Source: Paludibacteraceae bacterium
Lineage (GTDB): Bacteria; Bacillota_I; Bacilli_A; RFN20; CAG-826
DNA length: 64,000 nt
Assembly (NCBI GenBank): GCA_963621535.1
Contig: CAVFEQ010000002.1
Location: 15,362-79,361 of the forward strand
Reading direction: 5' to 3'
Shown here: positions 1-64,000 of the stretch, piece by piece
How the letters are laid out: every line of letters starts with the position of its first letter
Numbering within the stretch: position 1 is the stretch's first letter
Notes under the pieces: model-generated
Told to the model about the DNA's origin: nothing
What the model saw: the letters and a program-made list of their open reading frames with translations, nothing else
Database searches by the model: none
Translations under genes and position numbers: made by a program

Positions 1-36
1 CGCTTTTCAAAACCCGTTTTTTGGCAAAGTCAAAGA

Positions 37-693
37 CTAAAGCCTGGCCAAGAGCCCTTTTAATTCCTCAGGAGAAGAAACGACGTAGTCGCTTTTTTCT
101 TCGAGCTCTTTTGTGTAATGACCATAGCCCCATTTGACTAAGACGCTTCTTAATCCGGCATTGTGCGCAGTTTCCACGTCAAAAGAGGAGTCTCCTACAT
201 ATAGAGTCTCTTCTTTGCTTAGGGAAAAGCGATCGATCACGCGCAGCGTGGAGGCCGGGTTGGGCTTCGGCGCTTCTCCTTGTTTTTGCCCAGAAACGCC
301 TTTGAAAAAACCGGGCAGATAATGGGGGACGACAACTTGAGCCAGCGCATCCGGCTTGTTCGAAACGACGAACATGCTTATGCCTTGGCTTTGGAAAGAG
401 CCTAAGACGTTGGACAAACCAGGAAATGGCTTCGTGTTATCTTCTTGGTAGGCCTTATATAAAGGCATATAGGTTTCTTTGAGCGAGGCGAAAAGAACGG
501 GGTCATCCCCTTTGTCTTTTAAAGCCTTTTTCACTAGACGGTCCGCCCCTCCGCCGATCAAATTTTTTGCTTCTTCCAACGTGAAAGAATAGGAATATCC
601 TTCCGCGCGTAGCGCGTCGTTGATCGCGCGGGTGATGTCGGGCAAAGTGTCCAGTAGGGTGCCGTCTAAGTCAAAAATAAGGTTCTTGATCAT
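37..693 (-). CDS. HAD-superfamily phosphatase (phosphoglycolate phosphatase-like)
   Basis: 218-aa ORF with an N-terminal DxDxT motif (IFDLDGTLLDT). Later VSNKP and GDSSFD motifs are typical of HAD subfamily IA. Confidence 0.8.
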   Translation of the reverse strand: MIKNLIFDLDGTLLDTLPDITRAINDALRAEGYSYSFTLEEAKNLIGGGADRLVKKALKDKGDDPVLFASLKETYMPLYKAYQEDNTKPFPGLSNVLGSFQSQGISMFVVSNKPDALAQVVVPHYLPGFFKGVSGQKQGEAPKPNPASTLRVIDRFSLSKEETLYVGDSSFDVETAHNAGLRSVLVKWGYGHYTKELEEKSDYVVSSPEELKGLLARL

Positions 694-723
694 GACCCCG
701 TAATTATAGGGTCAATCATCGTT

Positions 724-1413
724 CTAAACGAGTTTTGGATTAGGAAGCAAAACATCATCCTCATCCTCTTTTTCCTTCTTTCGATCGTCTAGGTTAAGGA
801 GTTTTCTTACCCATTTGGCGTAGCGGCCGAAGATATAGGAGGCACGCTTATGGGATATGTTCAATTCCTGCGCAGCCTCTAAAACGGTATAGCCGTTTAA
901 GCGATATCTCATGATTTCAATCGCCAGAGGGTTGATGCCTTTAGGGAGATTAGTGACCTCCATGATGGAATCCTGAAAATTCATGTAATCTCTAGGATCG
1001 TCGAGCGTCCCTTCTCTAGAGACTACGTCAGCCAGAGTCAGCGATGAATCGCTTTTCACGCCAAGCGTATCATCAAAAGAATCGGTGACCATCACATTTG
1101 ATTTGGCGAGCTTTTTGTCGACTCTGTTGGCCATCACGAAGACGAGGCAGCGGATTAAATAAGAGTTGAACGAGCCTTTGGAAAACTCAAAGGTTGATAG
1201 AGCGTCGTAAAAGGCGTGGAAGAAGATTTCGTTGATGTCCCAATCATCAAAGAACGGTTTCATTTTCGGCGACGCCACATTGCATAAAGTGTGACGCTTT
1301 GCGTGTTTGCGAGCTAGCAAAACATCAAGCGGGACCGGATCGCCCATGCGGTAACGTAGAAGAAGATCCTCGTCGGAAAAATCTTCATACGTCGTTTTTG
1401 AAGTGTCTGACAT
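724..1413 (-). CDS. Sigma-70 family RNA polymerase sigma factor, SigH-like by position
   Basis: 229-aa ORF with region-2-like (FFHAFYDAL...SFNSYLIRCL) and region-4 HTH (YTVLEAAQELNISHKRASYIFGRY) segments. It lies next to rlmB and cysS, as sigH does in Bacilli. Confidence 0.65.
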   Translation of the reverse strand: MSDTSKTTYEDFSDEDLLLRYRMGDPVPLDVLLARKHAKRHTLCNVASPKMKPFFDDWDINEIFFHAFYDALSTFEFSKGSFNSYLIRCLVFVMANRVDKKLAKSNVMVTDSFDDTLGVKSDSSLTLADVVSREGTLDDPRDYMNFQDSIMEVTNLPKGINPLAIEIMRYRLNGYTVLEAAQELNISHKRASYIFGRYAKWVRKLLNLDDRKKEKEDEDDVLLPNPKLV

Positions 1414-1446
1414 AATTCTCCTTTTGTTCAGGAGGCAAAAATGTCG

Positions 1447-2166
1447 TCAGCGATTGCGAAGCGAAGAGATCTGCGCTAGGAAGATTCCGGTGGCTACGGA
1501 GGCGTTTAAAGAATTGACGTGGCCGACCATCGGGATTTTCGTAACGAAATCGCTGTCGCGTAAAAGAAGTCTGGATACCCCAAATCCTTCGCTTCCGACG
1601 ATCAAGGCAATGGGGCACTTGTAATCGATTGCGTCGTATGAAGTGCTCGCGCTGCCGTCGCTGGAAACGACCCAAAAGCCATTTTCCTTTAACTTTCGCA
1701 TGGCTTGGGAGAGATTAGGAACGGTCGCCACCTTCGCATAGCAGATTGCGCCGGTTGAGACTTTCGCAACCGTGCTGTTCAAAGGCACCTCGTTCCGCTT
1801 TTTCATGATGATCCCATCGACGCCAAAGGCATCGCACGATCTAAGAATCGCGCCTAAATTATGGGGGTCTTCAATACCGTCTAGGACCAGAAGGAGGGGA
1901 TATTTGCTATTCTTAGAACCTTCGATCAGCTCTTCAACAGAATAGTTTCGCCACTCCTTGCAAATTGCTATAAATCCCTGGTGAGAGGAATTTTTAGCAA
2001 TTCGCGTCAAATCGACTTCTTTAGCGACTTCGACAAAGATCTTTTTCGCTTGGGCCATTACCACCAATGGATCTTTTTGGAGGCGCTCAAGAGTGATGAC
2101 TTTTGTAGCGCATCCTGAACAGACGGCCTCGCGAACGGCGTTTTTACCTGTGACTATTGTATGCAT
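1447..2166 (-). CDS. rlmB: TrmH/SpoU-family 23S rRNA 2'-O-methyltransferase (RlmB-like)
   Basis: SpoU-type C-terminal motifs are present (LVLDGIEDPHNLGAILRS, ALIVGSEGFGVS, IPMVGHVNSLNASVA). I trimmed the start to ATG 2166 (MHTIVTGKNAV), which follows AAGGAG; the ORF track extends to 2205. Confidence 0.8.
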   Translation of the reverse strand: MHTIVTGKNAVREAVCSGCATKVITLERLQKDPLVVMAQAKKIFVEVAKEVDLTRIAKNSSHQGFIAICKEWRNYSVEELIEGSKNSKYPLLLVLDGIEDPHNLGAILRSCDAFGVDGIIMKKRNEVPLNSTVAKVSTGAICYAKVATVPNLSQAMRKLKENGFWVVSSDGSASTSYDAIDYKCPIALIVGSEGFGVSRLLLRDSDFVTKIPMVGHVNSLNASVATGIFLAQISSLRNR

Positions 2167-2201
2167 GATATCAGCTCCTTGAAAAGACCCAAACGCCTTG
2201 C

Positions 2202-3548
2202 TCAAAAGACGCCCCTTTGAATTAGCTGGGCCCTTAAAGCGTCACTTCTTTCGAAGTCATGAGCGTCTTTTGCGGCGTTGTATTCCTCGAAAATCTTCTT
2301 CGTTTCTTCATCGATTAAGGGCTCGTCTACCTTGATCCCCAAGGCGAAGAAGTAGTCTTTCAAACGTCCATAATTGCCTTTCAGCATCTCTAGGTCAAGC
2401 GGGCGTTTCCTTAAATTCTGATTGGCTTCTTTGATTTCCGCGTAGAGGACGCTCAAAGCGTTGGGGGTGTTCAAATCGGCGCACAATTCGTCAAAGAAAG
2501 CGTCCTCGTTTGCGCCTTTGATGCTTGCTAAATCCACGCCGGCCATCTGCAACTTTATGGAGAGCGAACGGAAGGCGCTGGAAATCTTTTGGTAGGATTT
2601 CGTCGCTTCCGCGATCGTCTCATTCGTGAAGGATAGGGGCGCCCGATAATGGGTATTCAGCACCATTAAGCGGAAAGGCATTCCGCCATATTGGGCGATG
2701 ACGTCTTTAGCGAGGATCACGTTGCCCAAAGACTTGGACATCTTTTCGTTATCGATGTTGATGAAACCATTGTGCAGCCAATAGTGGGCGAGCTTGTTGT
2801 GATTATGGGCTTCGCTTTGGGCCATCTCATTTTCGTGATGGGGGAATTTGAGGTCAAATCCGCCGCCATGAATATCGATATATCCGTGCTGGTCTTTGAA
2901 AATTGAGGCGATCATGACGCAGCATTCCGTATGCCAGCCAGGCCTGCCTTCGCTCCAGGGCGTTTCCCATTTGATCCCTTCTTCGGTCTTCTTCCACAAA
3001 GCGAAATCCAACGGCGATTCTTTTTGGGAATTCACCTCGATGCGCGCTCCGGATACGAGAGATTCTGGAGTGTTGCCAGAAAGGCAGCCGTAGTCTTTGT
3101 CGTGGCCTACCCTAAAATAAACGTCGCCATTGCTTTCATAGGCGTCCCCATTTTTCACGAGGTCATTGATATAGGAAATCATCTCCCCCATGTAGACGGT
3201 CGGCTTCGGCGTGAAATCAGGCTGCAAGGCATTGACTTGGTCTACGGCCTGACGGAATTCTTTGATCACGTCTTCGGTGAGCTCTTTCTCACTGATCTGA
3301 AGTTCTTGCGCCCGATTGATGATTTTGTCGTCGACGTCAGTGTAATTTGAAACATAAGTGACTTGATAGCCAAGAGAAAGGAAAAGCCTTCTCCAGGTAT
3401 CAAAGACGATCACGGGGCGCATGTTGCCAATATGAGGCGAATTATAAACGGTAGGACCGCAGACGTAGATGGACACCTTGCCGGGAATCAATGGATTGAA
3501 TTCCTCGATTTTGTTTCCAAGAGAATTAAAAAGGGTGACTTTGTGCAT
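2202..3548 (-). CDS. cysS: Cysteine--tRNA ligase
   Basis: 448-aa ORF with the class I signatures HIGH (SPHIGNMRP) and KMSKS (EKMSKSLGN), plus YVCGPTVY and the Cys-rich WHTECC block. Confidence 0.95.
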   Translation of the reverse strand: MHKVTLFNSLGNKIEEFNPLIPGKVSIYVCGPTVYNSPHIGNMRPVIVFDTWRRLFLSLGYQVTYVSNYTDVDDKIINRAQELQISEKELTEDVIKEFRQAVDQVNALQPDFTPKPTVYMGEMISYINDLVKNGDAYESNGDVYFRVGHDKDYGCLSGNTPESLVSGARIEVNSQKESPLDFALWKKTEEGIKWETPWSEGRPGWHTECCVMIASIFKDQHGYIDIHGGGFDLKFPHHENEMAQSEAHNHNKLAHYWLHNGFINIDNEKMSKSLGNVILAKDVIAQYGGMPFRLMVLNTHYRAPLSFTNETIAEATKSYQKISSAFRSLSIKLQMAGVDLASIKGANEDAFFDELCADLNTPNALSVLYAEIKEANQNLRKRPLDLEMLKGNYGRLKDYFFALGIKVDEPLIDEETKKIFEEYNAAKDAHDFERSDALRAQLIQRGVF

Positions 3549-3660
3549 GGGATTATCTTACCATCCCTCATTATCCTTTTCTCATCTTGCGACACATTTT
3601 CTTTTTTCTAAACGCCTTCCTCCTACGAAGATTTGTTTAAGGGTCAAATTCAGTGTTTCG

Positions 3661-3706
3661 AAAAACCCCGCAAAATTCACTTATATGTTTGTTTTGCGGA
3701 GTTTTT
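3661..3706. terminator. Palindromic hairpin (14 of 15 bp stem, 16-nt loop) with T/A runs on both sides; possible bidirectional terminator or cysS leader attenuator
   Basis: AAAAACCCCGCAAAA (3661-3675) pairs with TTTTGCGGAGTTTTT (3692-3706). On minus-strand RNA the stem is followed by UUUUU, 113 nt upstream of the cysS ATG. Both arms are copies of the dispersed A5-NN-CCGC-A4 motif. Confidence 0.4.
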
Positions 3707-3857
3707 GAGAACGTTTTTTATGCTTTTCCCCGTTAACTGACGCGACATGACCGGTCTGAAAAGAGGCTGTGCAACGCTTTTGAGGTCGATGATTCTAGAC
3801 AAACGGGGAAGCCTTTTGCCCCCGGCGAAAAACGGTCTACCAATTTATTGGTAACTC

Positions 3858-3886
3858 TTGACGAACTTGAATCCGACCCTTATGAT
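3858..3886 (+). promoter_or_regulatory. Sigma-A-type promoter for rpmG-secE-nusG
   Basis: TTGACG (3858-3863), a 17-nt spacer, then TATGAT (3881-3886), about 30 nt upstream of the rpmG ATG. Confidence 0.5.
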
Positions 3887-3915
3887 TTTGCACGCTGAAA
3901 GTTGAATGATGGTTT

Positions 3916-4065
3916 ATGGGAAGGGAAAAGGTTTTTTTAATCTGCTCTGAGTGCTTGGCTAGGAACTATACTGTCACCAAGCGGAAAGACTCGTCCGAAC
4001 GTCTCAGCTTCAACAAGTTCTGCCCGCATTGCGGGAAGCACACGCTTCACAAAGAAAGCAAATAA
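3916..4065 (+). CDS. rpmG: 50S ribosomal protein L33
   Basis: 49-aa ORF below the ORF-track cutoff: [49 protein letters not shown]. It has the CxxC...CxxC zinc-ribbon pattern and RNY motif of L33 and sits directly upstream of secE. Confidence 0.85.
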
Positions 4066-4077
4066 GGAGGAAAGAAG

Positions 4078-4275
4078 ATGACCACCCCTGGAAAGTACAT
4101 CAAAGAAGTTGGCAAAGAAGCCAAACGCGTTCGTTGGCCCAAGAGAGACAAGCTTGTTCCAATGATCGTTGTCGTGATCGCTATTTCCCTTTTCGCCGCA
4201 ATATTCCTTTCTTTGGAAGATTTAACCGCTGCTTCGATGATTAACCAGCTCAAAGCGGCTTTTGGAGGCAAATAA
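4078..4275 (+). CDS. secE: Preprotein translocase subunit SecE
   Basis: 65-aa ORF with the KEVGKEAKRVRWP motif followed by one TM helix. A strong RBS (AAGGAGGAAAG) precedes it, and it lies between rpmG and nusG. Confidence 0.85.
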   Translation: MTTPGKYIKEVGKEAKRVRWPKRDKLVPMIVVVIAISLFAAIFLSLEDLTAASMINQLKAAFGGK

Positions 4276-4278
4276 TTT

Positions 4279-4869
4279 ATGGCAAGCAACATTGGCGAAA
4301 AACATTGGTATATCGTCACCACCTACTCAATGCACGAATCGAAGACCGCTGAGAATCTTCGCAAGCGTATCGAGACGATGAACATGCAGGATTACATCAT
4401 GCGCGTCCTCGTCGCTGAGCAAGAAGTTCCAGTCCTTGATAAGAACGGCCTTCCCTCAACCGTAACGGATAAGGAAACCGGTGAGGTTAAGCCCAAGACC
4501 AAGATGAAGAATCTTTATCCTGGCTATATCTTCATCGAAATGGTCATGACGGATGAGTCCTGGTACATCGTCCGTAATACTCCAGGTGTCACCGGCATCG
4601 TCGGTTCTTCCGGCGGCGGACAGAAGCCTGCTCCGGTTGCCCGTGAAGCAATCGAACCCGTCCTTAAGAGGATGAACATCATCGATGAGGATATGTATGC
4701 CCGTTATGCCGTGGGCGATCAGGTCCGCATCATTCACGGGGCTTTCGAAGGAACCGAAGGAATCATCACCTTCATCGACAAGGACACCCACGCCGTCCGC
4801 ATCGAAACCACCTTCTTCGGCCGTGTCACACCGGTTGACGTTGAATTCTCCGAAATCGAGAAAATCTGA
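4279..4869 (+). CDS. nusG: Transcription termination/antitermination factor NusG
   Basis: 196-aa ORF with an NGN domain (HWYIVTTYSMHE...PGYIFIEM) and a C-terminal KOW motif (GDQVRIIHGAFEGTEGII). Confidence 0.95.
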   Translation: MASNIGEKHWYIVTTYSMHESKTAENLRKRIETMNMQDYIMRVLVAEQEVPVLDKNGLPSTVTDKETGEVKPKTKMKNLYPGYIFIEMVMTDESWYIVRNTPGVTGIVGSSGGGQKPAPVAREAIEPVLKRMNIIDEDMYARYAVGDQVRIIHGAFEGTEGIITFIDKDTHAVRIETTFFGRVTPVDVEFSEIEKI

Positions 4870-4880
4870 ATCAAGTCGTC

Positions 4881-4912
4881 AAAAGAGTCTCTTGGAAAAG
4901 GGGCTCTTTTTT
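4881..4912 (+). terminator. Rho-independent terminator after nusG
   Basis: AAAAGAGTC pairs with GGCTCTTTT (one G-U pair) and is followed by a T run, 12 nt after the nusG stop. Confidence 0.55.
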
Positions 4913-5019
4913 GTGCTTAGTAGAATTTGGCCTGCTGCTTCTTGGCGTTTTGAACGTTTATAAATCGGCAACTATCCAAAGCGCCTTTCCGCTATAATCT
5001 AGTTAAGGCAGGTAACTTT

Positions 5020-5793
5020 ATGGATCGATTCATCGTTTCTTTAGCTTATAAGTACAACGGATGGGGGCTCGCTCTTTATATTCTTGTGGTCTCTCTTCTT
5101 GCGGGTTTGCTCGCCGGAATCATCGGTATTGAGCGAGAAATGAAAGGCCAGGCCGCGGGCTTGCGCACCCACGTCCTCCTTTCGGTTGGCTGCACTTTGC
5201 TTATGGTGATCTCCATTTTCGGCATTGGCATTGCCTCTGGGCAGATTGATTTATCTTCTGGCTCTATTGACGATAGCCTTCTTTCTTATGACACCTCGCG
5301 CATCGCCGCGGGCATCATCGCCGGCATTGGCTTTGTCTGCGCCGGCACGATCATCCGCACGGGGTTATCCGTCAAGGGCCTGACGACCGCCGCGACTCTT
5401 TGGGTGTGCGCTGGTATCGGCATGGCTTGTGGCTGCGGATTGGTGCTTGAGGCAATCGTGGTCGCCGCGGTTACGATGGTTCTCCTCATCGGCCTTCTTT
5501 ATATTGAGAAAGTCTTGGGAAAAAGGAGCCCCCAGGTCACCATCACCGTTCAAAAGAACGTCACCATGATAAGGGACATCCGCCAGCACGCCGACGCCAA
5601 CGGGCTGGTGGTCAAAAACATCGGCACTCACGCCAAAAAACTTGATAATGGCGAGGAAGCCATCGCCATAAACGTCTTGTTTGCTCTTCAAAGCGGGCAG
5701 GCGTCATTAGAAGAATTTTGCGAGTCTTTCGTCAGTAGAGAAGGCGTGATCTCGCTAGAGAAGCACCATTTCAAGAACCCGGTTGGGGAATGA
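5020..5793 (+). CDS. MgtC/SapB family membrane protein
   Basis: 257-aa ORF with the GIEREMKGQAAGLRTHVLLSVG motif, four or five TM helices and a C-terminal soluble ACT-like part, as in MgtC-family proteins. Confidence 0.8.
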   Translation: MDRFIVSLAYKYNGWGLALYILVVSLLAGLLAGIIGIEREMKGQAAGLRTHVLLSVGCTLLMVISIFGIGIASGQIDLSSGSIDDSLLSYDTSRIAAGIIAGIGFVCAGTIIRTGLSVKGLTTAATLWVCAGIGMACGCGLVLEAIVVAAVTMVLLIGLLYIEKVLGKRSPQVTITVQKNVTMIRDIRQHADANGLVVKNIGTHAKKLDNGEEAIAINVLFALQSGQASLEEFCESFVSREGVISLEKHHFKNPVGE

Positions 5794-5795
5794 GC

Positions 5796-6389
5796 TTAGT
5801 CTGCTATTGTCCCGCGGATTCTTTCGAATTCCTCTTCGACGGAGGTGAAATAGTAACGGGAATCTAACTCGGTGAACTTCACGCCGAAATGACCTTTGAA
5901 GATTCTTTCAAAGGTGCGCGTGAAATTAAGGAAGATGATTTCAGCGACCCTTAAAGGCGCGCATTCTTTGTTTTGCTCGGACAAAAGGGTGACGATCGCG
6001 TCAATGGTCGAAAAGGCGAGCAATCCCGCCTGATCAGAAAGCGCGTGCACTAAATCGGGTTCGCTAGGAAGGATCCAATTGTAATAATCGCGGAAGGGTG
6101 TCCCGCCTTTTTCATACGTCCCCTTATCCATGTTGAGCCTTAAGAACGTGGCTTTTTGGGCAAGGGCTTTCGCGTTGTAACTCTCGAGCAGATTCTCATA
6201 GACCGCCCGTGTGAGTTCGCTTCCGGCGTCTTCCTCGGCGAAGAGATTATCGAAGAGGTAAGACGCGGCACATAAGATATTAAGCGCCTCTTCGCGCGTT
6301 CTTTTCTGAATGTCCATCCTTAGCCAGGAAGAGGTGGAGTAGTCGAAGGTGTCAATCAACTGTTCGTAGCAATCAAGGGCTTGTTTCAT
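5796..6389 (-). CDS. Hypothetical protein, no recognisable motif
   Basis: 197-aa ORF filling the gap between flanking genes. Its composition resembles neighbouring genes and it has no recognisable domain. Confidence 0.45.
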   Translation of the reverse strand: MKQALDCYEQLIDTFDYSTSSWLRMDIQKRTREEALNILCAASYLFDNLFAEEDAGSELTRAVYENLLESYNAKALAQKATFLRLNMDKGTYEKGGTPFRDYYNWILPSEPDLVHALSDQAGLLAFSTIDAIVTLLSEQNKECAPLRVAEIIFLNFTRTFERIFKGHFGVKFTELDSRYYFTSVEEEFERIRGTIAD

Positions 6390-6409
6390 GAGGATTATTC
6401 TAATGGGTT

Positions 6410-6979
6410 TTGCCTGAGGCTTATAATCCTTTTGTGAAGTATCTTATCGTCAGCGACATCCATGGATCGGAGATGGGCGGGATCCGCCTGAAGGAAGCCC
6501 TTGCTAGAGAAAAGCCTGATTGTCTAATCCTTTTAGGGGATTTGCTGCATGGGGCTTATGATTCAGATCCCTTTTTCATCATTGGCATTTTGAAAACTCT
6601 CTCCATTGGCATCTTGGCCGTCTGCGGGAACTGTGACGATCCTTATGGAGACGCCGAGGCTTTGGGAATTGAGCTCCCTGACAGCAGAGAGCTTTCTTTT
6701 CAAGGGCACTGCGTTCATTTGCAGCACCGCCCTTTCGTTGCCTCCTTTGAAGAAGGGTCCATTTTGCTTAATGGTCACACTCATCGAAAAACTCTTTATG
6801 AGGAAAACGGAGTCATTCATTGCAACCCGGGTTCACTTGCCTTGCCACGCGACGATTCGCCTTCTTATGCGACCATGGATGAGGACTCTCTTGTTTTAGT
6901 GAACGCGATGAATGGTCTTGCTATTGAAAAACTGTCGATAAATCCGAGAAAAACAAATTTGAAAATTAGTTATAACTGA
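6410..6979 (+). CDS. YfcE/MJ0936-type metallophosphoesterase
   Basis: Calcineurin-like motifs are present: LIVSDIHG, LILLGDLLHG, GNCD and LLNGHTH. The ORF-track start is TTG 6410; GTG 6434 (giving MKYLIVSDIHG) is an equally plausible start. Confidence 0.75.
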   Translation: MPEAYNPFVKYLIVSDIHGSEMGGIRLKEALAREKPDCLILLGDLLHGAYDSDPFFIIGILKTLSIGILAVCGNCDDPYGDAEALGIELPDSRELSFQGHCVHLQHRPFVASFEEGSILLNGHTHRKTLYEENGVIHCNPGSLALPRDDSPSYATMDEDSLVLVNAMNGLAIEKLSINPRKTNLKISYN

Positions 6980-7083
6980 CCAAAACCATTAAAAAAACAT
7001 GTGTTTTGGTCTAATAAAACGAAAAAAACTTTGTTATAACTGACCAAAAGTCTAATTTTTTGGTAAACTTTGGTCAGTTATAA
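6968..7083. repeat. Three copies of the 15-16-mer GTTATAACTGACCAAA (two direct, one inverted) upstream of the ATPase gene
   Basis: Direct copies lie at 6969-6984 and 7033-7048, and the inverted copy TTTGGTCAGTTATAA at 7069-7083, abutting the RBS. A further hairpin pairs GACCAAAAC (6978-6986) with GTTTTGGTC (7003-7011). Confidence 0.8.
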
Positions 7084-7095
7084 GGATGTTTGCGT

Positions 7096-8526
7096 ATGAG
7101 CCAATGTAAATTAATTGGGCGAAAAGATGAAGTGGAGACGCTTGATTCTCTCATGCGTTCTAAAAAGCCCGAGTTCGTTGTTCTCTATGGCCGAAGGAGG
7201 GTGGGGAAAACTTTCTTGGTGAAGCAATTTTTCAATGAGCGGTTTTCGTTTTATTCCACGGGCGTAATCGGTGGCTCCCGACGCGATAAACTTGTCGCTT
7301 TTTACTCTTCGCTTAAGCATTACGGCCTCACGAGCAACAAAGCTCCCAAAGATTGGTTCGAAGCCTTCGATTGGCTTCGCGATTTGTTGGAAAAACCTTA
7401 TTGTTATCGTGATGCCCGGAGCCAAAAAAGAGTCGTTTTCCTTGATGAGCTCCCTTGGATGGATTCTCGCCGTTCCGATTTCAAAGCCGCGCTCGATTTC
7501 TTTTGGAACACCTATGGTTCCACGCAGGATGATTTGGTGCTTTTAGTCTGCGGAAGCGCTACGTCTTGGATTATCAACAACATCGTCAAGGATGCCGGGG
7601 GTTTTTATAATCGCCTGAGCAATCAAATTCACCTTTTCCCGTTTCACCTGAACGAATGCAAGGCCTTTTGCTTGAAAAAAGGTTTGTGTTTTAATGACGA
7701 GCAGATTTTGCGTGGTTATATGGTTTTCGGCGGGATCCCTTATTACTGGGATCTGCTCGATCCTGTTTTGAGTTTAGACCAGAACATCCAAAAACTTTGT
7801 TTTGAGGAAACCGGCCAGCTTCGTTACGAATATAATGCTTTATTCCGTTCGCTTTTTTCCTCTAAAGGCGAGCACCGCGCTGTGATTGAAGCCCTTGCGA
7901 AAAAGAAAGAGGGAATGCTCCGCAATGACCTCCTTAATACCAACGGGATCAAAGGAGGCAGGCAACTGAGCGAGACGCTTGAAGAGCTTGAGCAATGCGG
8001 CTTTATCCGGAAGTATCAAAATCACCTCACCACACTCTCAAACCCCATTTATCAGGTCATCGATTCCTTTGTGCGCTTTGCCATCTCCTTTCTAAATGGG
8101 GCCAATAAGAACGAATCATGGATAAAATATCTGGGAAAGCCGTCTTATTATGCTTGGGCTGGCAATTCTTTTGAGCTGCTCTGCCTAAACCATGTTAAAG
8201 AGATCAAAGAAGCTTTATCTATCGGCGGAGTTGAAACCAGGAATTATGCTTTCCGCAGCAAGAAATCGACTCCTGGGGCGCAAATTGACCTTTGCATCGA
8301 TCGGGCAGATGGAATCATCGACATCTGCGAGATGAAATATACGGAACAGGCGTTCGTCTTGGATACAAAATACCTGGAAAACCTTCAAAACAAGATCGCC
8401 GTGTTCCAAAGCGAGACCAAAACAAAGAAAGCAATCCAGGTTGTTTTGATATCCGCTAAAGGAGTCAAAGGGCAAAAGCTCGCTAATTGCCCGATGGTTG
8501 TTTTAGACAAAGACATATTTTTCTAG
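7096..8526 (+). CDS. Orphan AAA ATPase (Arch_ATPase / DUF234-type)
   Basis: Begins LIGRKDEVETL...EFVVLYGRRRVGKTFLV (Walker A) and has VVFLDELPWM (Walker B). Length and the C-terminal ID-containing end (AQIDLCIDRADGIIDICEMKY) match DUF234 ATPases. I take the start as ATG 7096, after AAGGATG. Confidence 0.75.
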   Translation: MSQCKLIGRKDEVETLDSLMRSKKPEFVVLYGRRRVGKTFLVKQFFNERFSFYSTGVIGGSRRDKLVAFYSSLKHYGLTSNKAPKDWFEAFDWLRDLLEKPYCYRDARSQKRVVFLDELPWMDSRRSDFKAALDFFWNTYGSTQDDLVLLVCGSATSWIINNIVKDAGGFYNRLSNQIHLFPFHLNECKAFCLKKGLCFNDEQILRGYMVFGGIPYYWDLLDPVLSLDQNIQKLCFEETGQLRYEYNALFRSLFSSKGEHRAVIEALAKKKEGMLRNDLLNTNGIKGGRQLSETLEELEQCGFIRKYQNHLTTLSNPIYQVIDSFVRFAISFLNGANKNESWIKYLGKPSYYAWAGNSFELLCLNHVKEIKEALSIGGVETRNYAFRSKKSTPGAQIDLCIDRADGIIDICEMKYTEQAFVLDTKYLENLQNKIAVFQSETKTKKAIQVVLISAKGVKGQKLANCPMVVLDKDIFF

Positions 8527-8542
8527 AAACACAGACCTCCTT

Positions 8543-8630
8543 GAAATATGAATAAATTTTCATATTTCTATTGTTTTATTGGTTCGCCCCTGTATAATCG
8601 GCCTTGTAAATATGAAGTACCATTCATATT
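8543..8630 (+). promoter_or_regulatory. Promoter with two palindromic ArsR/SmtB-type operators
   Basis: Operator 1 is GAAATATGAA-TAAATT-TTCATATTTC (8543-8568), a perfect 10-6-10 palindrome. Operator 2 is AATATGAA-GTACCA-TTCATATT (8609-8630). A TG-extended TATAAT (8593-8598) and TTGTTT (8571-8576) lie between them, just upstream of the arsR-family gene. Confidence 0.6.
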
Positions 8631-8642
8631 AAGGAGCCATTT

Positions 8643-8939
8643 ATGCCAGGAATTCCCGATGAAACAACCATCGATAAGATGGAAAACTTGCTGAATATCG
8701 CAAGCGATTCGACCCGTTTGAAAATCCTTTATGCGATTTCCGATAATGAGAAGTCCGTCTCTGAGATCGTTGAGCTCGTCGGTGCCTCTCAGTCTTTGGT
8801 TTCCCACCAGCTTCAGGTGCTAAGAAACGCCCACCTTGTTTCGACGAGGAAAACCGGTACACGGGTCTTCTATTCTTTGGATGACGACCACGTGAATCGC
8901 TTGCTCACCCTCGTTTATGAGCACGTGAATGAGCAATGA
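8643..8939 (+). CDS. ArsR/SmtB family metal-responsive transcriptional repressor
   Basis: 98-aa ORF with a winged HTH (RLKILYAI...SVSEIVELVGASQSLVSHQLQVLRNAHLV). It overlaps the start region of the downstream metal ATPase gene. Confidence 0.85.
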   Translation: MPGIPDETTIDKMENLLNIASDSTRLKILYAISDNEKSVSEIVELVGASQSLVSHQLQVLRNAHLVSTRKTGTRVFYSLDDDHVNRLLTLVYEHVNEQ

Positions 8940-8949
8940 GGAGAAGGTT

Positions 8950-10917
8950 ATGGCACACGAACATCATCATGGCGAAGAAGAAATTGGTGGAGAACACGAA
9001 GAGGAACGTTCTAAAAAGGCTATCCTTATTTTGATCTGCCGCATCGCGCTGAGTCTGACCTTTGCTCTTCTTGGCCAGTTCCTTTTCAATGAAGCCAATT
9101 TCAATATATGGGTTAATTTATCCGTCATGGCTTTGGCCTACGTCATCATCGCCTACGACGTCTTATGGGAGGGTCTGCTCTCAATTGTCAAAGAGCATCA
9201 ACCCTTTGATGAGCACTTATTGATGACCTTCGCTTCTTTAGGCGCCTTCGCGCTTCGTTTCTTTGGCCCAGAGCATAATGAGTTCTTTGAAGCTGTGCTG
9301 GTTATGCTGCTTTATCAAGTCGGCGAGGTCTTCGAGGATCTGGCTGCGGATAAGTCTAGAGAAGCCATCACTTCCGCCTTGGATTTGCGTGAGGAAGACG
9401 CTAGGGTCATTCAAGGAGAAACCACGGTTTTAAAGAAGCCAGAGGAGCTTAGAATCGGCGACCAGGTCGTTATTGGCGCCGGGGAGAAAGTCCTTTGCGA
9501 TGCCCTTGTTCTCTCCGGTTCAGGCTCGACGGATGAAAGCTCTTTGACGGGTGAGTTCTTGCCTGTTTGTAAAAAAGAAGGGGACCATGTTGTTTCTGGA
9601 ACGATTCTCAAAGAAGGGTCGTTGGTCCTTTCTGTAGAGAAAGAATATAAAGACTCCACCATTGCTAAACTCCTTGACCTAGTGGAGCATAGCGCTTCGA
9701 AAAAAAGCCGCGCGACGAGATTCATCACACGCTTTGCCCGGATTTACACGCCAATCGTGACCGGACTGGCTCTACTGGTAGCGGTTATTCCCCCACTGTT
9801 TTTAGGGATAGACAACCCCTCTGTTTGGAGCGGTTGGATCTTCACCGCCTTGGAATTCTTAATTGTTTCCTGTCCTTGCGCGATTGTCATCTCCGTCCCC
9901 TTGGCTTATTTTGCTGGGCTTGGCCTCGCCTCAAAGAAAGGGGTGGTCGTCAAAGGGGCCGAATATTTTGACAAGATCAATGAACTTAAGCTTGTTTGCT
10001 TCGATAAGACCGGGACTTTGACGGAAGGCAAATTCGCCGTTACGGAGGTCTGCCCCGTGGGCCTAGAAGAGAAAGAGTTCCTTGAATACCTCTCTGCGGC
10101 GGAATCGCGTTCCACTCACCCAATCGGAAAGGCCATCCTTTCTTATGGGGGCTTAGAGAACAAGGCAAACGAGGTTACTGAATATGAAGAAACCTCGGGC
10201 TATGGAGTCTCGGCTTTCTATCGCGGTCACGCTTTGCTCGCAGGCAAAAAGGAACTGCTAGAGAAAAAGAGAGTACCCGTGGATGCGAATTCCGTCACTG
10301 GATCAATCACTTACCTTGCCGTGGATGGGGTTTACGCCGGCTACATCGTCTTAAACGATTCGCTTAGGGCAAATAGCAAAAAAATGGTCGATGGCCTTAA
10401 GAATAGAGGCGTGAAGACGATGCTTCTTTCTGGCGATAAGAAAGAGAACGTCGAAATTGTTGCTTCAACCCTAGGCCTTGATGAATGCCGTGGCGAGCTT
10501 CTTCCAGAGGAAAAACAGGCGATCCTTAAAGGCGAGATCGATAAGAATGAGGGCAAAGTTGCCTTCGTTGGCGATGGAATCAATGACGCCCCCTCCATTG
10601 TTTTGGCTGATATAGGCATCGCAATGGGCGGACTAGGAAGCGACGTCGCCGTGAGAAACGCCGACGTGGTTCTGATGCACGACGATCCTTCAAAGATTCT
10701 TACCCTCATCAAAGTGGCCTCCAAGACGAAGAAGCGTGCGATCTTCAACATCGCTTTCTCCCTAGGGGTCAAAATCGGCATCATGGTCGCTTCCATAATC
10801 GGGACGAGCACCGGGTTATTCGAAGTCCCTCTTTGGGTAACGGTGTTTGGTGATTCGGGAGTGGCAATGCTCGCCGTGCTTTCCTCTCTCTTGCTTGCGT
10901 ATTCGAAAGTCGATTAG
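8950..10917 (+). CDS. Heavy-metal translocating P1B-type ATPase (Cd/Zn/Co-type)
   Basis: Carries the CPC motif (VSCPCAIVISVP), DKTGTLT, an HP motif (STHPIG), GDGINDAP and a His/Glu-rich N-terminus (MAHEHHHGEEE). ATG 8950 follows GAGGAGAAGG; the ORF-track start 8929 is the alternative. Confidence 0.9.
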   Translation: MAHEHHHGEEEIGGEHEEERSKKAILILICRIALSLTFALLGQFLFNEANFNIWVNLSVMALAYVIIAYDVLWEGLLSIVKEHQPFDEHLLMTFASLGAFALRFFGPEHNEFFEAVLVMLLYQVGEVFEDLAADKSREAITSALDLREEDARVIQGETTVLKKPEELRIGDQVVIGAGEKVLCDALVLSGSGSTDESSLTGEFLPVCKKEGDHVVSGTILKEGSLVLSVEKEYKDSTIAKLLDLVEHSASKKSRATRFITRFARIYTPIVTGLALLVAVIPPLFLGIDNPSVWSGWIFTALEFLIVSCPCAIVISVPLAYFAGLGLASKKGVVVKGAEYFDKINELKLVCFDKTGTLTEGKFAVTEVCPVGLEEKEFLEYLSAAESRSTHPIGKAILSYGGLENKANEVTEYEETSGYGVSAFYRGHALLAGKKELLEKKRVPVDANSVTGSITYLAVDGVYAGYIVLNDSLRANSKKMVDGLKNRGVKTMLLSGDKKENVEIVASTLGLDECRGELLPEEKQAILKGEIDKNEGKVAFVGDGINDAPSIVLADIGIAMGGLGSDVAVRNADVVLMHDDPSKILTLIKVASKTKKRAIFNIAFSLGVKIGIMVASIIGTSTGLFEVPLWVTVFGDSGVAMLAVLSSLLLAYSKVD

Positions 10918-10926
10918 TGAGTTATG

Positions 10927-10961
10927 AAAAGCAGGTTGATTAATCTCTTCCTGCTTTTTTT
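10927..10961 (+). terminator. Rho-independent terminator after the metal ATPase gene
   Basis: AAAAGCAGG pairs with CCTGCTTTT across a 14-nt loop and is followed by a T7 run, 10 nt after the stop. Confidence 0.7.
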
Positions 10962-11233
10962 ATCGAAGTTTTGCGGAGTTTTTTCTTGTTTTGCGGGCTT
11001 TTTGTTCTTTTTCGACCTTCTCCCGTCGCTTCGGTTATGTTGTGAACTGGTTCTATGCCTGCAATTTTGATGCGATTTAGAAGTGTTGCCTTTTTCGTTC
11101 CAAACGGTCGTTGTGAATCACAAAGAAAATTCGGATGTTGATCCCCTTTTTCTGCCAACTTATGGTGCCATGAGTATTTATTCGGATTAACTTTTATATC
11201 GTTATTGCGACTACTACTGCATTTTTTGTCTAC

Positions 11234-11318
11234 GAACCTTGAAATTTGGCGTCAAAAACGAAATATGAACCTTGAAATTTGGCGTCAAAACCAATTTACG
11301 AACCTTGAAATTTGGCGT
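11234..11318. repeat. Three tandem copies of GAACCTTGAAATTTGGCGT with an exact 33-bp period
   Basis: Identical 19-mers start at 11234, 11267 and 11300, separated by variable 14-nt spacers, directly upstream of the decayed ATPase gene. Confidence 0.9.
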
Positions 11319-11359
11319 TATTTCTTTCCAATGACTCTTATTACGGACGGCACAAATTT

Positions 11360-11989
11360 ATGTTTAAAAGATAGCTCTATGATGAACTAAAAAAGTGGAA
11401 GCAAGAATGCGATGGATCCTGTGCCATCATGGCCGAAGAAGAAGAGCGCGGCATGAACGTATCGAAAAAAGAGCTGTCGGCCGAGCAGGTGAAGGCGAAC
11501 GCCAAAGCTTGGGAAGCTGACAAGAAAAACATGAATAAGGAATACGCCGGCTGAATGTCGGAGGGAGAAAAAGAAAATGGAAAAGGAAAAATGGCGCAGG
11601 CTTTGCAAATTGTACGAAGAGAATAACGAATCTCTCAACTACGATCTCTACAGGAAGGCTTTGATCGAGGCTTTCGGTGATTCGGAGGAAGAAGCGAACA
11701 AAAACGCGATCGAATTCGTGAACGCCAGAAGACTAGAGTATATCAATGAGCTCTGCGACTTCGACTAAAACGGGAGCACGATCGATGGATAGCGTGAAAA
11801 TGGCAGATTCTCATAGAGGTGAAATCCAGCAAGGTGAATGAGCACCGTTCGCTTGACTGTTTTCTTAAGGATTATTCCAAATTCGTGAGTCGCGGGTATC
11901 TTGTTTCCTCAAAGGATTTCTGAAAAGAAGGGGTGTTAACAAATCTGCCTTTTTATCTTTTCCCGTTTTTCCTCGACCATTTGAAGTAA
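11360..11989 (+). pseudogene. Decayed AAA ATPase (AAA_14/DUF4143-type) gene with the middle replaced
   Basis: The N-terminal fragment reads MFKR*LYDELKKWKQECDGSCAIM, with an in-frame TAG at codon 5. The C-terminal fragment, from about 11815, reads EVKSSKVNEHRSLDCFLKDYSKFVSRGYLVSSKDF*KEGVLTNLPFYLFPFF. About 1 kb of the expected central Walker region is absent and about 380 bp of unrelated sequence takes its place. Confidence 0.55.
11577..11768 (+). CDS. Small acidic hypothetical protein (63 aa) inside the replaced segment
   Basis: The ORF is preceded by GGAGGGAG nine nt upstream of the ATG. It has no recognisable motif and its coding status is uncertain. Confidence 0.25.
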   Translation: MEKEKWRRLCKLYEENNESLNYDLYRKALIEAFGDSEEEANKNAIEFVNARRLEYINELCDFD

Positions 11990-12192
11990 GTGACCATTGC
12001 GCTTTGCGGCGGACTATAAAGGGAAACCATAAATTGAACAAAAAGCGGAAAAAGGCTGCAAAACCCTAGTATTTCGCGTCCTTCTAACCCAAAAACAATC
12101 CTTGAAGGACCCCAGGATTAAGTTTTAGCGGAAGTAGAAAATGTGGGGTTTTCTCGGCTTTTTTGAACTCCTGAAAAAACACAAATTCCCTA

Positions 12193-12221
12193 TTGCACGG
12201 CGCTACGCATACGCGCATAAT
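12193..12221 (+). promoter_or_regulatory. Sigma-A-type promoter of the rplK-rplA operon
   Basis: TTGCAC (12193-12198), a 17-nt spacer, then CATAAT (12216-12221), 85 nt upstream of the rplK ATG. Confidence 0.5.
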
Positions 12222-12306
12222 ATCACCCGCGTGCACAAACGTGGGAGGGCTTGACGAGGCCCGCATCACCACTGCATGCCAAAAATCCATAAGGAGGATT
12301 TCACAC
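12222..12306 (+). promoter_or_regulatory. Candidate L1-binding autoregulatory leader of rplK-rplA
   Basis: The 5' UTR contains GUGGGAGGGCUUGACGAGGCCCGCAUCAC: a GGGAG element next to a GGGC/GCCC stem-loop holding GAC. This resembles L1-stalk mimics. No covariance check was done. Confidence 0.35.
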
Positions 12307-12711
12307 ATGAAGAAAGTCGTCAAAGTCGTGAAGATGGAACTCCCTGGCGGGAATGCCCATCCAGGACCGAAGCTCGCTTCCGCTGGCGTGAACATGGCGA
12401 AATTCTGCACCGACTTCAATGCGAAGACCGGCGACAGAAAAGGACAGACCGTCCCCGTCATCATCACCGCCTACGAAGACAAGTCCTATGACTTCGTGAT
12501 CAAGACCAGCCCCGCCGCTGAATTGATCCTCAAAGCCGCCGGCGTCCAGAAAGGCGCAGGCAACGCGAAGCAGACCGCTGGTTCGATCACCAACGCTCAG
12601 CTCGAAGAGATCGCCAAATACAAGATGCCCGATCTCAACACCGAAGACGTCGAGGCCGCGAAAAAGATCATCGCCGGCACCTGCCGTCAAATGGGCATCG
12701 CCATCAAGTGA
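12307..12711 (+). CDS. rplK: 50S ribosomal protein L11
   Basis: MKKVVKVVKMELPGGNAHPGPKLASAGVNMAKFCTDFNAKT... is a typical L11 sequence. ATG 12307 follows AAGGAGGA; the ORF-track start 12193 is an upstream extension. Confidence 0.95.
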   Translation: MKKVVKVVKMELPGGNAHPGPKLASAGVNMAKFCTDFNAKTGDRKGQTVPVIITAYEDKSYDFVIKTSPAAELILKAAGVQKGAGNAKQTAGSITNAQLEEIAKYKMPDLNTEDVEAAKKIIAGTCRQMGIAIK

Positions 12712-12721
12712 GGACAGCACA

Positions 12722-13414
12722 ATGAAAAAAGTCAGCAAAAAGTACAAAGCCGTCCTTGCCAAAGTGGACGCCAACAAAGTTTATGACATCGCTGAGGCCT
12801 GCAAACTCGTCAAGGAAACCTCGGTCACCAAGTTCGATGCTTCGGTCGACCTCTCCTTCCGCCTCAACGTCAATCCGACCAAAGCCGAACAGCTTATCCG
12901 CGGGACCATCTCTCTCCCCCACGGCAACGGCAAGACCAAGAAAGTCCTCGTCGTCACCAACACCAAACTCGAAGACGCGAAAGCCTCTGGCGCCGACTTT
13001 GTGGGCGGCATCGACATGCTCGAGAAGATCAAGACCGAGAACTGGTTTGGCTTCGACATCATCGTCGCCACTCCGGACATGATGGGCGAACTCGGGAAAA
13101 TGGGCCGTCTGCTCGGTCCTAAAGGCCTCATGCCGAACCCTAAGACCGGCACCGTCACGATGGACGTCAAGACCGCTGTCGCCGAAATCAAGAAGGGTAA
13201 GATCGCTTACCGCGTCGACAAAGACGGCAACCTCTCCATGGGTGTTGGCCGCGTCTCCTTCTCCGCCGAAGACCTCGCCGACAACATCAATGCCGTCTGC
13301 AATCAGATCGCCAGCGCTCGTCCGGCGACCGTCAAAGGGACCTACATCGAAAAGGCCGTCGTGTCCACCACGATGGGACCTGGTCTCAAAATCACCTTCG
13401 CTTCCAGAAGCTAA
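12722..13414 (+). CDS. rplA: 50S ribosomal protein L1
   Basis: 230-aa ORF with L1 blocks (FDASVDLSFRLNVNP, LPHGNGKTKKVLV, GPKGLMPNPKTGTV), immediately after rplK. Confidence 0.95.
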   Translation: MKKVSKKYKAVLAKVDANKVYDIAEACKLVKETSVTKFDASVDLSFRLNVNPTKAEQLIRGTISLPHGNGKTKKVLVVTNTKLEDAKASGADFVGGIDMLEKIKTENWFGFDIIVATPDMMGELGKMGRLLGPKGLMPNPKTGTVTMDVKTAVAEIKKGKIAYRVDKDGNLSMGVGRVSFSAEDLADNINAVCNQIASARPATVKGTYIEKAVVSTTMGPGLKITFASRS

Positions 13415-13417
13415 GGT

Positions 13418-13563
13418 CAACCGAATTCGGTGAATCGCTTCCTATACCTAAGATAGCCGGGGGCAAGTGCCTTAAAAGTCCACCCTGCTGAGGTTAATGA
13501 AACATCACAACCCGCTAGTTATTCGAAGCATCACATAGTCGTCAAGAAAGGAGGTAGAAACGT
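13418..13563 (+). promoter_or_regulatory. Candidate L10(L12)4 autoregulatory leader upstream of rplJ
   Basis: A 146-nt untranslated spacer between rplA and rplJ at the position of the Firmicutes L10 leader. The structure was not verified. Confidence 0.4.
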
Positions 13564-14076
13564 ATGAATCAGCAAGCTCTCCAAGCCAAAAAGGAAGCCG
13601 TCTCTGAAATCACAAAAGGGATTAAAGAATCCGGCTCCGTCACGGTCGTTTCCTACCAAGGACTCACCGTCGCTGAGATTCAGGAGCTCCGCAAGGAACT
13701 CGCGAAGGTCAACTCGACCATGGGCGTTTACAAGAACACCCTCGTCAAGCGCGCCATCGTCGATACCAAGGCTCCGAACCTCGACAGCGTTCTCGAAGGC
13801 CCGAATGCCTTAGTCTTCTCTAAGGAACTCTCGGATGGCCCGAAGGTCGTTGCCAAGTTTGCCCGCAGACACGAGCATCTCGTGATCAAGGGCGGCATGG
13901 GAGAAGGACAAGCGTTCGACGCCGCGCAGATGAAGGCCATCGCCAAACTGCCGGATCGCAACGGATTGCTCTCTATGTTCCTATCGGTGCTCAATGCACC
14001 AATTCAAAAATTCGCCGCGACCGTCAAAGCCGCGTCGGAGAAAGACGGTGGAGCCGCTGCTCCCGCCGCCAACTAA
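13564..14076 (+). CDS. rplJ: 50S ribosomal protein L10
   Basis: 170-aa ORF after the strong RBS AAGGAGG. The sequence is L10-like (VVSYQGLTVAEIQELRKEL...) and it lies before rplL. Confidence 0.95.
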   Translation: MNQQALQAKKEAVSEITKGIKESGSVTVVSYQGLTVAEIQELRKELAKVNSTMGVYKNTLVKRAIVDTKAPNLDSVLEGPNALVFSKELSDGPKVVAKFARRHEHLVIKGGMGEGQAFDAAQMKAIAKLPDRNGLLSMFLSVLNAPIQKFAATVKAASEKDGGAAAPAAN

Positions 14077-14096
14077 GCCAATGGAGGTAAATCAAA

Positions 14097-14474
14097 ATGG
14101 CTAAGCTTACCAAAGAAGAGATCGTTGAATCCCTCAAAGAGTACACCGCTCTTGAACTCGCGGACCTCGTCAAGGCTGTCGAAGAAGCCTTCGGCGTCAC
14201 CGCTGCCGTCGCTACCGCTGCCGCCGCTCCCGCGGAAGAAGAGGAAGTTAAGAAAGGACCCACCGAGGTCTCTCTCATCCTCAAAGGCATTGGCGGTGGC
14301 TCCAAAGTCGCCATCATCAAAGCCGTCCAGGCCATCACCGGCCTCGGCCTTATGGATGCCAAGAAGCTCGTCGATGCGCTTCCCGCTCCGGTCAAAGAGC
14401 ACATCTCTCCCGTCGAAGCCGAAGAGCACAAGAAGGCTCTTGTCGCCGCTGGCGCCGAAGTCGAAATCAAGTAA
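14097..14474 (+). CDS. rplL: 50S ribosomal protein L7/L12
   Basis: 125-aa ORF with an Ala-rich hinge and the conserved C-terminal domain (KVAIIKAVQAITGLGLMDAKKLVD). Confidence 0.95.
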   Translation: MAKLTKEEIVESLKEYTALELADLVKAVEEAFGVTAAVATAAAAPAEEEEVKKGPTEVSLILKGIGGGSKVAIIKAVQAITGLGLMDAKKLVDALPAPVKEHISPVEAEEHKKALVAAGAEVEIK

Positions 14475-14502
14475 TTTCGCCTTCTAAAAATCGTTTACCC
14501 GA

Positions 14503-14548
14503 AACCCGCTCAAGGACACGTCTGCCTTGGGCGGGGTTCTTGCGTTTC
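14503..14548 (+). terminator. Imperfect hairpin after rplL (terminator or attenuator)
   Basis: AACCCGCTCAAGG pairs with CCTTGGGCGGGGTT with one mismatch or bulge. The following T tract (CTTGCGTTTC) is weak. Confidence 0.4.
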
Positions 14549-14562
14549 TAAGGAGTGTTTCT

Positions 14563-15159
14563 ATGAGCCAATATTTCGATAACGTAGAGAGTTTGGCCCA
14601 TCAGGACATCCATTACGAATTTGACCTCTTGGGCGAGCATTATCGCCTGAAGAGCGATGCAGGGGTCTTCTCCAAAGACGGCCTCGACGATGGCACTAGG
14701 TTGTTGCTTGAAACCATCGCCAAGACCGACCTTGGGACGAACATTTTGGACTTAGGGTGCGGAGTCGGACCAATCGGACTAATCCTGGCCCGCACTGACT
14801 CGTCACGTCACGTTGTCCTAGCCGACGTGAACGACCGAGCCCTCGAATGCGCGAAAGCAAACGCTTCCGCTCTTGGCGTAACTAGCCAAGTCGAGATTGT
14901 CCACTCAGACGTCTACAGCTCGATCAATTCCTCTTTCTCCACAATCGTGATCAACCCGCCTATACGCGCGGGTAAAAAGGTTACGTACGCGATGTACGCG
15001 GGCGCATGTAGCCACCTTAATGAAGATGGTTCCTTGATCCTAGTCATCCGCAAACAGCAGGGCGCAGAATCCTGCTTCTCTTACCTTAAGACCCTCTTTA
15101 AGAAGGTCGAGGTAAAAGCCCGCCATAAGGGCTTCCACATTCTCATCGCGCGCAAATAA
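14563..15159 (+). CDS. Class I SAM-dependent methyltransferase, MTS small-domain type (RsmC/YbxB-like)
   Basis: Carries motif I (ILDLGCGVGPIGL) and an NPP motif (VINPPIRAGK). It lies between rplL and rpoB, as ybxB does in B. subtilis. I take the start as ATG 14563, after AGGAG. Confidence 0.8.
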   Translation: MSQYFDNVESLAHQDIHYEFDLLGEHYRLKSDAGVFSKDGLDDGTRLLLETIAKTDLGTNILDLGCGVGPIGLILARTDSSRHVVLADVNDRALECAKANASALGVTSQVEIVHSDVYSSINSSFSTIVINPPIRAGKKVTYAMYAGACSHLNEDGSLILVIRKQQGAESCFSYLKTLFKKVEVKARHKGFHILIARK

Positions 15160-15169
15160 GGAGTAACAC

Positions 15170-18100
15170 ATGCCACAAGAAGAAAAATTCGACCACCAAC
15201 TTCTGAACTATAAAGATCCTAACGGCGTTCCCTATGCCGTGGGGGCGAACGGCCGCATCAACTTCTCCAAGATCTCCGGGAAGCTCCCTCTCCCCTACTT
15301 GGTTGAAATCCAGACCGATTCCTACCGCTGGTTCTTGAAGCAAGGCCTCGACGAGGCTTTCCGCGAGATTTTCCCGATCTACAGCTTCTCGGGAAAAATC
15401 CAGATCAACTATGTCTCCTCCCGTTTGGAGGAACCTAAATACACCCCGCTTGAATGCAAGGCGGGCGATTTGACCTATTCAAGCAAGATCAAAGTCGCTC
15501 TCCGCCTCGTCCTTGAAAGCGGCGAGATCAAAGACGCCGACGTCTTCATGGGCGAGCTTCCGCTCATGACCGAATCGGGCACCTTCATTGTCAACGGCGC
15601 TGAGCGTGTCATCGTCTCCCAGATCGTCCGCTCCCCCGGTGCTTATTTCCAAGACACCGTCGATAAGGATGGCAAGCACATCTATAACGGCGAGATCATC
15701 CCCGGACACGGCACTTGGCTGCAATTTGAAAGCGACCCCAAAGGCGTTCTCTATGTTCGTATCGACAGGCAGAGAAAAATGCCTGCGACCACCCTTTTCA
15801 AAGCCCTTGGCATCGATAAAGAAAAAGAGCTCATCCAGCTTTTCGGCAAAAGCGACAACATGCTTGCCACCATCAAGAAGGATGACAGCATCAAGTCCAG
15901 CGCCGGCGCTTTGATCGACATCTTCCAGAAACTGAAACCTGGCGAGCCGGTCACCCCCGATGGCTCGGTTGATTTCCTCGTCACCAAATTCTTCGACGAG
16001 AAGAGATACAACCTCGGCCCCGCCGGACGTTTCAAATACGCCCAGAAGCTCGGCCTCTATGAGAGGCTCCCTGGCCGCGTTTTGGCCGAAGACCTCATCG
16101 ACAACCACCCCGAAGGCTGCACCATCGACGTCGATGGCCACATCTTCAACGCCGATGGCGAGCTCGTCGAACCGAAAGTTCTCTTCAAAGAGGGCCATAA
16201 GCTCACCAAAGAAGAAGTCGACTCCCTTAGGGACAGCGAGTTCTTCGAAAGAGGCAACTATGAGAAGAAGATCGCCTCCAACGAGAAGATCGACAAATAC
16301 AGCAACGTCAACGTCATCCACGTCTACGCCCAAGACAAGCAAGGCGAAGAAGTGGTCCCGATGGTCGGCACCGATCTTAACCTCACCCTCAACAGAGTGA
16401 CGATCTCCGACATGGTCGCCTGCTTCTCCTATTTCTGCAACATCCAATCCGGCCTTGGCCAGACCGATGATATCGATCACCTAGGCAACAGACGCATCCG
16501 CTGCGTCGGCGAGCTTCTTCAGGAGCAGTTCCGCAAGGGCCTCTCCAAGATGACCAAGACCGTCCAGCAGAGGATGTCCATCAGCGATTTCGAGTCCATG
16601 ACCCCGCAGTCGCTTGTCAATATCCGCCCGCTTACCTCCTCTGTCCGCGAGTTCTTCTCCTCGAGCCAGCTCTCGCAGTTCATGGATCAGGTCAACCCGC
16701 TTGCCGAGCTCACCAACAAGAGGCGTATTTCCGCCCTTGGTCCTGGCGGTCTCACTCGCGATAGAGCTTCCATGGAAGTCCGCGACGTCCACTACACCCA
16801 TTACGGCCGCATCTGCCCGATCGAATCTCCTGAAGGACAGAACATCGGTCTTATCAACAACCTCGCCTGCTACGCGAAGGTCAACCAATACGGCTTCATC
16901 GAGACCCCCTTCCGTGAGGTTCTCCATATGGATGATGGCCGCTCCTTCGTCGTCGAAGGCGATTTCAAAGGTGACGGCAGCGTTGAATACAAAGCCAAAT
17001 ATCTTTCCGCCGATGCTGAGCGCAACCACTACATCGCCGAATCGAACATCCGCCTTGGCGAAGCCTGCCACTTGAAGGATCTCTATGCTAATGCGGACCA
17101 CGATTGCCTCGTGAAGGAAATCCTCGACGAGAAAGTGGTCGCTAGACACGATGAGGACAACCTCGAAACCGAGAAGGAGAAAGTCGATTACGTCGACGTC
17201 TCCCCCCGTCAGATCGTCTCCATCGCCGCGGCGAGCATTCCTTTCCTTGACCACGATGACGCCACCCGTGCTCTCATGGGCGCGAACATGCAACGTCAGG
17301 CTCTTCCTCTTCTTTCCCCTGAGATCCCTTACGTCGGCACGGGCATGGAGCAAATCATCGCCCGCGACTCCGGTCTTGCGGTTGTCGCCACCAAAGACGG
17401 CGAAGTCGTCTACATGGACAGCAAGAAGATCCAGACCAAGAACGGCAAGGAAGTCGTCACTTACGACCTTCAGAAGTTCGACCGCACCAACAACGGCACC
17501 TGCATGAACCAGACCCCGATTGTCCACGTGGGCGATAAGGTCAAAGCCGGCGACATCATCGCCGATGGCCCCGCCATGAGGCATGGCGAACTCGCCCTCG
17601 GCCACAACGTCCTCGTCGCTTACATGACTTGGCACGGCTACAACTACGAAGACGCCATCATCATGTCTGAGCGCATGGTGAAGGATGACGTCTATACCTC
17701 CATCCACATCGAGAAATACGAAATCGAATGCCGCGACACCAAACTCGGCAACGAAGAGATCACTCGCGACGTGCCTAATGTCGGCGAAGATGCGAAAGCC
17801 TTCCTCGACGAAAGAGGCATCATTATCCCCGGCGCCGAAGTTAAAGAAGGCGACATCCTCGTCGGCAAAATCACCCCGAAAGGCCAGACTGAGCCGACTC
17901 CGGAAGAGAAGCTTCTCATGGCCATCTTCGCCGAGAAAGCCAAAGAAGGAAAAGACAGCTCCCTCCGCGTTCCTCATGGCGGGGCGGGCATCGTCCATGC
18001 GGTTAAGATTTTCTCCCGCAAGAACAAAGATCCCCTTCCCCCGGGCGTAAACACCGTCGTCCGCGTCTATATCGTTCAGAAGAGAAAGATCTCCGAAGGC

Positions 18101-18973
18101 GATAAGATGTCCGGCCGTCACGGTAATAAAGGCGTCATCTCCAAGATCCTTCCGGTCGAGGACATGCCTTTCCTTGCCGACGGCACCCCGATTGATATCC
18201 TTCTTTCCCCGATGGGCGTCCCTTCCCGTATGAACATCGGCCAGATTCTTGAAGTCCACTTGGGCCTTGCTTGCCGCAAGCTCCAGATGAGAGTCGCCAC
18301 CCCCGTCTTCGACGGCGTGAGCAATGAAGAGCTCTTCGACATCATGAAGAAAGCCGGGCTGAGTGAAGACGGCAAAACCGTCCTTTATGACGGGCAAACC
18401 GGCGAGCCTTATGGTGAGCGCATCTCCGTCGGCGTCCAGTACATGATCAAACTCGTGCACATGGTCGACGACAAACTGCACGCCCGCGCCACCGGACCTT
18501 ATTCCCTCGTCACGCAGCAGCCTCTTGGCGGCAAAGCGCAGAATGGCGGACAGAGGTTCGGCGAGATGGAGGTCTGGGCCCTTGAAGCTTATGGGGCCGC
18601 GCACATCCTCCAGGAAATGCTTACCATCAAATCCGACGACCGCGTCGGCAGAAGAAAGACCTACGAAGCGATCATCAAGCAGCTCCCCATCCCGAAGCCC
18701 GGCATGCCCGAGGCCTTCAAAGTCTTGGTCAAGGAACTCAAAGGCCTTTGCCTCAACGTCAACTTGTACAAGAAGGATGGCAGCAAGATCGACCTCGACG
18801 AGCTCACCAAGCAAGCCCTCATCGAGGAGAAGAAAGTCAATTCTTCCATCCGCAACGCGATGTCTCCTAAGGAAGAGGAAGTCGACCCCGCCGCAACCAT
18901 CGAAGTCGCTAATGACATGGCCGCGGAAGAAGGGTTCTCGGTTTCCGATAGAATCCCCGGGAGCGAAGAATAA
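15170..18973 (+). CDS. rpoB: DNA-directed RNA polymerase subunit beta
   Basis: 1267-aa ORF with conserved beta blocks ([55 protein letters not shown]). Confidence 0.98.
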
Positions 18974-18992
18974 AGAAAGCGAGGAATGAACA

Positions 18993-21900
18993 ATGTCTGA
19001 TGAAATCAAAATTGAAGATACTGTCGTGACGGAAGAGGAACCTCGCCTCCCTCGTCGCGAGCGTCACGTCGAGTCTTTCGACGTCAACGACCTCGCTTCC
19101 GTCTCCGTCGGCCTTGCTAGCCCGGAGATGATCCGCAACTGGAGCAAAGGCGAAGTCACCAAAGCCGAAACCATCAACTACCGCTCCCAGAAACCGGAGA
19201 TGGGCGGCCTTTTCTGCGAGAAGATCTTCGGCCCGGCCAAAGACTATGAATGCCACTGCGGAAAATACAAAAAGATCCGCCACCAGGGCATCACCTGCGA
19301 GAAGTGCGGCGTCGAAGTCATCTCCAAGGATTGGCGCAGAGAGAGATTCGGCCATATCGAGCTCGTCTCCCCTTGCGCCCACATCTGGTATCTGAAGTCG
19401 ATCCCCTCCAGGATGAGCCTTGTCCTCGACATGACTCCGAAGAACCTCGAGGACATCATCTATTTCGCGGCCCACGTCGTCCTTTATGCCGGCGAGAAGA
19501 AGAAGCCTAATGGCGAGCCTTACCAGACCATCAAGTACAAGGACTACCTCTCCGAGGCCACTGCCCGCGTCGAATTCACCGAGGCCATCAAGGAAATCCT
19601 TGGGACGCTCGATGAGAGCAACAGCGACTACTCGAAGGGCCACGAGCTCATCGAGAAGATGCAGAACCCCCAAGAGACCTTCGACTTCTACACGATCAGC
19701 CAATACATCAACAAATACACCGGCGCCGAATTCGGGGAGGGCGCTGAAGCCATCAAAGAGCTGCTCCACAACGTCAACCTCGAAGAGGAATTCAAGGCCA
19801 TCAACGAGGCCATGAAACATTCTTCGACGCAAAACCGCTTGAAGCTCTCCAAACGCCTTGAGGCCATCAACGCCTTCAAGGATTCCAACCAGAAGCCTGA
19901 ATGGATGATCCTCGATGCGCTTCCGGTCATTCCGCCTGACCTCCGCCCGATGCTTCAGCTCGACGGCGGGCGTTTCGCCGCGAGCGATCTCAATGATCTC
20001 TACCGCCGCGTCATCATCCGCAACAACCGTCTGAAGAAGCTCATCGACATGTCCGCCCCATACGTCATTCTCATGAACGAGAAACGTATGCTTCAGGAAG
20101 CCGTCGATGCGCTTATTGATAACGGCAGACGCACCAAAGCCGTCACCGGTCCTAGCGGCCGTCCTTTGAAGTCCCTTTCTTCGGGATTAAAAGGTAAGCC
20201 TGGACGTTTCCGTCAGAACCTCCTTGGGAAGCGTGTTGATTATTCCGGACGTTCCGTCATCGCGGTCGGGCCGAATCTACGCATGTATCAATGCGGGTTG
20301 CCTAGAGAAATGGCGATCCAGCTCCTCCGTCCGTTCATCGCGGCGATCCTTATTGAAAGGAAGATCGTCTCCGCGCATAAGGCCGCGGACAAATTCATCG
20401 ACCGTTATGATCCGGTGGTCTTCGACATCGTCGAGGAAATCATCTCTGATCACCCGGTGTTGCTTAACCGCGCGCCGACCCTCCACCGCCTCTCGATCCA
20501 GGCCTTCCAGCCTGTCCTCGTCGACGGCAGGGCGATCCGTCTGCATCCGCTCGTCTGCCCTGGCTTCAACGCCGACTTCGACGGTGACCAGATGGCCGTC
20601 CATGTCCCGCTTAGCCGCGCGGCTCAGAAAGAAGCCGTCGAGCTCATGCTGGCTTCCAACAACATCCTCGGTCCGAAAGATGGCAAAGCCATCGTCGTTC
20701 CTAGCCAGGACATGATCCTTGGCAACTTCCACCTCACCACCGAAGAATCCCGCAAGGACTTCCAGGATAGGGCGGATGCTCTGCAAGCGATCGAGGCGAA
20801 AGAAGAGAAACAGAAGACCGGCGTCTATGAGCGCAAAGCCGTCCTTGAGATGGCCGAGAAGAATCTCGAATGGAAAGAGATGGAAGGCAAAATCTTCCAT
20901 AGCGTCTCCGAGGTTCGCCTCGCTTATGAATCCGGCGTGGTTTCGCTGCATAACCGCATCGCGATCCCCGCTAACGCCATCCATAAGGACCTTGGCTCAG
21001 GCATCCCTGAGGATGTGGCCAAAAAGTACCTCATCACCAGCGTAGGCAAGATCATCTTCAACGAAGTCTTCCCCGACGACTTCCCTTATATCAATGACGT
21101 TCCCCATCCGGGCGAATCCCTCGATTACATGGAAGAGTGGTTTGTTAGCCCAGCGGACGTCAAAGAGAAACTAGGCAAGGATTACAAAGAAGATTCTTCC
21201 CTTTCTCCTCTTGCCCAATACATCGATACCCTTCCGCTTAAAAAGCAGATCGGCAAAAAGCAATTAGGACCTCTCATCGACATGGTCTTCAAGAAGTATG
21301 GCGCCGCGAAAACCAGCGCCGTCCTCGACAAGATCAAAGACCAGGGCTTCTACTTCTCCATGATTTCTTCCGTCACCGTCTCCATCGATGACATCAAGGA
21401 AGGAAGCATCGGCAGCGCGAAAGCCAAGCTCGTCGCCGAAGGCAACAAGAAGGTCGACCAGATCGAGAAGTTCTACAAACTCGGCTTCCTCACCGCGAAA
21501 GAACGCCACAAACAGATCGTCGACATTTGGACCAAATGCACCAAAGACGTCGCCGAAGAAGTCAGCAAGGCCATGAAGGAGAACAAGCGCAACCCGCTCG
21601 TCATCATGGCGGATTCCGGCTCCCGTGGCTCGCTTGACAACTTCAAGCAGCTCATCGGCATGAAGGGCCTTGTCGCTAACCCGAAGAACGAGGAAATCGA
21701 AATCCCGATCGTCTCTTCTTACCGCGTCGGCTTAAAGGTCTCCGAATACTTCAACAACACCCACGGCTCCCGTAAAGGCGCCGCGGACACCGCGCTTAAG
21801 ACCGCGGACTCTGGCTACCTCACCCGTCGTCTTGTCGACGTCTCGCAAGATGTCATCGTGCGCGAAGAGGATTGCCACTGCGACCATGGCTTCATGGTTC

Positions 21901-23066
21901 GCGAAATCCGCAACACCGCCCAGGACAAAGTCGTCGAGACCCTCGATGACCGCATCTCCGGCCGTTATGCGATGCACGACATCATCAACCCGCTGACCGG
22001 CGAGATCATCGTCGAAGGCAACACCATGATCAACGACGATGAGGCCAAAGCCATCGTCGCCTGCGGCATCAAGGAAGTGGAGATCCGCACGATCTTCACC
22101 TGCGAGACCAAAGACGGCGTCTGCCAGCATTGCTACGGCAAGAACATGGCGACCGGCAACCTCGTTTCCATTGGCGACGCGGTCGGCATCATGGCCGCCC
22201 AGTCCATCGGTGAACCGGGTACCCAGCTCACCATGCGTGTCTTCCACACCGGCGGTATGGCTGGTAGCGACATCACGACCGGTCTTCCCCGTGTCCAGGA
22301 GCTCGTTGAAGCCAGGAACCCGAAGGGCGAAGCCTGCATCTCCGAGATCTCTGGTACCGTAAAGAGCATCACTCCTGAAGACGAGAAATACAAAGTCGTC
22401 GTCGCCAATGACCTTGAAGAGAAGGAATATGAGACCAACTACGGTGCCCATCTCCGCGTCAAGGTCGGCGACAAGATCGAAAACGGCGGCAAGATCACCG
22501 AAGGCGCCATCAATCCCCGCAAGCTTCTTGAGGTTGGCGGCGTGGAGAAACTCGAGGTCTATATCCTTAAGGAAATCCGCAAAGTCTATCACGCTCAGGG
22601 CATCGGCATCTCCGACAAGCACCTTGAGATCATCATCCGTCAGATGCTCCGCAAAGTAGTCATCGTCGATGGCGGCGACACCAAGATGCTTCCTGGCTCC
22701 CGCGTCGATATGGACCGCTTCACCGAAGAGAACGCCGCTGTGCTTCTTTCTGGAGGCAAACCGGCGATCTGCGAGCCACTCGTCCTTGGTATCACCAAAG
22801 CCGCGCTTGAGACCGACTCCTTCCTCTCCGCCGCTTCCTTCCAGGAAACGACCCGCGTCCTCACCGACGCCGCGGTGAAGAACCGCGTCGACGTCTTGCA
22901 CGGTCTGAAAGAGAATGTCATCACTGGCAAACTCATCCCCGCTGGTACTGGCCTTGCCACTGCTGAAGAAGCCGATGAAGCCGATAGCTTCTCCGTCTCC
23001 GAGGCGATGAAACAGGTCAAAGCCAAATACATCGAAAAGCACGACCGCGCTGATCAAGAAGACTGA
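18993..23066 (+). CDS. rpoC: DNA-directed RNA polymerase subunit beta'
   Basis: 1357-aa ORF with the N-terminal zinc motif ([20 protein letters not shown]) and the catalytic [12 protein letters not shown] motif. Confidence 0.98.
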
Positions 23067-23077
23067 TTCTTCTAGGA

Positions 23078-23108
23078 AGCTCACCTTCGAAAGGGGGTGA
23101 GCTTTTTT
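23078..23108 (+). terminator. Rho-independent terminator after rpoC
   Basis: AGCTCACC pairs perfectly with GGTGAGCT. The stem extends inward to a GAAA tetraloop and is followed by T6. Confidence 0.85.
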
Positions 23109-23113
23109 GCGTC

Positions 23114-23138
23114 AAAAAGCCCGCAAAAACGAAAAATA
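23114..23138. repeat. 25-nt repeat AAAAAGCCCGCAAAAACGAAAAATA (candidate left att-like copy)
   Basis: Matches 29218-29242 at 24 of 25 positions and 38701-38725 at 23 of 25, all in direct orientation. A 16-nt core also occurs inverted at 10988-11003. Confidence 0.85.
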
Positions 23139-23430
23139 TCTCTATTTGGCCGGGGGCGGTATTTGAGAAATTGCATCTTTTTTCCCTTTCACTGTGCGGA
23201 GAAAAGAAGCGCCTTTTGCGGACTCACTTTTTGAAACTTTTTTGTTTTTCCTCCTTCCAATGGCTAGATGAAAAAGCTGGCGGTTTTGGTGAATAGATTT
23301 TTCTGAAAACGAAAAAGCCACCATCGGCACGACAGAGTTATCAATTTTGGTATGGCAATTCGATAGACAAATTAGAGATAAAGTGATATAAAATGTTAAA
23401 CAGTGTTATTTAGGAACAAAGGTGCAAAAT

Positions 23431-23637
23431 ATGAAAATGGATTATGCTAGTGCTTTAAGGCAACTAAGGGCGGAATTGAACCTGTCCCAACATGAATTTG
23501 CTGATTATCTACATGTGTCATTCGTTTCGGTCAACCGCTGGGAAAACGGGAAATTCGAGCCTACAGTCCTCGTGAAGGAAAGGCTTAAGAAATTATTTAA
23601 GCAGTACAACATAGAATTGGAGGTAATGGATCAATGA
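23431..23637 (+). CDS. XRE-family HTH protein (controller-like), first gene of the AT-rich operon
   Basis: Carries an HTH_3 signature (LRQLRAELNLSQHEFADYLHVSFVSVNRWENGKFEP). Its stop overlaps the next start (ATGA). ATG 23431 is preferred over the ORF-track GTG 23422. Confidence 0.8.
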   Translation: MKMDYASALRQLRAELNLSQHEFADYLHVSFVSVNRWENGKFEPTVLVKERLKKLFKQYNIELEVMDQ

Positions 23638-24296
23638 AAGGCCAAGTGAAATCCAAACAAAGAGTCAGAGATCATGGGGAGGTTTTCACCAACGAGCGCG
23701 AGGTGAACGCCATGCTAGATTTAGTAAAGGATGAAACCGAAAACATCGAATCCACGTTTTTGGAACCAGCCTGTGGCGATGGCAACTTTCTTTCAGAGAT
23801 TATTCGTAGAAAACTCGCAATTGTAAAAGAAAGATACGGCAAGAATTTGGAAAATTACGAAAAGTATTCAATCGTTGCCGTCTCCTCGGTATACGGAGTT
23901 GAATTGCTGAGGGATAACGTTATTGCCTGCATCGACAGGCTGTACAATATATGGAACGATGAATACTCGGAGATTGCAAAAAAGCAAATCAACAAAGACG
24001 TCCAGAATGCGTGCAAATATATCCTCAAGAAAAATATATTGTGCGGAGATGCTTTGACCTTGAAGCAAGAAAATGGCGAACCGATCATCTTCGCGGAATG
24101 GAAGCTCGTCAGTGGTTCTATGCTCAAAAGACGTGATTATCGATTGGATCAGATTTTGGAAGCACAAAACGATACTCCGAGCCTATTTTGGTTCGCAGAT
24201 GGTTGGGAATATGATGAAGAGACAAAGGAATATATCCCTGCTCCAATAAAGGAATTCCCTTTAACCGATTTCAGAAGGGTACAAGATTATGAATAA
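23634..24296 (+). CDS. DNA-methylase-like protein with a SAM-binding motif I but no catalytic motif IV
   Basis: 220 aa. It has [17 protein letters not shown], the canonical motif [13 protein letters not shown] (nt 23763-23792), and NILCGDAL with FAEW, which resemble the GNSL and FDW elements of Eco57I/PglX-type enzymes. No NPPY or DPPY is present anywhere. Confidence 0.65.
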
Positions 24297-25842
24297 AGTC
24301 AACTACAATCCGGATGTATTATCTTGCATCGCCAATTTGAGCAACGATGAGGTTTTCACTCCGCCGGAACTCGCAAATGACGTACTTGATTTATTGCCAA
24401 AGGAGATATGGAAAGACAAAAACGCCAAGTTCTTGGATCCTTTTTGCAAATCCGGCGTGTTTCTTAGAGAAATCGCCAAAAGACTATTGGAAGGGTTAAA
24501 AGACGAAATACCAGATCTGCAAGAAAGAATCGATCACATCTTCCATAATCAAATTTATGGCATCGCAATTACCGAACTTACAAGCCTGCTTTCAAGAAGG
24601 AGCGTCTACTGCTCTAAATACCCAAACTGCAAATATTCCATTTCCAAATTCGATGATGTGGATGGCAATATTCGCTTTAAGAGAACAGAGCATACTTGGA
24701 AAGACGGCAAATGCGTTTTTTGCGGAGCTTCGCAAAAAGAATACAAAAGAGACAAAGAACTGGAGACTTATGCCTATGAGTTCATCCATACATTGAAACC
24801 GGAGGAAATATTCAACATGAAATTTGATGTTATTTGCGGCAATCCGCCTTATCAATTAAATGACGGTGGAAACGGGGCGAGTGCCATGCCTATCTATCAA
24901 AAGTTTATTCAACAGTCGATAAAATTAAAACCTAAATACCTGACAATGATAGTTCCTTCACGATGGTTTGCTGGCGGAAGAGGACTAGACTCTTTTAGAG
25001 ATGAAATGTTGCATGATAATAGGCTTCGCAAAATTGTTGACTTTCCAAACGCGGCCGATTGTTTTCCAGGAGTGGAAATTAAAGGTGGAGTATGCTATTT
25101 CTTGTGGAGTAGAGATGAAAGAGGGCTATGCGAAGTTACTACTAAAAACGGGAAAGAAAGCAACACGGCTATTAGGCCTTTGCTTGAAAAAGGATGTTCG
25201 ACTTTCATAAGATACAATCATTCCATTTCCATTTTGCAAAAAATACGTAAGTTAAACGAAAAGACTTTTAATGAACTGATTACCCCTAACGATCCTTTTG
25301 GCTATGACGTTAGAGTTGAAAATAGCTACACCAGAATTAAACCCGATATTAAAAAAGAAAAATTTAATAATTGCGTGAAGATTTATTACTATGGTTGGAA
25401 AAGAGACGGTATAGGGTACATAGATAGAAACACAGTAAGGAAAAATCTCAATTGTATCGAGGATAAGAAAATCTTTATTTCAAGAGCTTATGGTGCGGGT
25501 GAAGTTTTTCCACACCAAATTCTCGGAGTGCCGTTCATTGCCGACAAATGTTCCGTATGTACTGAAACTTATTTAATGATTGGCCCATATAAGGATGATA
25601 ATATTTTGCACAATATTTTGTCTTATATCTCAACTAAATTTTTCAGATTTTTGGTAATGTTAAAGAAAAACACGCAGAGTGCTACGCCTGCTGTGTATGA
25701 ACTAGTCCCTGTTCAAGATTTTTCTAAAACATGGACAGATGAAGGCTTATATAAGAAATACGGACTTACAAATGAAGAAATTTCATTTATTGAGTCTATG
25801 ATCAAACCCATGGATTTAAATAACCCAGCTGAGGAGGAGTGA
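24289..25842 (+). CDS. N6-adenine DNA methyltransferase, Eco57I-like (gamma class)
   Basis: 517 aa. It has [17 protein letters not shown], a degenerate motif [13 protein letters not shown] with no GxG, the catalytic [11 protein letters not shown] (NPPY at nt 24841-24852), an inserted 4-Cys cluster (C-x4-C...C-x2-C, nt 24610-24723) and a long C-terminal TRD-like region. Confidence 0.8.
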
Positions 25843-28712
25843 AAATGGCAAAAGATTTCTTTCCTCAAAAGCCAAACGCAAAACCGATGATATATGCCTA
25901 TGAAGATAGTAATCCGCAATATGCCGGCTATTTGAAAATCGGTTATACAACAATTGGAGTAGAAGAGAGGGTTAGGCAACAATACCCTACTTTGAGACCC
26001 AATGGCACAAGCCCATACAAAATCGTCTTTGCCGAATCTGCCATGTATACCGATGGCGGCAATTTCATGGACCATGACATCCATAAATATCTGGATAAAA
26101 AAGGGTTCAAGAATGTCGGTGGTGAATGGTACAAGTGCAGCGTCGATGACGTAAGGGCGGCTTGGATTGCCGTTCGCTCACATACAAAAAACGAGGAAAA
26201 CAGGACGTTGAATTTTGCCATGCGTCCAGAACAAGCAGAAGCCGTCAACAAGACAATGCTTTACTTCGACTCCGTCTATCAAGACAGAAAACACAACATA
26301 CCCAAATTTCTTTGGAACTGCAAAATGCGGTTCGGCAAGACATTTGCCTCTTATGAACTCGCCAAGAAGATGGGCATGAAGAGAATCTTGATCCTGACTT
26401 TCAAGCCTGCCGTCCAATCTGCTTGGGAAGACGATCTTAAGCAACACGTGGATTTCGAAGGATGGCAGTTCGTTTCTCGTGATGGTTTAAGATATGAAGA
26501 CGCAGATAAAGAAAGACCTATCGTTTGCTTCGGATCGTTTCAAGACTATTTAGGAATCAACAAGGAAACAGGCGGAATCAAGCCTAAAAACGAATGGGTT
26601 CATACCATCAATTGGGATTTGGTCATCTTCGACGAGTATCACTTCGGTGCTTGGAGGGATAACGCCAAAAAGCTATTTGAGAATCCTGATGACGAAAAGG
26701 AAGACGTCGATAACAGCAACCATAATGAATTGCTTGATGAGACGTGGCTTCCTATAACCACCAAATATTATTTGTATTTGTCGGGTACACCATTCAGAGC
26801 CATCAATTCCGGCGAATTCATAGAAGAACAAGTCTATAACTGGACCTATTCCGATGAACAAAGAGCCAAAGAAAACTGGAAAGGACCGGACAATCCATAT
26901 GAAGCTTTGCCACGAATGGTAATGATGACTTATGAGATTCCCGAAGCAATCAGAAGAGTTGCTATAAATGGCGAATTCAATGAGTTCGACCTCAATATGT
27001 TTTTCGAAGCGGAAGGCAAAGGCAAAGATGCACGCTTTATTTTCGAAAACGAAGTTCAGAATTGGTTGGATTTAATTCATGGTGCTTATCTTGATACTTC
27101 TATTGATGAACTGAAAGTAGGCACGAAGCGTGGGCAATCATATCTTCCTTTCAAGGAAACTGCCTTATTAAATGTTTTGAGTCATACATTATGGTTTTTG
27201 CCTAATGTGGCTTCGTGCGATGCGATGGAGAACTTGCTTAAACAAAAGCAGAACAATTTTTATCATACATACAAAATTAATAACTGCTCTGGCACGAAAG
27301 CCGGCGTCGGCCTTGATGCGTTATATCCGGTTCTCGAATCAATGGACGATCCTCTTGAATCAAAGACGATCACGCTTACATGTGGCAAGTTATGCACTGG
27401 CGTTACCGTCAAACCATGGACCGGCATATTTATGCTTCGAAACCTCTCCACCCCAGAGACTTATTTCCAATCGGCATTCAGAGTTCAGTCTCCTTGGGAG
27501 GTAAAAACCGAGACTGGAAAAAAAGAAATCATCAAGAAAGAATGCTATGTTTTCGATTTTGCTTTGGACAGGGCTTTGAAGCAAATCGCTGATTATGCGA
27601 CCAAGCTCGACATAAACGAGCCAAACCCAGAAAAGAAAGTTCGAGATTTCATCGATTTCTTACCAGTTCTAGCCTACAAAGACGGTGCGATGAAAGAAAT
27701 CGACGCAGGAGAAATCCTGGACATCGCTATGAGCGGAACTACGGCTTCTCTCCTTGCTCGTAGATGGGAGTCGGCATTGCTCGTTAACGTCGATAATGCG
27801 ACGCTGCAACGCCTCCTAAATAGTGAGCGAGCCATGGAAGTTTTGATGAAAATCGAGGGTTTCAGGAGCCTTAACAAAGACATCACCACAATCATCGCGA
27901 AATCCGAAGATGTGAAGAAGAAAAAGAAAGAACTCGAGAACCCTACGCCAAAAGAAAAAAAGCAGATCTCCGAAGAGGAAAAGGAGTTCAAAAGCAAGAG
28001 AAAAGAGATTCAGGAAAAGCTCATCAAATTCGCCACCCGCGTCCCCGTGTTCATGTATTTGACCGATTACAGGGAATATTCTCTCGAAGATGTCATCACG
28101 AAGCTTGAACCCACACTCTTCAAGAAAGTCACCGGCCTAGACGTCGATGACTTCAATTTGCTTGTTTCTCTTGGGATTTTCAACAAGCCTTTGATGAATG
28201 ATGCAATCTACAAGTTCAAGAGATACGAGGATTCAAGCCTCGAATATACAGGCATCAATAGACACGAAGGCGAAAAAGTGGGCTTGTTCGATACCGTTCT
28301 TACCAACGACGAATATAAACACTTATATGAACTTCAGCAAAAATCTCTAATTGGCAAGAAAACAGCTTATAAGCTCGAAGACTTGGCCAAAGAAAAGAAA
28401 GGCTCTGGATTTGATAAAAACGGGCATGCAGTATCTTCTCAACAGCCAACGAAATCGAATGAATCGGCCTTTGTTTCAAAACCAAGTTCGCCTTCAAACC
28501 AAAAAACAATTGTTACCAAGAAAGAAATTATCGTTGTCGATAAATCTAAAATTGTTGTTGGTGCCAAGGTTTCCCACAAAGCGTTTGGCATTGGATTTAT
28601 TACAGAGTTAAAGGATGAACTTGTCGTTGTTAAATTTGACGAATACCCAGCTGCTAAAAACTTCCAGAATCCACAAGGGTTCGAAAACGGATTCTTAAAG
28701 TTGGAGGAATAA
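25839..28712 (+). CDS. T5orf172/GIY-YIG-like domain fused to an SF2 (ResIII-type) helicase with a Tudor-like C-terminus
   Basis: 957 aa. Residues about 17-112 read [19 protein letters not shown]...DHDIHKYL...GGEWYKC, a T5orf172-like pattern. Helicase motifs are motif I MRFGKT (nt 26334-26342), motif II DEYH (nt 26631-26642), SGTP and [12 protein letters not shown]-rich linker and a C-terminal [14 protein letters not shown]...VVVKF (PcrA/UvrD CTD-like) follow. Confidence 0.75.
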
Positions 28713-28840
28713 GAGCATGCCAGGTAGCGTTCCGTTTTTGTAGGTAAGCCCCCCAATTGGTATGCCGAAATGATTTGACGTGCTCCCTTTCGGGATCATT
28801 TTTGGCGATAGTTTGCCCGCTGAAAGAAAAGGAGAAACGA

Positions 28841-29047
28841 ATGGAAGAAATCATCAGCGATGCCTTGGCCACCGGCAAAAGGGTGACCACCGTCTACAGC
28901 CCGGAGCTGAAGTTGGCCCTGTTCCGGGAGTATGTGTTCGACGGCCAGGAAGCTTATGACGCGATAATCTCCTGCCTTGGCGCCGAACGCAAAACTGTAT
29001 TTACTCTGCAAACTAGCGGGCCTAAGTCTACGCAAAGTCTACTTTAA
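28841..29047 (+). pseudogene. Possible N-terminal fragment of an IS3-family (IS150-like) OrfA
   Basis: A 68-aa ORF after AAAAGGAGAAA. The stretch VYSPELKLALFREYVFDGQEAY resembles the YSxEFKLxxVxEYLxGxxSY start of IS150-type OrfA. The reading frame runs into the 260-bp repeat and stops there. Confidence 0.3.
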
Positions 29048-29258
29048 AGTCTACTTTTAGTCTACTTTTAGGGTCTTTTCTTCTACTAGATAAATGGAGG
29101 CTGCAATATTCTTCCTAGTCTTTCTCTCCGGTAGCAGGCAAAGGAGAAAGTGAGTCTATATCACGGATGTGGCCTCTATAGCGATCATCCTGATTCTGGG
29201 TTGCGTTCTATGGAGCGAAAAAGGCCGCAAAAACGAAAAATAACCCTGTTTTGCAGGG
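28999..29258. repeat. 260-bp repeat element, copy 1
   Basis: Matches 38482-38741 at 259 of 260 positions. It contains four AGTCTAC heptamers at 29035, 29046, 29058 and 29069, internal hairpins, the 25-nt motif and a terminal hairpin. Confidence 0.95.
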
Positions 29259-29267
29259 TTATTTTTT
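29236..29267. terminator. Long A/T-rich hairpin at the end of repeat copy 1 (bidirectional terminator)
   Basis: AAAAATAACCCTG pairs with CAGGGTTATTTTT around a TTTTG loop, with T or A runs on both sides. It lies downstream of the convergent PAP2 gene. Confidence 0.6.
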
Positions 29268-29335
29268 GTTATTAGCTCTTGTGAAACGGTTGGAAATCCT
29301 TGTTTATTTAAGGATTGCGTTTCGCCACTTAATAA

Positions 29336-30178
29336 CTATTTTGCAGCCTCAGCGTCTTTTCTCTTGTAGAACCTTGCTTTAAGGCAATAAAAAGCAAGCA
29401 ATGTAATAAAGGCACCTGTGGTAACGTCTGAAGCAAAATGGGCGCCGGCAACAACGCGCGAAACCATGACGATTATTAGCCAAAGGTAGCAAAGGACGCT
29501 CGCGATGATTTCGCCGGTTTTCTTTTTGCTGCAGAACTCAACAGGCAAAAGAGATAAGACAATTACGCAGGCGGCATTGGCTGAGTGACCAGAAGGGAAT
29601 GAGTCTGAACCGCTCCACCAATTGGGTGAATACCATGGAAAGAAGCCATCATAAGGCGGCAATAAATCCCTCATGCGTGGACGGCCCCAGGCGTATTTAA
29701 GCGCATAGGTGACTGCTTGCTCTATCAAGATCGTAAGGATGGCGATGATGGCGACTCGTTTCAAAGAACTTCCGTAACGTTTGCTAAGAGCTCGCGCTCC
29801 GAAGAACGAGCCAGCTGCAATCGGCAACATAAACGAGAATCCGTAAATAAGCGCTCCTTTGACCTTTAAGTAGTTCAAAACAAAGAACACAAGAAGGAAA
29901 GAATAGGCCAGAATCCCGACAACCGATATGACGGCGATAAAGATGCTCAAGAATTTTTTCTCTTTTTGCCGCGTGAAGAAAAGGATATTGAAACCGAGTA
30001 AAGCAATAAGAGTGAACGGGACTTCTCCAATCGCCTCCAATATTTTGCCGAATAAGCTCTCTTTGTTATATAAGGCTATCGAGATATCAAGATCAAAGAA
30101 AGCAAAGTAGATCATCAGCGAAATATAAAGAACAACGCCAACAATCGCCGGTATGAATTTGACTATCTTTTTACTCAT
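29336..30178 (-). CDS. PAP2-family membrane phosphatase
   Basis: Carries the three PAP2 motifs: KYAWGRPR, PSGHS and SRVVAGAHFASD, with multiple TM helices. ATG 30178 overlaps the rhamnosidase stop by 8 nt. Confidence 0.85.
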   Translation of the reverse strand: MSKKIVKFIPAIVGVVLYISLMIYFAFFDLDISIALYNKESLFGKILEAIGEVPFTLIALLGFNILFFTRQKEKKFLSIFIAVISVVGILAYSFLLVFFVLNYLKVKGALIYGFSFMLPIAAGSFFGARALSKRYGSSLKRVAIIAILTILIEQAVTYALKYAWGRPRMRDLLPPYDGFFPWYSPNWWSGSDSFPSGHSANAACVIVLSLLPVEFCSKKKTGEIIASVLCYLWLIIVMVSRVVAGAHFASDVTTGAFITLLAFYCLKARFYKRKDAEAAK

Positions 30179-32753
30179 TTTCAGAAGCTCCGCTTTCCTC
30201 AATCTCAAAGACATAGTCGCCCTCATCTAGGGTTTTTGCTATTCCGGGCAAAACGATTTTCGCTTGCGTGTTTGAGGGTATGGATATCTCGTAAATGGTT
30301 TTCTTCTCTTCCTTTTGCCACGCGCTTTTCACCAAGCCGTATTGGCTCAAATATTCGAATCTTGCATAAGTGATGTTTCCGCCTGGTCTCGGGGCGATAA
30401 CAAAATTGTTTTCCCCTGCGATTTTCACGCCGCACATTTCTTTAAACAGCCATTCGCATACCGCGCCTTTGCTGTAATGGTTTAGCGAGCCAATGCCTTT
30501 ATCGCTTGTCGAATTGCCTTCCCAAGCTTCCCAGATGGTGGTCGCGCCATTTTTCATCATATAGAGCCATCCGGGCTTTTCTTCGTTCTCCAGGAGCTTA
30601 TAAGCGTAGTCAATGTCGATATCCTCCAAAACGTAAAGAATCATCGGGGTGGATAGAAAACCGGTACCAACCCGCCAATTGTAATGATCAAGAGCTTTGA
30701 TGAGTCTTTTTTTAGCGAATTCGGTTTGCTGTTCATCGAGCAAGCCCATATAAAGCGGCCGCACGAGCTTGGCCTGTCTATCGGTATCTAGGCTATATTT
30801 TGGCTTAGAGACGTATTCTTGATAGGCCTTCTTTGCCCCTTCGCTGTATTCTTTGACTTTTTTAAGGCGCTGATCGTTTTCTTTATGGAGTATTTCCGAT
30901 GCTTTTAGGACTCGATGAAGGGTGAAATAGGTATAAGCGGTTGATTCTTCTGGATGAGGGCTAGCGAAGTCATACCATTTGAAGGCCATGACGTCGTTAG
31001 GCTCTGCCCATTCGCCGTATGATTGTCCGCAGTTTACGAAGTACTTGCGGTTTTTAAACGAAATGTGAACCGGTTTGGCGTAAATCCCTCCCCACTTTCC
31101 AGCTCTTTTTATCATGAAGCCCGCGTAGTTCATGATGCCTTCGAAATGTTCTTGAAGCAGCCTATCATCGCCATACACCTCATAAAAATTCAAAGGGATA
31201 TAGACGCCTGCGCATGCCCAGCCTACCGACCCATTCATTGTCCACATGAACCAATCTTCATGGGCGTATGGCGCGATTTGCGGGAGACGCCCGCTCTTCC
31301 ACTGCCTATCGAAAATGTCGCGGACGTGCTTACGGGCAAAAGCGGCATAGTCCACCATGTAGGAAGCGGTTGGAAAGAAAATCTCGCTGTCGCCAGTCCA
31401 GCCCATTCTCTCACGGGTCGGGCAATCGGAAGGGATATCGGTCGAATTGCTTTTAAGCGACCACATCGTGCTTTGATAGAGCTTGTTTATCAAAGGGTTT
31501 GAGCATTCGAATTCGGAAACTGAAGAGAAGCCGCTATAGACGGCAATTGCCGTGAAATCGTCTTTTTCAAAAGGAATGTCGGTATCGATTTGCGCATAGC
31601 GGAAACCGCCATAGAAAAACTTAGGCTTGTAGTCGTTTCGTCCTTCCTTGCATAGATAATCAATTTCCTGAAGAGGCGACTTTTTGCCTTTGAATGTGCA
31701 TTGAATGTTTTCCAAAGAGAGCTCGCCGTCTTTGTCGAGCATCTCCCCAAGAGTGATGTGAATGCGCTCACCTAGATGTGCCATTAAGGAAAAGGAGATG
31801 TACCCTGAGATATTTTGCTCAAATTCGAGAACCTTTTTGCCTTTGGGGGTGATGATCAGTCTGATTGGCTTAAATTTTTCGTTTTCGGTGACACTAAAAT
31901 TATTAGAAGAAGTCAGTTTTGCGGGTTTTTTGATGGTTTTGGCTTTTTTGTCGTAGGATGGGCATTTCCTCGCATCAACCTTTTCTCCATCTTTGAGATC
32001 GGCAAAAATTATGGGCCCATCGTTTGACCAACTCCAACTATTGTCAGTGGCGAGCATGAACTTTGTCCCATCGTTTTTGGTTATCTCAAGCTGAGCTAAG
32101 AATTGCGTCTGCTTCCCATAGGTGTTCACTCTGCCTTTCGCGCCGCTTGATCCGCGATACCAGCCATCTGCAAGCTCCACGCACAATGAGTTTTTGCCAG
32201 AAACAACGAGGTCTGTTACATCATATGTTTGATATTGGACTCTTTTTCTATAGTCAAACGATCCTGGGGCGAAGATAAAATCGCCGCATCTTTCGCCGTT
32301 TATCCTGGCTTCGTATAGCCCACGGGCGCTGATATAAAGCCTTGCTGCTTTGACGGCGGAGATTTCAAAGTCTTTTTTGAAGCAATCGACGGGGTAGCGG
32401 TCCTTTCCGTTGGCCTTGTAATTGCCGCTTATCCATTGTGCACGCCAATCGTTTTCCTTGAGGAGGCCTAGTTCAAAAGAGTTATATTCGCTCCATTCCC
32501 CCGGTTCGTCGTTCTCATCGTAAAGGCGAATCCTGAAATCGACATGCGATCTTGATTGGAGCGGGAAAAAGAAGTCAAAGTGCATGCTTTGGCTTTTGTT
32601 TTTGTGTGTGCGTTTCTCCCCGTCGATAGCGAATTCGATTTCGTAGGACGTTTGCTTTTTCCCTCCTAGGCAATTCCAGCTGATACGAGGGTTTTTCACG
32701 TCGATGCCTGAGGGGTTTGTCAGGTATTCTGTTTTGATGTTTGTTGCTTTCAT
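30171..32753 (-). CDS. Alpha-L-rhamnosidase (GH78)
   Basis: 860 aa from ATG 32753, which follows GGAGG. It has an N-terminal NPRISW motif and the GH78 hallmark DCPTRERMGWTGD. Confidence 0.9.
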   Translation of the reverse strand: MKATNIKTEYLTNPSGIDVKNPRISWNCLGGKKQTSYEIEFAIDGEKRTHKNKSQSMHFDFFFPLQSRSHVDFRIRLYDENDEPGEWSEYNSFELGLLKENDWRAQWISGNYKANGKDRYPVDCFKKDFEISAVKAARLYISARGLYEARINGERCGDFIFAPGSFDYRKRVQYQTYDVTDLVVSGKNSLCVELADGWYRGSSGAKGRVNTYGKQTQFLAQLEITKNDGTKFMLATDNSWSWSNDGPIIFADLKDGEKVDARKCPSYDKKAKTIKKPAKLTSSNNFSVTENEKFKPIRLIITPKGKKVLEFEQNISGYISFSLMAHLGERIHITLGEMLDKDGELSLENIQCTFKGKKSPLQEIDYLCKEGRNDYKPKFFYGGFRYAQIDTDIPFEKDDFTAIAVYSGFSSVSEFECSNPLINKLYQSTMWSLKSNSTDIPSDCPTRERMGWTGDSEIFFPTASYMVDYAAFARKHVRDIFDRQWKSGRLPQIAPYAHEDWFMWTMNGSVGWACAGVYIPLNFYEVYGDDRLLQEHFEGIMNYAGFMIKRAGKWGGIYAKPVHISFKNRKYFVNCGQSYGEWAEPNDVMAFKWYDFASPHPEESTAYTYFTLHRVLKASEILHKENDQRLKKVKEYSEGAKKAYQEYVSKPKYSLDTDRQAKLVRPLYMGLLDEQQTEFAKKRLIKALDHYNWRVGTGFLSTPMILYVLEDIDIDYAYKLLENEEKPGWLYMMKNGATTIWEAWEGNSTSDKGIGSLNHYSKGAVCEWLFKEMCGVKIAGENNFVIAPRPGGNITYARFEYLSQYGLVKSAWQKEEKKTIYEISIPSNTQAKIVLPGIAKTLDEGDYVFEIEESGASENE

Positions 32754-32770
32754 GGGAGCCTCCAAACGCT

Positions 32771-34636
32771 TTATTTGGTTAAACCAGCAAGCTCGGCCTG
32801 AATCTTCTCGTAGTATTCCTGCCCTTTCTTTCTCTCGATTTCCCACTTCGCTTCATCACGGGCGAGCTTTTTGGCCTCTTTTTCCTTGCGTTTAGCGATT
32901 TGCTCAGCGCTGAGCGAGGCTAATTTAGCGGCTTTCTTTTCTTCGGTTTTAGCTTTTTTCGCCTCTTCTTTTTCTTCTTTCAGTTTTTGCTTGGCCTCGT
33001 TTTTGGCTTTTTTCTCCGTTACTTTGTCGTTGTGTTTTTTGACCTCTTCTTCGTAGTTGAGTCCTTTTTTCTCGCATTTGATTTTTAGGTTCTCTAAATA
33101 AGCGCGCTCGTTTTCTAAGAGATATCTTTCTTCGTCTTCCTTGGCTTTAACTTCCGGCGGAATCCAATTCTCGCCTTTAGCCTCTGCACTTGCTTTTTGC
33201 CGTTCCCTGATAATCGAAAGCTTCTTATTGGCGGTTTTCTCGGTGTTCAAAAACATCAGCAGGACGGCCAGGGCGAGCCCGGTGAATACCTCCAAGCCAA
33301 CAAAGGAGAACGTGATTGCGTTTTTAACGGCGTCTGATTGGACATAGGCCACGGTTTCGCCAAGCTCATTGATTGTCGGCGCCTTATACCCGCTGCCTGC
33401 TAGCAACGCATTGAAAAGGCCTGTGGTTACGCCGATCAAAGCCGTGGCGATGACGTTATAGACCGACATTGAAAGTCCGTCGCATCTTACCCCGCTCTTC
33501 CATTCAAGGTGGTCGAGAGTGTCGGCAAACAAAGCCATAAAGACATAAGAGCAAGGCAATCCGCCGATGTTTTTGATAAATTGACCCGTCAAGACGATAA
33601 CCATATTGGTCGGCGCCATCCAGCAAATGGCGCTGCCGATGGCGTAGAGAACGAATCCCCACATCGTGACATTCCTCTTTCCAAAACGCTTGGCAAGCGG
33701 CCAGACTAAGAAAATGCCTATGCCCATCGGGATTCCGCCGATGACTGAGACAAGCATCTGGGTCGTTCCGTCGTTATAGCTGCCCAAAACGTAATTGCAG
33801 TAGTAGACAAGGCCAAGGTTTTTCAAAGAAGAGCCGACGGTGTAGATAAAGAAATATGCGAAAATAATCCACATGTATTTGTCGCTGAAGACGATTTTGA
33901 GCTGTTTGGAGAAAGGCACCGCTTTCGTTTCGCCCTCCCCTTGCTCTTCGCTGATTCTCTCTTTTGTGAAGTAATATTCAAGAAGCGTCAGAGGGAGAGC
34001 GAGAATGCTCAAAACGCACATAACGATGATCCAAAGCGATTTATTGACGCCAAGAATAGGCATGATCACAACCGGGAAAAGAAGGGCGACCAATATCCCG
34101 CTCATCATGATGGAGGCGATTTGGTTGAAAACGGAAAGCCCGCCCCTCTGAATGGTGTTTCTCGTGGAAAGAGGAACCATGAGGTTGTGGCTCATGTTGT
34201 AGATGGTGAAGGCGAAAGAGTAGAAGAGGTTATATGAAACCATGACCCAGATAACTTGAACGGTCTCGTTCGCGTTTGGCACCAGGAAGAGAAGAACGCC
34301 GGTAATCGCGACTAGAGGAGCGGAAAGCAAGATCCAGGGTCTAGCCTTCCCTTGCTTCGTTTTTGTTCTATCGATGATGTAGCCCATGATGACGTTGGTA
34401 ATGGCGTCGATGATCTTGGAAACGATCGGGAAGATGGTCAAAAACAATCCGCCCCAAACGCTTGTCAAACCCAATACGTCCGTGTAATACACATTCAAAT
34501 ACGTGGCGAGAACGGCGTTTAGCAAAAGCGCTCCGCATGGCCCAAGCAAATACCCAAGCCATTTTTCCTTCCCCGTCACGTTGCGAGAATGAATCCTGCT
34601 GTCGAAGAGTTTCCCGTTCAATGCTTTGTTTTTCAT
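32771..34636 (-). CDS. GPH-family glycoside:cation symporter with a 156-aa K/E-rich C-terminal extension
   Basis: A 12-TM MelB/GPH-like core ([17 protein letters not shown]...) is followed by a tail from EKTANKK... to ...ELAGLTK rich in K, E and A (nt 32771-33241). Confidence 0.85.
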
Positions 34637-34638
34637 GT

Positions 34639-37099
34639 CTAGTTCTCCTTTTTCTCATCTTTAGGCAGTTTCGGGGCTTTAACCGAAACGCAAAAATCTT
34701 TAATGCCTTTCACAAGGTGGCCGTTTGCTAAGTCAACCATGCCCTGCGCGAAATTATAGGGAAAGCTTTTCCCTGCCGACATTGACATCGTGATAATTGA
34801 ATTGCTCTCCAAGATGCGTTTGAGAAAATAGGCTCCCTTGATTTTATTATCGCGTTCTTGGCCCTCAGGAAGTTTCTTGGCTTTCTTCATGTCTTTTTTC
34901 GCGACGCCGAGGACGGCATTGAATAAGATTTTTCCAATCGGCGTCTGCTGAAGATCGGTGAACCTGCTTTCCATTCTAATTGGTTTTCGTTTTGGCTCTT
35001 GCGGTATTTTCAATCCGGACATTTCCTCAAAAACATCGTTGGTCATGCGCAAAACTTCGCCAGCCCCATAAATGCGATTGATCTCTTGGGGATATGGAAC
35101 AGATGCTTTTTCTCCAGTGATGCTGAGGGTTTTGGAATCGATGACCGTTTCCGAATCGGAGCACAAATTAAAGAGATAGTCGCCGCTTTCTAGCACCCAG
35201 CGGTGTTCCTTTGCGTTCCAATAACGCAGATCGGCTTTCTTGATGCTTAAGGAAACGTTTTTTTCTTCGCCTTTTCTTAAATGCACTTTTTGGAACCCTT
35301 TAAGCTCACGTTTGGCTTTGAAGCAATCTGAACTCGGTGAGCTTACATAGATTTCGGCGACCTCAGCGCCATCGAAATCACCGACGTTCTTAATCGAAAA
35401 ACCAACAATGACTTCGTCGCGCTCTTCTTTGACGGAAAAGGAGGAATATTCAAATTTGGTATAGGATAAGCCGTATCCAAACGGATATCTGACTCTCTTA
35501 TTCGCGGTTAGATAATACCTGTAACCGACAAGAATCCCTTCTTTGTAAATCTCATTGATCCCTTTGCCGAAACTCTCTCCGAAAGGAACGTCTTCGTAAG
35601 AAAGAGGCCAACTTTCGGCAAGACGCCCAGAAGGGGTCTTTTCCCCATAAACCAGTTTCCATAACGCCTCACCCCCACCTTGCCCGGGCAAATACATATT
35701 CAAAATGGCGTTTACTTTGTCTTCAAACGGCAGTTCACATGGCGAGCCACCATACAAGATGACGGCAATCTTCTTCTTTAAGGGGAGCAGCACGTCGATT
35801 AGGGCTAATTGGTTTTTTGGCAGCGACATGCTTTCGCGGTCGCCTCCCTCGCTTTCTGAATAATCGGTAAGCCCGAGGAAGAGAAAAAGGGTCTCGTATT
35901 CTTCAGCGGCCTTCACCGCTTCATGAATCAGCTTTAAATCAACGTCATTTTCGTTTGCTTTATACCCTTTTCGATAAACGAAGTGGACGCCATGTTTTTC
36001 AAACGCCTTTTTCGGCGATGACAAAAACGTCGGATTTATCATCGAGCTTCCCGATCCTTGATAACGAGGCTTGTCAAAAAGCTCGCCGATCACGCATATC
36101 TTTTCGTCTTTTTTTTAGAGGCAAAACCCCGTTATTTTTCAAAAGGACCGCAGAATCGGCAGCAATTTCCTCCGCCAAAAGATGGTGAGATTCAAAATTG
36201 ACGTCGGTTTTGCGCTTATTTTGGTGCTTGCTCACCAGGTTAAGCACATTGCTTACGGCTTTATCTAAATCGGCCTGGCTGAGTATTCCGTTGTTTAAGC
36301 CATCGATTATCCATTTACGGCAGATGGGGGTGTCGCCAGGCATTTCCAGATCAACCCCGGCTTGGAGCATTTTGATGCGGTCGTGGGTGGCGCCCCAATC
36401 CGTGATAACAACCCCATCGAAGCCCCATTCTCCGCGGAGGACATCACTAAGCAGCGATTTGTTGTGGCAGCAATAAACGCCATTGATTTGGTTATATGCG
36501 CACATAAGACTTTCTGCGCGCCCTTCTTTCAATGCGATCTCGAAGGGCTTAAGGTAGATTTCGCGGATGGTTCGTTCGTCAGCGACGCTATTGCCCATAA
36601 AACGGAAATTTTCGCTGTTGTTCAAAGCAAAATGCTTTAAGCACGATGCAACGCCTTGGCTTTCTATGCCTTTTATCTCGAAGGCGGCGAAGGTTCCTGA
36701 TAAAAGCGGATCTTCGGAATAATACTCAAAGTTCCTGCCTCCTAAGGGATTTCTTTTTATATTCGTCCCTGGGCCCAAAACAACGTCAATTCCGTAATAA
36801 TTGCTCTCTTCTCCGATGGCTTTTCCAATTTTATAGGCATTTTCGGGGTCCCAGCTCGAGGCCACGGTGACAGCGGGAGGAAACGCGGTGGCTGGAAGGC
36901 TGCCAGTCACTCCGTTGTCGCCTTCCCCGTTTTGCACCCTTAATCCATGAGGCCCGTCTGACATTCGAATCGATTGGATGTTTAAACGCGGAACAGGATT
37001 GGTGTACATGAAATCGGTGCCCGCTACCAAAGCGGCTTTTTCCTCTTTCTTCAAATCGCTCAAAATTTTCAGTGCATCCATGAAAATGGTCTCCGCCAA
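34639..37099 (-). pseudogene. GH3 beta-glucosidase interrupted by a +1 frameshift in an A8 tract
   Basis: The N-terminal ORF (36074..37099) has SDGPHGLR, KHFALNNSE and ITDWGA. The C-terminal ORF (34639..36093) has PRYQGSGSS and a fibronectin-like end. Removing one A from A8 (T8 on the plus strand, 36109-36116) gives PLKKDEKICVIGELFDKPRYQGSGSS and one ORF of about 819 aa. Confidence 0.85.
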
Positions 37100-37165
37100 A
37101 AAGTTAAGACCATTATAGAAACAGGTTTAATGCTCCGTTGTACATTTGTTTTATTGATGATATAA

Positions 37166-38383
37166 ATGTTTTGTCTTTTTATGAAAAATATCGATTATTC
37201 ATATTTGGGCTCCCTGCTTGGCAATTTGTCAGGAGTCCCCATAAGGGTTTTTCGCGGCGAGAATCAAATCTTTTATTGCTCCATCGTCAAATTGCCAAAA
37301 GACCCGCTTGAGCCCTATTTGAAAAGGGTTCTCAGCAGCAAAAAACACATCGATTATTACATCACGCCTGCTTTTGATTACTACGGCATCGTTACGAGTG
37401 GACCAATCAAAATCGTCATAGGACCAACGCGCCAATCTCCGCTTTCAGATCAAGAAATCCGCGAGCAAGCCTTCGAGCTTGATGTCGAGCCGGAAGATTT
37501 GGAGGAATTTAAACTTGGCATCAAAAGCATCGTGCCAATGCCTTTTGTAAGCGTTCTTCAGATCCTGTGCGCGATCAACTATGTTCTGAACCATGAAAAG
37601 CTGACATTAGAAGACGTCACGATCGCCGAAAGCGCCCAAAAGGTCATGCAATCCGATTTGGAAACTCAAAAGGCAAATAAAAGCATCGACGGCGACCCTT
37701 TTTCTGAAGAGCATGAATTGCATAACACGATTTTCATTGAGCGAACAATCGCAAATATCGTGAGAAAAGGCGATACAGCCGCTCTTCGGCAATGGGCCAG
37801 CAGCGCTCCGGCGGTGAGAGCGGGTGTTTTGGCTAAAGATCAATTGAGGCAGATCAAAAACACGTTCATCGTAACCGCCACCATCGTTTCTAGGGCCGCA
37901 ATACGCGGCGGGATGGACGTTAATGAGGCTTTGTCCCTTTCTGATTCATATATTCAAAAATGCGAGTTTTTCACCAGCGTAGAAAGCATAATGAACCTTC
38001 AATTTAGGATGGTTTCCGATTACACCGAAAAAGTGGAGAGGCTTCGAAACAGCGGCTGCGCTTCGAAATTCGTAATTGAAGTCAGCAATTATGTACAGAA
38101 ACACATTTCCGAGCCCATAGACATCAAGGCTTTGAGCAAAGCGATGTATTTAAGCCGCTCTCGCTTCAGCACGAAGTTCAAGGAACAAACCGGAATGTCC
38201 CCAATCGATTTCATAACCAGAGAAAAAATAGAAGAAGCCAAAAGGCTTATAAAATACACAGACAAGCCACTTTCTTCGATTGGCGATTATTTGGGCTTCT
38301 CTTCCCAAAGCCACTTTTCCCGCACGTTCAAAAAACACACGGGCCTATCCCCGAATGAATATCGACTGAAGTACGCCGAGTAA
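37166..38383 (+). CDS. AraC-family transcriptional regulator
   Basis: 405 aa with a C-terminal double HTH_18 (SRSRFSTKFKEQTGMSPIDFITREKIEEAKRLI...FSSQSHFSRTFKKHTGLSPNEYR). An alternative start is ATG 37181. Confidence 0.85.
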   Translation: MFCLFMKNIDYSYLGSLLGNLSGVPIRVFRGENQIFYCSIVKLPKDPLEPYLKRVLSSKKHIDYYITPAFDYYGIVTSGPIKIVIGPTRQSPLSDQEIREQAFELDVEPEDLEEFKLGIKSIVPMPFVSVLQILCAINYVLNHEKLTLEDVTIAESAQKVMQSDLETQKANKSIDGDPFSEEHELHNTIFIERTIANIVRKGDTAALRQWASSAPAVRAGVLAKDQLRQIKNTFIVTATIVSRAAIRGGMDVNEALSLSDSYIQKCEFFTSVESIMNLQFRMVSDYTEKVERLRNSGCASKFVIEVSNYVQKHISEPIDIKALSKAMYLSRSRFSTKFKEQTGMSPIDFITREKIEEAKRLIKYTDKPLSSIGDYLGFSSQSHFSRTFKKHTGLSPNEYRLKYAE

Positions 38384-38481
38384 CGTGAATATTGTTGTTC
38401 TTTGTTTGCATGGCCCTGGCCTTTCCGATGCTTGCCTTAAAGTCGGCGATGGTTGGCCGTCCGCGGCGAAAGCAAAACTCC

Positions 38482-38741
38482 ATTTACTCTGCAAACTAGC
38501 GGGCCTAAGTCTACGCAAAGTCTACTTTAAAGTCTACTTTTAGTCTACTTTTAGGGTCTTTTCTTCTACTAGATAAATGGAGGCTGCAATATTCTTCCTA
38601 GTCTTTCTCTCCGGTAGCAGGCAAAGGAGAAAGTGAGTCTATATCACGGATGTGGCCTCTATAGCGATCATCCTGATTCTGGGTTGCGTTCTATGGAGCG
38701 AAAAAGGCCGCAAAAAAGAAAAATAACCCTGTTTTGCAGGG
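38482..38741. repeat. 260-bp repeat element, copy 2
   Basis: Matches 28999-29258 at 259 of 260 positions. The single difference is A at 38717 where copy 1 has C at 29034+200 (position 29234). Weaker similarity extends about 25 nt upstream of both copies. Confidence 0.95.
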
Positions 38742-38759
38742 CTATTAATCTTGTTTTGG

Positions 38760-40946
38760 TTAGGCTTTGTAAGAACAAATGTTGGAAATCAGATAAGATT
38801 TATCAATGCTTTCTGAGGCGGAAGAGAGATGGATCTTCACGTTTTCTTCCCCTGCTAATTGAGCGGAAGTAAGAGAGGCGAAATAGGTCTTGCTTTCGTT
38901 TTCGTTGGTGATGAAGACCCCGGCTTTGTTGATGTCGAAGCTCCAGTTCTGATAGGAATGAAGCATTTCCTCGCGGGTCATCTTGCTTTCGCTTGCTGCG
39001 GCGGGGCAATTTTTCCCTAGATTAGTTTCTTCCCCTGCTTTCACCCAAGCGATTTCATCTTCCCCGGCGGCGGTGCCAAGGCTGAAACGGAGGCCTTCGC
39101 CGTTTTCGAAGTATTTAGAGAAGTCGATTGGGTCAAGAGCGAGGATGCTTTCTGCTTCCATTGATTCGCCGCTGCAAGTGATCAAGGCCCCGTCTTTCGA
39201 CCCTTGCACCGCGAGTTTCCCGGCGGTTTTGCTGGTCGCGTTTTCTAAAGAGAAACCTTCAAGGGAGGAGAAGTCGATGACTTGTTTCTCCGCTTTCACG
39301 ATGTAGGGTTTGCCAAACCAGTGCAGGCGGCTCGTCCCCTTTTGCAAGGTACATGCGATCCCTTCTTCCCCGCTTGCTTGAGCATCAGTCAACTCGACTT
39401 CTGCGCTGGGGTTGCTAAGGCAGGTAAAGGGGGTTTCGCTGAGGATATTTTTCGCATAGGCAGTCACTTTGTCATCGCTTCCAAGCTTAAAGGAGATCAG
39501 GGAGTTTCTTAAGGACGAGGCGACTTGGATGGAGGAATCGCTTCCATTGGACAGAAGCTTTTTGCCGTTGATAGCGACGTAATTGTAGGTATTGAAAGAA
39601 CCTGCTTCCATGTAGATGGTCTCGCCTTTTGCAAGAAGGGATTTGAAGTTGATTTTGGGCATGGTGAAACCGTTTTGGTCATCGCTGCCCGCGTGAATCA
39701 TGATTCCGTCGTTTATCGTCCTGGCGAAATCCGCTTCCAGCTTATCCAGCGCCTCAGCATTCCCTCCGTATTGACCCCAGGTCGCTACGTTGAAGCTGCT
39801 GCGGATGGAAGTGGAGGCTTTTGCTCCGCCAGAAAAGGTGAAGTCAGCGGAGTTGAGCTCATTCACGATTTCCGTCTTGGCCGTTCCATAGGTATAACGC
39901 GCGGTAAGAAGAGTGTCGCCTTCTAAGGGGCTTCCGAAGTCGAACTTGCCCTCGCTTGAATACCATCCTTCAAAATCAACCGAGTCATAATATTCATCCA
40001 AGGTTTTGTTGGGGGCGCTTGGCTCGGCTAGCTTAGTGCCCGCGTCTTGGGTGATTGGATCGATGGAGGTTGTCCCATTCGTGTCAAAGGTCACCTTGCA
40101 CTGGATGAGAGAGGAAGAGACGACTAGGCTCACGTCCTTTTCCTGGTTCTTGATGAGATAATAGCCGTCCGCGTCTTTTTCTAAGACGAGGTCCCCGATT
40201 TTCACCGCGTCGATTTGGTGATACTTAACCGGGGTCACCTTGAATCTGATTTCTTTTGAGTAGGCGACCTTATCCAAATCGATGGAAGGATCAGAGAGCT
40301 CGATGCTGAAGCCATCCCCGGAAGGCAAGGCGATCTTATAGGTCTCTTCTTCGGTCGATACGTTGACGAAAGAGGAGGATTTGACGGACTTGATCGTGTA
40401 TACCCCGTCCCCATCTGGATTTAATGGATCGTCTTGGTAGACGACTTTGGTGATCTTGTTATGGGGGTTCGCGGTCAAAGTGAAACGGAAGTCGCTGCCA
40501 TAAGGGATCTTTTCCGCGTCGATGCTGTCTAAGGGGTTCATCGCGAAGCTGCCGGAAGAGAAGATCAGACGATAGGTGTTTAGTGCGGAGGAACAGGCGA
40601 TTGTGAGGTTAGAATTTACATTGGAGATGGTGTAGACGCCATCATCATCGCTTAGCAAAGAATAGCCGCTATCATCGATGAGCACCTCATTGACGCTATA
40701 GCCTTCTGAGGGGGTGATGGTGAAGCGGAAATCCTTCCCCTGCTCCACTTTGCTTGGATCATAGCCATCTAAGGCGGCGATGGAGCAGTGTTCATCCGCG
40801 GAATAAGAGATCGTGAAATACGTTTTCTCTACCTCGCTAGTTGAATCAGAGCCTTCTGGCGTGGGGTTTATGTTCCCGCAAGAAGGAAGAATCAGCATCG
40901 CGCAGGCGAGGCTAGCCAAGGCTAGGACGTTTGTTTTTTTGCTCAT
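38760..40946 (-). CDS. Surface lipoprotein with divergent InlB B-repeats and a Listeria-Bacteroides repeat
   Basis: Lipobox ILPSC. Three repeats of about 75 aa are present (YFTISYSAD..., YRLIFSSGS..., YKIALPSGD...), then VTFDTNGT...FEGWY. ATG 40946 follows GGAGG. Confidence 0.75.
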   Translation of the reverse strand: MSKKTNVLALASLACAMLILPSCGNINPTPEGSDSTSEVEKTYFTISYSADEHCSIAALDGYDPSKVEQGKDFRFTITPSEGYSVNEVLIDDSGYSLLSDDDGVYTISNVNSNLTIACSSALNTYRLIFSSGSFAMNPLDSIDAEKIPYGSDFRFTLTANPHNKITKVVYQDDPLNPDGDGVYTIKSVKSSSFVNVSTEEETYKIALPSGDGFSIELSDPSIDLDKVAYSKEIRFKVTPVKYHQIDAVKIGDLVLEKDADGYYLIKNQEKDVSLVVSSSLIQCKVTFDTNGTTSIDPITQDAGTKLAEPSAPNKTLDEYYDSVDFEGWYSSEGKFDFGSPLEGDTLLTARYTYGTAKTEIVNELNSADFTFSGGAKASTSIRSSFNVATWGQYGGNAEALDKLEADFARTINDGIMIHAGSDDQNGFTMPKINFKSLLAKGETIYMEAGSFNTYNYVAINGKKLLSNGSDSSIQVASSLRNSLISFKLGSDDKVTAYAKNILSETPFTCLSNPSAEVELTDAQASGEEGIACTLQKGTSRLHWFGKPYIVKAEKQVIDFSSLEGFSLENATSKTAGKLAVQGSKDGALITCSGESMEAESILALDPIDFSKYFENGEGLRFSLGTAAGEDEIAWVKAGEETNLGKNCPAAASESKMTREEMLHSYQNWSFDINKAGVFITNENESKTYFASLTSAQLAGEENVKIHLSSASESIDKSYLISNICSYKA

Positions 40947-40963
40947 GTTCGAATTTCCTCCAA

Positions 40964-42757
40964 TCATTTCTTTATTTCAGCCCAAACCGTAAGCCCGGAA
41001 TGGGGGTCATCCATGTTCTTGCCCGCGGAGGAGTAATCGACTAGCCTCTCTCCGGAAGACAGTTCAACGGTAAGGTTATTCTTGAAAGAGTCGTTTTTGA
41101 TGCGCTTCCCCTTCGCTTTTACTGGCAAAGGATTGTTAAAGCCATCTAGCCGCGCGTCTTCGGCGAGGACGATGGGCCCACGGGTATAAGCCACTTTCTC
41201 GTTTAGGCGATGGCAAAGCAGGGGGAGAGTGAAACGGATTTCCAGACGATCCTCGTTCCAAATCCGGTCGATCACGAGGTAGCCCTTCTCTTCTTTTGCT
41301 TCTTCTAAAGGCGATCCATTGAGGAAAACATGCATTCTCCCCCAAGAAGGTTTCCTTAGTTTCAAGGAGAATCTCTCCCCTCTTCCTTTGATTTTCAAGA
41401 CGGCTTTCCCGCTTCGATAAAGGTTCGCGCTTAAACTGAAGCGAATCTCTTTCTCGTTCCAAAGGCTCTTTGCGTTGAAGGAGCTATAGAAATTAATCGC
41501 ATAACCCCCCTCCTCTTTTAAGAAGGCAAAAGCTGGAACTAACCCTAGGCCATATCCTCCGTTAGCCGCGCAGCAGCCATAGGTCTTCCCTTCTTGCATC
41601 ACCATGAAGCCGCCGATGACTTGGCAACGCCTATCCGAAACCAAAGGGGAATAAGAATCGAAGCAATATCTTTCATGGGGAACGGTCACATACCCTTCTA
41701 GGTTCCATACCCTGCCCTCAGAAAGTTCCATGGTCTGGTTGAGGTCATTGAACGCGCCGAACAAGGCATTGTAGCTCATTACCTCGAGCAAAGAGGCGTA
41801 AGAAGCTTCCTTCGTGTAATTCAATAAATCGAGCAGCAAGCCCATATAAGCGACGGTGACGCAGGTCTCTAGGCTTGGTTTGGCTGGCTTCTTTGTTTGG
41901 GCGACTCCGGCGTGACTAAAAAACTCGCTGTCCGTGCCGATGCCTCCGGTGATCGTGAATTCGCTTTTGGCCACCTTATCGGCGAAAGATTTTGCCGCGT
42001 CGATGCATTTTTGCTCGCCTGTCACGATGCCATATCGCAATAGCCCTTGGAAGCACGCGCACATCTCATAGGCTTTCTTGCTGTTCCATTGGTAAGGATA
42101 AGAGCCTTCTTTCAAGGCTTCTTGAATGAGGTCGTCGGTGGAGCATAGCCCTGTGGAGACGATGTATTTAGCGAAGTCCAAGTAGGCTTTCCGCTTGGTG
42201 AGGGAATAGAGGTCCACATAGACGCCGAGGATGGAAACGCTCGCTAAAGAGCCATAGATCTTCGCGGTTTCTAGGATCCCTTTCTTGCCCCTTCCTTTGC
42301 CTACCTTCGCCATGAAGGCGTTAGCTTGCTTCTTTAAGACATTGAGGATCTTTGCTTTTTTGCGTTTGCTTTGCGCGATCTCTAGATAGCTAAGGAAGCC
42401 GATCATCGCATACTTCCTGCCCCAAACGTCCCAGCCTGAGAGTCTTTCTTCCTTCACGTAAGAAGAAAGGGTGCCATCTTCTTCAAGAAGGGAGGCCATG
42501 TCGAAGACCGATTTTTCAATGATGCGATAAAGGGCAAGGGAGGGCTTGGCTTTATAGCAAGCAACCGCCCCGCGGACGAATTTGCCCCAATATTCGCCTC
42601 TCCAGGAGCCGGCGGAGTCGCTATTGAGGGCGAATTGGTCCACGAAAAGGCGGTATTTGTCCGCGTCTAGATATTCCTCGTTGATGATGATGGAGATAAG
42701 CTCGCCTGGGTAACCAGACATCGTGAGGCTGATGTTTTGATTCGAAACTGACTTCAT
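40964..42757 (-). CDS. GH127-like (DUF1680) glycoside hydrolase, beta-L-arabinofuranosidase family
   Basis: Carries SLETCVT and YGCCAANGG motifs, matching the ETC and CCxxN zinc/catalytic cysteine signature of GH127. Length is about 597 aa from ATG 42757. Confidence 0.65.
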   Translation of the reverse strand: MKSVSNQNISLTMSGYPGELISIIINEEYLDADKYRLFVDQFALNSDSAGSWRGEYWGKFVRGAVACYKAKPSLALYRIIEKSVFDMASLLEEDGTLSSYVKEERLSGWDVWGRKYAMIGFLSYLEIAQSKRKKAKILNVLKKQANAFMAKVGKGRGKKGILETAKIYGSLASVSILGVYVDLYSLTKRKAYLDFAKYIVSTGLCSTDDLIQEALKEGSYPYQWNSKKAYEMCACFQGLLRYGIVTGEQKCIDAAKSFADKVAKSEFTITGGIGTDSEFFSHAGVAQTKKPAKPSLETCVTVAYMGLLLDLLNYTKEASYASLLEVMSYNALFGAFNDLNQTMELSEGRVWNLEGYVTVPHERYCFDSYSPLVSDRRCQVIGGFMVMQEGKTYGCCAANGGYGLGLVPAFAFLKEEGGYAINFYSSFNAKSLWNEKEIRFSLSANLYRSGKAVLKIKGRGERFSLKLRKPSWGRMHVFLNGSPLEEAKEEKGYLVIDRIWNEDRLEIRFTLPLLCHRLNEKVAYTRGPIVLAEDARLDGFNNPLPVKAKGKRIKNDSFKNNLTVELSSGERLVDYSSAGKNMDDPHSGLTVWAEIKK

Positions 42758-42762
42758 TGGCT

Positions 42763-44850
42763 TTATTCGCCTTTCGTATCCCAAGTCCCGATTTTGCTGA
42801 TGCCTTCCGCGATAAGCTCGGCGCTGGTGTTGTAACGTTTGATGCCGCCGTTATTGATCGCGGAAGAGGCGTAATAGACCCAAGCGAGTCTGACATTCCC
42901 ACTCGCCTTGAAGAACCAGGTCGCCGAAGGGATGTTCCCATATAGATCAAGCTGAGGGTTGTCTTCCTTTGAGCCGATCACGCAGTAGCCGCTGCTGGTG
43001 GAGACGTTCGCGTGGTCGCAGCTGCCCAGCCGATCGATGTCATTCTGCGCATAAGAGGCGTAAAGGCTCTCCCCGAAATAGCCGCTCGACATCGGCATGA
43101 AGACGCCGGAGACGACGTAGATATTCTGGAAATCCCCACTGAATTGGGTGCTCGGCCCATGGGTCATCGTGCAGTCCACGCGGAAGAGGGCTCCTTTTTC
43201 TTGCTTCGCGGAAGTCACTTCCGTGCAAGAGGGATCTAGAGTCAAATCAACGTAGATGTCTTTTAGGCTCATGTCGTTGAAACGCGTCTCGAACAAGGCA
43301 TAGGACTTGTCGAAATAATTCGTCGTGGTGATGTAGAGGTTGCTAAGGCTTGCCTTCCAGCCTTTCACGTTGTTGGTCCAGTTGTTCCTCGCGATTCCAC
43401 AGCAATAGGATGAACTGTCGTTGAAGGTGAATTCGAAGTGGGTGTCTTTGATGGTCGCGTTTTCCCCTAAGCCTCCGAAGGTTCCTTCGCGAGCGACTTT
43501 GAGCTTGACAGTGTGACCTTGCCCGTCGAAGGTGCCTTTGAAATAGCAGTTCTTGTCGCTTCCTGCGCTATAGTAGGAGCTGATCTGCTTGCTCATGTCG
43601 ATGGTTTCGTTGATGTCCTCTTCGAGGATGTAGTAGCCATCGACGACCTTGCCGGAAGAAAGAAGGAAGGTCGAGGCGAAATTGCTTTCGTCTAGCGCCC
43701 GGGTATAGACGAAGGTATTCTCAAAGTAATATCCGCCTTTGCTGGTGAGCACCAAAACGGATTCGGAATTCTCCCCCGCGGCCTCTAAGCCCTTGATGAC
43801 GCCGTTTTTGGTGAAGGAGAGCTCCTTATTGCCTTGCTGGACGTAGGTGATGCTCGCCCCTTCGCCAAAATATTGGCTCACCGGGAAAGGGGTCTCCAAA
43901 GAAAGCCTGATTTGCTCTGAATAGGTCGCGACGGGGCAAGTGACGGTGATTTCGATGAAACTGGTGTAAAGGGTGCCCTCTTCGTCGACGTAAGAGGCAT
44001 AAAGCTTCGTGGTGCCCGCTTTTTTGGCGGATACCACCCCTTCTTCGTCCACGGAGACGATGCCATCTTCTGGCGTCATGATCGTCGCGGCAGTTTGCCT
44101 TCCTTCATCATCGACGCGGAAGACGACCTTCGCCGAGGTCTTGTAGCTTTCTCCTTCCCAGGTATCAAGCAACCCTAGATCCAAGGAGGAGGCGACTTTG
44201 GTTTGCCCGTCTAAGGTGACCTCGCTATAGATGGCGACGTTCTTCAAGATGGTGACTTTGACTTTCTTACTCAGCGCGGAATTAGAGAAGCCATTCCAAT
44301 CGGCCTTGATGCTTACATAGCTCTCCCCCGGGGCGTTAGCCAACAAAGAATTCCCGGATAGGCTAAGGCAGGAGCCTTCCTCTAGTTTTGCAAGAAGCGA
44401 GCAAGGGTAGCTTGCTCCGTTGAAGGAAACGCTCCCTTTCAAAGAGAATGAGGACCCGCGGGCTAAGACGATCTCGTCGTTAAAGACATTATCGAGGCTT
44501 AAGGAAGGGAGAAGGTCCCCAAAGCCGACTTTGATGAGGCAAGAAGCCTTCGCCCCGCCGACGCTTGCGGTGATGATGGCTTCCCCTTTGCCCACGGCTT
44601 TCACGTTGCCGTTATCGACGCTTGCTATCGACGGATCAGAGCTTTCCCAGGTGATGGCTTCGCTAGAAGAGGTTTTAGCGAGCAGCGAGTAGGTCTCGCC
44701 GAAAATCATCTCATGGGATTTCTCTCCGAGTTCGATGGTGTTAGAGACGGCGGAAGAGGTGGCGCTATTGCCTGAGCCGTTGCAGGAGGCGATCCCGAAT
44801 AAAGCAAAGGAAGAGAGCGCCAATGCGATAAAAGTCTTGCTGCGTTTCAT
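42763..44850 (-). CDS. Surface lipoprotein with a Big_2 Ig-like domain and a beta-helix-like C-terminal region
   Basis: Lipobox GIASC and a Big_2 signature (ITWESSDPSIASVDNGNVKAVGKGEAIITA). The later FKGTFDGQGHTV motif is typical of beta-helix surface proteins. I trimmed the start to ATG 44850. Confidence 0.7.
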   Translation of the reverse strand: MKRSKTFIALALSSFALFGIASCNGSGNSATSSAVSNTIELGEKSHEMIFGETYSLLAKTSSSEAITWESSDPSIASVDNGNVKAVGKGEAIITASVGGAKASCLIKVGFGDLLPSLSLDNVFNDEIVLARGSSFSLKGSVSFNGASYPCSLLAKLEEGSCLSLSGNSLLANAPGESYVSIKADWNGFSNSALSKKVKVTILKNVAIYSEVTLDGQTKVASSLDLGLLDTWEGESYKTSAKVVFRVDDEGRQTAATIMTPEDGIVSVDEEGVVSAKKAGTTKLYASYVDEEGTLYTSFIEITVTCPVATYSEQIRLSLETPFPVSQYFGEGASITYVQQGNKELSFTKNGVIKGLEAAGENSESVLVLTSKGGYYFENTFVYTRALDESNFASTFLLSSGKVVDGYYILEEDINETIDMSKQISSYYSAGSDKNCYFKGTFDGQGHTVKLKVAREGTFGGLGENATIKDTHFEFTFNDSSSYCCGIARNNWTNNVKGWKASLSNLYITTTNYFDKSYALFETRFNDMSLKDIYVDLTLDPSCTEVTSAKQEKGALFRVDCTMTHGPSTQFSGDFQNIYVVSGVFMPMSSGYFGESLYASYAQNDIDRLGSCDHANVSTSSGYCVIGSKEDNPQLDLYGNIPSATWFFKASGNVRLAWVYYASSAINNGGIKRYNTSAELIAEGISKIGTWDTKGE

Positions 44851-44852
44851 GT

Positions 44853-46871
44853 TCACACCCCCAACGATTCCAGATAGGAACTGATTGAGACGAATTCCTT
44901 GATGTCCTTGATGCCAAGGTCCAAGCAGATGTTCTTGAACTTGGTTTTGATGGATGTATATTCGTCCGCTTTGAATTTGTCCTCGTAGCAGCCGATCGCG
45001 ACTTTCGCGGGCACGATCCACTCGATGTCGATGTAGTTTTTAAGCCTCTTGTATTTGGCTTCGTCTTGCTTGTAGACCTCGATGGCCTCATAGGCCTCAT
45101 CGCAGAGATCGAAGAGCTCCTGCACGAAGCCATACCCCCAATATTTGGAGTTCGAGGAGATGTCGGCGGTGCCGACCCCTCCCCTGCCAAGGCCGAATTT
45201 CTCGATCGTCCGCGCGAACCAAAGGCGGAGCTTCTGGAACATCTCGCTCATCGCTGGAGCGGCTTCTTGGTAGACGTTTTCGATGTAGCGATTGATCAAG
45301 GTGTCCAAATCAACAGACGCATTCCAGGATTTCTTGCAGAGGATGTAATTGGCAAGTCCGCCGAAGCCGGGGTCGGCGCCGCGCTGATCGTTCTTCACCT
45401 GCTCGAAGGACAAGGAATAGTTGTATTTCACCAAGTAGGAATGGTAGTCGCTATAGAAGTTATAGATGTCGTAGAAGGTGAGGTAGTCGTTGAAGAAGCC
45501 GCCATAGCTCCAAGCCCAAGCCCCTTTGTAGAAGTTCCCCCAGGCCCGGAGGTTATCTCTGGTTTCGTTATTGACGGAAGCGTAGAAGCCGCGCCCGTAG
45601 TCGAAGTTGCTTAAGGCGACGTAGGGCCTTAAGTTCACGCCCTCGGGCGGGATGAGGTCTTCTGCGTAATCGAATGTCCCGTCCTCGTTTTCCTTAAAAG
45701 GCGGGGTGAGCGCGGATTGATAGGCGAAGAAGCTGTAGCTGAGATCGCGCTTATAGTCCTTGTTCTCGGGTTTGTCCATCCACTCGTTCACGATTTTGCC
45801 GACGCGGTTTAAAAAGAGGATGACCGGGGCGACGGGAGCGTTGTTGTGGGCGGCTTTGACCGCGGAGCAAGAAGAGCAGGAGCAAAGCTCGGCGACGTCG
45901 TTCATGCCCAAAAAGACGGTCGTGTAATTCGGATAGCTCGCGTAGGGGTGCCAGGTTAAGGTATCCTCCATCTTTTTGGCCGCGAGATTCACCATCGTCT
46001 CAAGTTCTTGCTCGTCTCCTCTAGCGGTGAAGCAAAGCTGGTCGCCGGTGAGGGAGTAGAACTTAGGATGGGTTTCGCTGTAGACGCTTGTGGGGAAATA
46101 ATAGAAGCTATTGTGATTGATGCTGGCTTTTGATCCCGAAGTGTCGCCTTCATAAATCGGCAGGATGAGGGAGGCGGTATCATCGGTCACCCTCATGCGG
46201 TAGCAGAACATCGGGTTTTGGCCATTGACCGGAGTGAGCAGACCCCTTTTCTGGCGATAGGCGATGTCAGGGATATCGATGACGTCGTAATTGCATAAGG
46301 AAAGATCGGTGACGTTCTTGTCGATGGTGTAGCAGTCGTGGTAATAGGTCTCGAAATTGAACGCGAGGCTAAGGAAGTCATAGACCCCGTAAAGAGTCGC
46401 GTAGTTGCTTTCCCCGAAGATGAAAACCGATTTCCCTTTCGTGAGGATCCTCGCCCCGTCTCTGCCATAGGTCTCAAATGAGGTTTCCTGGGCAAGGCCC
46501 GCGCTTTCTAGATAGGCGTTCTTGCCTAAAGAGATGTAGGTGTCGCTTTCTTTGTAGGAGAGGTTGGCGTCATTAATGAAACTGAGGGCGATGCCGGTTG
46601 CTTCCTCAAAAAGGGAGGAGAGCTCGTTTTTGGCGTAAAGGAGCTGCTCGTCGCTCTCGCTAGGGACCACCACTTTGTACGAGGTATGCCCATTCTGCAC
46701 GAGGTAAGAGGAGGTCTTCTCCGCTACGAAGCGGTGCTTCTCCGTTGTAACTTCCCCGTCGCTAGTGGAATTGTTCTCGCCGCCATTGCTAGAATGGTTG
46801 CATCCGCTTACAAGCAGCAAAGTGCAGGAAGATAGGGCGAGTACGAATTTTTTGAGTTTTCTTTTTTCCAT
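44853..46871 (-). CDS. DUF4838-like lipoprotein (GH20b/GH67N-like N-domain)
   Basis: Lipobox LVSGC. The block DGARILTKGKSVFIFGESNYATLYGVYDFL is characteristic of DUF4838 proteins. ATG 46871 follows GGAGAGAAC. Confidence 0.55.
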   Translation of the reverse strand: MEKRKLKKFVLALSSCTLLLVSGCNHSSNGGENNSTSDGEVTTEKHRFVAEKTSSYLVQNGHTSYKVVVPSESDEQLLYAKNELSSLFEEATGIALSFINDANLSYKESDTYISLGKNAYLESAGLAQETSFETYGRDGARILTKGKSVFIFGESNYATLYGVYDFLSLAFNFETYYHDCYTIDKNVTDLSLCNYDVIDIPDIAYRQKRGLLTPVNGQNPMFCYRMRVTDDTASLILPIYEGDTSGSKASINHNSFYYFPTSVYSETHPKFYSLTGDQLCFTARGDEQELETMVNLAAKKMEDTLTWHPYASYPNYTTVFLGMNDVAELCSCSSCSAVKAAHNNAPVAPVILFLNRVGKIVNEWMDKPENKDYKRDLSYSFFAYQSALTPPFKENEDGTFDYAEDLIPPEGVNLRPYVALSNFDYGRGFYASVNNETRDNLRAWGNFYKGAWAWSYGGFFNDYLTFYDIYNFYSDYHSYLVKYNYSLSFEQVKNDQRGADPGFGGLANYILCKKSWNASVDLDTLINRYIENVYQEAAPAMSEMFQKLRLWFARTIEKFGLGRGGVGTADISSNSKYWGYGFVQELFDLCDEAYEAIEVYKQDEAKYKRLKNYIDIEWIVPAKVAIGCYEDKFKADEYTSIKTKFKNICLDLGIKDIKEFVSISSYLESLGV

Positions 46872-46881
46872 AGTTCTCTCC

Positions 46882-49881
46882 TTATTCCACAATCAAGGTG
46901 TAGCTATCGTAAGCGAGGTTGCCTTCCTCGTCTTGGCAGGTGAGGTAAACGGTGTAAGTTCCTTTTTCGGCGATGGTGAGCTGATCCCCGTTTTGGACGG
47001 AGGCCACTAGGCGCGAAGAGGAATCATAGATGAGGTGCCAGATTTCAAAGGCGCCATCTTTGGTGATGTTGTCTTTGGCCGAAACAATGGGCAAATCGCT
47101 GAGGACGCCCGCTTTGATCACGTATTTCTCCGGGACGTTTTCTAAGGTCGGGGCTTCCTTATCGAGGACGCTGACCATCCCCTGCAGCCCGCCGTAGACC
47201 GAATTCTCGGCGAGGTCAGAGATGCTGTAGGTGATGACATAAGATCCGTAATCGTCCATGAGAATCTCGTATTCTTTGCTGTAATCGGTGATGGAAGAGA
47301 GAGCCTCTCCGGTATTTTTATCTTGCATCACGCTGGCTTTGCCACCGACGTTCTTGATGACGTCCAAGGTGACTTTGCTGTCGCTAGAGGGAGTTAAGAC
47401 GTCGGCGACGTTAGGCGCGGAAACGATGGCGCTATCGCCAATAGAAGCGATTTTCGATGGGAAAGAGGCGCTAGCCATCGGGGCGACCCGGTCGCGGGTC
47501 GTGCCGGAACGCCAAACCTGGTTGCCAACGTTAGAGACGTCGATATAGCCGCCTTTTTCCATGCCTTTGCCTTCAACTTGAAGCAAGAAGGAATCCCTCT
47601 TGAAGGGGTTATCAAGGTCGAATTTGGCTCCGGCGACGCTTAAGGTGCCGGTATTCTCGCTATAGAAGATCGAGGCCCCGCTTTCCTTGTAGTTCTCGCT
47701 TGCGGTCTGGCTGCGCCCGTTGACGCTGACCTTACCTGTCTCAAAGGCGATTTCGACGCTCTGCGAGGGGTCGAAATAGGAGACTAGGCGGACGAGCAAG
47801 GATGAGCATCCGCTGGCTTTGAAGGTGAAATTGAAGCCCGTGAGCAGGAGCTTATTGATGAATTCCATGGAGGCGTCGCCCTCTTTTTGGCTCACGTAAC
47901 GGACGTAATCCTCGTTCTTGTCGCTGCTGTCTTTGACGTTCTCGCCAAGGAAGTCGCCGACGAAATATTTGGTGAGGTCGACTTTCTTCCCGTCCCACCC
48001 TGTGTCAACCACGGGGATCTCCGCGGTTTCTAAAACCGAGGATGGGTTGCTTTTGGCGATGAAACGGAGCTTCGTGCTTTTTGATCCGGTGATGGAGAGA
48101 TCGTGAGGGTCGACTGCGACGTATTCCCCGGAGTCGAAGCTGACGTAGCTAAGGATCTCGTCTTTGGCTTTGCCCTTTTCCCCATAGGTATAGGCCGCGG
48201 GCACATCGATCGTGTAGGAGGCGCCCTTCATGAAATAATGGGGAAGGGCGACTTCTTTTGAGGAGAAGTCCGCTTCCGTGCTTGCTTCGACGTTGAAATC
48301 CATGCTCTTAGAGCCGGAATAGAAGGAGTCGTTATAATAATAGGTCGCGTGGTAGGTGCCGCTGTATTCGAGGTCGAAGCTCTCACTCCCAGAAAGGGTC
48401 TTTTTCTCCCCGTTAGGATAAGTGAGCTCCACTGTGACTTCCGGCTCCTCATTCAAAGAGACGACGTTGTAGTTATCAAGTTTGACGCTCTTCCCTGCCT
48501 TTAGCCCCTCTAAAGGAAGCAGCTCGAAAGAGATCCCCTCTTCCCCAAAGGAAGTCACGGAGAGATCGACGCGCTTGCTAGAGAGGTTCCCATAGACGTC
48601 CTCTGCCTCGTAAATCACGGAATAGGTGCCTAGCTTATCGGGCGTGAACCTGCCGTTTTTGACGCTGACCATGCTTCTAGAAGAAGAGTCGTAGCCATAC
48701 CAAAGCGCACTGCGTGCTTCTCCACGAAGTGCGGTCTCGTCGTAGGCTTTGGCTTCGGGGATGGCGATTTCCACCCCGCCCATGATGTTGGCGGTTGCAG
48801 AAGAGGAGACATCGATGATCGGGGCGATCTGGTCTTTGTAATAATCCATCGGATTGAGGTCTTCGCCTTTGATCCCGCCGATCTCGGCGATTTCAATGGG
48901 GGCAAGATCGAGGCCGCTATATCCGCTCGCCGTCAAAGAGATGTAGGCTAGGCCGGTTTTGAACCCGGCGAAGGTGTCGCTATAGATGCCCGCGTTGTTG
49001 AATTCGCTGATCAAGGCGCTTTCTCTTGCCTGGCCGTTGTCGGCGTAGATCCGGTAATGGCTCGGATCGGAGGTATCAAGATAATAGGAGATGTTGTTAT
49101 AGACCCCGGAGATCGGCTGGTTGCCGCTTAAGGAGGTGCCTCCGCTGGAAGAGAGGCGGTAGCTTTCCCCGTCGATGACGATGGGGCCGGTATCGTCGCG
49201 GTTGATGCCGGCGCTTCTTCCTCCGTTATAGGAGGCGGAGAAATAGTTCAGGTAGTAATAGGCACCTTTGGTGTTGGTGATGGTGAAATAGTTATTCGCG
49301 TCGTAGGCGTCGGTGACTTTGACGCTGATGGAGGTGACGGCAGGGACGCTAAGCAAATCGAGGACGTTCCAGGAGATAAGCTTCTGATAGGTGGATTTGG
49401 AGAGGTCGATGGGCTGGGCGAAAGTGAAGGTATCCCCTTCCTTGATGTTGAGGCGGAGCCCGCTTGCGTAGCCATCACTCCGGAAGCAATAATTCAAGCT
49501 GCCGAAATCGAGCGTGGAGGAGGTGTCAGAAAAAGAATAGACGTCTTGGTAGACGGAGAAGCTCTTCGAATAGGCGCTTCCTCCTTCGCCATTGATCCGC
49601 AGAGAATATGTGCCGTAGGCATTAAGGGAATAGGAAGAGGAGGAAAGGCTGTTCCCGTTAGGATAGGTGAGCTCGGTGGAGACGATTTTGATGGTTTCCC
49701 CATCTTCTTTAAGCGTGGCGCTTTTGGGAATGTGGAGCAGGTCGCCTATGTTATAGACGTCCTCTAGCTCAAGCCCCTCCAAAGAGGCCTCGCCTTTGAT
49801 TTGGTAAGCGACGTTGCCCGCTAGGCTTATCCCTAGTAGCGAAGCAAGCGATAAACTCGCTAGGCGCGTGGTTTTCTTCAT
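46882..49881 (-). CDS. Large secreted protein with several Ig-like (HYR/DUF5011-type) modules
   Basis: 999 aa with a signal peptide but no lipobox. GTY..Y...D..GN module ends recur (GTYSVIYEAEDVYGN, GSYVITYSISDLAEN, GTYTVYLTCQDEEGN). Confidence 0.65.
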   Translation of the reverse strand: MKKTTRLASLSLASLLGISLAGNVAYQIKGEASLEGLELEDVYNIGDLLHIPKSATLKEDGETIKIVSTELTYPNGNSLSSSSYSLNAYGTYSLRINGEGGSAYSKSFSVYQDVYSFSDTSSTLDFGSLNYCFRSDGYASGLRLNIKEGDTFTFAQPIDLSKSTYQKLISWNVLDLLSVPAVTSISVKVTDAYDANNYFTITNTKGAYYYLNYFSASYNGGRSAGINRDDTGPIVIDGESYRLSSSGGTSLSGNQPISGVYNNISYYLDTSDPSHYRIYADNGQARESALISEFNNAGIYSDTFAGFKTGLAYISLTASGYSGLDLAPIEIAEIGGIKGEDLNPMDYYKDQIAPIIDVSSSATANIMGGVEIAIPEAKAYDETALRGEARSALWYGYDSSSRSMVSVKNGRFTPDKLGTYSVIYEAEDVYGNLSSKRVDLSVTSFGEEGISFELLPLEGLKAGKSVKLDNYNVVSLNEEPEVTVELTYPNGEKKTLSGSESFDLEYSGTYHATYYYNDSFYSGSKSMDFNVEASTEADFSSKEVALPHYFMKGASYTIDVPAAYTYGEKGKAKDEILSYVSFDSGEYVAVDPHDLSITGSKSTKLRFIAKSNPSSVLETAEIPVVDTGWDGKKVDLTKYFVGDFLGENVKDSSDKNEDYVRYVSQKEGDASMEFINKLLLTGFNFTFKASGCSSLLVRLVSYFDPSQSVEIAFETGKVSVNGRSQTASENYKESGASIFYSENTGTLSVAGAKFDLDNPFKRDSFLLQVEGKGMEKGGYIDVSNVGNQVWRSGTTRDRVAPMASASFPSKIASIGDSAIVSAPNVADVLTPSSDSKVTLDVIKNVGGKASVMQDKNTGEALSSITDYSKEYEILMDDYGSYVITYSISDLAENSVYGGLQGMVSVLDKEAPTLENVPEKYVIKAGVLSDLPIVSAKDNITKDGAFEIWHLIYDSSSRLVASVQNGDQLTIAEKGTYTVYLTCQDEEGNLAYDSYTLIVE

Positions 49882-49896
49882 GGAAGCTCTCCTTTG

Positions 49897-50922
49897 CTAT
49901 TCTTTGAGTCCGCCCACGGAGACGTTGCCCATGAGCTTGTTGCGGAAAATGACGAAGAGGATGGTGATCGGCAGGGCGAGGATCATCGAGGCGGTGATCT
50001 TCAGCGGCGCGGTTTGCAGCAAGAACTTCTCCGTGCCGGTCCCGATGTCAGATTTCCCTAAAGACATCTCGTAGACGGCCCTGGCCAAGGTTGGATGGGT
50101 GGGAAGATAAAGCATCGCGCTCTGCCAGTCGTTCCAAAGGGCGATGAACTGGATCAGAAAGACCGTGCCGATGGTTTTGATGGCCATCGGGAAGTAGATG
50201 CGGAACATGATCGTGAAGTCGTTGGCCCCGTCGATTGAGGCGGCTTCCCGATAGGCGTCGCTCATCGAGCGGAAGAAGGCGAAATAGACGAAATAGTACA
50301 TGCCTGCCCCCGAAAGGTAACGCAGGAAGTTGCCCCATAGGCTGTCATAGATCCCTAGTTGACGGAGCCAGGTGAGCTCAGAAGGCAAAGCGCCGACGAT
50401 GGGGATGGAAAGGACGAGAGTGAAGACGACGTTGATGATGGTCGAGAGCTTGTAATGGTATTTGCAGGTCAGATAGGCCGTGATCGCCGGGCCGATGGAG
50501 ACGATGAGCCCGCCTACCCCTGCATAGACCAAGGTGTTCCATAGCATCGTGAGGAAGTTCACGTTCTCGGCGCTATGGGTGACGAGGTTGTCGCCCACAT
50601 ACCAGCTGGAATTGAGCTGCTCGAAGATGAAGTTCTTGAAGATGAGCCCGTAGTTCTTGAAATGGAGGAACTCGTAGTTGCTCGCTAAGGGATTGTCCCA
50701 GTTGCTCCAGTCGATGAGCGGCCAAGAGATCGGTCCATTCTGCTCGAAGTCGTTCTTGCTCTTTAAGGAGGTCATGAAGCCCCAAAGGAGCATGAAAAGG
50801 AGGAAGATCGTGAATAAGGAGATGATGATGGCGAGGATCGAGTCGAAGACGACATCGACTTTATTCGCCTTGGGCTTTTTGCCGCGGCGGATGGAATTCT
50901 GCTTGATGTTTGCCATATTCAA
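49897..50922 (-). CDS. Carbohydrate ABC transporter permease
   Basis: Multi-TM protein with an EAA loop (REAASIDGANDFTIMFRIYFPMA). It overlaps the upstream permease gene by 4 nt. Confidence 0.9.
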   Translation of the reverse strand: MNMANIKQNSIRRGKKPKANKVDVVFDSILAIIISLFTIFLLFMLLWGFMTSLKSKNDFEQNGPISWPLIDWSNWDNPLASNYEFLHFKNYGLIFKNFIFEQLNSSWYVGDNLVTHSAENVNFLTMLWNTLVYAGVGGLIVSIGPAITAYLTCKYHYKLSTIINVVFTLVLSIPIVGALPSELTWLRQLGIYDSLWGNFLRYLSGAGMYYFVYFAFFRSMSDAYREAASIDGANDFTIMFRIYFPMAIKTIGTVFLIQFIALWNDWQSAMLYLPTHPTLARAVYEMSLGKSDIGTGTEKFLLQTAPLKITASMILALPITILFVIFRNKLMGNVSVGGLKE

Positions 50923-51872
50923 TCCTCCCTCGGCCCGAAACGGGTCATCAAGAATTTGGTGAGGAACACGACCGGGACGATGATGGCCGTGAGGCTCAGC
51001 CCGAGCGCGGAAAGCGCCGGGTAGCTGATGTAATTAGAGGCGCTCCCAAGCAGATCTGACTTCAGGCTCGTGATGTAGATGAAGTAACCGACGTTTGCCA
51101 TGCCCTCCGCATTTTCCCCGTAGATATTGAAGACCTGGAACTGGCTGGTGAAGACCTGCGAGAGGATGACGATAGCCAGGGAGATGATGGTCGGATAGAT
51201 CTTGGGCAAGACGACGTGCCAGAGGATCTCGATGGTGTTGGCCCCGTCTAAGGAGGCGCTTTCGATGTTGGCTGGGTTGACGTTGCCCATCGCGTTGGAA
51301 TAAAGGAGCACGTTGACCCCGAAGCTCATGGTGACATTGAACAAAGCCATGATCCAAAGCTGGGTGTCGGGGTTAGTGAGGATGTCCATCTTCTCCACGC
51401 CGAACCACTGGAAGAGCATCTCGGGGACGGCGCTTTGGACGGTGTATTTGAAGAGGATGCCAAGGACGACGCTTGAGAGCACTTGAGGCAAGTAAAGGAC
51501 GGTGCGGAAGAAGGCGCTGCAGGGCTTCTTCTTATAGATATAGTAAGAAGCTAGGATCGCTAGGGGCTGGGAGATGAAGAGATCGATCGCGATGAAGATC
51601 AGCGAGTTGCGGAGCATGTATGGGTATTTCGTGAAGGAGCTCCAAGCGACCTTGAAGTTGTCCCAACCCGCGAAGGAAGTCACGATCTTGCCCAAATCAT
51701 AATCCAGCGTGTAGGTCTGGAAGGCCATCACGAAAGAATTGATGTTCACGTAAAGATAGAAAACGAAGAAATGCAAAATCGGGATGATCAAGAAGCCGAG
51801 GTAAAAGGCAAAGTGCCCTACCTCGGCCTTGTTGAACTTCTTTTTGTTGCTGCGGGTTAACGTCTGATACAT
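50919..51872 (-). CDS. Carbohydrate ABC transporter permease
   Basis: Six-TM protein with an EAA loop (ESASLDGANTIEILWHVVLPKI). Confidence 0.9.
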   Translation of the reverse strand: MYQTLTRSNKKKFNKAEVGHFAFYLGFLIIPILHFFVFYLYVNINSFVMAFQTYTLDYDLGKIVTSFAGWDNFKVAWSSFTKYPYMLRNSLIFIAIDLFISQPLAILASYYIYKKKPCSAFFRTVLYLPQVLSSVVLGILFKYTVQSAVPEMLFQWFGVEKMDILTNPDTQLWIMALFNVTMSFGVNVLLYSNAMGNVNPANIESASLDGANTIEILWHVVLPKIYPTIISLAIVILSQVFTSQFQVFNIYGENAEGMANVGYFIYITSLKSDLLGSASNYISYPALSALGLSLTAIIVPVVFLTKFLMTRFGPRED

Positions 51873-51890
51873 GCTGTTCGCCTTTTCGCC

Positions 51891-53579
51891 TTATTTGGAC
51901 ATGCTCGTCCAGGTGCTTTCAGAGATCTTAGTCACGTCGAAGATGTAATCGGAGGTCGAGCCGGTGTTCTGGAAAGCGGAGAGGTAGCCTCCCTGCACCT
52001 GGGTGCCGTTTTTCGCGGTGAAGGTGCTCAGCTTCATGTTGTAGGAGATGATGAAGGAGGAGAGATTCTTCTTAAAACGCGTCGAGGCGCTGGAGCATTG
52101 GATGACTTCCGCGTCTTTGCGATAGGTGGCGAGATCTTCGTAATAGGTATTGTCGAGCTTGCTCATGTCGTAGGTGTAATCCATGGGGACGGTGAGGCCG
52201 GTTTTTTCAGAGAAAGCGGCGAGCTCGGAATCGCTATAGATGTATTTGATGAACTCTTTCGCGGCTTTGTCGGTGCCGTTCTTCTCGGTTTTGGCGTTGG
52301 CGAAGACCATCGTGCTGCCCACGTTAAGAAGGGTCGGCTTCTTGCCCTTTCCTTCGCTTACCTGTCCAGTCATCTGCGTGGGCAGAGGCATGAAGGCAGT
52401 GTGGCGGTCAGGGGCGCTAGGATGAAGCGCGGCGTAGGTTTTGAAGGTGTCGACGTTGGCGGCTTCATGGCACCAATACGATCCGTCCCAGTAGCAGCCA
52501 AAGCGGGTGCTGTTATGGCCGTTGATGAACCAGTTCATGGCTTCGGTCGGGGAGCCGTTGGGGTTAGCAAGCTGCTCGCTGTCGAGCCACTTCTCCTTCA
52601 AGGCGTTCTCGAAGAAAGCAAGGGCGTAGTAGCGGTTGGCCATCGAATACATCTGGTAGCCGTTGTCGTCATTGAGGACCATCTTCGTGGTCGTTGGGGT
52701 CTTTAGCCCAGAGCCGCTATAGAAGAGATCGCCATCGCCCCAGCCAGTGGCCACATCGACTTCCTGATCGGTCCAATTGCAATAGACGTCCCTCATGCCG
52801 TCCCCGCCGGTGAGCGAAGCCCATAAAGCCATGGGAAGATACCAGGAATATTGATGGCCTGAGCCGCAAAGGAGCATCGGGGAGATGCCTAGGCTCTTCA
52901 TTTTGTCGAAGAGGATGCAAAGCTCTTCCAAGGAAGAGGGAAGGCCGTCATCGTAGTCGCCTTTGACTCCGTTTGGCCCCACGGATTTCTCGACGTTTTT
53001 GTCGGCGATGAAGTCGGCGTCGCCGTATTTGCAGCTGTAGGCTTCCTTATCCTCGTCATCGACCTTTGGGTCAGCGAAATAAAGGCATTTGTCGTCGAAG
53101 AGATCCTTATCGTAGGTGATCCCTGGGAACCATTCGTAATGAGGCAAGCCGTAATATTTGTCGTCGCTGCCTTTCATCCTTTCCAAAAGATCACCGTCGA
53201 TCTTGTCTTTGACCGGCTCGACGATGTCGCTTAGATCGAGGAGATAGCCTTGGGCGGAAAGCTGGTACATGTCAGGGTTGGTCTCGTAGATATAGACGTC
53301 GTAGCCGCTGCTTTTCATCTCGGTGTTCCAAGTGATGTTCTTCGCGGTGGCGACTTTGATGTTGACGCCCTTCCTGTCGGTTTGGAAGCTGGTTTCCGCG
53401 TTGGCATTGGCGAAGCGCTTGCCGGCTTCGGTGACCCATTCTTTGCCTCCGGTGCCGTTGAAGACGAGGACGTTCAAAGTCGTCGTGGTCCCACTGCTAG
53501 ATCCCCCGGAATTGCTGCAGGAAGCCAAGGCGCAGGCGGCTAGGCCGGCCAAGGCGAGATTCTTCAAATTGGTTTTCAT
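51891..53579 (-). CDS. Extracellular solute-binding lipoprotein (large family-1 sugar binding protein)
   Basis: 562 aa with lipobox ALASC and an S/G-rich linker. It lies directly upstream of the two permease genes. Confidence 0.75.
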   Translation of the reverse strand: MKTNLKNLALAGLAACALASCSNSGGSSSGTTTTLNVLVFNGTGGKEWVTEAGKRFANANAETSFQTDRKGVNIKVATAKNITWNTEMKSSGYDVYIYETNPDMYQLSAQGYLLDLSDIVEPVKDKIDGDLLERMKGSDDKYYGLPHYEWFPGITYDKDLFDDKCLYFADPKVDDEDKEAYSCKYGDADFIADKNVEKSVGPNGVKGDYDDGLPSSLEELCILFDKMKSLGISPMLLCGSGHQYSWYLPMALWASLTGGDGMRDVYCNWTDQEVDVATGWGDGDLFYSGSGLKTPTTTKMVLNDDNGYQMYSMANRYYALAFFENALKEKWLDSEQLANPNGSPTEAMNWFINGHNSTRFGCYWDGSYWCHEAANVDTFKTYAALHPSAPDRHTAFMPLPTQMTGQVSEGKGKKPTLLNVGSTMVFANAKTEKNGTDKAAKEFIKYIYSDSELAAFSEKTGLTVPMDYTYDMSKLDNTYYEDLATYRKDAEVIQCSSASTRFKKNLSSFIISYNMKLSTFTAKNGTQVQGGYLSAFQNTGSTSDYIFDVTKISESTWTSMSK

Positions 53580-53608
53580 AATCGTGTGCTCCTTTCCAAT
53601 TTGCGTGG

Positions 53609-56197
53609 TTATTTCGTAAGTATAACGTTAAGCGAATAAGTGCAAAGAATGCCATCTTTCTGCAATTTCATGGAGATGGTGCCCTCGCTTGAAGAAGCCT
53701 CGCCAAGAATAGAGGAGGCATCGAACATCAAGGCATTGTTCTCAATCGCGGCATCGACGATCTTCTTGCCCTTATAAGAAGCGCTGAGCAGCTTCATCGA
53801 GCCGTATCCGCTTCCTAAGCTGATGGAAGCGAAACCGCTGATGAGCTTGGTGGAAACGCTTGTCTTGCTCGCGGTGCTGTAGCTGCCTGATATCCCCTCG
53901 AAATCCATCGGAAGATAGCAGTCGTTGATATCGATGGTGCTCGCTGTTTTGCCCGAGATGCTGCTTTTGATACCAAGATAGCCTAGCCGTTCGCAGTTGA
54001 GGATAAGGTTATCGAACTGCAATCCACTCATGCCGCTGTAATAGACCCCGCCGAAGAGAGAGACGATTGGGTATTCCGAATTGATGGTCACGTCTTTGAT
54101 CAAGGATCCGCGGGCGATGGAAGAGGAGATCATCCCAGTCCCAGAGCCAAACATGCCCATCGCCTCATAGTTATCGCCCCAGGCATCACTTAGGACGTTG
54201 AAGGTGACGTTTTCTAAGGTCGCCCCGCATAAAGCGACGGCTAAGGTAGTGATGTTCTCGTTTCTAGTGGTGGGAGATCCGCTTTTGGTGACCGCGAAGG
54301 TCGCGTTTTTGATGATGGCTCCCCCGCCGACGCAGGAGAACAGTCCGCCGTATTGCTCAGGGGCGTAGATGGTTTTTCCATTGCCATCGAGCGTTCCTCT
54401 GAAGCCGATTGAGCCATTCGTGCTCATCTGTTCCACGACCCACCCGCCGTGGTTGACGGGCGAGGTTTCCGATCCGATGTCATTAGCCAAACGGTAGTAG
54501 CCATAATTGATGATGCGGTCTTCGTTTTTGGTGTCGCTTTTCTTGCGGTAGGTATCGATCGCGACGAATTCATCGATTGTGCTGACGACTTTGGTGATGA
54601 GCAAAACCGGCACGTAGACGGTGATGTCTTCACCGTTCTTTTTCGCTTTGATGACGATTTCCCTTTCTCCGGCGAGATCCGCTTCCTTGATTTTATCTAG
54701 GGAAATCGCGTTAGCGTCATTTCCTAAGTCGGTCCCAGAGATGGAGATCGAAGAGATGGATCCCTCATCAAGCTGAGCTTGGCTTAGGTCGAGCTTCATG
54801 GTCTCCTCATCGAGGAGGAATTCTTGCCTTGTCGGCAAGGTGAGGCTGCTTTCTTGATCGTCAGTGAGGATCTTCTTGATGCTTGCGATCTGTGAGGGAG
54901 GAATGCCGACATAGCCGGTCAGATAGTTATAAATCGCATTGGAAAGGTCGCCGCTTGCATCCCCATAATAATAGAGGATGTCCTCATGCATCTTCCCAAA
55001 GGCGATGTAGTTCGAGCTGTCGCTTTTGTAGACGCCGCTACTTGTGAACGATTTGCCATCTTCAGCGATCGCGCTTCTAAGCCTCTCGCCGAACTTGCTG
55101 AAGCTCGTGAGTTCGAAGTCGCGGATCGTGTCTTCATAGCTCACGCCAAGGAGGCCTTCAAGCAGGAAGGCAAGGGTCCCGGTGCGGTCAGCCCCGGCGT
55201 TGCAATGGAAATAGACGGGGTAATTGTTTTCATCGGCAAGAGTTGAGAAAACGTCCCTGAGCGTTTTGACGGAGATGCCGTCTTGGTTAATCGCGGCGAG
55301 CTGGTCTTTTTGGGCATAGGCCCCATAGGTGTCGTAGCCATTGGAAACGGCGAAGGATTCGGGGTCGATGATGCGGTTATATTGGCCTAGCTGCCCCTGG
55401 ATATAGGTTTTGGTTTCGTCGAAGTAGCACTTCTTTTGATTACCGTCGTCTTTGCCGGTGTTGCGGAGATCGATCTCGGTTTTCACCCCGAGCTCTTCAT
55501 TGAAGGTCTTGATGCCGGTTTCGTCGAGTTCGGCGTAGTTGCTGAAGTTGTTGAGTAAACTGCCGCGGTAGAGCTTGCCATAGGCGATTTCTCTCTCCCC
55601 TGCTTTCCATCCCCCGAGATCGCGGATGTTGTAGGCTCCGGAAGCCTCGATGAGGCGGAGGGATGAGCCGGTGGTCTTGAAGCTAGAGACGGAAGAGGTG
55701 TCATGGCTCCGCGTTCCCTTCACTTTCCAATAATAGGTGGTGTTAGGGATCAGATTCTTCGCTTCGTAGGAATTGGATAAGGAAGAGACTTTGATCTGCC
55801 GTTCGTCAGAGAAATCCTCTTTGGTGGCGAGGGAGATGGTGTAGTTGGCGCTGCCATCTTTCTTCCAGGAGAGGGTGACGCTGTTATTCGTGAGGTTTTT
55901 GTTCTCGGCCTTTTGGGCTTCGGAGATCGTTTTGATCTGCTCTTCTTCCGTCTTTGCGTTCAGATAATTCGCGATGGGCTCCGGGGTGAGGTTGAAGGAT
56001 TCCCCTTCCTTGGGGGCGAGAAGCTCGATCTGGGTATAGGAAATGATGGGCTCGTCGTCGTCTTCTGAGCTTGAATCTTCAGAGGCCGTGTTCGCGGTGT
56101 CGCTAAAAATGTCCTGGTTCTGACTGTTGCAGGAGGCTAAGACGAAAGACAAGGAAACGAGTCCCATTAAAGCAAGGTGCGCGCTTTTTCTTTTCAC
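53609..56197 (-). CDS. Lipoprotein with FN3-like, tyrosine-phosphatase-like (Y_phosphatase3) and beta-helix-like regions
   Basis: Lipobox VLASC. It has NIRDLGGW...LYRGS and the CX5R loop VYFHCNAGADRTGT, plus a later FRGTLDGNGKTI motif. GTG 56197 follows AGGAGG; the ORF-track ATG 56239 would read through the cre/promoter region. Confidence 0.7.
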   Translation of the reverse strand: MKRKSAHLALMGLVSLSFVLASCNSQNQDIFSDTANTASEDSSSEDDDEPIISYTQIELLAPKEGESFNLTPEPIANYLNAKTEEEQIKTISEAQKAENKNLTNNSVTLSWKKDGSANYTISLATKEDFSDERQIKVSSLSNSYEAKNLIPNTTYYWKVKGTRSHDTSSVSSFKTTGSSLRLIEASGAYNIRDLGGWKAGEREIAYGKLYRGSLLNNFSNYAELDETGIKTFNEELGVKTEIDLRNTGKDDGNQKKCYFDETKTYIQGQLGQYNRIIDPESFAVSNGYDTYGAYAQKDQLAAINQDGISVKTLRDVFSTLADENNYPVYFHCNAGADRTGTLAFLLEGLLGVSYEDTIRDFELTSFSKFGERLRSAIAEDGKSFTSSGVYKSDSSNYIAFGKMHEDILYYYGDASGDLSNAIYNYLTGYVGIPPSQIASIKKILTDDQESSLTLPTRQEFLLDEETMKLDLSQAQLDEGSISSISISGTDLGNDANAISLDKIKEADLAGEREIVIKAKKNGEDITVYVPVLLITKVVSTIDEFVAIDTYRKKSDTKNEDRIINYGYYRLANDIGSETSPVNHGGWVVEQMSTNGSIGFRGTLDGNGKTIYAPEQYGGLFSCVGGGAIIKNATFAVTKSGSPTTRNENITTLAVALCGATLENVTFNVLSDAWGDNYEAMGMFGSGTGMISSSIARGSLIKDVTINSEYPIVSLFGGVYYSGMSGLQFDNLILNCERLGYLGIKSSISGKTASTIDINDCYLPMDFEGISGSYSTASKTSVSTKLISGFASISLGSGYGSMKLLSASYKGKKIVDAAIENNALMFDASSILGEASSSEGTISMKLQKDGILCTYSLNVILTK

Positions 56198-56224
56198 AAT
56201 CCGACCTCCTATAGCCAAAAAGTT

Positions 56225-56238
56225 TGTAAGCGTTTTCA
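56225..56238. promoter_or_regulatory. Catabolite-responsive element (cre) overlapping the likely -10 of the nine-gene operon
   Basis: TGTAAGCGTTTTCA matches the cre consensus TGWAANCGNTNWCA at every position. On the minus strand it directly follows TATAAT (56238-56243). Confidence 0.55.
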
Positions 56239-56418
56239 TTATAATGAGGCCACTTGAAGGGTGAAATTGCTAGGGCTAACGGATGTGTCCCGTTTTTTTA
56301 CCTGGCGTGGGCTTTCCTGGTTTTTGCCTGGTGAGAATTCTTTTGTCCACCGCGTCTGAAATCATTTAAAATATGCCAATAAAATCAGTGTCGCTCATTG
56401 ATATGCAAGGAGGACTAG

Positions 56419-57297
56419 ATGCGTTCATTCCGTTCCGAAGAATTTTCAAAGGAAGATCCCACCCTTCATGTCTTTTTCTTTAAGAACAAAGGGGAGGACC
56501 CCATCCATACCCACGATTTCATTGAAATCATGTATGTTAACTCCGGGGAGATTGAGCAGTTCGTCAACGAAAAGCATTTCATCACGAAGAAGGGCGATCT
56601 CGTCTTCATGAATTACAACAGCGTCCACCGATTCAAGTCCGCGGCTGAGGCGACTTATTACAACGTCTGCTTCTACCCCGAGACCATGGAGAGGATGATC
56701 AACCCAAGCAACGCCTTCTCCTTGCTTCTTCTTTCCGCGTTCAACGAGTTCTCCAAAGGCGAGAACGACGGGGTCGTCAGCTTCTCTCCCGCGGAGCAAA
56801 GGAAAGTCCAATACATCTTCGAACGCATGGTTGAGGAGCAGACGAAGCGCCTGCCTCATTTCGATTTGGTGAATGAATCCTACATGGCCATTCTCATCAC
56901 CCTCATCGCCAGAAAAGCCAGCTTGCCGGAGGAGAGTGAGAACGATACCTGGGGAGAGCTCGTCGAATACATCAACGACAATCTCGACAGCGGCCTCACC
57001 CTTGAGGCGCTGGCGAAGAAATGCTTCTATAACCCCTCTTATTTCTCACGCCTATTCAAGAACAAATTCAACGTCTCTTTGGTGGAATACATTTCCAACA
57101 AGCGCGTTGAGAAAGCCCTCCAGCTTTTGACGGAGACCGATATGTCGATCAAGGAGATCTCCACCGTCTGCGGCTTCTCCAATCGCAGCGTCTTCTATCG
57201 CGCTTTCTCCAAAATCACCGGCAAAACCCCGACCGAATATCGTAAGAAAAACGGGGTTGTCCTAACTTTTAATAAGGATAAAGCGCAAAACGATTAG
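56419..57297 (+). CDS. AraC-family regulator (cupin sensor plus HTH_18)
   Basis: 292 aa with an N-terminal cupin-like part (HTHDFIEIMYV) and a C-terminal AraC HTH (NPSYFSRLFKNKFNVSLVEYI...FSNRSVFYRAFSKITGKTPTEYR). RBS is AAGGAGG. Confidence 0.9.
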   Translation: MRSFRSEEFSKEDPTLHVFFFKNKGEDPIHTHDFIEIMYVNSGEIEQFVNEKHFITKKGDLVFMNYNSVHRFKSAAEATYYNVCFYPETMERMINPSNAFSLLLLSAFNEFSKGENDGVVSFSPAEQRKVQYIFERMVEEQTKRLPHFDLVNESYMAILITLIARKASLPEESENDTWGELVEYINDNLDSGLTLEALAKKCFYNPSYFSRLFKNKFNVSLVEYISNKRVEKALQLLTETDMSIKEISTVCGFSNRSVFYRAFSKITGKTPTEYRKKNGVVLTFNKDKAQND

Positions 57298-57311
57298 CTT
57301 TCGCCTTCCTT

Positions 57312-59918
57312 TTAGAAGTCCCAGCCGATTTTCTCTGCGGTGAGATTGTTCACCTTGAGTTTCATCTGGTAACGCGCTTCCTCTAGTTCTGAGGCAGGAT
57401 GCAAGAAGATCAGGGCCCCGGGGTCGTTTTCGTTATATTCCCCCGAGGCGTCGACGAGCTTATAAGTCACTCTGCCTTTACTAGACGAGGAGAAGGTTGA
57501 ATCGAGGTAGGAGGCCTCCTTTTCAAAATAGCCTAGTTCCTGATAGTGACTTTCGTCCCCGATTGCCCTGAATAAGGCGACCTCCCTAGCGGCTTCCCAG
57601 CTTATGACCACCCCGTCATTCTGGTATTCATAAGTGAGTTTTGCGGGGATTTTCTTTGCTTTGATCGGCGCGAAAGAGGAGAAAGAATAGGCGTGGCCTT
57701 TCTCTGTTTCAAAGGAGATGAAGTGCGAAGAACAAGAGGGGCTTAAAAGCTTTTCTCCGTCGTGGACTTGCGTCTTTTCGTAGAAGCCAGGATAGAACAT
57801 CTTCAATGGCTTTCCCGAGAGCGAGACGATTACAAGATCTTTCAGTTCGCCTTTTTCATAAGCGAGGCTCACTTCGAAGTTGCCCCTGGCCTTTAGGCCC
57901 TTGAAGGAAAGGCTGCTCCAGGCCTTAGGAAGAGCAGGCAAAAGGGAAAGATAGCCTTCGTGGCTTTGCAGGAGCATCTCGATGATCCCGGCAAGCGCGC
58001 CGAAGTTCCCGTCGATTTGGAAAGGGGGATGCACGTCCCAAAGGTTGGGATGGGTCTTTTCTTTGAGCATGGTTTGAAGCAATTTGTAGGCATGCTCCCC
58101 TTCTCCTGCTCTCGCCCAGGCGCAGAGGCGGTGAGCAAGAGCCCAACCGGTGGATTGGTCCCCGCGCAACTCCAGGGTACGCTTAGCACCATCAAGCCAA
58201 GCTGGAGTGTTATGGGAGATGATGTTCCCTGGCATCAATCCGACGAGCTGAGAGATGTGGCGATGACGATATTCGCCTATCTCGCCGTAGAAATGCTCTT
58301 CGCCGAATTCCTTGATTTGCCCAGAATAGCCAATTTCCACGGGGGAATAATGGCCCTTTTGCAGGGTTTCTTGCTTCGTGATCGCGTCTTCTTTGCCCAA
58401 GATGGATGCGATCTTCAAATCGTTGATCGCGTTTTGCTCGAGGAACTGCTCATCGAAGGCGCAGCCGATCGTGTGGTAGTATTGCTGCTTTTTAGCCTGC
58501 ATCTCCCAGTGGCCAGAAAGGATTTGCTCTGGGGAGACGCTATAGCAGCAAAGGTAGTAGTCATCGTATTTTTTCACGCATTCGGTCAAGAAAGCGGCCA
58601 AGCCGTGGACGGCGTGATAGACCGGCCCTTTCAGGAGTTTCTCGTCTTGGCTGAATTCGTAGGCGTCCATGAACAGCTGGGCGGTCATCCCGCCTGTCCC
58701 CGGGCCGGAATGGGTGTTACAAGAAAGGCCTTCGACTTCGTAGGCAAAAGCCCCCGTTCCGATGATCCATGCCCCTTCTGCGGGCTTTTTGCCTAAAACG
58801 TCTTGAATCCATTTCGCCGCGTTTGCCTGCGCTTTGGGTAGATAGGCCTCAAAGAAATCGATATAGGCATCGAAGGTCTCGCCCAAATTGGCGCTCCAAG
58901 AGGGCCAATAGTTCATCTGGATGTTGATGTTATGCCAGAAGCCGCTTCCCCAAGGGGATTTGTCATGGGCCGTCCAGACCCCTTGTAGCGAAGCGGGCAA
59001 GCCGCCTTTTCTAGAAGAGGAGATCAGAAGGTGTCTAGCGAAGAAGAAATAAAGCTCTTCCAAATAGGGAACGCTTTTCCCTGAGCGATACTCTTCCAAA
59101 AGCTCGGGAACAGGGCGATTGTCTTCTTCTTGGCTCAGGGAGAAATCAACCCTGTCCATCAAAGACGAATAATCTTCGCGATGCCTTTGGTAGAGCTCTT
59201 CGTAGGAAAGCCCCTTGGCTTTTTTAAGCAAGGAGAGCACTTCTTCGCTAGGATCTTCGCCTAGGGCCTTCTCTTCGAAGAAAGTCTCTTTGCAGAGCTT
59301 ATAGGAAGTGCCCGCGGCGAATAGGATCGTGGCCTCTTTTTGGTTTTCAATGATCAGGTATTCTCCTTCTTGCTTGAGGGCTGCTTCATCAAGAACGCCT
59401 ACTCTAGCGGAGAAAGAAAGGGAACGGAAAGGCAATCTTCCTTTCGCAAGAAGGCCATTGGAATCAAAGGATATCTCCCCGGTTCTTCCCCCTTCTTCGA
59501 CGCTTCTATCCCCTAAATAAGGGATTACGAGTTTGGCTTTGAAGGTTATCTCCCTAGAAGAGGAGATATGATAAACGAGGACTTTATCGGGATAGGAATA
59601 AAAGCATTCCCTTTTGATTTGGTTCCCATCAAGGGTGAAAGAAGAATAGGCCACCCCGTCTTGGAGCCTTAAGCCGCGTTGGTAACCTTGGATATCCCCT
59701 TTTGGGAATTCGAGAAAGATCTCCATGAAATTGCTGACGCCTCCGCGAGCGTAATCGTTCGCGAATTCGTTCGTGGTGATCTGGATCCTTTCTTTTCTTG
59801 CTCCGCCGAAGAGCGAGGCCCCAAAGCGTCCATTGCCGATTGGGAGAGAGTATTTCTCCCAGCCTTCTAGGCTGTTCGGGGCTTCTTCTTTGTAGGTGAG
59901 TCTAAGGTCTTTTTTCAT
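57312..59918 (-). CDS. GH95 alpha-L-fucosidase-family glycoside hydrolase
   Basis: 868 aa with the N-terminal GH95 signature WEKYSLPIGNGRFGASLFGG...ERIQITTNEF. The size is typical of the family. Confidence 0.85.
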   Translation of the reverse strand: MKKDLRLTYKEEAPNSLEGWEKYSLPIGNGRFGASLFGGARKERIQITTNEFANDYARGGVSNFMEIFLEFPKGDIQGYQRGLRLQDGVAYSSFTLDGNQIKRECFYSYPDKVLVYHISSSREITFKAKLVIPYLGDRSVEEGGRTGEISFDSNGLLAKGRLPFRSLSFSARVGVLDEAALKQEGEYLIIENQKEATILFAAGTSYKLCKETFFEEKALGEDPSEEVLSLLKKAKGLSYEELYQRHREDYSSLMDRVDFSLSQEEDNRPVPELLEEYRSGKSVPYLEELYFFFARHLLISSSRKGGLPASLQGVWTAHDKSPWGSGFWHNINIQMNYWPSWSANLGETFDAYIDFFEAYLPKAQANAAKWIQDVLGKKPAEGAWIIGTGAFAYEVEGLSCNTHSGPGTGGMTAQLFMDAYEFSQDEKLLKGPVYHAVHGLAAFLTECVKKYDDYYLCCYSVSPEQILSGHWEMQAKKQQYYHTIGCAFDEQFLEQNAINDLKIASILGKEDAITKQETLQKGHYSPVEIGYSGQIKEFGEEHFYGEIGEYRHRHISQLVGLMPGNIISHNTPAWLDGAKRTLELRGDQSTGWALAHRLCAWARAGEGEHAYKLLQTMLKEKTHPNLWDVHPPFQIDGNFGALAGIIEMLLQSHEGYLSLLPALPKAWSSLSFKGLKARGNFEVSLAYEKGELKDLVIVSLSGKPLKMFYPGFYEKTQVHDGEKLLSPSCSSHFISFETEKGHAYSFSSFAPIKAKKIPAKLTYEYQNDGVVISWEAAREVALFRAIGDESHYQELGYFEKEASYLDSTFSSSSKGRVTYKLVDASGEYNENDPGALIFLHPASELEEARYQMKLKVNNLTAEKIGWDF

Positions 59919-60048
59919 AGGTATTTTGCAAAATAATGGGGAGGTGTGCGCCTAAATGAGGTTCGCTTGGCTTTGTCTCATTATAGCATTGGCCTTAAGG
60001 GGAGAAGAGAGACAAGGAGGATGAGGTAAAAAAGGAAGACAACGTGCC

Positions 60049-60675
60049 TTAAATCCCGAGGCTAAGGAAAGCGTAGGCGCATTCCCAAAGGAGGTCTCCC
60101 CCGGAGGCGCTAGGCGAATTCGCGTTCGTGGATTCTGAAGAGACGAATAGGTAGGTGGTCTCTTCGAAAGCAAACCAAGAGGAGAAGCTTTTCCCTTCGT
60201 TATAGGAGGAATCCTCCCCGTCGTAGACCTTGATGCCCTTCTTCGCGCCTAACTCCCCTTCGTAAAAGGAGAGGGAGAGGCTTTTGATGGCGTCAAAGGA
60301 TGCGCCCTCCCCTTCTTTCGCGTAAGTGAAGTACTCTTTATGGTTAGAAAGAACGCTTTCAGGGAGCAGGAACAAATCGGCGATCCCCTTTAGATTGCTA
60401 GAGGCGATGAGATTGAATTGGGAATCGCTAGAGGAATAGCAGGAGCAATGGATCGCCAAGATGGGGCCATCCTCTATCTTTTCGTAAAGCTTTTGCTGAA
60501 AAGAGAGGTCTTTGGCAGAGCCTCCGACGAAGATCTCCAGGGTTTCCTCTTCCTTGATCTTGTCTTTCACATTGAAGCCATAACCAAGGATGAAACTGCT
60601 TAGCAAGGCGAGTCCGATGATTTTCCACCAGTCATACTGCAGGAAAGAAAGGAAAAGCTTATTCTTTGGCTTCAT
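60049..60675 (-). CDS. Membrane-anchored hypothetical protein (one N-terminal TM helix)
   Basis: 208-aa ORF with a single TM helix (WWKIIGLALLSSFILGYGF). Its start overlaps the upstream gene by 17 nt. Confidence 0.55.
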   Translation of the reverse strand: MKPKNKLFLSFLQYDWWKIIGLALLSSFILGYGFNVKDKIKEEETLEIFVGGSAKDLSFQQKLYEKIEDGPILAIHCSCYSSSDSQFNLIASSNLKGIADLFLLPESVLSNHKEYFTYAKEGEGASFDAIKSLSLSFYEGELGAKKGIKVYDGEDSSYNEGKSFSSWFAFEETTYLFVSSESTNANSPSASGGDLLWECAYAFLSLGI

Positions 60676-61144
60676 CTTGCTTCTCCTGATAACCCAGCAA
60701 ATAATCCTTGCGATAAGCGAGCTCGTATTTTTGCCTTTCTTTGAACGAGCAGTCGCTTTCCATCAAGACCAAGAAGGTCGTTTCCTTGTTTTCCTCGTCA
60801 AGGAAGACGAGTTTCCGCAGCCCTAATTTATGCGCATAACTTAGCCCCTCTTCTTTGACGAAGACATAAAGTTTAATCTCGTCCGCTTTATTGTTTTTCT
60901 TCAGGAAGGCAGCGATCGCCTTAAGATGCCCTAGCTTATAAAACAAGAGGTAATAATCGCCTAGAATCCAAACAAGAAGAATCCCAAGGGACAAGACAAA
61001 ATAAAGATAAGTGTCGCTTCGAGGATGAAGGAAGAACAAAAGCAAGATGGACGTGAGGCAAAATAGGCCAAGAAGGATGCCTAAAGTCAGGCAAAGTCTT
61101 CTCTTCTTGGAGAAATCAGGCAAAGAAGAATAGACCTCCTTCAT
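60659..61144 (-). CDS. Two-TM hypothetical membrane protein with a soluble C-terminal domain
   Basis: 161 aa from ATG 61144 (MKEVYSSLPDF...), with an ATGA overlap on the upstream gene. The ORF-track extension to 61396 overlaps the upstream CDS and is not credible. Confidence 0.55.
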   Translation of the reverse strand: MKEVYSSLPDFSKKRRLCLTLGILLGLFCLTSILLLFFLHPRSDTYLYFVLSLGILLVWILGDYYLLFYKLGHLKAIAAFLKKNNKADEIKLYVFVKEEGLSYAHKLGLRKLVFLDEENKETTFLVLMESDCSFKERQKYELAYRKDYLLGYQEKQDEAKE

Positions 61145-61983
61145 CGTTCTTCCTCCTTTTTGAATTCCCCTCTTAGCCCCTTTTGGTAGATGGCAGGATA
61201 ATATTCGCGATTGGTGAATTCGTCGAAGATCGTTAAGGCAAATAGATTCCAACCGACGAAATAAAAAGGCAGCAGCAAGAGAAGAGATAAGGCAACCACC
61301 AGGACCATCACCATGACTTGATCGATGAGCCCAAAGCAAAGCACCCCATAAGGGATGAGCAAGAAAGCGAAGGTCACCAAGGGCTTCTTGAAACAATAGG
61401 AGAAGGAATTAACGAAGAGCTTGGTCAAGCTATTGGAATAATAAAGGACCTGCGACATCGCCATGAATAACGCCGGCAGAAGCAAAAGGCAGATCCCCCC
61501 GCTTAGATAAGAAAGCCAGATTGATGAAACGGAAAGGGAGATGAATTTTGAAAGGAAATAGAAGAGGCTCCATAGCAGCCAAAGCAAGAGATAAGAAGGG
61601 AAGTTCTTTTTAATGCCCAGAAGGAAATCATGGAAGAAGTAGACCCCCTTCCCCCACGCCCATTGACGGAACACCCTCCCTAGCCCTGCTGCCGCGAGGA
61701 AAAGGAAAAGAAAGCAAAGGCAGTAAAGCAAAGTGAAAATGAGGCAGGTCGTCTTATAGAAAGAGACGTATTCCGCTTCGGAAAGGGACTTATAGGCCGG
61801 CAAAAGGAAGAGGTAATACTTCACCAGGATGGCGGCTAATAGAGGCAATCCGCAGAGCAGGAAAATGCCTCCGAAAGAGAAGAACATCCCAAAGCGCGTC
61901 TTGCAGAAATCAAGAAACTGCGCCTTGCGGCTATTAGGCAAGTCTTCGATGCTGAAATCTTTTTTGCCGAGGCGGAGCTTCAT
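61141..61983 (-). CDS. Polytopic membrane protein, possibly YesL/DUF624-like
   Basis: 280 aa with about 7-8 hydrophobic segments. It overlaps the ATPase stop by 4 nt. The family assignment is only a resemblance. Confidence 0.5.
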   Translation of the reverse strand: MKLRLGKKDFSIEDLPNSRKAQFLDFCKTRFGMFFSFGGIFLLCGLPLLAAILVKYYLFLLPAYKSLSEAEYVSFYKTTCLIFTLLYCLCFLFLFLAAAGLGRVFRQWAWGKGVYFFHDFLLGIKKNFPSYLLLWLLWSLFYFLSKFISLSVSSIWLSYLSGGICLLLLPALFMAMSQVLYYSNSLTKLFVNSFSYCFKKPLVTFAFLLIPYGVLCFGLIDQVMVMVLVVALSLLLLLPFYFVGWNLFALTIFDEFTNREYYPAIYQKGLRGEFKKEEER

Positions 61984-62702
61984 TTTCTTTCCTCTTCCTC
62001 GAACACGTAATTAGGATCGACGATCCCTAGTTCTTCCGCTGGTCTAATCCAGGCTAGCCGCCCATCTTCTAGACAATAGACTTTCGAAGAGATATAGATG
62101 GCTTCTTTGAGGTTATGGGTGATATAGATCGCGCTCGCCTTACTTTCTAGCAGCATCCTTTTTATGGTTACAAGGACGTCTTTCTTCTGCAAGGGATCGA
62201 CGTTAGAAAGAGGCTCATCAAGCAAGACGAGGTCGGGCTTCTTGATGAGGGCCCTGCCTAGGCATACTTTTTGGGCCTGTCCCGTGGAAAGCTGCCTTGG
62301 CCTTCTAGAGAGCAAGAATTCGATGCCGAGATCTTTGGCCATCTTCATGACCGAGGAGTCGATGGTCGAGTAAGACTCCCGATCGAGCTTCAAAGGGAAG
62401 GCAAGATTGTCATAGACCGTCAAGTGGGGATATAAGGCGAACTCCTGCATGAGATAAGCGACCCTGCGTTCCTTCAAGGTCATTTCGCTGATGTCTTGCC
62501 CGTCGCTTAGAATGGTGCCGTCGTAGGCAAGCTGGCTGGAGAGCGCGCGGAAAAGCGTGGTCTTCCCTGAACCTGATTCCCCCATGAGGGCGCTGATCTT
62601 CCCATCTTCAAACGTGCAAGTGACGTCTTTTAAAGCGGGGTACTCCTGCTTCTTCTTGCCTAGATAAGTGACGCTTAGGTGCTGGACTTCGATTTTCGGC
62701 AT
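61980..62702 (-). CDS. Short MalK/MsmX-like ABC ATPase lacking the C-terminal regulatory domain
   Basis: 240 aa with Walker A GESGSGKTT, a Q-loop, an atypical signature LSTGQAQKV, and the MalK-type Walker B with D-loop LLDEPLSNVD. No TOBE-like extension is present. Confidence 0.8.
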   Translation of the reverse strand: MPKIEVQHLSVTYLGKKKQEYPALKDVTCTFEDGKISALMGESGSGKTTLFRALSSQLAYDGTILSDGQDISEMTLKERRVAYLMQEFALYPHLTVYDNLAFPLKLDRESYSTIDSSVMKMAKDLGIEFLLSRRPRQLSTGQAQKVCLGRALIKKPDLVLLDEPLSNVDPLQKKDVLVTIKRMLLESKASAIYITHNLKEAIYISSKVYCLEDGRLAWIRPAEELGIVDPNYVFEEEERK

Positions 62703-62786
62703 GGGATTATGGTAGCAAAGGGAAAAAGGATTGGAACCTGAAACTCTTTAACGTCAGGAAAATCACAAAAATCGGGATAAGATGGC

Positions 62787-63209
62787 TTAAGCGACGACTC
62801 CTTTGACGATGATGAGGTTCCCATAGATCCTCGTTTCGCCGGTTTGGATGACCGCATAGCAATTCTTGGCCTTCTCGTAGAAAGAAAATCGCTCGATCTC
62901 AGAAACAGGATGGTGCAAAGCCTCTTCGTATTCCTTGATGATCTCTGGCCTCCCCATCCCCTTCTTCTTATCGCTTTCGGTCACTTCCATCGCGATGAGG
63001 GGATCGTCTGAATAGGTGTCTAGAGGGATGACGCTCATCACGGCCTTTGCGACGCTCACCGCGTCGATGCCTGGCATCCTGATTAATCTCTTCGCGCAGG
63101 TCTCCCCAGGGAAGTTCGCATCGGCGATGACCAGAGCATCCCCATGTCCCATGTCGCAAAGGATTTTAAGAAGATCCCCTGTTAATAATTTATCGATTCC
63201 GCTTAGCAT
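62787..63209 (-). CDS. fucU: L-fucose mutarotase (RbsD/FucU family)
   Basis: 140 aa, collinear with E. coli FucU (LLKILCDMGHGDALVIADANFP ... FYEKAKNCYAVIQTGETRIYGNLIIVKGV). It lies near the GH95 fucosidase gene. Confidence 0.8.
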   Translation of the reverse strand: MLSGIDKLLTGDLLKILCDMGHGDALVIADANFPGETCAKRLIRMPGIDAVSVAKAVMSVIPLDTYSDDPLIAMEVTESDKKKGMGRPEIIKEYEEALHHPVSEIERFSFYEKAKNCYAVIQTGETRIYGNLIIVKGVVA

Positions 63210-63309
63210 AGCGCCCTCCTTTTAGCCAAATGGCTTATTGCTTGAAAGAAATTATAACGAGCCTTGGAAAAGGAGAGCAAAAAACCGATTTGCCTGTTGA
63301 TTTTGAGAA

Positions 63310-63323
63310 TGTAAGCGTTTCCA
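63310..63323. promoter_or_regulatory. Near-consensus cre-like site in the fucU / surface-protein divergent region
   Basis: TGTAAGCGTTTCCA differs from TGWAANCGNTNWCA at one position. Confidence 0.35.
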
Positions 63324-63492
63324 TTTGGAAAATATGTGTCCTACTTTTTTACAGGGAACGTCCGATTTCTTGTTTTAAAGGACATTCGGTTCCTAGAATT
63401 CGGATATCGAGCGAATAGTTCCGTCTTTGCTGTCCCGACTTGTCTAAAGCGAGGAACTGCAAATAACGGAGCGTTTATCAAAGGAGAAAAAC

Positions 63493-64000
63493 ATGATAAA
63501 GAAGAAGAAACTCGCGTTGCTGTCGGTAGCCGGCATTTTAAGCGCCGTTGCGATTGGGGTGACGGTGACTGGTTCCGTCAATCCTAATTTTATCCCCACT
63601 TTCGGCGAAGACGCGACCGTTTGGAAACACTACGCCGCGGTTGAAGCGACCGAAACAACCCATGGGTCCAAGGAATTCTGGGCGAGCTGCACCCCTGATG
63701 CCAGCGGCAATTATGGGACCCATGTTTTCGTAGCCCCGACAACGGGCACGATCGTAGAAGGCGGTGATATCAAAACGACGGCTTATTGGGGCGATATCGT
63801 CGAAGGCGACGACCGTTATGTCGGCCCGGTTGATTCAACCATCACTTTCGATGCCCGTGGTGGTGTGGCCGTAACTGAAGGGAAATATTCCTATGGCACC
63901 GAGGCCTCCGCTCTTCCGACCACTACTCGCGAAGCGGATGATTATTACGATTCTTATGAGTTCTGCGGTTGGTATAAAGACGGCGTTGCTTATGATAAAG
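63493..64000 (+). CDS. Secreted or anchored surface protein with a Listeria-Bacteroides repeat (5' partial, runs off the window)
   Basis: ATG 63493 follows AAAGGAGAAAA. It has an N-terminal signal/TM segment (MIKKKKLALLSVAGILSAVAIGV) and later ITFDARGG...YSYGT...FCGWYKDG. There is no stop before the window end. Confidence 0.75.
   Translation, partial: MIKKKKLALLSVAGILSAVAIGVTVTGSVNPNFIPTFGEDATVWKHYAAVEATETTHGSKEFWASCTPDASGNYGTHVFVAPTTGTIVEGGDIKTTAYWGDIVEGDDRYVGPVDSTITFDARGGVAVTEGKYSYGTEASALPTTTREADDYYDSYEFCGWYKDGVAYDK

Follow-up and report, generated by a model that had tools for sequence, protein, structure and literature searches.

Two foreign gene blocks of separate origin stacked behind rpoC, with three copies of a 25-nt terminator flank around them

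Two foreign blocks of separate origin, an R-M cassette and a sugar-utilization cassette, are stacked behind rpoC in the window (the whole 64,000-nt stretch of Paludibacteraceae contig CAVFEQ010000002.1 analysed here). A preliminary description read this arrangement as serial site-specific integration at a single attB. Tandem accretion at one site is supported; a site-specific att is not shown, given the lack of an integrase, a second repeat pair of 290 nt, foreign segments that end off the repeats and IS debris at the junction. Our preferred reading, held tentatively and at somewhat less than an even chance, is that the island is composite and decayed and was assembled in two or more steps at a hot spot specific to the clade. 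This hot spot would be the ~50-bp gap that separates the rpoC terminator from that of a convergent glycan operon. The features of the locus are as follows.

23078..23108, + strand: rpoC intrinsic terminator, read from the sequence, with the stem AGCTCACC...GGTGAGCT (23078-23102) and then T6 (23103-23108)
23114-23138, + strand: 25-mer copy 1, an A-rich flank of the native terminator, kept on the rpoC side, with its hairpin missing or degenerate
23139..23421, + strand: leader of the R-M operon, with its promoter region; two further R-M loci of this genome have paralogous leaders
23422..28712, + strand: cargo of island A, comprising genes for an HTH controller-like protein (71 aa), a methylase-like protein (220 aa), an Eco57I-type methylase (517 aa) and a ResIII helicase-nuclease (957 aa)
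28723..28759, + strand: solo left end (37 nt) of IS-A, a multi-copy IS that breaks six contigs
28759..28950, + strand: 5' fragment of IS-B (190 nt, first ORF), the "OrfA remnant" of the preliminary description, 92% identical to C79 and 88% to C25
28980..29263, + strand: copy 1 of repeat R, with the right end of IS-C (28993-29017), four AGTCTAC heptamers (29025-29065), a small-ORF element (29094-29243), 25-mer copy 2 and a hairpin (29236-29266)
29218-29242, + strand: 25-mer copy 2, inside R copy 1
29249..38415, - strand (AraC gene on +): island B, with genes for a PAP2 phosphatase, a GH78 rhamnosidase, an MFS/GPH symporter, a split GH3 and an AraC regulator, from Pfam matches
38416..38462, no strand: short spacer between island B and R copy 2, outside both the G073 homology and the repeat
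38463..38746, + strand: copy 2 of repeat R, with the IS-C end (38476-38500), AGTCTAC heptamers (38508-38548), 25-mer copy 3 and a hairpin (38722-38746)
38701-38725, + strand: 25-mer copy 3, inside R copy 2
38760..40967, - strand: gene for a surface protein of 735 aa, which closes the convergent glycan operon and forms the native right flank of the site

The 25-mer and its terminator

A sequence search recovers the three 25-mers where they had been described, starting at 23114, 29218 and 38701, all on the + strand. Copies 1 and 2 do bracket the defence-like island at 24/25 identity; copies 2 and 3 also differ by 1 base, and copies 1 and 3 by 2. None of 100 dinucleotide-preserving shuffles gave a 25-mer match, and the whole 1.84-Mb assembly holds no further copies at up to 2 mismatches, which disposes of the objection that the 25-mer might be a high-copy motif. 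The three copies are real, then, but to describe them simply as 25-nt repeats is incomplete: copies 2 and 3 form the 3' part, or tail, of a direct repeat of 284-290 nt (R, 98% identity).

Copy 1 follows the T-run of the rpoC terminator after 5 nt (GCGTC), and the left edge of island A abuts it. An independent Logan contig, SRR13434688_238826, is 100% identical to window positions 20573-28750, and the junction of rpoC, copy 1 and the island is therefore not an artefact of binning or assembly. This contig ends at 28750; R and island B lie outside its span. A metagenome scan for the 25-mer yields 2 matches, both by chance within unrelated genes. Exact-protein look-ups of rpoC, the 735-aa protein, PAP2 and AraC give no match, that of the HTH protein gives one contig that merely confirms the window, and an Rfam scan of 22900-39000 gives no credible family.

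The 25-mer is the A-rich flank of a second terminator and, read on the minus strand, its T-tract. Both hairpins (29236-29266 and 38722-38746) are predicted minus-strand terminators with their T-tails in the 25-mer, one sitting after PAP2 (copy 2) and the other after the 735-aa gene (copy 3), so that both copies show the GC-containing hairpin and T-run after a gene end that mark a Rho-independent terminator. Together, the predicted third hairpin and its 25-mer form the terminator of the 735-aa gene; terminator prediction gives no hairpin for copy 1. Across 11 family members, 77% of cells preserve the hairpin. Past the hairpin, copies 2 and 3 have right flanks of marginal similarity (p about 0.03), on which nothing here rests.

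The native site in sister species

The order of rpoC terminator, 25-mer and hairpin is common to three sister species (G019, G012 and G071) and is older than the split from them. Both G019 and G071 have a single 25-mer with its hairpin directly after the rpoC terminator, the single core that an attB should leave in island-free relatives. Copy 1 is orthologous to these single copies and to copy A of G012, where a different insert (1.7 kb, with an ORF of 463 aa) lies between two copies of the site and a remnant of the 735-aa gene lies beside copy B. The 463-aa protein has no PADLOC, Pfam or NCBIfam match. The 15.6 kb between copies 1 and 3 are missing from all three species. Window positions 23139-38700 are without counterpart in G019, whose homology resumes at 38799 and stays colinear for 14.4 kb (81% over 38799-53238); two extra genes lie to the right of the G019 hairpin. 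The rpoC-side gap carries different cargo in each of G019, G012, G071 and the genome studied here (G000), and the presumed empty site, in which rpoC terminator, 25-mer and hairpin would lead directly to the 735-aa gene, is intact in no genome examined.

Motifs of about 45 nt related to the 25-mer occur at other loci, on C25 of this genome and in G019 (C38), G072 (C1), G012 (C36) and G001 (C15), while other genera give hairpin-only matches. The G019 motif was considered as a homologue of R and rejected, as only the 25-mer and an 11-nt word match. It had also been remarked that rpsL is absent downstream of rpoC, as is the case (rpsL is on contig C68); the missing rpsL-tuf region is not an effect of the islands, being a clade-level rearrangement common to G019, G012 and G071.

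The two blocks and the debris between them

The island A genes, called from Pfam and PADLOC matches, make up a split type IIG-like R-M system. The DNA is 88-91% identical to CAVFFP010000013.1 over 23236-25116 and 25845-28712; this counterpart is a defence island of an unrelated gut MAG, and no close relative was found within the genus. Island A has a GC content of 36-43%, against 55-58% for rpoC; the steps in GC are consistent with separate foreign origins of the two blocks. Its leader has 75-85% identity to the leaders at C70:1482-1759 and C51:8905-9211.

Island B is 94% identical to a block on contig C61 of the congener G073, though the rpoC genes are only 80% identical; it was not found in G019 or G012. 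In G073 it comes with neither the 25-mer nor R. The same genes occur there without the repeats, an outcome that the preliminary description had named as refuting its reading and that applies here to this block. The segments that match the nearest relatives, 23236-28712 and 29249-38415, do not end at the 25-mers; between these segments and the repeats lie the leader, IS debris, R and the short spacer.

Debris of three different IS occupies the stretch between cargo A and R. IS-C, which contributes a 25-nt end inside R, is multi-copy and, within the genus, confined to this genome. Where the preliminary description had one IS3-like OrfA remnant, an IS remnant is indeed present, as part of the debris of three IS; the label IS3 finds no backing, the IS-B fragment having no Pfam or NCBIfam match. 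A composite transposon would have a complete IS at both ends, and only fragments of 37, 190 and 25 nt are seen.

Repeat R

The two copies of R (28980-29263 and 38463-38746) are identical over their central ~236 nt and differ at both edges, by 6 mismatches, with each edge joining different unique DNA. Copy 1 of the 25-mer has 25 nt in common with R, or 41 nt at 85%. The four AGTCTAC heptamers of R are helically phased and lie 150-190 nt from the 25-mer. The small-ORF element is about 50 codons long; its last eight codons (EKGRKNEK and then the stop) coincide with the 25-mer in copies 2 and 3. The small ORF belongs to no Pfam family and has no homologues other than those in G256, a genome of another genus; in a coding test against these, codon-position differences of 17/16/20 give no clear coding signal.

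A BLAST search of R against plasmids and phages finds no match, and its sole relative found lies in another genus, in G256, which has three local copies of an R-like module. There an SLFN/AlbA_2 gene is bracketed by R-like copies, each with its own phased heptamers (GACTACAC) before it. The R-like copies have no integrase within 19 kb and look like a small-gene/operator family. Their homology with R ends about 10 nt into the 25-mer. R was also considered as a transposon end and rejected: the other ends of the blocks have no inverted AGTCTAC cluster, and the IS-C end on the left side of R is oriented away from it.

Recombinases

A profile search agrees with the preliminary description that the window holds no integrase. 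Extended to the whole genome, as that description had proposed, the search finds two tyrosine recombinases (PF00589), both XerD/XerC-like and both on other contigs (C26 and C10), and no serine recombinase (PF00239, 0 matches in the 94%-complete assembly). A cognate recombinase, as an integrase island or an array of CIMEs (cis-mobilizable elements) would have, was likewise not found in that assembly. Exploitation of Xer/dif (IMEX, pdif), which would call for dif-like sites of 28 bp (11-6-11) on the flanks, was rejected, the 25-mer and hairpin being, by eye, unlike the dif candidate ACTTCGCATAATGTCTATTATGTTAAGT at C26:13693. An integron cassette array, with an IntI integrase and short cassettes between attC sites that have inverse core sites, was rejected as well: both tyrosine recombinases score far below integron-integrase cut-offs, the repeat extends over 290 nt and the cassettes measure 6-9 kb.

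How the locus may have formed

For the decayed composite island, a first step would have been recombination of circular DNA, or of linear DNA with an anchor, with the native site through 25-46 nt in common. The incoming DNA would have been the R-M cassette, ending in R (heptamers, small-ORF element and the same terminator sequence), and the event would have left copy 1 on the rpoC side and copy 2 on the far side. Three IS would later have inserted between cargo and R and decayed in place, and a backbone gene, if there was one, may have been deleted in the process. In a second step the glycoside cassette, subject of a recent exchange with the G073 lineage, would have entered with duplication of the whole 290-nt R. 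For the pair of copies 2 and 3, RecA-type homologous recombination is enough, and it makes a dedicated 25-mer att unnecessary. In the present state, copies 2 and 3 would terminate the PAP2 operon and the glycan operon on the minus strand by means of their hairpins, and copy 1 would be a relic. Nothing in the genome would be capable of moving the blocks site-specifically, and the 290-nt repeats (far less efficiently, the 25-nt ones) would be RecA substrates for loss or amplification of a cassette.

Several points count against this explanation. Enzyme-free recombination through only 25-46 bp is inefficient, and an integrase is what sharp direct repeats of 25 nt around foreign DNA classically point to. 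The presumed empty site was seen intact in no genome, with two extra genes beyond the hairpin in G019, and the one relative of R belongs to a different genus. The duplication of the site in a second species suggests a recurring, possibly enzymatic, process, and with the assembly 94% complete an integrase could lie in the unassembled part.

An alternative that we regard as rather unlikely takes the 25-mer, with its hairpin, as a true att at which two CIME-like non-autonomous elements integrated serially, their integrase having been lost or acting in trans. R would be the P arm and the heptamers arm-type sites; R with the core measures ~290 nt and, with four phased heptamers at their distance of 150-190 nt from the core, has a geometry like that of a lambda-type attP arm. 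A core flanks each unit, as att-type direct repeats do, in three same-orientation copies with sharp edges and 24/25 identity between neighbours. The lone copy that G019 and G071 have at the corresponding position, the independent duplication around other cargo in G012, the imperfect inverted repeat CCYGCAAAA...TTTTGCRGG held by the site and an IS graveyard exactly where an integrase gene would be expected all speak for such an att, and tandem CIME-type accretion is documented (PMC5704250). However, the window and assembly offer no integrase, only the two XerD/XerC-like enzymes and no serine recombinase; neither block has AGTCTAC or GTAGACT on its other (P') side; island B does without the 25-mer and R in G073; and the R-like copies of G256 resemble small genes with operators and have no integrase within 19 kb. 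Both "P arms" are, moreover, identical over 236 nt that include an IS end confined to this genome, so that R was shaped in situ, not brought by two independent elements.

That no recombination took place within the 25-mer at all seems improbable. The 25-mer and hairpin would then be a low-copy family of terminators or small-gene tails, copies 2 and 3 having come as the 3' end of the small-ORF module and copy 1 being an older, unrelated relic. Such a family accords with the local duplication of the module in G256, with the ~45-nt motifs and hairpin-only matches elsewhere and with the reading of the 25-mer as the end of the small ORF. Against it, copies 1 and 2 match better (24/25) than the off-locus members do (at least 2 mismatches, or about 80-85%), the site in both G000 and G012 is duplicated exactly around inserted DNA at the same native position, and the homology between R and G256 stops early in the 25-mer. 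The G256 SLFN/AlbA_2 gene bracketed by R-like copies with heptamers hints at another origin, which we count as a long shot: R as the cis-acting boundary of an unrecognized kind of integrase-less cassette in the family, captured at the rpoC-side terminator and moved in trans. It is very improbable that the second interval is an assembly artefact, with island B and one R being a separate 9.48-kb circle, or DNA of a co-occurring strain, threaded into the contig. The 236-nt identical core of R does exceed usual k-mer sizes, the 94% identity of island B is to a congener that may share the habitat, and the Logan contig stops short of R and island B; but the R copies differ at both edges and join different unique DNA, island B suits the locus in its GC content and gene orientation, and copy 1 with island A is independently confirmed.

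Comparison with known systems

The locus illustrates how a gut bacterium with a small genome (1.84 Mb), whose assembled 94% holds no integrase, can nonetheless acquire a defence system and a sugar-utilization cassette, both stacked in the 50-bp gap between two convergent terminators. Positions 23139-38700 should be annotated as accessory DNA of two separate origins, and the 290-nt repeats predict loss or amplification of the glycoside cassette by homologous recombination. If the 25-mer were a real recombination site, the clade would have a defined docking site for non-autonomous cassettes.

On the preferred reading, this is an ordinary decayed composite island without a recombinase of its own. 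Staphylococcal composite SCC and pseudo-SCC at rlmH (orfX) have short direct repeats between elements and include some units without a recombinase; ccr serine recombinases in the population recognize the repeats, which lie in the 3' end of a protein gene. The likeness to SCC is in the arraying of elements with short direct repeats between them and in units that have no recombinase genes. Another relative is the tandem ssrA islands of Dehalococcoides, which reportedly have integrases of their own; here there is neither an RNA gene nor an integrase. The Dehalococcoides islands integrate at ssrA and have direct repeats of the tmRNA 3' end as their boundaries, and the resemblance is in serial integration beside a conserved core gene, where the target end is present again as a repeat (PMC3146451). 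Elements related to ICESt1/ICESt3 in Streptococcus thermophilus show tandem ICE/IME accretion with decayed CIMEs, and their repeats are the 3' end of a target gene; at least one partner, or related strains, carry a cognate tyrosine integrase (PMC5704250). Like those arrays, the present locus has unrelated same-orientation cargo at one site, three short direct copies between, and blocks without integration genes; unlike them, it uses an intergenic terminator, its second repeat pair is 290 nt long, its cargo limits lie off the repeats and no integrase was found. With core-gene hot spots and defence islands it has in common a single gap with different cargo in each species, and an R-M cassette that also occurs in the defence island of an unrelated bacterium. 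Flank-mediated replacement at such hot spots creates no direct repeats by itself, whereas in the present locus a copy of the site closes each block.

Three 25-nt repeats and the longer repeat R

The preliminary description named three 25-nt direct repeats in one orientation, and all three are found:

23114-23138, plus strand: 25-mer copy 1
29218-29242, plus strand: 25-mer copy 2
38701-38725, plus strand: 25-mer copy 3

Shuffled sequence yields no such matches (0 of 100 shuffles), and a genome-wide count allowing up to 2 mismatches returns only these three copies from the 1.84-Mb assembly (115 contigs). A metagenome scan for the 25-mer gives chance matches only, and exact-protein look-ups for proteins of the locus mostly give no match. 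The T-run of the rpoC terminator ends 5 nt before copy 1 starts. Run SRR13434688 supplies a Logan contig that matches 20573-28750 at 100% identity, so the junction of rpoC, copy 1 and island A (the restriction-modification, or R-M, cassette of the first interval) has been assembled independently.

The 25-mers are real, but as a description of the repeats they are incomplete, for copies 2 and 3 form the tail of a longer direct repeat, R:

28980-29263: R, 284 nt
38463-38746: R, second copy, 98% identical overall

All six mismatches lie close to the two edges, leaving the central ~236 nt identical, while the similarity of copy 1 to R is limited to 25 nt (41 nt if 85% identity is accepted). R is built from an end of the insertion sequence IS-C, four AGTCTAC heptamers 11-12 nt apart, a 150-nt element and a terminator. 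Within the window AGTCTAC is confined to R and never appears inverted. (In other species of the genus, at loci L016 in G021:C8 and L163 in G064:C14, an orthologous stretch between genes, beside the gene of a Rex-like repressor, carries four-unit AGTCTAC(T)TTTT arrays; these have only the heptamers in common with R.) The 150-nt core (29094-29243, 38577-38726) can be read as a hydrophobic ORF of 49 codons, interrupted in each copy by an in-frame TGA, and its last eight codons are the 25-mer. Its coding status is unproven because substitutions show no bias among codon positions (17/16/20).

The sole relative of R found is in a genome of another genus, G256, where three copies, one of them partial (locus L174 in G256:C7; 8656-8746, 10686-11133 and 11304-11748), surround an SLFN/AlbA_2-HATPase_c_4 gene. 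Phased GACTACAC repeats precede each copy, the codon homologous to the TGA is GGA, so that the reading frame runs unbroken for 51-52 aa, and no integrase lies within 19 kb. Within the genus the IS-C end occurs in this genome only, which argues that R was shaped in this lineage.

A native terminator site in the rpoC gap

In copies 2 and 3 the 25-mer is followed by a hairpin, TAACCCTG-TTTTG-CAGGGTTA. On the minus strand this hairpin and the reverse complement of the 25-mer score as an intrinsic terminator:

29236-29266, minus strand: predicted terminator just past the PAP2 gene
38722-38746, minus strand: predicted terminator just past the 735-aa gene

At copy 1 the hairpin is lost. Three sister species also have the 25-mer plus hairpin immediately after the rpoC terminator: G019 (rpoC 90% identical) and G071 have one copy each, and in G012 (rpoC 90% identical) the copy at this place has a degenerate hairpin. 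The unit is therefore native to the rpoC intergenic gap and predates the species. Related motifs of ~45 nt, most of them keeping the hairpin, occur at low copy in the genus and family (contig C25 of this genome, G019:C38, G072:C1, G012:C36 and G001:C15).

The loop and right arm of the hairpin (TTTTGCRGG) have their reverse complement, CCYGCAAAA, inside the 25-mer. This complementarity, seen at 23114-23160, 29218-29265, 38701-38748 and in family members (alignment A2), may permit a second pairing in competition with the terminator stem. Some copies in the alignment show concerted changes, CCTGCAAAA with TTTTGCAGG and CCCGCAAAA with TTTTGCGGG.

Two foreign blocks

Island A opens with a 280-nt leader and an HTH gene, followed by a split type IIG-like R-M system. 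This head is paralogous to those of two other R-M loci in the assembly (contigs C70 and C51), both of which adjoin DUF3987 genes, the head being divergent from the DUF3987 gene. The three heads (leader plus Xre-type HTH) precede three different systems, and they look like a swappable R-M slot:

window 23139-23637: head, then split type IIG-like system
C70:1482-1987: head, then fused ResIII-Eco57I protein (1364 aa)
C51:8864-9211: head, then type I hsdMSR

Over 23236-25116 and 25845-28712, island A shares 88-91% identity with a cassette of an unrelated gut MAG (CAVFFP010000013.1), part of a defence island in which the neighbours are type I R-M, Pycsar and McrBC-like genes and no integrase is near. 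No close relative of island A was found within the genus, and its GC content is 36-43% against 55-58% in rpoC. The only part of the cassette not aligning with this 90%-identical counterpart, 25116-25845 (mid methylase gene and junction), would fit an exchanged target-recognition region. Debris of three different insertion sequences lies in the ~300 nt of 28723-29017, between the cargo and R: a solo left end of IS-A (37 nt), a 5' part of IS-B (190 nt) and, at R's left edge, the right end of IS-C (25 nt). IS-A and IS-C also fragment the assembly, with four to six contigs broken by each.

Island B, the glycoside cassette of the second interval, is 94% identical over 29249-38415 to contig C61 of G073, a genome of the same genus whose rpoC is only 80% identical, and it is missing in G019 and G012; together these indicate recent horizontal exchange. 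The 25-mers had been proposed as bounds of this cassette as well; in G073 it has neither 25-mer nor R, and homology starts within the right half of the hairpin. There (locus L055, reverse strand) it lies between imperfect direct repeats, TTTGCATGGTTTTTGTTAT (~252-275) and TTTGCGGTTTTTTGTTAT (~9606-9627), whose resemblance to the hairpin right half and T-run of the window has weak statistical support.

The gap in sister species

In G019 one 25-mer plus hairpin replaces all of 23139-38700; two other genes follow, and colinearity returns at 38799. G012 has a different 1.7-kb insert, with a 463-aa ORF that matches no family, between two diverged copies of the unit, evidently an independent site duplication. 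An intact inferred empty site is seen in no genome. By these comparisons the rpoC gap is evidently a hot spot whose cargo differs in each sister species.

The rpsL-rpsG-fusA-tuf region had been noted as missing downstream, and it is indeed not after rpoC: rpsL lies at 3813-4220 of contig C68, and the linkage is broken from 23066 onward in the window. The islands do not account for this. The rpoC-rpsL-rpsG-fusA-tuf order is retained in G008 and G073 (same genus), and the broken rpoC-rpsL linkage is common to at least four species (this one, G019, G012 and G071), a clade-level rearrangement predating the islands.

How the blocks accumulated

In this genome two blocks of evidently separate foreign origin are stacked in the gap, and the native site apparently recurs at the end of each. 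Together with the G012 duplication, this is the kind of pattern that Campbell-type recombination via shared sequence would produce, so tandem accretion is a fair description. Of the proposed serial site-specific integration, the stacking at one site is supported. As first noted, the islands hold no integrase; the assembly-wide search gives no serine recombinase and two tyrosine recombinases, whose best matches are XerD and XerC. (At C26:13693-13720, ~3.5 kb from the XerD-like gene, stands a canonical dif candidate, ACTTCGCATAATGTCTATTATGTTAAGT, which the 25-mer does not resemble.)

The catalyst of accretion is something we infer. For copies 2 and 3, homologous recombination through the ~290-nt repeat with its IS end in situ would suffice, which makes a 25-mer att site unnecessary there. 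The sharp 25-nt repeat of copies 1 and 2 is more typical of an integrase, but none exists here. The next most probable reading, itself rather unlikely, is that the 25-mer is a genuine att site on which an integrase, since lost or supplied in trans, has acted (CIME-like, PMC5704250). Passive repeats of a terminator or small-gene family are distinctly improbable. An assembly artefact in the second interval, which lies beyond the independently assembled contig and holds a cassette that recurs in G073, is least probable of all. We tentatively prefer a mixed, enzyme-agnostic accretion, now immobile apart from RecA events.

The original observation is thus confirmed and its interpretation supported in part. 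The locus is best described as a composite island of an ordinary sort, now decayed, at a hot spot specific to the clade.

Follow-up and report, generated by a model that had tools for sequence, protein, structure and literature searches.

A low-GC islet behind rpoC carries a probable three-subunit, ATP-dependent restriction-modification system with a half-methylase

Results

Within the 64,000-nucleotide stretch of DNA analysed here (the window), three consecutive genes, g2, g3 and g4, probably encode a three-subunit, ATP-dependent restriction-modification (R-M) system that, by analogy, would be Type ISP/Type I-like and translocating, with a GIY-YIG-type nuclease. We favour this reading because the motifs are intact, the synteny is conserved, single-chain fusions exist and the target-recognition domain (TRD) is dynamic, and also because of the mobile and defence context, the Type I-like nested cargo and the yeeA/B/C precedent. 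The gene set qualified as none of textbook Type I, III, IIG or ISP, consistent with an earlier note on this DNA that had suggested a non-canonical R-M system. Profile searches of the window genes likewise confirmed that BREX, DISARM and Druantia markers were absent.

Genomic setting of the islet

The insert behind rpoC measured 6.1 kb and lay between two copies of a 61-nt imperfect direct repeat, in line with the proposal that repeats bracket the block. The copies were 75% identical and shared an exact 18-nt core (CCGCAAAAACGAAAAATA). Features bordering the operon were as follows.

23094-23154, no strand: left copy of the 61-nt direct repeat (repeat search), overlapping the rpoC terminator hairpin and T-run (about 23080-23108)
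23364-23392, + strand: putative operon promoter, TAGACA, 17-nt spacer and TG-n-TATAAA (extended -10), identified by eye
28713-29197, no strand: 3' remainder of the insert, with a 68-aa ORF (28841-29047) and AGTCTACTTT-type tandem/palindromic repeats (29024-29068)
29198-29258, no strand: right copy of the 61-nt direct repeat (repeat search), running into a terminator-like hairpin (29229-29273)

The operon block had a GC content of 40.6%, compared with 55.4% in rpoC upstream, 46.1% in the 10 kb downstream and 49.3% across the whole window. It was thus more AT-rich than both flanks, as first noticed by inspection, and represented the lowest-GC 5.3-kb stretch within the whole window. The flanking genes were housekeeping genes, rpoC on one side and PAP2, rhamnosidase and MFS transporter genes on the other. 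The 68-aa ORF, the only one in 28713-29197, had no Pfam match, and the 'IS-like debris' suspected downstream was not recovered. The putative promoter stretch was kept in locus L006, the closest relative, and was not picked up by a consensus promoter scan. The 6.1-kb islet is horizontally acquired, and looks recently so.

Operon composition and conservation across phyla

Four intact, tightly chained ORFs followed directly on rpoC, as reported previously: 23422-23637 (71 aa from GTG), 23634-24296 (220 aa), 24289-25842 (517 aa) and 25839-28712 (957 aa). The described overlaps at 23634-23637 (ATGA) and 24289-24296 (8 nt) were present, but the third, at 25839-25842, reads GTGA and not ATGA. For g4, the ATG at 25845, located behind GGAGG, is a likelier start than the GTG at 25839, giving a 955-aa product that corresponds to database protein P0001. 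Even with this corrected start, the operon genes are still tightly coupled.

23431-23637, + strand: g1, XRE-type HTH protein of 68 aa (HTH_3, E = 2.3e-12), with an alternative GTG start at 23422

The better g1 start was the ATG at 23431, behind an AAAGG RBS. Its assignment as an XRE HTH protein held, with PADLOC models HTH_VI (3e-7) and Control_protein (only 1.6e-3) also matching. The HTH part of the 'controller-like' label therefore stood, but the controller part is presumptive because no C-box-like operator or operator palindrome was found for g1. Homologs occurred in only 2 of 80 loci (L006 and L025), making g1 a lineage-specific, optional accessory; it is possibly a regulator, and may time expression after transfer. 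The functional unit therefore consists of g2-g3-g4, not of all four genes as initially supposed.

The gene-neighbourhood survey that had been recommended was performed with peptide patterns from g4 (identity 56-94%), and therefore sampled the closer part of the family. The order g2-g3-g4 was kept in 60/66 genomes, spanning many phyla and located on mobile islets. A reverse survey from g2 homologs recovered the same synteny (3/3), and three further genomic contexts agreed. Across 64-81 homologs, the catalytic motifs of g3 and g4 showed no or almost no variation. Neighbouring genes in the relatives' loci encoded integrases, recombinases, GmrSD, Wadjet, TIR and toxin-antitoxin proteins, and some relatives were found on plasmids or proviral contigs. 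Other loci carried cargo between g3 and g4 (Bro-N, Fic/DOC, DUF1016, DUF2971), and Type I R-M operons are reported to have the same kinds of cargo nested among their core genes (PMC9881135).

Some family loci were visibly degraded (L001, with a split g3, L052, L062 and L072). This is what would be expected of a relic or orphan methylase, i.e. a decaying or domesticated R-M cluster in which the methylase alone is active and serves in epigenetic regulation, as proposed for DnmA-YeeB-YeeC. In keeping with this, neither restriction nor anti-phage activity was seen for the best-studied analogue, B. subtilis dnmA-yeeB-yeeC, where DnmA behaves as an orphan MTase (PMC9973331). However, all three window genes were full length with every catalytic motif intact, the islet appears young, and g4 showed the highest conservation among them (a median identity of 64% between phyla), which is unexpected for a dead gene. 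We consider such a relic unlikely.

The methylase and half-methylase

24289-25098, + strand: g3 catalytic half (residues 1-270), gamma-class Eco57I-family N6-adenine MTase (PF07669, E = 1.9e-39)
25099-25842, + strand: g3 specificity half (residues 271-517), with a hypervariable target-recognition region (about 300-450) and a re-conserved end (481-510)
23634-24296, + strand: g2, 'half-methylase' of 220 aa, with SAM-binding motifs X, I, II and III, lacking motif IV (NPPY) and a TRD

The PF07669 match and the presence of NPPY supported the original Eco57I-like call for g3. Motifs X (DEVFTP), I (DPxCKSGVFL) and IV (NPPY, residues 185-188) were invariant, and four cysteines (Cys13/108/142/145) nearly so. 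The protein scored below the Pfam cut-off for N6_Mtase and matched MmeI_Mtase only at E = 0.002, with the MmeI TRD and C domains absent. Across 64 loci, conservation was 61-78% in the catalytic half, fell to 14-37% in the specificity half and returned to 60% at the C-terminal end. Compared with L006, g3 was ~99% identical up to residue 187 and ~45% beyond, coincident with a nucleotide homology gap (25116-25845) between operons that were ~90% identical. The specificity half has thus been swapped between the window and its closest relative, directly after NPPY. TRD shuffling of this kind is compatible with both cleavage and non-cleavage models.

The description of g2 as a methylase-like half without NPPY was accurate, as only the N-terminal MTase motifs X-III were found. 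Family members (218-233 aa at >=60% identity, i.e. at least 60%) shared the invariant motifs GEVFT, EPACGxGxFL, YG, GDAL, FxEW and RxD. The AF2 model (pLDDT 81.7) gave a partial fold match, TM about 0.3, to the MTase domains of MmeI, BrxX, BsaXI, LlaBIII and LlaGI. In profile alignment, homology between g2 and g3 was limited to residues 14-69, and an NPPY counterpart was absent. g2 is a conserved, dedicated subunit and not a leftover; from its motifs, it is predicted to bind SAM and to be a catalytically inactive paralogue of the N-terminal half of the MTase.

Public sources name g2 a 'SAM-dependent DNA methyltransferase', and were it an active, unconventional MTase for the second strand or another substrate, g2 and g3 would be comparable to the M1/M2 pairs found in certain Type IIS systems. 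Its residues F153, E155, W156, R166 and D168 are invariant beyond the SAM pocket, and the FxEW loop sits roughly at the expected position of motif IV. With 220 aa, no TRD, no (D/N/S)PP(Y/F/W) motif, an alignment to g3 that stops at residue 69 and only that partial fold match, we regard a second active methylase as very improbable.

The nuclease-motor protein and its single-chain relatives

25845-28712, + strand: g4, nuclease-motor subunit of 955 aa (957 aa if from GTG 25839)
25887-26183, + strand: T5orf172 (GIY-YIG-superfamily) domain, residues about 17-115 (PF10544, MUG113)
26214-28109, + strand: SF2 ATPase/translocase core, residues about 126-757 (ResIII match)
28524-28709, + strand: C-terminal PcrA/UvrD-type Tudor domain, residues about 896-957 (PDB profile matches)

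Matches to PF10544 and ResIII substantiated the T5orf172-SF2 fusion read from the sequence. Scanned alone, the N-terminal domain matched T5orf172 (PF10544, E = 4.4e-10, 40 bits against a cut-off of 20) and MUG113 (5.9e-8), with 11/11 family members matching. Residues Y19/Y21, K33-G35-T37, R44, H82 and E96 were conserved in 78-81/81 homologs, and the domain was modelled at pLDDT 70-87. To our knowledge, T5orf172 nuclease activity is known only from proteins other than the g4 family. The motor carried MRPEQ, GKT (166-168), DEYH (265-268), SGTP (315-318) and QxxFRxQ (544-550), the last four invariant in 81/81. As the whole AF2 model was poor (pLDDT 56), designation as a dsDNA translocase draws on motifs and class-level fold matches of this low-confidence model, namely to Snf2/ISWI, XPB, RIG-I-like, ZorD, an HsdR fragment and SauUSI. 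PDB sequence searches detected no similarity to the solved R-M motors LlaBIII, LlaGI, EcoP15I and HsdR. For the Tudor region (pLDDT 80-88), UvrD/PcrA C-terminal domains were the sole PDB profile matches (7egt, E = 0.0016; 7egs; 6yi2; 5dma), and the Pfam PcrA_UvrD_tudor match was weak. This domain was limited to the long form of g4 (44 loci, versus 36 with the short form).

Single-chain relatives of 1120-1420 aa (including L090) combined T5orf172, a ResIII helicase and an Eco57I MTase in that order, matched PADLOC PDLC03626 'REase_MTase_IIG' (up to E = 1.7e-120) and kept a g2-like gene just upstream. In the window, PDLC03626 positions 151-801 matched g4 residues 121-757 (E = 6e-34), and g4 residues 121-757 together with g3 residues 13-508 covered positions 151-1359. 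The suggested PADLOC check thus returned a known model for g3 and g4, but a single-chain one, whereas the window version is split and has g2.

Retention of g2 beside fused enzymes means that it does something the MTase domain cannot, and g2 keeps every SAM-binding motif without a catalytic loop. It could therefore be a sensor, e.g. of SAM depletion by phage SAM-degrading enzymes, in a defence that marks self by methylation, as in BREX, with g4 blocking replication, only nicking or degrading DNA, or triggering abortive infection. Weak matches of g2 and g3 to PglX and MAD2 models fit this, and T5orf172 domains in phage-satellite conflicts can reportedly be nickases or domesticated DNA binders. 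However, PglZ, BrxC, BrxL and other BREX/MADS partner genes were absent from profile searches of the window genes, and the single-chain relatives are laid out like bona fide restriction enzymes, complete with nuclease, motor, MTase and TRD. Defence without classical cleavage thus seems improbable.

Discussion

Under the preferred R-M reading, g3 would recognise a probably asymmetric site via its C-terminal TRD and, judging from family and motifs, label host DNA by N6-methylation of an adenine. Restriction would fall to g4, as analogy with Type ISP and Type I enzymes suggests: where g3 has bound an unmethylated site, the SF2 motor of g4 would hydrolyse ATP and translocate along dsDNA, and its T5orf172/GIY-YIG-type domain would cut, probably away from the site after collision or stall. 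g2 would be an obligatory accessory subunit, most likely acting on the g3-g4 complex as an adaptor or as a SAM-dependent regulator. Such a role is conjectural and the weakest step of the mechanism.

Morgan et al. 2009 (PMC2731913) and Sisakova et al. 2012 (PMC3553950) drew attention to methylases associated with a helicase and a GIY-YIG nuclease, and PF10544 is included in the Makarova/Doron lists of RM-associated families. Given this literature, the single-chain relatives that match a PADLOC model and the dnmA-yeeB-yeeC precedent, the suggestion of a new defence system is not supported. The design, flagged in 2009 and 2012, is widespread and biochemically uncharacterised.

Comparison with known systems

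The PADLOC/REBASE 'Type IIG' profile PDLC03626 is jointly covered by g4 and g3, but the window version is split and accompanied by g2. An ATPase motor is absent from true Type IIG/IIL enzymes (Eco57I, MmeI), and calling a helicase-containing fusion 'Type IIG' is a matter of database convenience.

Like Type III systems (Mod/Res, EcoP15I), the islet has a methylase followed by a helicase-nuclease with a ResIII-type ATPase signature, and likely an asymmetric site with single-strand methylation. However, g3 is not beta-class like Mod, its motifs following the gamma order (X, I ... IV, with the TRD at the end), and the Res nuclease is a C-terminal PD-(D/E)xK domain whereas that of g4 is an N-terminal T5orf172.

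With Type I (HsdR/HsdM/HsdS), it shares the HsdR layout of g4 (nuclease N-terminal, SF2 motor C-terminal), a multi-subunit complex, a shuffled specificity module and the same nested operon cargo (DUF1016, RhuM/Bro-N, Fic). It differs in lacking HsdS, the MTase bearing its own single TRD, in its nuclease fold and in g3 falling under the N6_Mtase cut-off.

The dnmA(yeeA)-yeeB-yeeC operons of B. subtilis and V. crassostreae also encode an SF2 helicase and a T5orf172/GIY-YIG protein alongside a TRD-bearing gamma N6A MTase, and are likewise conserved on low-GC islands gained by horizontal transfer. A Type I-like system was predicted for yeeA/B/C (PMC2731913), and yeeAB gives phage resistance in V. 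crassostreae (bioRxiv 2021.05.05.442762), the only MTase/helicase/GIY-YIG design with an in vivo phage-defence result. In contrast, g3 is a 517-aa Eco57I-family protein and DnmA-type methylases are ~880-aa MmeI-family proteins; at the domain level, the islet helicase and T5orf172 share a single chain, with the nuclease at its N-terminus; and no counterpart of g2 has been described there.

Type ISP enzymes (LlaGI, LlaBIII) likewise comprise a nuclease, SF2 motor, gamma-class N6-adenine MTase and TRD, in a domain order identical to that of the g4/g3 single-chain relatives, and both families occur on lactic acid bacteria plasmids. By analogy, both are expected to use an asymmetric site, to methylate one strand and to couple cutting to translocation. 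Unlike Type ISP, whose nuclease is Mrr/PD-(D/E)xK, the islet has a T5orf172/GIY-YIG-type nuclease, splits the enzyme into two genes with the MTase first, and shows no similarity to LlaBIII or LlaGI detectable by PDB searches. It also has the extra half-methylase subunit, and some motors of its family carry a PcrA/UvrD Tudor tail. Both the conserved half-methylase g2 and the Tudor domain at the motor C-terminus appear to be new elements of this design.

Layout of the insert downstream of rpoC

ORF calling confirmed the four genes that the earlier note had placed at 23422-28712, and Pfam and motif scans showed its domain calls to be accurate. The genes encode an XRE HTH protein (g1), a 220-aa half-methylase (g2), a 517-aa Eco57I-family methyltransferase (MTase; g3) and a nuclease-motor protein (g4).

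Features of the insert and its borders
23094-23154: direct repeat of 61 nt, left copy, over the rpoC terminator
23422/23431-23637, + strand: g1 (ORF call)
23634-24296, + strand: g2 (ORF call)
24289-25842, + strand: g3 (ORF call)
25839/25845-28712, + strand: g4 (ORF call)
28524-28709, + strand: PcrA/UvrD-type Tudor domain, g4 residues about 896-957 (PDB profile matches)
28841-29047: 68-aa ORF, no family match
29198-29258: direct repeat of 61 nt, right copy

The genes had been described as chained by start/stop overlaps. The ATGA shared by g1 and g2 stood, as did the 8 nt common to g2 and g3, but the third junction reads GAGGAGGAGTGAAAATGG, and 25839-25842 is therefore GTGA, not ATGA. The ATG at 25845, with a GGAGG RBS in front, is the likelier g4 start and gives a 955-aa product matching the public database protein P0001.

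The block was indeed AT-rich, its 40.6% GC being the minimum among all 5.3-kb stretches of the window. This compares with 55.4% for rpoC upstream, 46.1% for the 10 kb downstream and 49.3% for the entire window, although part of the contrast with the upstream flank arises because the RNA polymerase genes here are unusually GC-rich. The rpoB/rpoC region (15000-23066) stood at 55-58% GC versus about 46-49% elsewhere in the window. The two direct repeat copies, 75% identical with an exact 18-nt core, enclose an insert of 6.1 kb whose flanking genes are housekeeping genes: rpoC on one side and PAP2, alpha-rhamnosidase and an MFS transporter on the other. The 'IS-like debris' previously proposed 3' of g4 was not borne out, because the ORF in that stretch had no family match. 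Directly after this 68-aa ORF, the non-coding tail of the insert (29024-29068) carries a AGTCTACTTT-like unit repeated three to four times in tandem; the partly palindromic copies look iteron-like or recombination-site-like. A consensus promoter scan upstream of g1 gave no match, and the putative operon promoter was identified by eye only.

A widespread, mobile three-gene module

Thousands of proteins were retrieved with g4 and with g2 as queries. The g4 motor core formed 962 clusters (50% identity) at E <= 1e-30, nearly all with an N-terminal domain of ~120 aa. Our survey took in 80 genome loci from Bacillota, Bacteroidota, Planctomycetota, Spirochaetota, Cyanobacteria, Nitrospirota, Myxococcota, CPR and other phyla; this set covers the closer part of the family, because the loci were retrieved by g4 peptide patterns. 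The order g2, g3, g4 was kept in 60 of the 66 loci with sufficient upstream DNA. Among the remaining six, three had g3-g4 without a full g2 (one was cut by a contig edge) and three were degraded. Starting from g2 homologs instead, g3 and g4 came next in 3/3 cases. Of the four-gene operon first put forward as the unit, g2-g3-g4 thus held, whereas homologs of g1 occurred in two of the 80 related loci and were absent from 78. The widespread unit comprises three genes.

The g1 product is an XRE HTH protein (HTH_3, E = 2e-12) that matched the PADLOC Control_protein model at E = 1.6e-3 only. No inverted repeat or operator palindrome was found upstream of g1, and other small HTH genes were sporadic among the loci. 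With no palindrome detected and poor conservation, g1 found no support as a classical C-protein.

Neighbourhoods of the module were mobile or defence-rich, with serine/tyrosine recombinases, GmrSD, Wadjet, a TIR protein and ParE toxins, and the module also occurred on plasmids and 12 IMG/VR contigs. Between g3 and g4, 21/60 related loci carried one or two additional genes (those named are L009, L014, L016, L021, L023, L047, L048, L055, L059, L060, L077 and L082-L085). This cargo comprised Bro-N/DinD-like, Fic/DOC, DUF1016 and DUF2971 proteins and a toxin-antitoxin-like pair; Type I restriction-modification (R-M) operons hold like kinds of cargo between their core genes (PMC9881135).

In fused relatives the nuclease, motor and MTase form one chain, T5orf172-ResIII-Eco57I (database proteins P0371, P0384, P0362, P0389 and P0396); another is a 1417-aa protein on an L. 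plantarum plasmid. The PADLOC model PDLC03626 ('REase_MTase_IIG', REBASE-derived, 1359 positions) was matched by the fused relatives at up to E = 1.7e-120, and g4 (residues 121-757) and g3 (residues 13-508) together covered it. RefSeq names for the module proteins were generic.

The g3 methylase and exchange of its specificity half

g3 is an Eco57I-family gamma-class N6-adenine MTase (PF07669, E = 1.9e-39). Motif X, motif I (residues 49-60) and NPPY (motif IV, 185-188) follow in the order X-I-IV and were invariant in 64 homologs. Conservation across these 64 loci was 61-78% over residues 1-270, fell to 14-37% over the variable region (300-450) and returned to 60% in the last ~30 residues.

The nearest relative of the window locus, L006, shared 95% identity in g2 and 94% in g4. 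In g3, identity was ~99% as far as residue 187, a stretch that takes in NPPY, and ~45% from there on. The same break was apparent in the DNA, where the operons were 88-91% identical outside the 3' two-thirds of g3; the gap in nucleotide homology (window 25116-25845 versus L006 6332-7007) agrees with the protein breakpoint. By this comparison, the specificity half of g3 has been cleanly and recently swapped between the two loci, and its specificity pattern is R-M-like.

Four g3 cysteines, C13, C108, C142 and C145 (Cx33CxxC plus C13, in and ahead of the MTase domain), were conserved in 63-64/64 homologs, suggesting a candidate structural zinc site. To our knowledge, such a site has not been described for Eco57I-family methylases.

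The g4 nuclease-motor

Scanned alone, the N-terminal domain of g4 matched T5orf172 (E = 4.4e-10) and MUG113 (E = 5.9e-8), both above the Pfam cut-offs, and T5orf172 was matched in all 11 family members scanned. The GIY-YIG-type positions (Y19/Y21, K33-G35-T37, R44, H82 and E96) were kept in 78-81 of 81 g4 sequences. The core is an SF2 ATPase (ResIII) with invariant MRPEQ, GKT, DEYH, SGTP and QxxFRxQ motifs; no PD-(D/E)xK family was matched by g4 in the Pfam scan. Foldseek matches of the AF2 model were to Snf2/ISWI, XPB, RIG-I-like proteins, ZorD, an HsdR fragment and SauUSI, consistent with a core resembling SF2 duplex (dsDNA/RNA) translocases, a comparison that holds at class level since the model is poor overall (pLDDT 56).

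Sequence and profile searches of PDB with g2, g3, g4 and the g4 family returned nothing informative for the motor, MTase or T5orf172 domain. The sole part of g4 matched in the profile searches was the C-terminal Tudor domain, where the AF2 model is confident and where matches were exclusively to UvrD/PcrA C-terminal domains (best E = 0.0016). This domain is present in a long form of g4 (44/80 loci) and missing from a short form of ~830 aa. In PcrA and UvrD, the Tudor domain binds RNA polymerase.

A conserved half-methylase partner

In g2, MTase motifs X (GEVFT), I (EPACGxGxFL), II (YGV[D/E]) and III (GDAL) were all invariant, and motif conservation analysis found neither NPPY nor a target-recognition domain (TRD). 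Alignment with the g3 family was limited to residues 14-69 (hhalign probability 97.5%). The confident structure model (pLDDT 81.7) matched the MTase domains of MmeI, BrxX, BsaXI, LlaBIII and LlaGI only in part (TM about 0.3). We considered that g2 might be gene debris or a truncated methylase pseudogene, and rejected this on its conserved size, its identity of at least 60% across phyla and its constant position upstream of g3-g4, kept even beside the fused enzymes.

The fused T5orf172-helicase-methylase enzymes also have a separate small g2-related gene directly upstream. In locus L086 (50-652) it encodes 200 aa, 38% identical to g2 across residues 1-106 (E = 2e-19), in L087 (4004-4987) 327 aa (hhalign probability 92%) and in L090 (1784-2704) 306 aa. 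Because the fused enzymes retain this gene, g2 is better seen as a dedicated partner than as a by-product of gene splitting, and the varying sizes point to sub-families of the half-methylase partner. A DUF4357 protein gene (L087/L088, 3083-3919) lay two genes upstream of the fused enzyme P0384 on two independent contigs.

PHROG families 21201, 11371 and 4376 (about 130-380 aa) matched the N-terminal half of g2 at E down to 1e-18; phages thus also encode short proteins limited to motifs X-I and the adjoining N-terminal MTase sequence. Such proteins may mimic g2 or act as its decoys, or may be truncated methylases.

Proposed mechanism and significance

The fusions, the coverage of PDLC03626 and the retained g2-like gene are evidence that the three proteins probably act jointly as an R-M enzyme. 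Beyond the domains, intact motifs, synteny, fusions and TRD dynamics that the analysis showed, we infer that g3 would bind a probably asymmetric site and methylate adenine, and that g4 would be recruited to unmodified sites and translocate by ATP hydrolysis, its T5orf172 domain cutting the DNA, probably distant from the site. g2, predicted to bind SAM and to be catalytically dead, would bridge or regulate the complex.

A further-reaching reading, to which we give only a small chance, makes g2 a dead SAM-binding paralogue and an obligatory third subunit that gates the T5orf172-motor. It would do so by licensing the motor according to SAM level, as a guard against phage enzymes that degrade SAM, or by reading the target base. 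In this reading, the Tudor tail of the long form would dock the motor to RNA polymerase or another host factor. If so, the family would count as an ATP-dependent R-M type of its own, as yet unnamed, and restriction would be coupled to transcription or replication complexes.

The earlier note had offered a 'new defence system' as one of two candidate readings. Instead, the locus belongs to a very common family whose fused cousins are already catalogued as 'Type IIG', and is an intact member of a horizontally mobile, biochemically uncharacterised family of ATP-dependent R-M-like modules. With proteins of 56-70% identity across many phyla, the module is among the commoner R-M-like gene sets of gut and environmental bacteria, carried on plasmids, islets and some proviruses. 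Pipelines label its proteins inconsistently ('Type IIG', 'DEAD/DEAH helicase', 'GIY-YIG nuclease', 'SAM-dependent methyltransferase'), and a defined three-gene signature should allow better annotation and methylome interpretation. The conserved, presumably dead half-methylase and the Tudor tail offer concrete handles on the regulation of restriction motors.

Comparison with known R-M and defence systems

As the first reading held, feature tests rejected membership of textbook Type I, III, IIG and ISP systems, and markers of BREX, DISARM and Druantia were absent. The PADLOC scan and the flanking genes (rpoC, PAP2, rhamnosidase, MFS) gave no PglZ, BrxC or BrxL, no DrmA or DrmB, no DruA-E and no Mad1-8; only weak MTase-domain matches to PglX and mad2 (E about 1e-4) were obtained.

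Type I systems have a separate HsdS with two TRDs, whereas none of the four proteins matched Methylase_S and the flanks are housekeeping genes. For HsdM (N6_Mtase/HsdM_N), g3 scored 20.3 bits against N6_Mtase, under the 20.4 cut-off, its family match being Eco57I. In Type III systems, Mod is beta-class, with the motif IV and motif I blocks on either side of its TRD, and Res joins an N-terminal SF2 ATPase to a C-terminal PD-(D/E)xK; here, g3 runs from motif I to NPPY and then the variable region, and g4 has T5orf172 at its N-terminus and Tudor at its C-terminus. Type IIG/IIL enzymes (Eco57I, MmeI) share the Eco57I-type gamma MTase domain of g3 but combine nuclease, MTase and TRD in one chain with no NTPase motor, whereas here the nuclease sits on the ATPase subunit and g3 is nuclease-free.

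The DnmA-YeeB-YeeC cluster shares its set of domains with the module but arranges them in another architecture. Its helicase and T5orf172/GIY-YIG genes are separate, whereas both are joined in g4, and its methylase is of the MmeI family without PD-ExK, whereas g3 matched MmeI_Mtase under the cut-off (E = 0.0022) and no other MmeI domains. Morgan et al. (2009) noted nuclease-less MmeI homologs (YeeA) that in every case had a helicase (YeeB) and a GIY-YIG protein (YeeC) as neighbours, and proposed a Type I-like system with single-strand modification (PMC2731913). Sisakova et al. (2012) mentioned related enzymes with helicase subunits and GIY-YIG nucleases (PMC3553950), and PF10544 is RM-associated in defence-family lists. 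B. subtilis dnmA-yeeB-yeeC gave no restriction and no phage defence (PMC9973331), and V. crassostreae yeeAB gave resistance to some phages (bioRxiv 2021.05.05.442762). In the open-access literature, we found no described or named system that combines a T5orf172-motor fusion, an Eco57I-family MTase and a half-methylase. The general kind was already anticipated; g2 and the Tudor tail appear to be new.

Type ISP enzymes share with the module an SF2 helicase-like ATPase motor (g4) and a gamma-class N6-adenine MTase with a C-terminal TRD (the variable C-terminal half of g3). They hold nuclease, motor, MTase and TRD in a single polypeptide, whereas g3 and g4 are separate with the MTase before the motor, and their N-terminal nuclease is Mrr-like PD-(D/E)xK rather than T5orf172/MUG113. 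Their domain order is that of the fused relatives, but the nuclease differs. No sequence homology to LlaGI or LlaBIII was found: PDB searches with g3, g4 and the g4 family profile gave no match at E <= 1, in a set that includes 4xqk and 5ffj. The description that fits the locus best is a split variant of the Type ISP/Type I design, with a GIY-YIG-type nuclease and one additional conserved subunit. Existing in split and fused forms, with its specificity half recombined just past NPPY, the module is a natural experiment in modular R-M evolution, in which Type ISP/Type I logic has been rebuilt around a GIY-YIG-type nuclease.

Follow-up and report, generated by a model that had tools for sequence, protein, structure and literature searches.

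A methylase paralogue without a catalytic motif as the probable M1 subunit of a DrdVI-type restriction-modification operon next to rpoC

A small, 220-aa protein encoded in an island next to rpoC is almost certainly a functional M1 subunit of a DrdVI-type restriction-modification system, as judged from sequence comparison. The explanation that best accounts for the locus as a whole, to which we assign a probability of roughly 0.55, is a DrdVI-type operon in which M1 would be a SAM-binding half working with the M2 methylase encoded directly after it. The DrdVI-type family is already catalogued in REBASE and in the literature, and the present operon adds an ordinary member to it. New here are the finding that the M1-type N-terminal half (N-half) is also fused to a half carrying NPPY and the target recognition domain (TRD), the tree on which free and fused N-halves interleave, and the cassette swap in M2. 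A preliminary description of this DNA missed the three-gene system with its T5orf172-helicase nuclease and the existing cataloguing of DrdVI.

Reading of the ORFs in the window, i.e. the whole 64,000-nucleotide stretch of DNA analysed, placed four co-directional and overlapping ORFs directly downstream of rpoB and rpoC. These and the direct repeats around them are located as follows.

23114..23138, + strand: direct repeat of about 25 nt, left copy (repeat family D1, repeat search)
23422..23637, + strand: XRE/HTH_3 protein, 71 aa (Pfam HTH_3, E 2.3e-12)
23634..24296, + strand: M1 subunit, 220 aa, S220 (38% identity to M1.DrdVI)
24289..25842, + strand: M2 subunit, 517 aa, M517 (Pfam Eco57I, E 1.9e-39)
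25839..28712, + strand: R subunit, 957 aa, H957 (PF10544 T5orf172, E 8.9e-10)
29218..29242, + strand: direct repeat of about 25 nt, right copy (repeat search)

The stop of the HTH gene overlaps the start of M1 in the sequence ATGA, M1 and M2 overlap by 8 nt (ATGAATAA) and M2 and R by 4 nt (ATGA). The 71-aa HTH_3 protein, which gave a weak Control_protein match in PADLOC, is probably a controller-like regulator; a 98.6% identical copy of its gene is present in the nearest relative (L007), and no other recovered locus has one. GC content drops at the left repeat copy, from 54-58% in rpoC to 36-43% in the M1-M2-R triad, and the direct repeats of about 25 nt bracket this low-GC island. The triad was absent from the 12 genomes of the same genus and the 8 genomes of the same order that were searched. 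The absence from kin genomes, the low GC content and the bracketing direct repeat together point to a horizontally acquired island next to rpoC on which the operon HTH-M1-M2-R sits.

The three larger proteins correspond to those of the plasmid pDrdVI of Deinococcus wulumuqiensis NEB 479, whose genes, arranged in the same order, encode proteins of 212, 539 and 851 aa. Using blastp, M1 was 38% identical to M1.DrdVI over 214 aa (E 1e-46), M2 was 48% identical to M2.DrdVI over 535 aa (E 4e-179) and R was 52% identical to the DrdVI R over 851 aa (E 0), and the present operon is apparently an intact DrdVI-type M1-M2-R set. M1-2.DrdVI cloned in E. coli ER2796 produced m6A at GCAGCC and was typed IIG (Fomenkov et al. 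2019, PMC6430315), and M1-M2.MaeIV of Methanococcus aeolicus, which produced m6A at GCACY, was described as a 'split methylase/RM' (Fomenkov et al., PMC10113651). M1 and M2 were cloned jointly in both studies, and these New England Biolabs papers refer to the family as "split methylase/RM genes" (PMC6430315, PMC10113651). [quoted passage not shown] In the DrdVI-type literature found, characterisation stops at the methylation motif, and literature searches on sets of Eco57I, T5orf172 and helicase and on split SAM-binding methylases returned nothing relevant.

Linkage of the genes was followed in 21 genome loci recovered with S220 as seed, from Oscillospiraceae, Peptococcaceae, Anaerolineales, Limisphaerales, Rhodospirillaceae, Rhodobacter, Chloroflexota, Phascolarctobacterium and Ruminococcus, 17 of which had enough downstream DNA to be judged. 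An M2 homologue was found directly downstream of M1 in 17 of these 17, with R-homologous sequence beyond it, and the triad was intact in 15 and decayed in two (L010 and L022). Seeding with M2 instead recovered three loci, each with M1 upstream (8-17 nt overlap) and R downstream. The preliminary description had proposed checking whether the 220-aa protein always occurs with the 517-aa type, and in all the loci that could be judged from either seed it did. The gene order M1-M2-R was identical in all intact homologous loci, and the relative position of M1 and M2 and their start/stop overlap are conserved across phyla. Complete triads were also found on the plasmids pMchErm55 of M. chelonae and pDrdVI, while decayed copies of the system occur in L010, L022, L040 and pTEF3. 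A genuine family of M2 proteins consisting of the C-terminal half (C-half) only, which would serve as proof of trans-complementation, was not found among the candidates traced: P0390 and P0498 are truncated by contig ends, and P0428 lies in a decayed locus with a deletion joint between M1 and M2.

M1 contains motifs X, I, II and III of the gamma-class N6-adenine methyltransferases (GEVFT, EPACGDG, YGVE and GDAL), all invariant or nearly so, and these lie in GEVFT at residues 15-19, motif I at 42-53, YGVEL at 87-91 and NILCGDAL at 133-140, followed by FAEW at 153-156. Catalytic motif IV, (N/D/S)PP(Y/F/W), is absent from the M1 sequence, and the match to Pfam MmeI_Mtase stops at position 121 of the 259 in the profile, short of where the NPPY of M2 aligns. 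M1 has no TRD and ends at residue 220. An ORF with SAM motifs, without (N/D)PP(Y/F/W) and overlapping an NPPY methylase by 8 nt is what the preliminary description had reported, and the sequence and Pfam searches confirm it. Motif I is kept in 233 of 238 small M1 homologues and an NPPY-like string is missing in 237 of them, the single case lying within an unrelated N-terminal extension. In an alignment of 64 sequences the SAM-contact residues G15, E16, V17, T19, E44, C47, G48, G50 and F52 were all invariant, as were N134, G138 and W156, and F153, E155 and W156 were invariant or nearly so. Members of the M1 family carry PGAP names such as 'N-6 DNA methylase', 'DNA methyltransferase' and 'type III restriction endonuclease subunit M'.

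The AF2 model of M1, made with the family alignment, is compact and confident (pLDDT 88.5, pTM 0.84). Strands 42-45, 86-90 and 135-139 of the model are Rossmann strands 1-3, beyond which come a hairpin at 152-170 bearing FAEW, a helix and short C-terminal strands. Comparison with the PDB by Foldseek yielded weak matches only (best E 0.015, TM 0.37-0.40) that covered about 140 N-terminal residues, all with the gamma-class adenine methylases CamA, MmeI, LlaBIII, BsaXI and BrxX, and no M1 segment aligned with the motif IV-VIII half of the solved gamma-class enzymes. Sequence search of the PDB gave motif-level matches only for both M1 and M2. Since the Foldseek coverage is limited to these 140 or so residues and includes none in the motif IV-VIII half, the predicted M1 is the N-terminal, cofactor-binding half of the gamma-class fold with clade-specific additions.

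M2 is an Eco57I-family methylase with NPPY at residues 185-188, a diverged N-half (1-176) that includes an invariant CKSG and a Cys/His insertion, and a variable TRD at about 300-470. The N-half is the most conserved part of the protein: among 17 homologues mean identity was 74% for residues 1-96 and 70% for 97-176, while the catalytic half reached 61% and the TRD 29%. Conserved in 97-176 are C108, H135, C142, C145 and H167. The preliminary description had called motif I of M2 degenerate for want of a GxG and had seen in the two proteins a complementary degeneration, both of which hold in part. GxG is indeed absent and degeneracy of motif I is plausible, Ala occupies the acid position of the canonical motif II, with an invariant E96 three residues later, and no equivalent of motif III was detectable in the family alignments or by hhalign; yet CKSG is invariant across the family alignments and FTPP (motif X), D50, G56, E96 and NPPY are invariantly retained. 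M.TaqI, an active enzyme, likewise has only the second glycine in its motif I (CAHG). The family-wide invariance of CKSG and the single glycine of M.TaqI mean that the missing GxG alone is no proof of a dead motif, and since FTPP, D50, G56 and E96 are kept, M2 may still bind SAM by itself. E96 is predicted at the tip of a longer strand 2, in a stretch where AF2 confidence is low. The M2 model as a whole had a pLDDT of 73, with low confidence for residues 90-200 that may reflect the shallow alignment of 17 sequences or a need for a partner, and Foldseek matched it over the whole chain to CamA, BrxX/PglX and TaqI (best E 1e-13). The PADLOC model PDLC03375 (348 aa) covers the C-half of M2 only.

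The N-termini of M1 and M2 share 47% identity over 47 aa by tblastn, and hhalign of the two family alignments pairs M1 14-92 with M2 19-95 at a probability of 97.8% (E 1e-12). The common fold signature noted in the preliminary description was thus borne out, and the paralogy suggested by these alignments is real. The M1-type N-half also occurs in single chains, which make up 61 of the 120 best clusters found with P0155 and have the M1-type N-half first, then NPPY and then a TRD. These methylases of 450-600 aa have the FxEW hairpin, FDVIxGNPPY and an M2-like C-half with TRD; P0337, for instance, unites the equivalents of residues 4-208 of M1 and 172-512 of M2. The orphan single-chain methylases P0278, P0337 and P0344 have an N-half that matches S220 at 39-55% identity and contains the FxEW hairpin, and a C-half and TRD with homology to M2, but they differ from the triad in being one chain with neither an M2-type N-half nor an R gene nearby. 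Three of the four single-chain methylases whose context was examined lie among phage replication and recombination genes without an R gene (neighbours VapE/SNF2/PIF1-like; RusA/NrdD/DnaB/PolA/RecA; Gp157/ERF), and the fourth has no R gene downstream.

In a maximum likelihood tree of N-halves, whose bootstrap values were not fully converged, the M2 N-half forms one separate clade (support 100/99), while free M1 proteins are intermingled with fused N-halves, and the well-supported branches require at least 4-5 switches; M1.DrdVI falls together with three fused proteins (support 99/89). In a comparison of this genome with L007, identity is 94-95% for M1 and R, whereas for M2 it is about 99% through NPPY (1-188), then about 60%, and 10-30% in the TRD. 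This collapse of identity after NPPY implies that the post-NPPY half of M2, including the TRD, was swapped as a cassette between the two, with NPPY as the breakpoint of the exchange. Taken together, the single-chain fusions, their phage contexts, the interleaved tree and the cassette swap argue for the M1-type N-half as a competent partner to the NPPY half and for the junction of N-half and C-half as a natural module boundary.

In R, an N-terminal T5orf172 module is followed by a helicase-like motor of the SF2 type and by a C-terminal tail. Residues 1-150 match PF10544 T5orf172, of the GIY-YIG superfamily, above the family cutoff, and there was a weak ResIII match in Pfam and a match to PADLOC PDLC03626 (E 6e-34). 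No Pfam match to the PD-(D/E)xK nuclease family and no sequence-level match to PDB chains was found for R.

In the mechanism we propose, M1 would be a stand-alone, non-catalytic, SAM-binding half-methyltransferase and M2 would bring in the NPPY half for catalysis and the TRD for reading the sequence. Together the two would form a working adenine-N6 methyltransferase, with M1 giving the canonical cofactor-binding half, and the N-half of M2, with its invariant Lys in motif I, its lack of motif III and its Cys/His insertion, would mainly couple the methylase to R. R, as T5orf172/GIY-YIG nuclease and SF2 motor, would carry out NTP-dependent restriction of unmodified DNA, in the manner of a Type ISP enzyme divided among subunits. 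We infer that R resembles the nuclease and motor portion of Type ISP enzymes in its action, that M1 binds SAM and that M1 works with M2. The stricter claim, that M1 is indispensable because it supplies SAM binding for the catalytic half of M2, is made tentatively and at slightly less than even odds. A different role for the M2 N-half is improbable: in that case the NPPY+TRD half would methylate when paired with free M1 and license translocation and cleavage when paired with the homologous, SAM-impaired N-half of M2, which adjoins the helicase-nuclease in fused forms, M1 occupancy, and hence the SAM supply, would set modification against restriction at each site, and phages would escape by welding an M1-type N-half onto the catalytic half.

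Next to a DrdVI-type operon in which M1 is the SAM-binding half, the explanation that survives best, though we consider it rather unlikely, is that M2 is a self-sufficient methyltransferase and M1 a catalytically dead paralogue with a regulatory or sensor function. M1 could then report SAM or balance modification and restriction via the M2 N-half or the R motor. The invariance of motif X, D50, G56, E96 and NPPY in M2 and the match of its model to the complete gamma-class methyltransferases CamA, BrxX and TaqI are what such an enzyme would show, and M1, predicted as a compact domain by itself, is as compatible with an autonomous accessory subunit as with a half-enzyme. A small co-regulator also has a precedent in MtsB of MANTIS, which is needed for methyltransferase activity (bioRxiv 10.64898/2026.09.23.753747). 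However, the canonical motif II acid is absent from M2 and motif III is not detectable, the SAM-contact residues of M1 are invariant, and the phage-borne orphan methylases examined use the M1-type N-half and never that of M2. The M2 N-half was found in only four records of the phage collection, two of which (PV036449 and MT835565) are whole triads and two partial matches. The two informative records had been considered as a natural case of M1 and M2 without R, which their full triads exclude.

It is very unlikely that M1 is itself an active methyltransferase that uses a non-canonical motif (FxEW), acting on the second DNA strand or on a non-DNA substrate. The invariance or near-invariance of F153, E155 and W156 would suit such an enzyme, as would the methylase names that PGAP gives to members, but M1 has no TRD, nothing in it aligned to the motif IV-VIII half, the Foldseek matches are confined to about 140 residues at TM 0.37-0.40 and 237 of 238 members are without an NPPY-like motif. 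FAEW as a decayed motif IV was ruled out, as the single-chain relatives have FxEW and, 20-60 residues on, FDVIxGNPPY; this coexistence with a normal NPPY indicates that FxEW is a clade-specific hairpin and no catalytic substitute.

Relatives of M1 form at least 7,942 clusters at 90% identity, nearly all of 218-240 aa, and the best matches among them share 60-90% identity with it. An exhaustive HMMER pass gave 3,508 clusters at 50% identity with E<=1e-3 and 371 with E<=1e-30. Protein clusters of DrdVI-type systems span Bacillota, Pseudomonadota, Chloroflexota, Verrucomicrobiota, Actinomycetota and Deinococcota and occur also on plasmids and in prophages. Relative to L007, with 95% amino-acid identity, dN/dS of M1 is 0.056, which indicates that M1 is under purifying selection. 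That the ORF is a dead 5' remnant left by the disruption of a full-length methylase gene can be dismissed for practical purposes, for although it shares homology with the N-half of single-chain methylases of full length and decayed copies of the system do exist (L010, L022, L040 and pTEF3), it has thousands of full-length homologues of the same size, this low dN/dS, invariant SAM motifs, a position and M2 overlap conserved across phyla, and a conserved C-terminal tail, IPxPIKEYP, that many full-length forms lack. The preliminary description had preferred a functional pair to a broken gene and had named, as evidence against itself, homologous loci with the ORF as a sporadic 5' fragment; instead nearly all of the at least 7,942 clusters are of the same size, and the deep conservation, the dN/dS, the invariant linkage and the standing of M1 and M2 as 'split methylase' genes (PMC6430315, PMC10113651) uphold the pair.

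DrdVI-type systems are very common, with thousands of protein clusters across six phyla, on plasmids and in prophages, and the conserved half-methylase is their oddest component. Should M1 prove indispensable as a trans-acting cofactor half, or turn out to switch between modification and restriction, it would represent a new design or control of DNA methyltransferases. The phage-borne fused methylases and the exchange of TRD cassettes at NPPY offer handles for experiments and for predicting and engineering specificities. For this genome, the result is the annotation of an apparently intact restriction-modification island next to rpoC.

Several known systems were compared with the present one. 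MANTIS/Gao_RL was rejected, as Pfam and PADLOC found no DUF499 AAA+ ATPase MtsA, DUF3870 MtsB or PLD-helicase MtsD on the four proteins, and BREX, MADS and Type III were rejected as the family with no matches or weak motif-level ones only. Closest are DrdVI and MaeIV, which share the three proteins in the same order and the same motif pattern, with EPACGxGNF but no NPPY in M1, CTKSG/CKSG and NPPY in M2, and T5orf172/GIY-YIG and helicase in R. In contrast to DrdVI, the present copy has an upstream gene for an XRE-type HTH controller, a different M2 TRD and a longer R tail (957 aa versus 851 aa for the whole protein), and it lies in the chromosome, on the island beside rpoC, whereas DrdVI is on a plasmid.

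A two-gene form on plasmids of Lactococcus (pUC047G), Enterococcus (E. faecium) and Paenisporosarcina consists of M1 and one fused protein of 1437-1461 aa. The M1 gene immediately precedes that of the fused protein and often overlaps it by the same 8 nt, and the large T5orf172-helicase-MTase-TRD protein aligns first to R, at 29-33% identity, and further on to M2, at 28-34%, the M2 N-half lying between the helicase and the catalytic half. This form differs from the triad in that R is fused N-terminal to M2, the Cys/His insertion of M2 is missing and the M1 tails are acidic. The upstream partner in L. plantarum is a distant relative of M1 (hhalign 94%).

The Type ISP enzymes LlaGI and LlaBIII (PDB 5FFJ, 4XQK) resemble the present system in combining a nuclease, an SF2 motor, a gamma-class N6A methylase and a TRD, and the M1 and M2 models weakly match the LlaGI and LlaBIII structures in Foldseek. 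Type ISP enzymes combine their activities in a single polypeptide that has a nuclease of the Mrr/PD-(D/E)xK type (PMC2790908) and are not known to have an M1-like partner, whereas the present system has three ORFs, a T5orf172/GIY-YIG nuclease and an extra half-methylase, and even the relatives with R and M2 fused keep a separate M1 gene. A mode of action shared with these enzymes, ATP-driven translocation from an asymmetric site, is likely.

M2, the 517-aa Eco57I-family methylase of the window's DrdVI-type system, was compared with its counterpart in L007, the nearest relative of this genome.

24289-25842 (+): M2 of the window
L007:7656-9158: M2 of L007
24586-24816: Cys/His-rich insertion of the window's M2, residues ~100-176, between motif II and motif IV

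The two proteins are ~99% identical over residues 1-188, GNPPY included, and only ~60% identical past residue 188, with the target recognition domain (TRD) at 10-30%. Unlike this part of M2, the 220-aa half-methylase M1 and the helicase-nuclease R are 94-95% identical to those of L007, and no nucleotide similarity to L007 was found across window 25117-25844. Judged from these sequences, the catalytic half of M2 looks to have been exchanged together with the TRD as a cassette, with motif IV as the breakpoint. Across 17 homologues the insertion, a possible zinc site, keeps C108, H135, C142, C145 and H167, but conservation does not extend to the second Cys of its apparent C-x4-C pair. In lactic acid bacteria, fused R-M2 enzymes lack the insertion.

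The low-GC operon (36-43% GC), lying immediately 3′ of rpoC, is flanked by two copies of a ~25-nt direct repeat with the core AAAAAGsCCGCAAAAACGAAAAATA.

23114-23138: left copy of the direct repeat
29218-29242: right copy of the direct repeat

The M1-M2-R triad was not found in any of 20 related genomes, and the stretch bounded by the repeats is probably a mobile island whose ends are att-like. In L001-L006, loci of one metagenomic lineage, a GmrSD-family (Type IV) restriction gene follows the R gene at a distance of ~10 nt, which suggests that it forms a small defence island with the triad. In a rumen Clostridia MAG an insert of ~2.8 kb (L016:4969-7783) separates M2 from R. Plasmid pTEF3 of the well-known strain E. 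faecalis V583 carries a decayed copy (L032, 5053-6891), a 612-aa remnant of a fused R-M2 type enzyme with IS256 and IS1216 on its flanks and no M1 gene among the annotated genes nearby.

Three phage-borne proteins combine an M1-type N-terminal half, an M2-type catalytic half and a TRD in one chain.

L042:7579-9249: single-chain methylase
L037:7001-8566: single-chain methylase
L044:8001-9527: single-chain methylase

No helicase-nuclease gene was found near these three, which are candidate anti-restriction orphan methylases against DrdVI-type systems. The full triad occurs in two records submitted as phages, L050 (PV036449.1, phage NatCom_35866) and L051 (MT835565.1), and NatCom_35866 has an excisionase gene ~2.4 kb upstream of it; the DrdVI-type system is therefore also (pro)phage cargo.

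Follow-up and report, generated by a model that had tools for sequence, protein, structure and literature searches.

A T5orf172-SF2 helicase with a PcrA/UvrD-like Tudor tail in a probable DrdVI-type restriction-modification cassette

What is a protein for that joins a candidate nuclease domain to a helicase motor and ends in a fold known from DNA repair helicases? The question is posed by the open reading frame at 25839-28712 of a 64,000-nucleotide stretch of DNA (hereafter, the window) from contig CAVFEQ010000002.1 of a Paludibacteraceae bacterium (GCA_963621535.1). An earlier note, made from the sequence alone, had described its product as an unusual nuclease-helicase with an N-terminal T5orf172 domain, an SF2 core, a K/E-rich linker and a PcrA-like Tudor C-terminus. 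In our reading, the frame probably encodes the restriction (R) subunit of a DrdVI-type restriction-modification (R-M) cassette that depends on ATP and was acquired horizontally, and its tail would most likely dock on the RNA polymerase (RNAP) beta subunit and/or UvrB.

Domain architecture of the R protein

The ribosome-binding site GAGGAGGAG ends 5 nt before an ATG at 25845, and the database protein is 955 aa long, so this ATG is the likely start codon. All motif strings quoted in the earlier note are present in the translation: GYLKIGYTT (aa 30-38), ERVRQQ (43-48), DHDIHKYL (78-85) and GGEWYKC (94-100) in the N-terminus; MRFGKT (163-168), DEYH (265-268), SGTP (315-318) and QSAFRVQSP (544-552) in the helicase; and a 26-residue Tudor string at the C-terminus (908-933). 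A build of four parts was confirmed, in which the T5orf172 domain is followed by an SF2 motor of the DExH type, a helical stretch conserved among relatives and a Tudor barrel borne on a linker:

25839..28712, + strand: R, nuclease-motor subunit (957 aa from GTG; 955 aa from the likelier ATG at 25845)
25887..26177, + strand: T5orf172/GIY-YIG-clan domain, predicted nuclease, aa 17-113 (Pfam, conservation, fold)
26214..27563, + strand: SF2 DExH motor core, aa 126-575 (ResIII, PADLOC PDLC03626, motifs, Foldseek)
27564..28328, + strand: conserved all-helical region, aa 576-830, including K/E-rich helices at aa ~678-732 (occupancy, model)
28341..28529, + strand: hypervariable low-complexity linker, aa ~835-897 (alignment, pLDDT)
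28551..28709, + strand: PcrA/UvrD-type Tudor-like domain, aa 905-957 (invariant residues, profiles, Foldseek)

The excised N-terminus matches Pfam T5orf172 (PF10544) over profile positions 2-96 of 101 (E 6.8e-10; 39.8 bits, cut-off 20) and MUG113 at E 8.8e-8, and precomputed PF10544 or PF13455 matches are on record for most homologues. Y19 and K33 do not vary among 61 relatives of 29-60% identity, in which G35, R44, D78 and E96 reach at least 90% conservation; an alignment of 83 sequences agrees with this set on the conservation of T5orf172 residues. Y19, R44 and E96 fall at what we take to be the sites of the GIY-YIG catalytic Tyr, Arg and metal-binding Glu. The full-length AlphaFold model, built with 27 close homologues, is poor (pLDDT 54.7), so that the motor architecture is not resolved in it and just its two terminal domains can be relied on. 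The N-terminal domain was modeled at pLDDT 71-86, and in a Foldseek search of BFVD the matches with probability 1.00 included T5 Orf172-domain proteins and BRO proteins (ranks 8, 25, 35 and 40). Clan membership and residue conservation together predict a nuclease. Consistent with the earlier claim that this is the only nuclease candidate, no other nuclease domain was detected in the operon, and scans of the whole protein with Pfam, NCBIfam and PADLOC gave no PD-(D/E)xK or HNH match. A hidden domain of either kind was rejected, given that a Pfam scan of the excised central and C-terminal pieces came back empty and that the model has only helices beyond the motor.

The motor carries RPEQ, motif I (KMRFGKT), motif II (DEYH), motif III (SGTP), a motif V region (TCGKLxTGVTV) and motif VI (QxAFRVQSP, with a single arginine in FRVQS). 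Against Pfam ResIII this frame scores 22.1 bits, under the cut-off of 22.5, and its relatives score 25-61 bits; PADLOC PDLC03626 is matched over positions 151-801 with E 6e-34. G166, K167, D265, E266, H268, G316, T317, G521, Q544 and R548 are invariant in the 61 relatives, and S315, P318 and T512 are conserved in at least 90% of them; the 83-sequence alignment likewise shows little or no variation at the helicase motifs. The full-length model matches SF2 helicases in the PDB by Foldseek. A single-sequence search of the PDB gave no match to any solved structure at E<=1, and two family profiles gave marginal matches only, weak ones to RapA, HsdR and XPB at motif II, leaving the motor without an assignable solved subfamily in these searches. 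The core is predicted to act as a DNA translocase.

Beyond the motor, the helical region has an occupancy of 87-98% in diverse relatives up to aa ~800-825 and is also conserved in the DrdVI R protein. Residues 650-790 are predicted to be helical at pLDDT ~65-80, and no Pfam family was matched across aa 576-830. What had been called a K/E-rich linker (aa 690-732) is instead a conserved helix, common to relatives that have no tail. The actual linker (aa ~835-897, ~60 aa) shows zero column conservation, differs in length among close homologues and has pLDDT <50 in the full-length model. The T5orf172, SF2 and PcrA/UvrD-like Tudor assignments thus held under profile and fold tests, but the architecture is not unusual: T5orf172 joined to an SF2 helicase is a very large family, annotated by NCBI and PADLOC, with more than 4000 representative clusters, and it supplies the putative R subunit in cassettes of the DrdVI type.

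A DrdVI-type cassette and its relatives

The gene is the last of four whose frames are intact, overlap start to stop and are translationally coupled, within a pair of repeats:

23094..23154, no strand: left copy of a ~61-nt flanking repeat (75% identical to 29198-29258)
23422..23637, + strand: HTH_3 protein of 71 aa, probably a controller (C-protein-like) regulator (Pfam HTH_3, E 2.3e-12)
23634..24296, + strand: M1, methylase-like protein of 220 aa without an NPPY motif (38% full-length identity to a 212-aa pDrdVI "DNA methyltransferase")
24289..25842, + strand: M2, Eco57I-family N6-adenine methyltransferase (GNPPY) of 517 aa (Pfam Eco57I, E 1.9e-39)
29198..29258, no strand: right copy of the repeat (repeat comparison)

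The stop of the HTH gene overlaps the start of M1, which has weak MmeI_Mtase and MTase_II profile matches; small M1-like genes also lie upstream at the loci of four relatives (L001, L003, L009 and L010). M2, whose C-terminus is presumably the target-recognition part, is 48% identical to the 539-aa pDrdVI methylase and matches PADLOC PDLC03626 (REase_MTase_IIG) at positions 862-1359, so that R and M2 are both matched by a single, fused model. The GC content of the cassette is 40.6% vs 48.8% for the genome, a homologue is present in only 2 of 41 related genomes, and a third copy of the repeat lies at 38681-38741. Trios of the M1/M2/R type also occur in a Mycolicibacterium plasmid and in a Bacillota integrative element. 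Together with its reading as an ATP-dependent R-M system of the DrdVI type, we judge it probable that the whole cassette (HTH, M1, M2, R) was acquired horizontally. A scan for promoters and terminators was uninformative: promoter-like sites were less frequent than in shuffled sequence, and no convincing + strand terminator lies past the R gene.

T5orf172-SF2 helicases beside Eco57I-family methylases are already known and annotated, and the instance named in REBASE is DrdVI. On pDrdVI (CP031164) of Deinococcus wulumuqiensis NEB 479, orthologues of M1, M2 and R are three consecutive genes in the same order and on the same strand. R is 52% identical over aa 5-821, K/E-rich helices included, to the 851-aa pDrdVI helicase, which stops exactly where the linker and Tudor tail of R start. 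M1-2.DrdVI has been cloned and produces m6A at GCAGCC (PMC6430315); that source gives methylation alone for DrdVI and documents no cleavage or restriction. Fused T5orf172-helicase-Eco57I methylases (PDLC03626; for example WP_096710548 on E. faecium pEfmO_03) are ~32% identical to R over aa 26-648 and share a homologous methylase and a small methylase-like gene upstream. In these enzymes one polypeptide carries the methylase C-terminal to the motor, whereas in the present cassette a gene of its own, upstream of R, encodes the methylase, and R ends in a helical domain followed by the Tudor tail.

The cassette also resembles in its described make-up the DnmA(YeeA)-YeeB-YeeC cluster of B. subtilis and its V. 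crassostreae homologues, which likewise combine a non-palindromic m6A methylase, an SF2 helicase and T5orf172, the B. subtilis cluster on a horizontally acquired island (PMC9973331). There, however, helicase and T5orf172 are separate proteins, the methylase is single, large and MmeI-like, and no Tudor tail is reported. Type ISP enzymes (LlaGI, LlaBIII) are expected to share the logic of a nuclease, an SF2 translocase and a gamma-class m6A methylase with target recognition at asymmetric sites, but each is one polypeptide whose N-terminus is an Mrr-type PD-(D/E)xK nuclease; membership in that class was rejected on the separate genes, the T5orf172 N-terminus, the extra M1 and the lack of any PD-(D/E)xK profile match. 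No Type ISP chain appeared among solved structures in the single-sequence search and the two family-profile searches. Type III (Res/Mod) was likewise rejected: it requires a Res with a C-terminal PD-(D/E)xK and a single Mod, whereas R has its candidate nuclease, of the GIY-YIG clan, at the N-terminus, its C-terminus is helical plus Tudor, and two methylase-like genes stand in place of one Mod.

In the scheme that we propose, M1 and M2 would jointly methylate adenine at an asymmetric recognition site of short length, with M2 providing the NPPY catalytic motif and target recognition. R would be engaged at unmethylated sites, where its SF2 DExH motor would couple ATP hydrolysis to translocation on, or remodeling of, double-stranded DNA, and its N-terminal T5orf172 (GIY-YIG-clan) domain would cut. 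Such a scheme would be like those of Type ISP, Type III and Type I, but with another nuclease fold and split subunits. In the tail-bearing clade only, the disordered linker additionally carries a PcrA/UvrD-type Tudor domain, which would dock the enzyme on a host protein.

Two alternatives would deprive R of cleavage or of restriction. One holds that T5orf172 is a DNA-binding or regulatory module that does not cut, acting for example in BREX-like exclusion or in the displacement of proteins from DNA. Family-wide conservation of 90-100% at Y19, R44 and E96, on the presumed GIY-YIG catalytic positions, and the NCBI name of a relative, "GIY-YIG nuclease family protein", make this improbable, even though UniProt labels the domain "T5 Orf172 DNA-binding domain-containing" and the operon has no other detectable nuclease domain. 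The domain has also been called "largely uncharacterised" (PMC9973331), which leaves room for such a role. The other alternative, slightly more improbable still, is that the cassette is methylation-only or a decayed relic in the manner of DnmA-YeeB-YeeC, with a non-restricting R and a locus devoted purely to epigenetic regulation. The B. subtilis cluster is indeed functionally silent, with no restriction of phage or plasmid and no part in phage defense, but deletion of the dnmA and yeeB homologues of V. crassostreae raises phage sensitivity (both in PMC9973331, the latter as cited there). Four intact and translationally coupled frames, invariant catalytic-type and ATPase residues, and full-length homologues of the same architecture that number in the thousands all speak against decay. 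For no member of the family has the cleavage mechanism been studied, so the restriction system that we favor would belong to an under-explored ATP-dependent class with a GIY-YIG-clan nuclease.

The C-terminal Tudor tail

The distinctive part of R is its clade-specific tail. H913, K914, F916, G917, G919, F933, F942, P945, G951 and F952 are invariant. By sequence, the call of a PcrA/UvrD-like Tudor domain is sub-threshold: PcrA_UvrD_tudor (PF21196) is matched with 17.4-18.6 bits, where the cut-off is 23.9, over profile positions 1-21 only, although 17 of 21 clade members match it at E<1 (best 7.2e-5). The Tudor domain of the host's own PcrA, at 19 bits, is also below the cut-off (17.8 bits for the tail in this comparison), and a PDB profile search with the tail placed UvrD and PcrA C-terminal domains within the top four. 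The fold confirms the call. The tail is modeled with five strands at pLDDT 87.3, and its first two Foldseek matches, both at probability 1.00, are 7egt_B (TM 0.80, rmsd 2.1 A) and 5dma (TM 0.74, rmsd 2.2 A), UvrD and PcrA C-terminal domains that were recovered from the full-length model too. Like the tail, the PcrA/UvrD Tudor domain (PF21196; 5DMA, 6YI2, 7EGS, 7EGT, 9DQS) forms the very C-terminal end of a helicase, past a disordered linker; common to both are a five-strand barrel (TM 0.74-0.80), the signature G-x-x-V-x-H-x-x-F/W-G-x-G and a set of His, aromatic, Lys and hydrophobic surface residues. They differ in that the tail is borne by an SF2 restriction motor rather than an SF1 repair helicase, and in W->F and L->F replacements.

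PcrA and UvrD, both repair helicases, dock on RNAP and on UvrB by this C-terminal Tudor domain. Judged by motif and strand register, H913, F916, K940 and F942 of the tail correspond to H681, W684, K712 and L714 of Geobacillus stearothermophilus PcrA; the PcrA sequence used for the mapping reproduces the published numbering. The spacing F933-K940 equals F705-K712, strands 3 and 4 of the model carry the mapped residues, and among close homologues K940 is conserved in at least 90%, with no variation at H913, F916 or F942. Mutation of the four PcrA residues greatly reduces RNAP binding (PMC5397179), and the lysine equivalent to K712 in B. subtilis PcrA is K727 (PMC8318588). In the host genome, the strict helicase-interaction motif occurs in UvrB only: RpoB has no strict motif but a degenerate IFNADGELV near aa 324-332, and RpoC has INPLTGEII near aa 998-1006.

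From these correspondences, the most likely partner of the tail would be a host protein displaying a TGE beta-hairpin, the RNAP beta subunit and/or UvrB. That the tail physically couples a restriction enzyme to RNAP beta/beta' or UvrB through this motif is a tentative proposal, a possibility rather than an expectation. Recruitment to transcription complexes, as the earlier note suggested, is a hypothesis favored by conservation of the four RNAP-binding residues of PcrA; against it, this motif is also the one by which the Tudor domain of PcrA binds UvrB, and its strict form is here in UvrB, not RpoB. The note had set such recruitment against a free translocase, but a docked R would still be a translocase, and the two are no true alternatives. 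It is rather unlikely, and less likely than docking through the hairpin motif, that the tail is a generic Tudor/SH3-like barrel that binds DNA or docks R on M1/M2 in place of the covalent link of the fused enzymes. The methylase of those relatives lies C-terminal to the motor, which makes a C-terminal assembly element plausible; small barrels of the Tudor/SH3-like kind turn up in many settings, KOW, Agenet and TnsB barrels having also been returned by Foldseek at similar E-values, and the strict motif is absent from host RpoB. Yet most split relatives, DrdVI among them, have no tail, so it is unnecessary for assembly; M1 and M2 have no [TS]GE hairpin motif; in sequence and in fold alike, the tail is best matched by the C-terminal domains of UvrD and PcrA in particular; and the partner-binding residues of PcrA are kept. 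Self-docking on M1, M2 or R was rejected on the same absence from M1 and M2, and since the INSGEFIE of R belongs to its core and is conserved in relatives that are mostly tail-less.

If the tail does dock on a host protein, restriction might be loaded by preference onto DNA under transcription, such as that of an incoming phage or plasmid, or be coordinated with it; another possibility is that the contact would serve to resolve collisions of the translocating enzyme with RNAP. A literature search turned up no R-M enzyme with an RNAP/UvrB tether, and a tail that keeps the RNAP/UvrB-binding residues of PcrA offers a direct test of restriction wired to transcription or to nucleotide-excision repair.

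The tail is rare in diverse relatives, with an occupancy of at most 15% beyond aa ~826 in the 83-sequence set, and every representative with its motif has an identity of at least 57% to the query; the tail is limited to this one clade, a gut-bacterial lineage. A word-based homologue search with the tail alone returned only the closest relatives, a result with no bearing on other Tudor-carrying architectures. Metagenomic assemblies contain the clade in abundance, with 5993 member sequences in a single 90%-identity cluster, and it is carried on mobile elements too.

The predicted nuclease-motor gene and its cassette

The open reading frame at 25839-28712 on the forward strand, whose product is the predicted nuclease-motor subunit R, translates without a stop into 957 amino acids that contain every motif string listed for it in the earlier note. 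An identical protein in the database has 955 residues, and a GAGGAGGAG ribosome-binding site is followed after 5 nt by an ATG at 25845. From the length of the database protein and the spacing of the ribosome-binding site, this ATG, two codons downstream of the GTG, is probably the true start. The GTG overlaps the TGA of the gene upstream and the remaining cassette genes overlap too, which indicates translational coupling. The cassette consists of four genes:

23422-23637, HTH_3 protein
23634-24296, M1, a 220-aa methylase-like protein
24289-25842, M2, a 517-aa Eco57I-family methylase with an NPPY motif
25839-28712, forward strand, R

Adjacent parts of one PADLOC model, the fused REase_MTase_IIG, are matched by R and M2. 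Such fused enzymes occur on Enterococcus plasmids, again with a small methylase gene upstream, and the split M1/M2/R trio is also found in Bacillota, Actinomycetota, and Deinococcota. The Deinococcus trio lies on pDrdVI, a plasmid of strain NEB 479 for which Fomenkov et al. (PMC6430315) report cloned methylases, M1-2.DrdVI, with m6A at GCAGCC; identity to its three genes is 38% for M1, 48% for M2, and 52% for R. Given the same trio and these identities, the cassette is, by sequence comparison, of the DrdVI type, with the difference that the DrdVI helicase-nuclease ends exactly where the linker and tail of R begin. Motif I is intact in M1 (EPACGDGNF), in which NPPY is missing. M2 carries GNPPY, and its motif I (DPFCKSGVF) lacks GxG. 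The Deinococcus pair shows the same complementary pattern, with EPACGSGNF in one protein and DPCTKSGVF and GNPPY in the other. The joint NEB listing of these two as 'M1-2.DrdVI' suggests that the two proteins work as a pair.

Predicted nuclease domain, motor, and linker of R

When residues 1-132 were searched alone against Pfam, they matched T5orf172 (E-value 6.8e-10, 39.8 bits, cut-off 20) and MUG113 (8.8e-8); the T5orf172 match was absent from the Pfam scan of full-length R. In an alignment of 61 relatives (29-60% identity), Y19 and K33 never vary and conservation is 90% or higher at G35, R44, D78, and E96; a second alignment of 83 sequences agrees on the conservation of the T5orf172 residues. 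We take the conserved residues to occupy the GIY-YIG superfamily positions of the Tyr in strand 1, the Arg in helix 1, and the Glu that binds metal. The AlphaFold model of the domain is confident (pLDDT 71-86), and Foldseek against viral models matches it to T5 Orf172-domain and BRO proteins with probability 1.00. The N-terminal domain is a predicted nuclease. Profile scans of R, M1, M2, and the HTH protein returned no PD-(D/E)xK or HNH profile.

The ResIII profile scores 22.1 bits on R, slightly below its cut-off of 22.5, and reaches 61 bits on relatives. Among relatives, motifs I (KMRFGKT), II (DEYH), III (SGTP), V, and VI (QxAFRVQSP) show little or no variation; motif VI of R holds only one arginine. 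A PDB search with the R sequence and two family profiles found no solved relative except for a weak motif II match. The motor core is poor in the full-length AlphaFold model, for which Foldseek returned SF2 helicases as well as the helicase of the poxvirus early transcription factor. The helicase subunit of that factor (7amv_I, 7aof_I) is among the top matches of this low-confidence model, as is an uncharacterised 691-aa Synechococcus phage protein (E-value 8e-10). These model-based matches hint at a link between the R motor family and viral D6/D11-like helicases.

The earlier note's main assignments hold: its T5orf172/GIY-YIG call by the above-threshold Pfam match, the conserved residues, and the Foldseek matches; its SF2 core by the conserved motifs and the helicase matches; and its failure to recognise a PD-(D/E)xK or HNH motif by the profile scans. 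Its "K/E-rich linker" has to be redrawn. Residues ~678-732 are predicted, at moderate confidence, to form long helices and include a run of residues invariant among close homologues. The Deinococcus orthologue, which has no tail, keeps these K/E-rich helices, as do diverse relatives that align to about residue 800-830 of R; the stretch is structured and conserved across the family. The actual linker lies downstream, at residues ~835-897, which are hypervariable in length and sequence among homologues and disordered in the model.

The Tudor tail and its candidate partners

The last ~53 residues of R (Tudor domain, residues 905-957) are conserved within its clade, where H913, K914, F916, G917, G919, F933, F942, P945, G951, and F952 are invariant. 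R scores 17-19 bits against PF21196, under the cut-off of 23.9 and with only the first 21 profile positions aligned; for calibration, PcrA of the host itself reaches no more than 19 bits. PF21196 is matched by 17 of 21 clade members (best E-value 7.2e-5), RapA Tudor by eight, and CarD/TRCF RID by three, and UvrD and PcrA C-terminal domains rank within the top four when a profile of the domain is run against all PDB sequences. We regard this sequence link to PcrA/UvrD as weak but specific. Modelled alone, the domain has five strands (pLDDT 87.3), and its best PDB match is the C-terminal domain of Thermus thermophilus UvrD (7egt_B, TM 0.80, rmsd 2.1 Å), followed by the PcrA Tudor domain (5dma, TM 0.74); 6yi2, RapA, Mfd, CarD, UvrD1, and KOW/Agenet barrels rank lower. 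Both 7egt_B and 5dma were also recovered by Foldseek from the full-length model. The PcrA/UvrD-like C-terminus proposed earlier is therefore upheld by top-ranked fold matches, with a sub-threshold sequence score. P0008, a 1119-aa homologue 72% identical to R, has ~160 further residues past the Tudor domain (…VWYVCYGSNLCLERF…), in which Pfam found no match at E≤0.001.

In Geobacillus stearothermophilus PcrA, H681, W684, K712, and L714 were mutated by Sanders et al. (PMC5397179), who report that RNA polymerase binding fell strongly when the C-terminal domain carried point mutations; the equivalent lysine of Bacillus subtilis, K727, is critical for the PcrA-RNAP interaction (Urrutia-Irazabal et al., PMC8318588). 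By motif and strand register, the four residues correspond to H913, F916, K940, and F942 of R, which are invariant or at least 90% conserved in the clade, and the spacing from F933 to K940 equals that from F705 to K712 in PcrA. Judged by these conserved counterparts, the tail retains what PcrA needs for partner binding. The published partner motif, [VIL]-D-x-x-T-G-E-[VIL]-[VILT], is presented by hairpins of RpoB SI1 and UvrB (PMC8318588). Among all six-frame ORFs of the host, the strict motif has one match, in UvrB; host RpoB has only a degenerate IFNADGELV (about residues 324-332), and host RpoC (18993-23066) has INPLTGEII (about residues 998-1006). With the strict motif in UvrB only and near-motifs in RpoB and RpoC, several partners are possible, and RNA polymerase, UvrB, or something else are candidates. 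The RpoC sequence is one residue (N for D) off the published PcrA 'helicase interaction motif'.

Most likely, R would belong to an ATP-dependent restriction enzyme, in which the site-reading methylase module M1/M2 would recruit or license it; R would be a translocating T5orf172 nuclease-motor and, in the tail clade, would be flexibly tethered to a host protein. The literature examined gives no description of cleavage by any R-family member, and searches on T5orf172/helicase/methylase and on Tudor/restriction found no Tudor-tailed restriction enzyme. The distantly similar DnmA-YeeB-YeeC of B. subtilis has no restriction activity (PMC9973331); the same paper cites Vibrio crassostreae homologues that affect phage sensitivity.

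Distribution and probable acquisition

The R family comprises 4061 representative clusters (E≤1e-3), and most full-length members have 770-870 residues and stop at around position 825 of the query. The Tudor signature is confined to representatives at least 57% identical to R, so the tail was acquired in a single clade. The cassette lies directly 3' of rpoC, its GC content is 40.6% vs 48.8% for the genome, and an R homologue is present in only two of 41 related genomes. Two sets of repeats flank this region:

23094-23154, 29198-29258, and 38681-38741, related 61-nt repeats, bracketing the R-M cassette
28980-29263 and 38463-38746, a 284-nt repeat (98% identical), bracketing the downstream sugar-utilisation block

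This arrangement suggests that islands were inserted in tandem immediately downstream of rpoC. The rarity of homologues, low GC, post-rpoC site, and flanking repeats together fit horizontal acquisition of the cassette.

A second paralogue in the host, this one fused, lies on a different contig (C70, locus L007, 377-1342 and 1339-5088). Its fused ORF, which is cut off by the end of the contig, encodes at least 1250 aa that include ResIII and Eco57I methylase domains; it shares 34% identity with R over residues 44-741 and is preceded by a 321-aa ORF without a Pfam match. A homologous cassette in an integrative element (L001, ENA ERZ21549425, 5801-10889) lies near genes for serine recombinases, TnpV, and Toprim/AAA_25 proteins. 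There the gene call for M2 gives only 374 aa, and 390 nt separate it from R; this M2 may be truncated or frameshifted.
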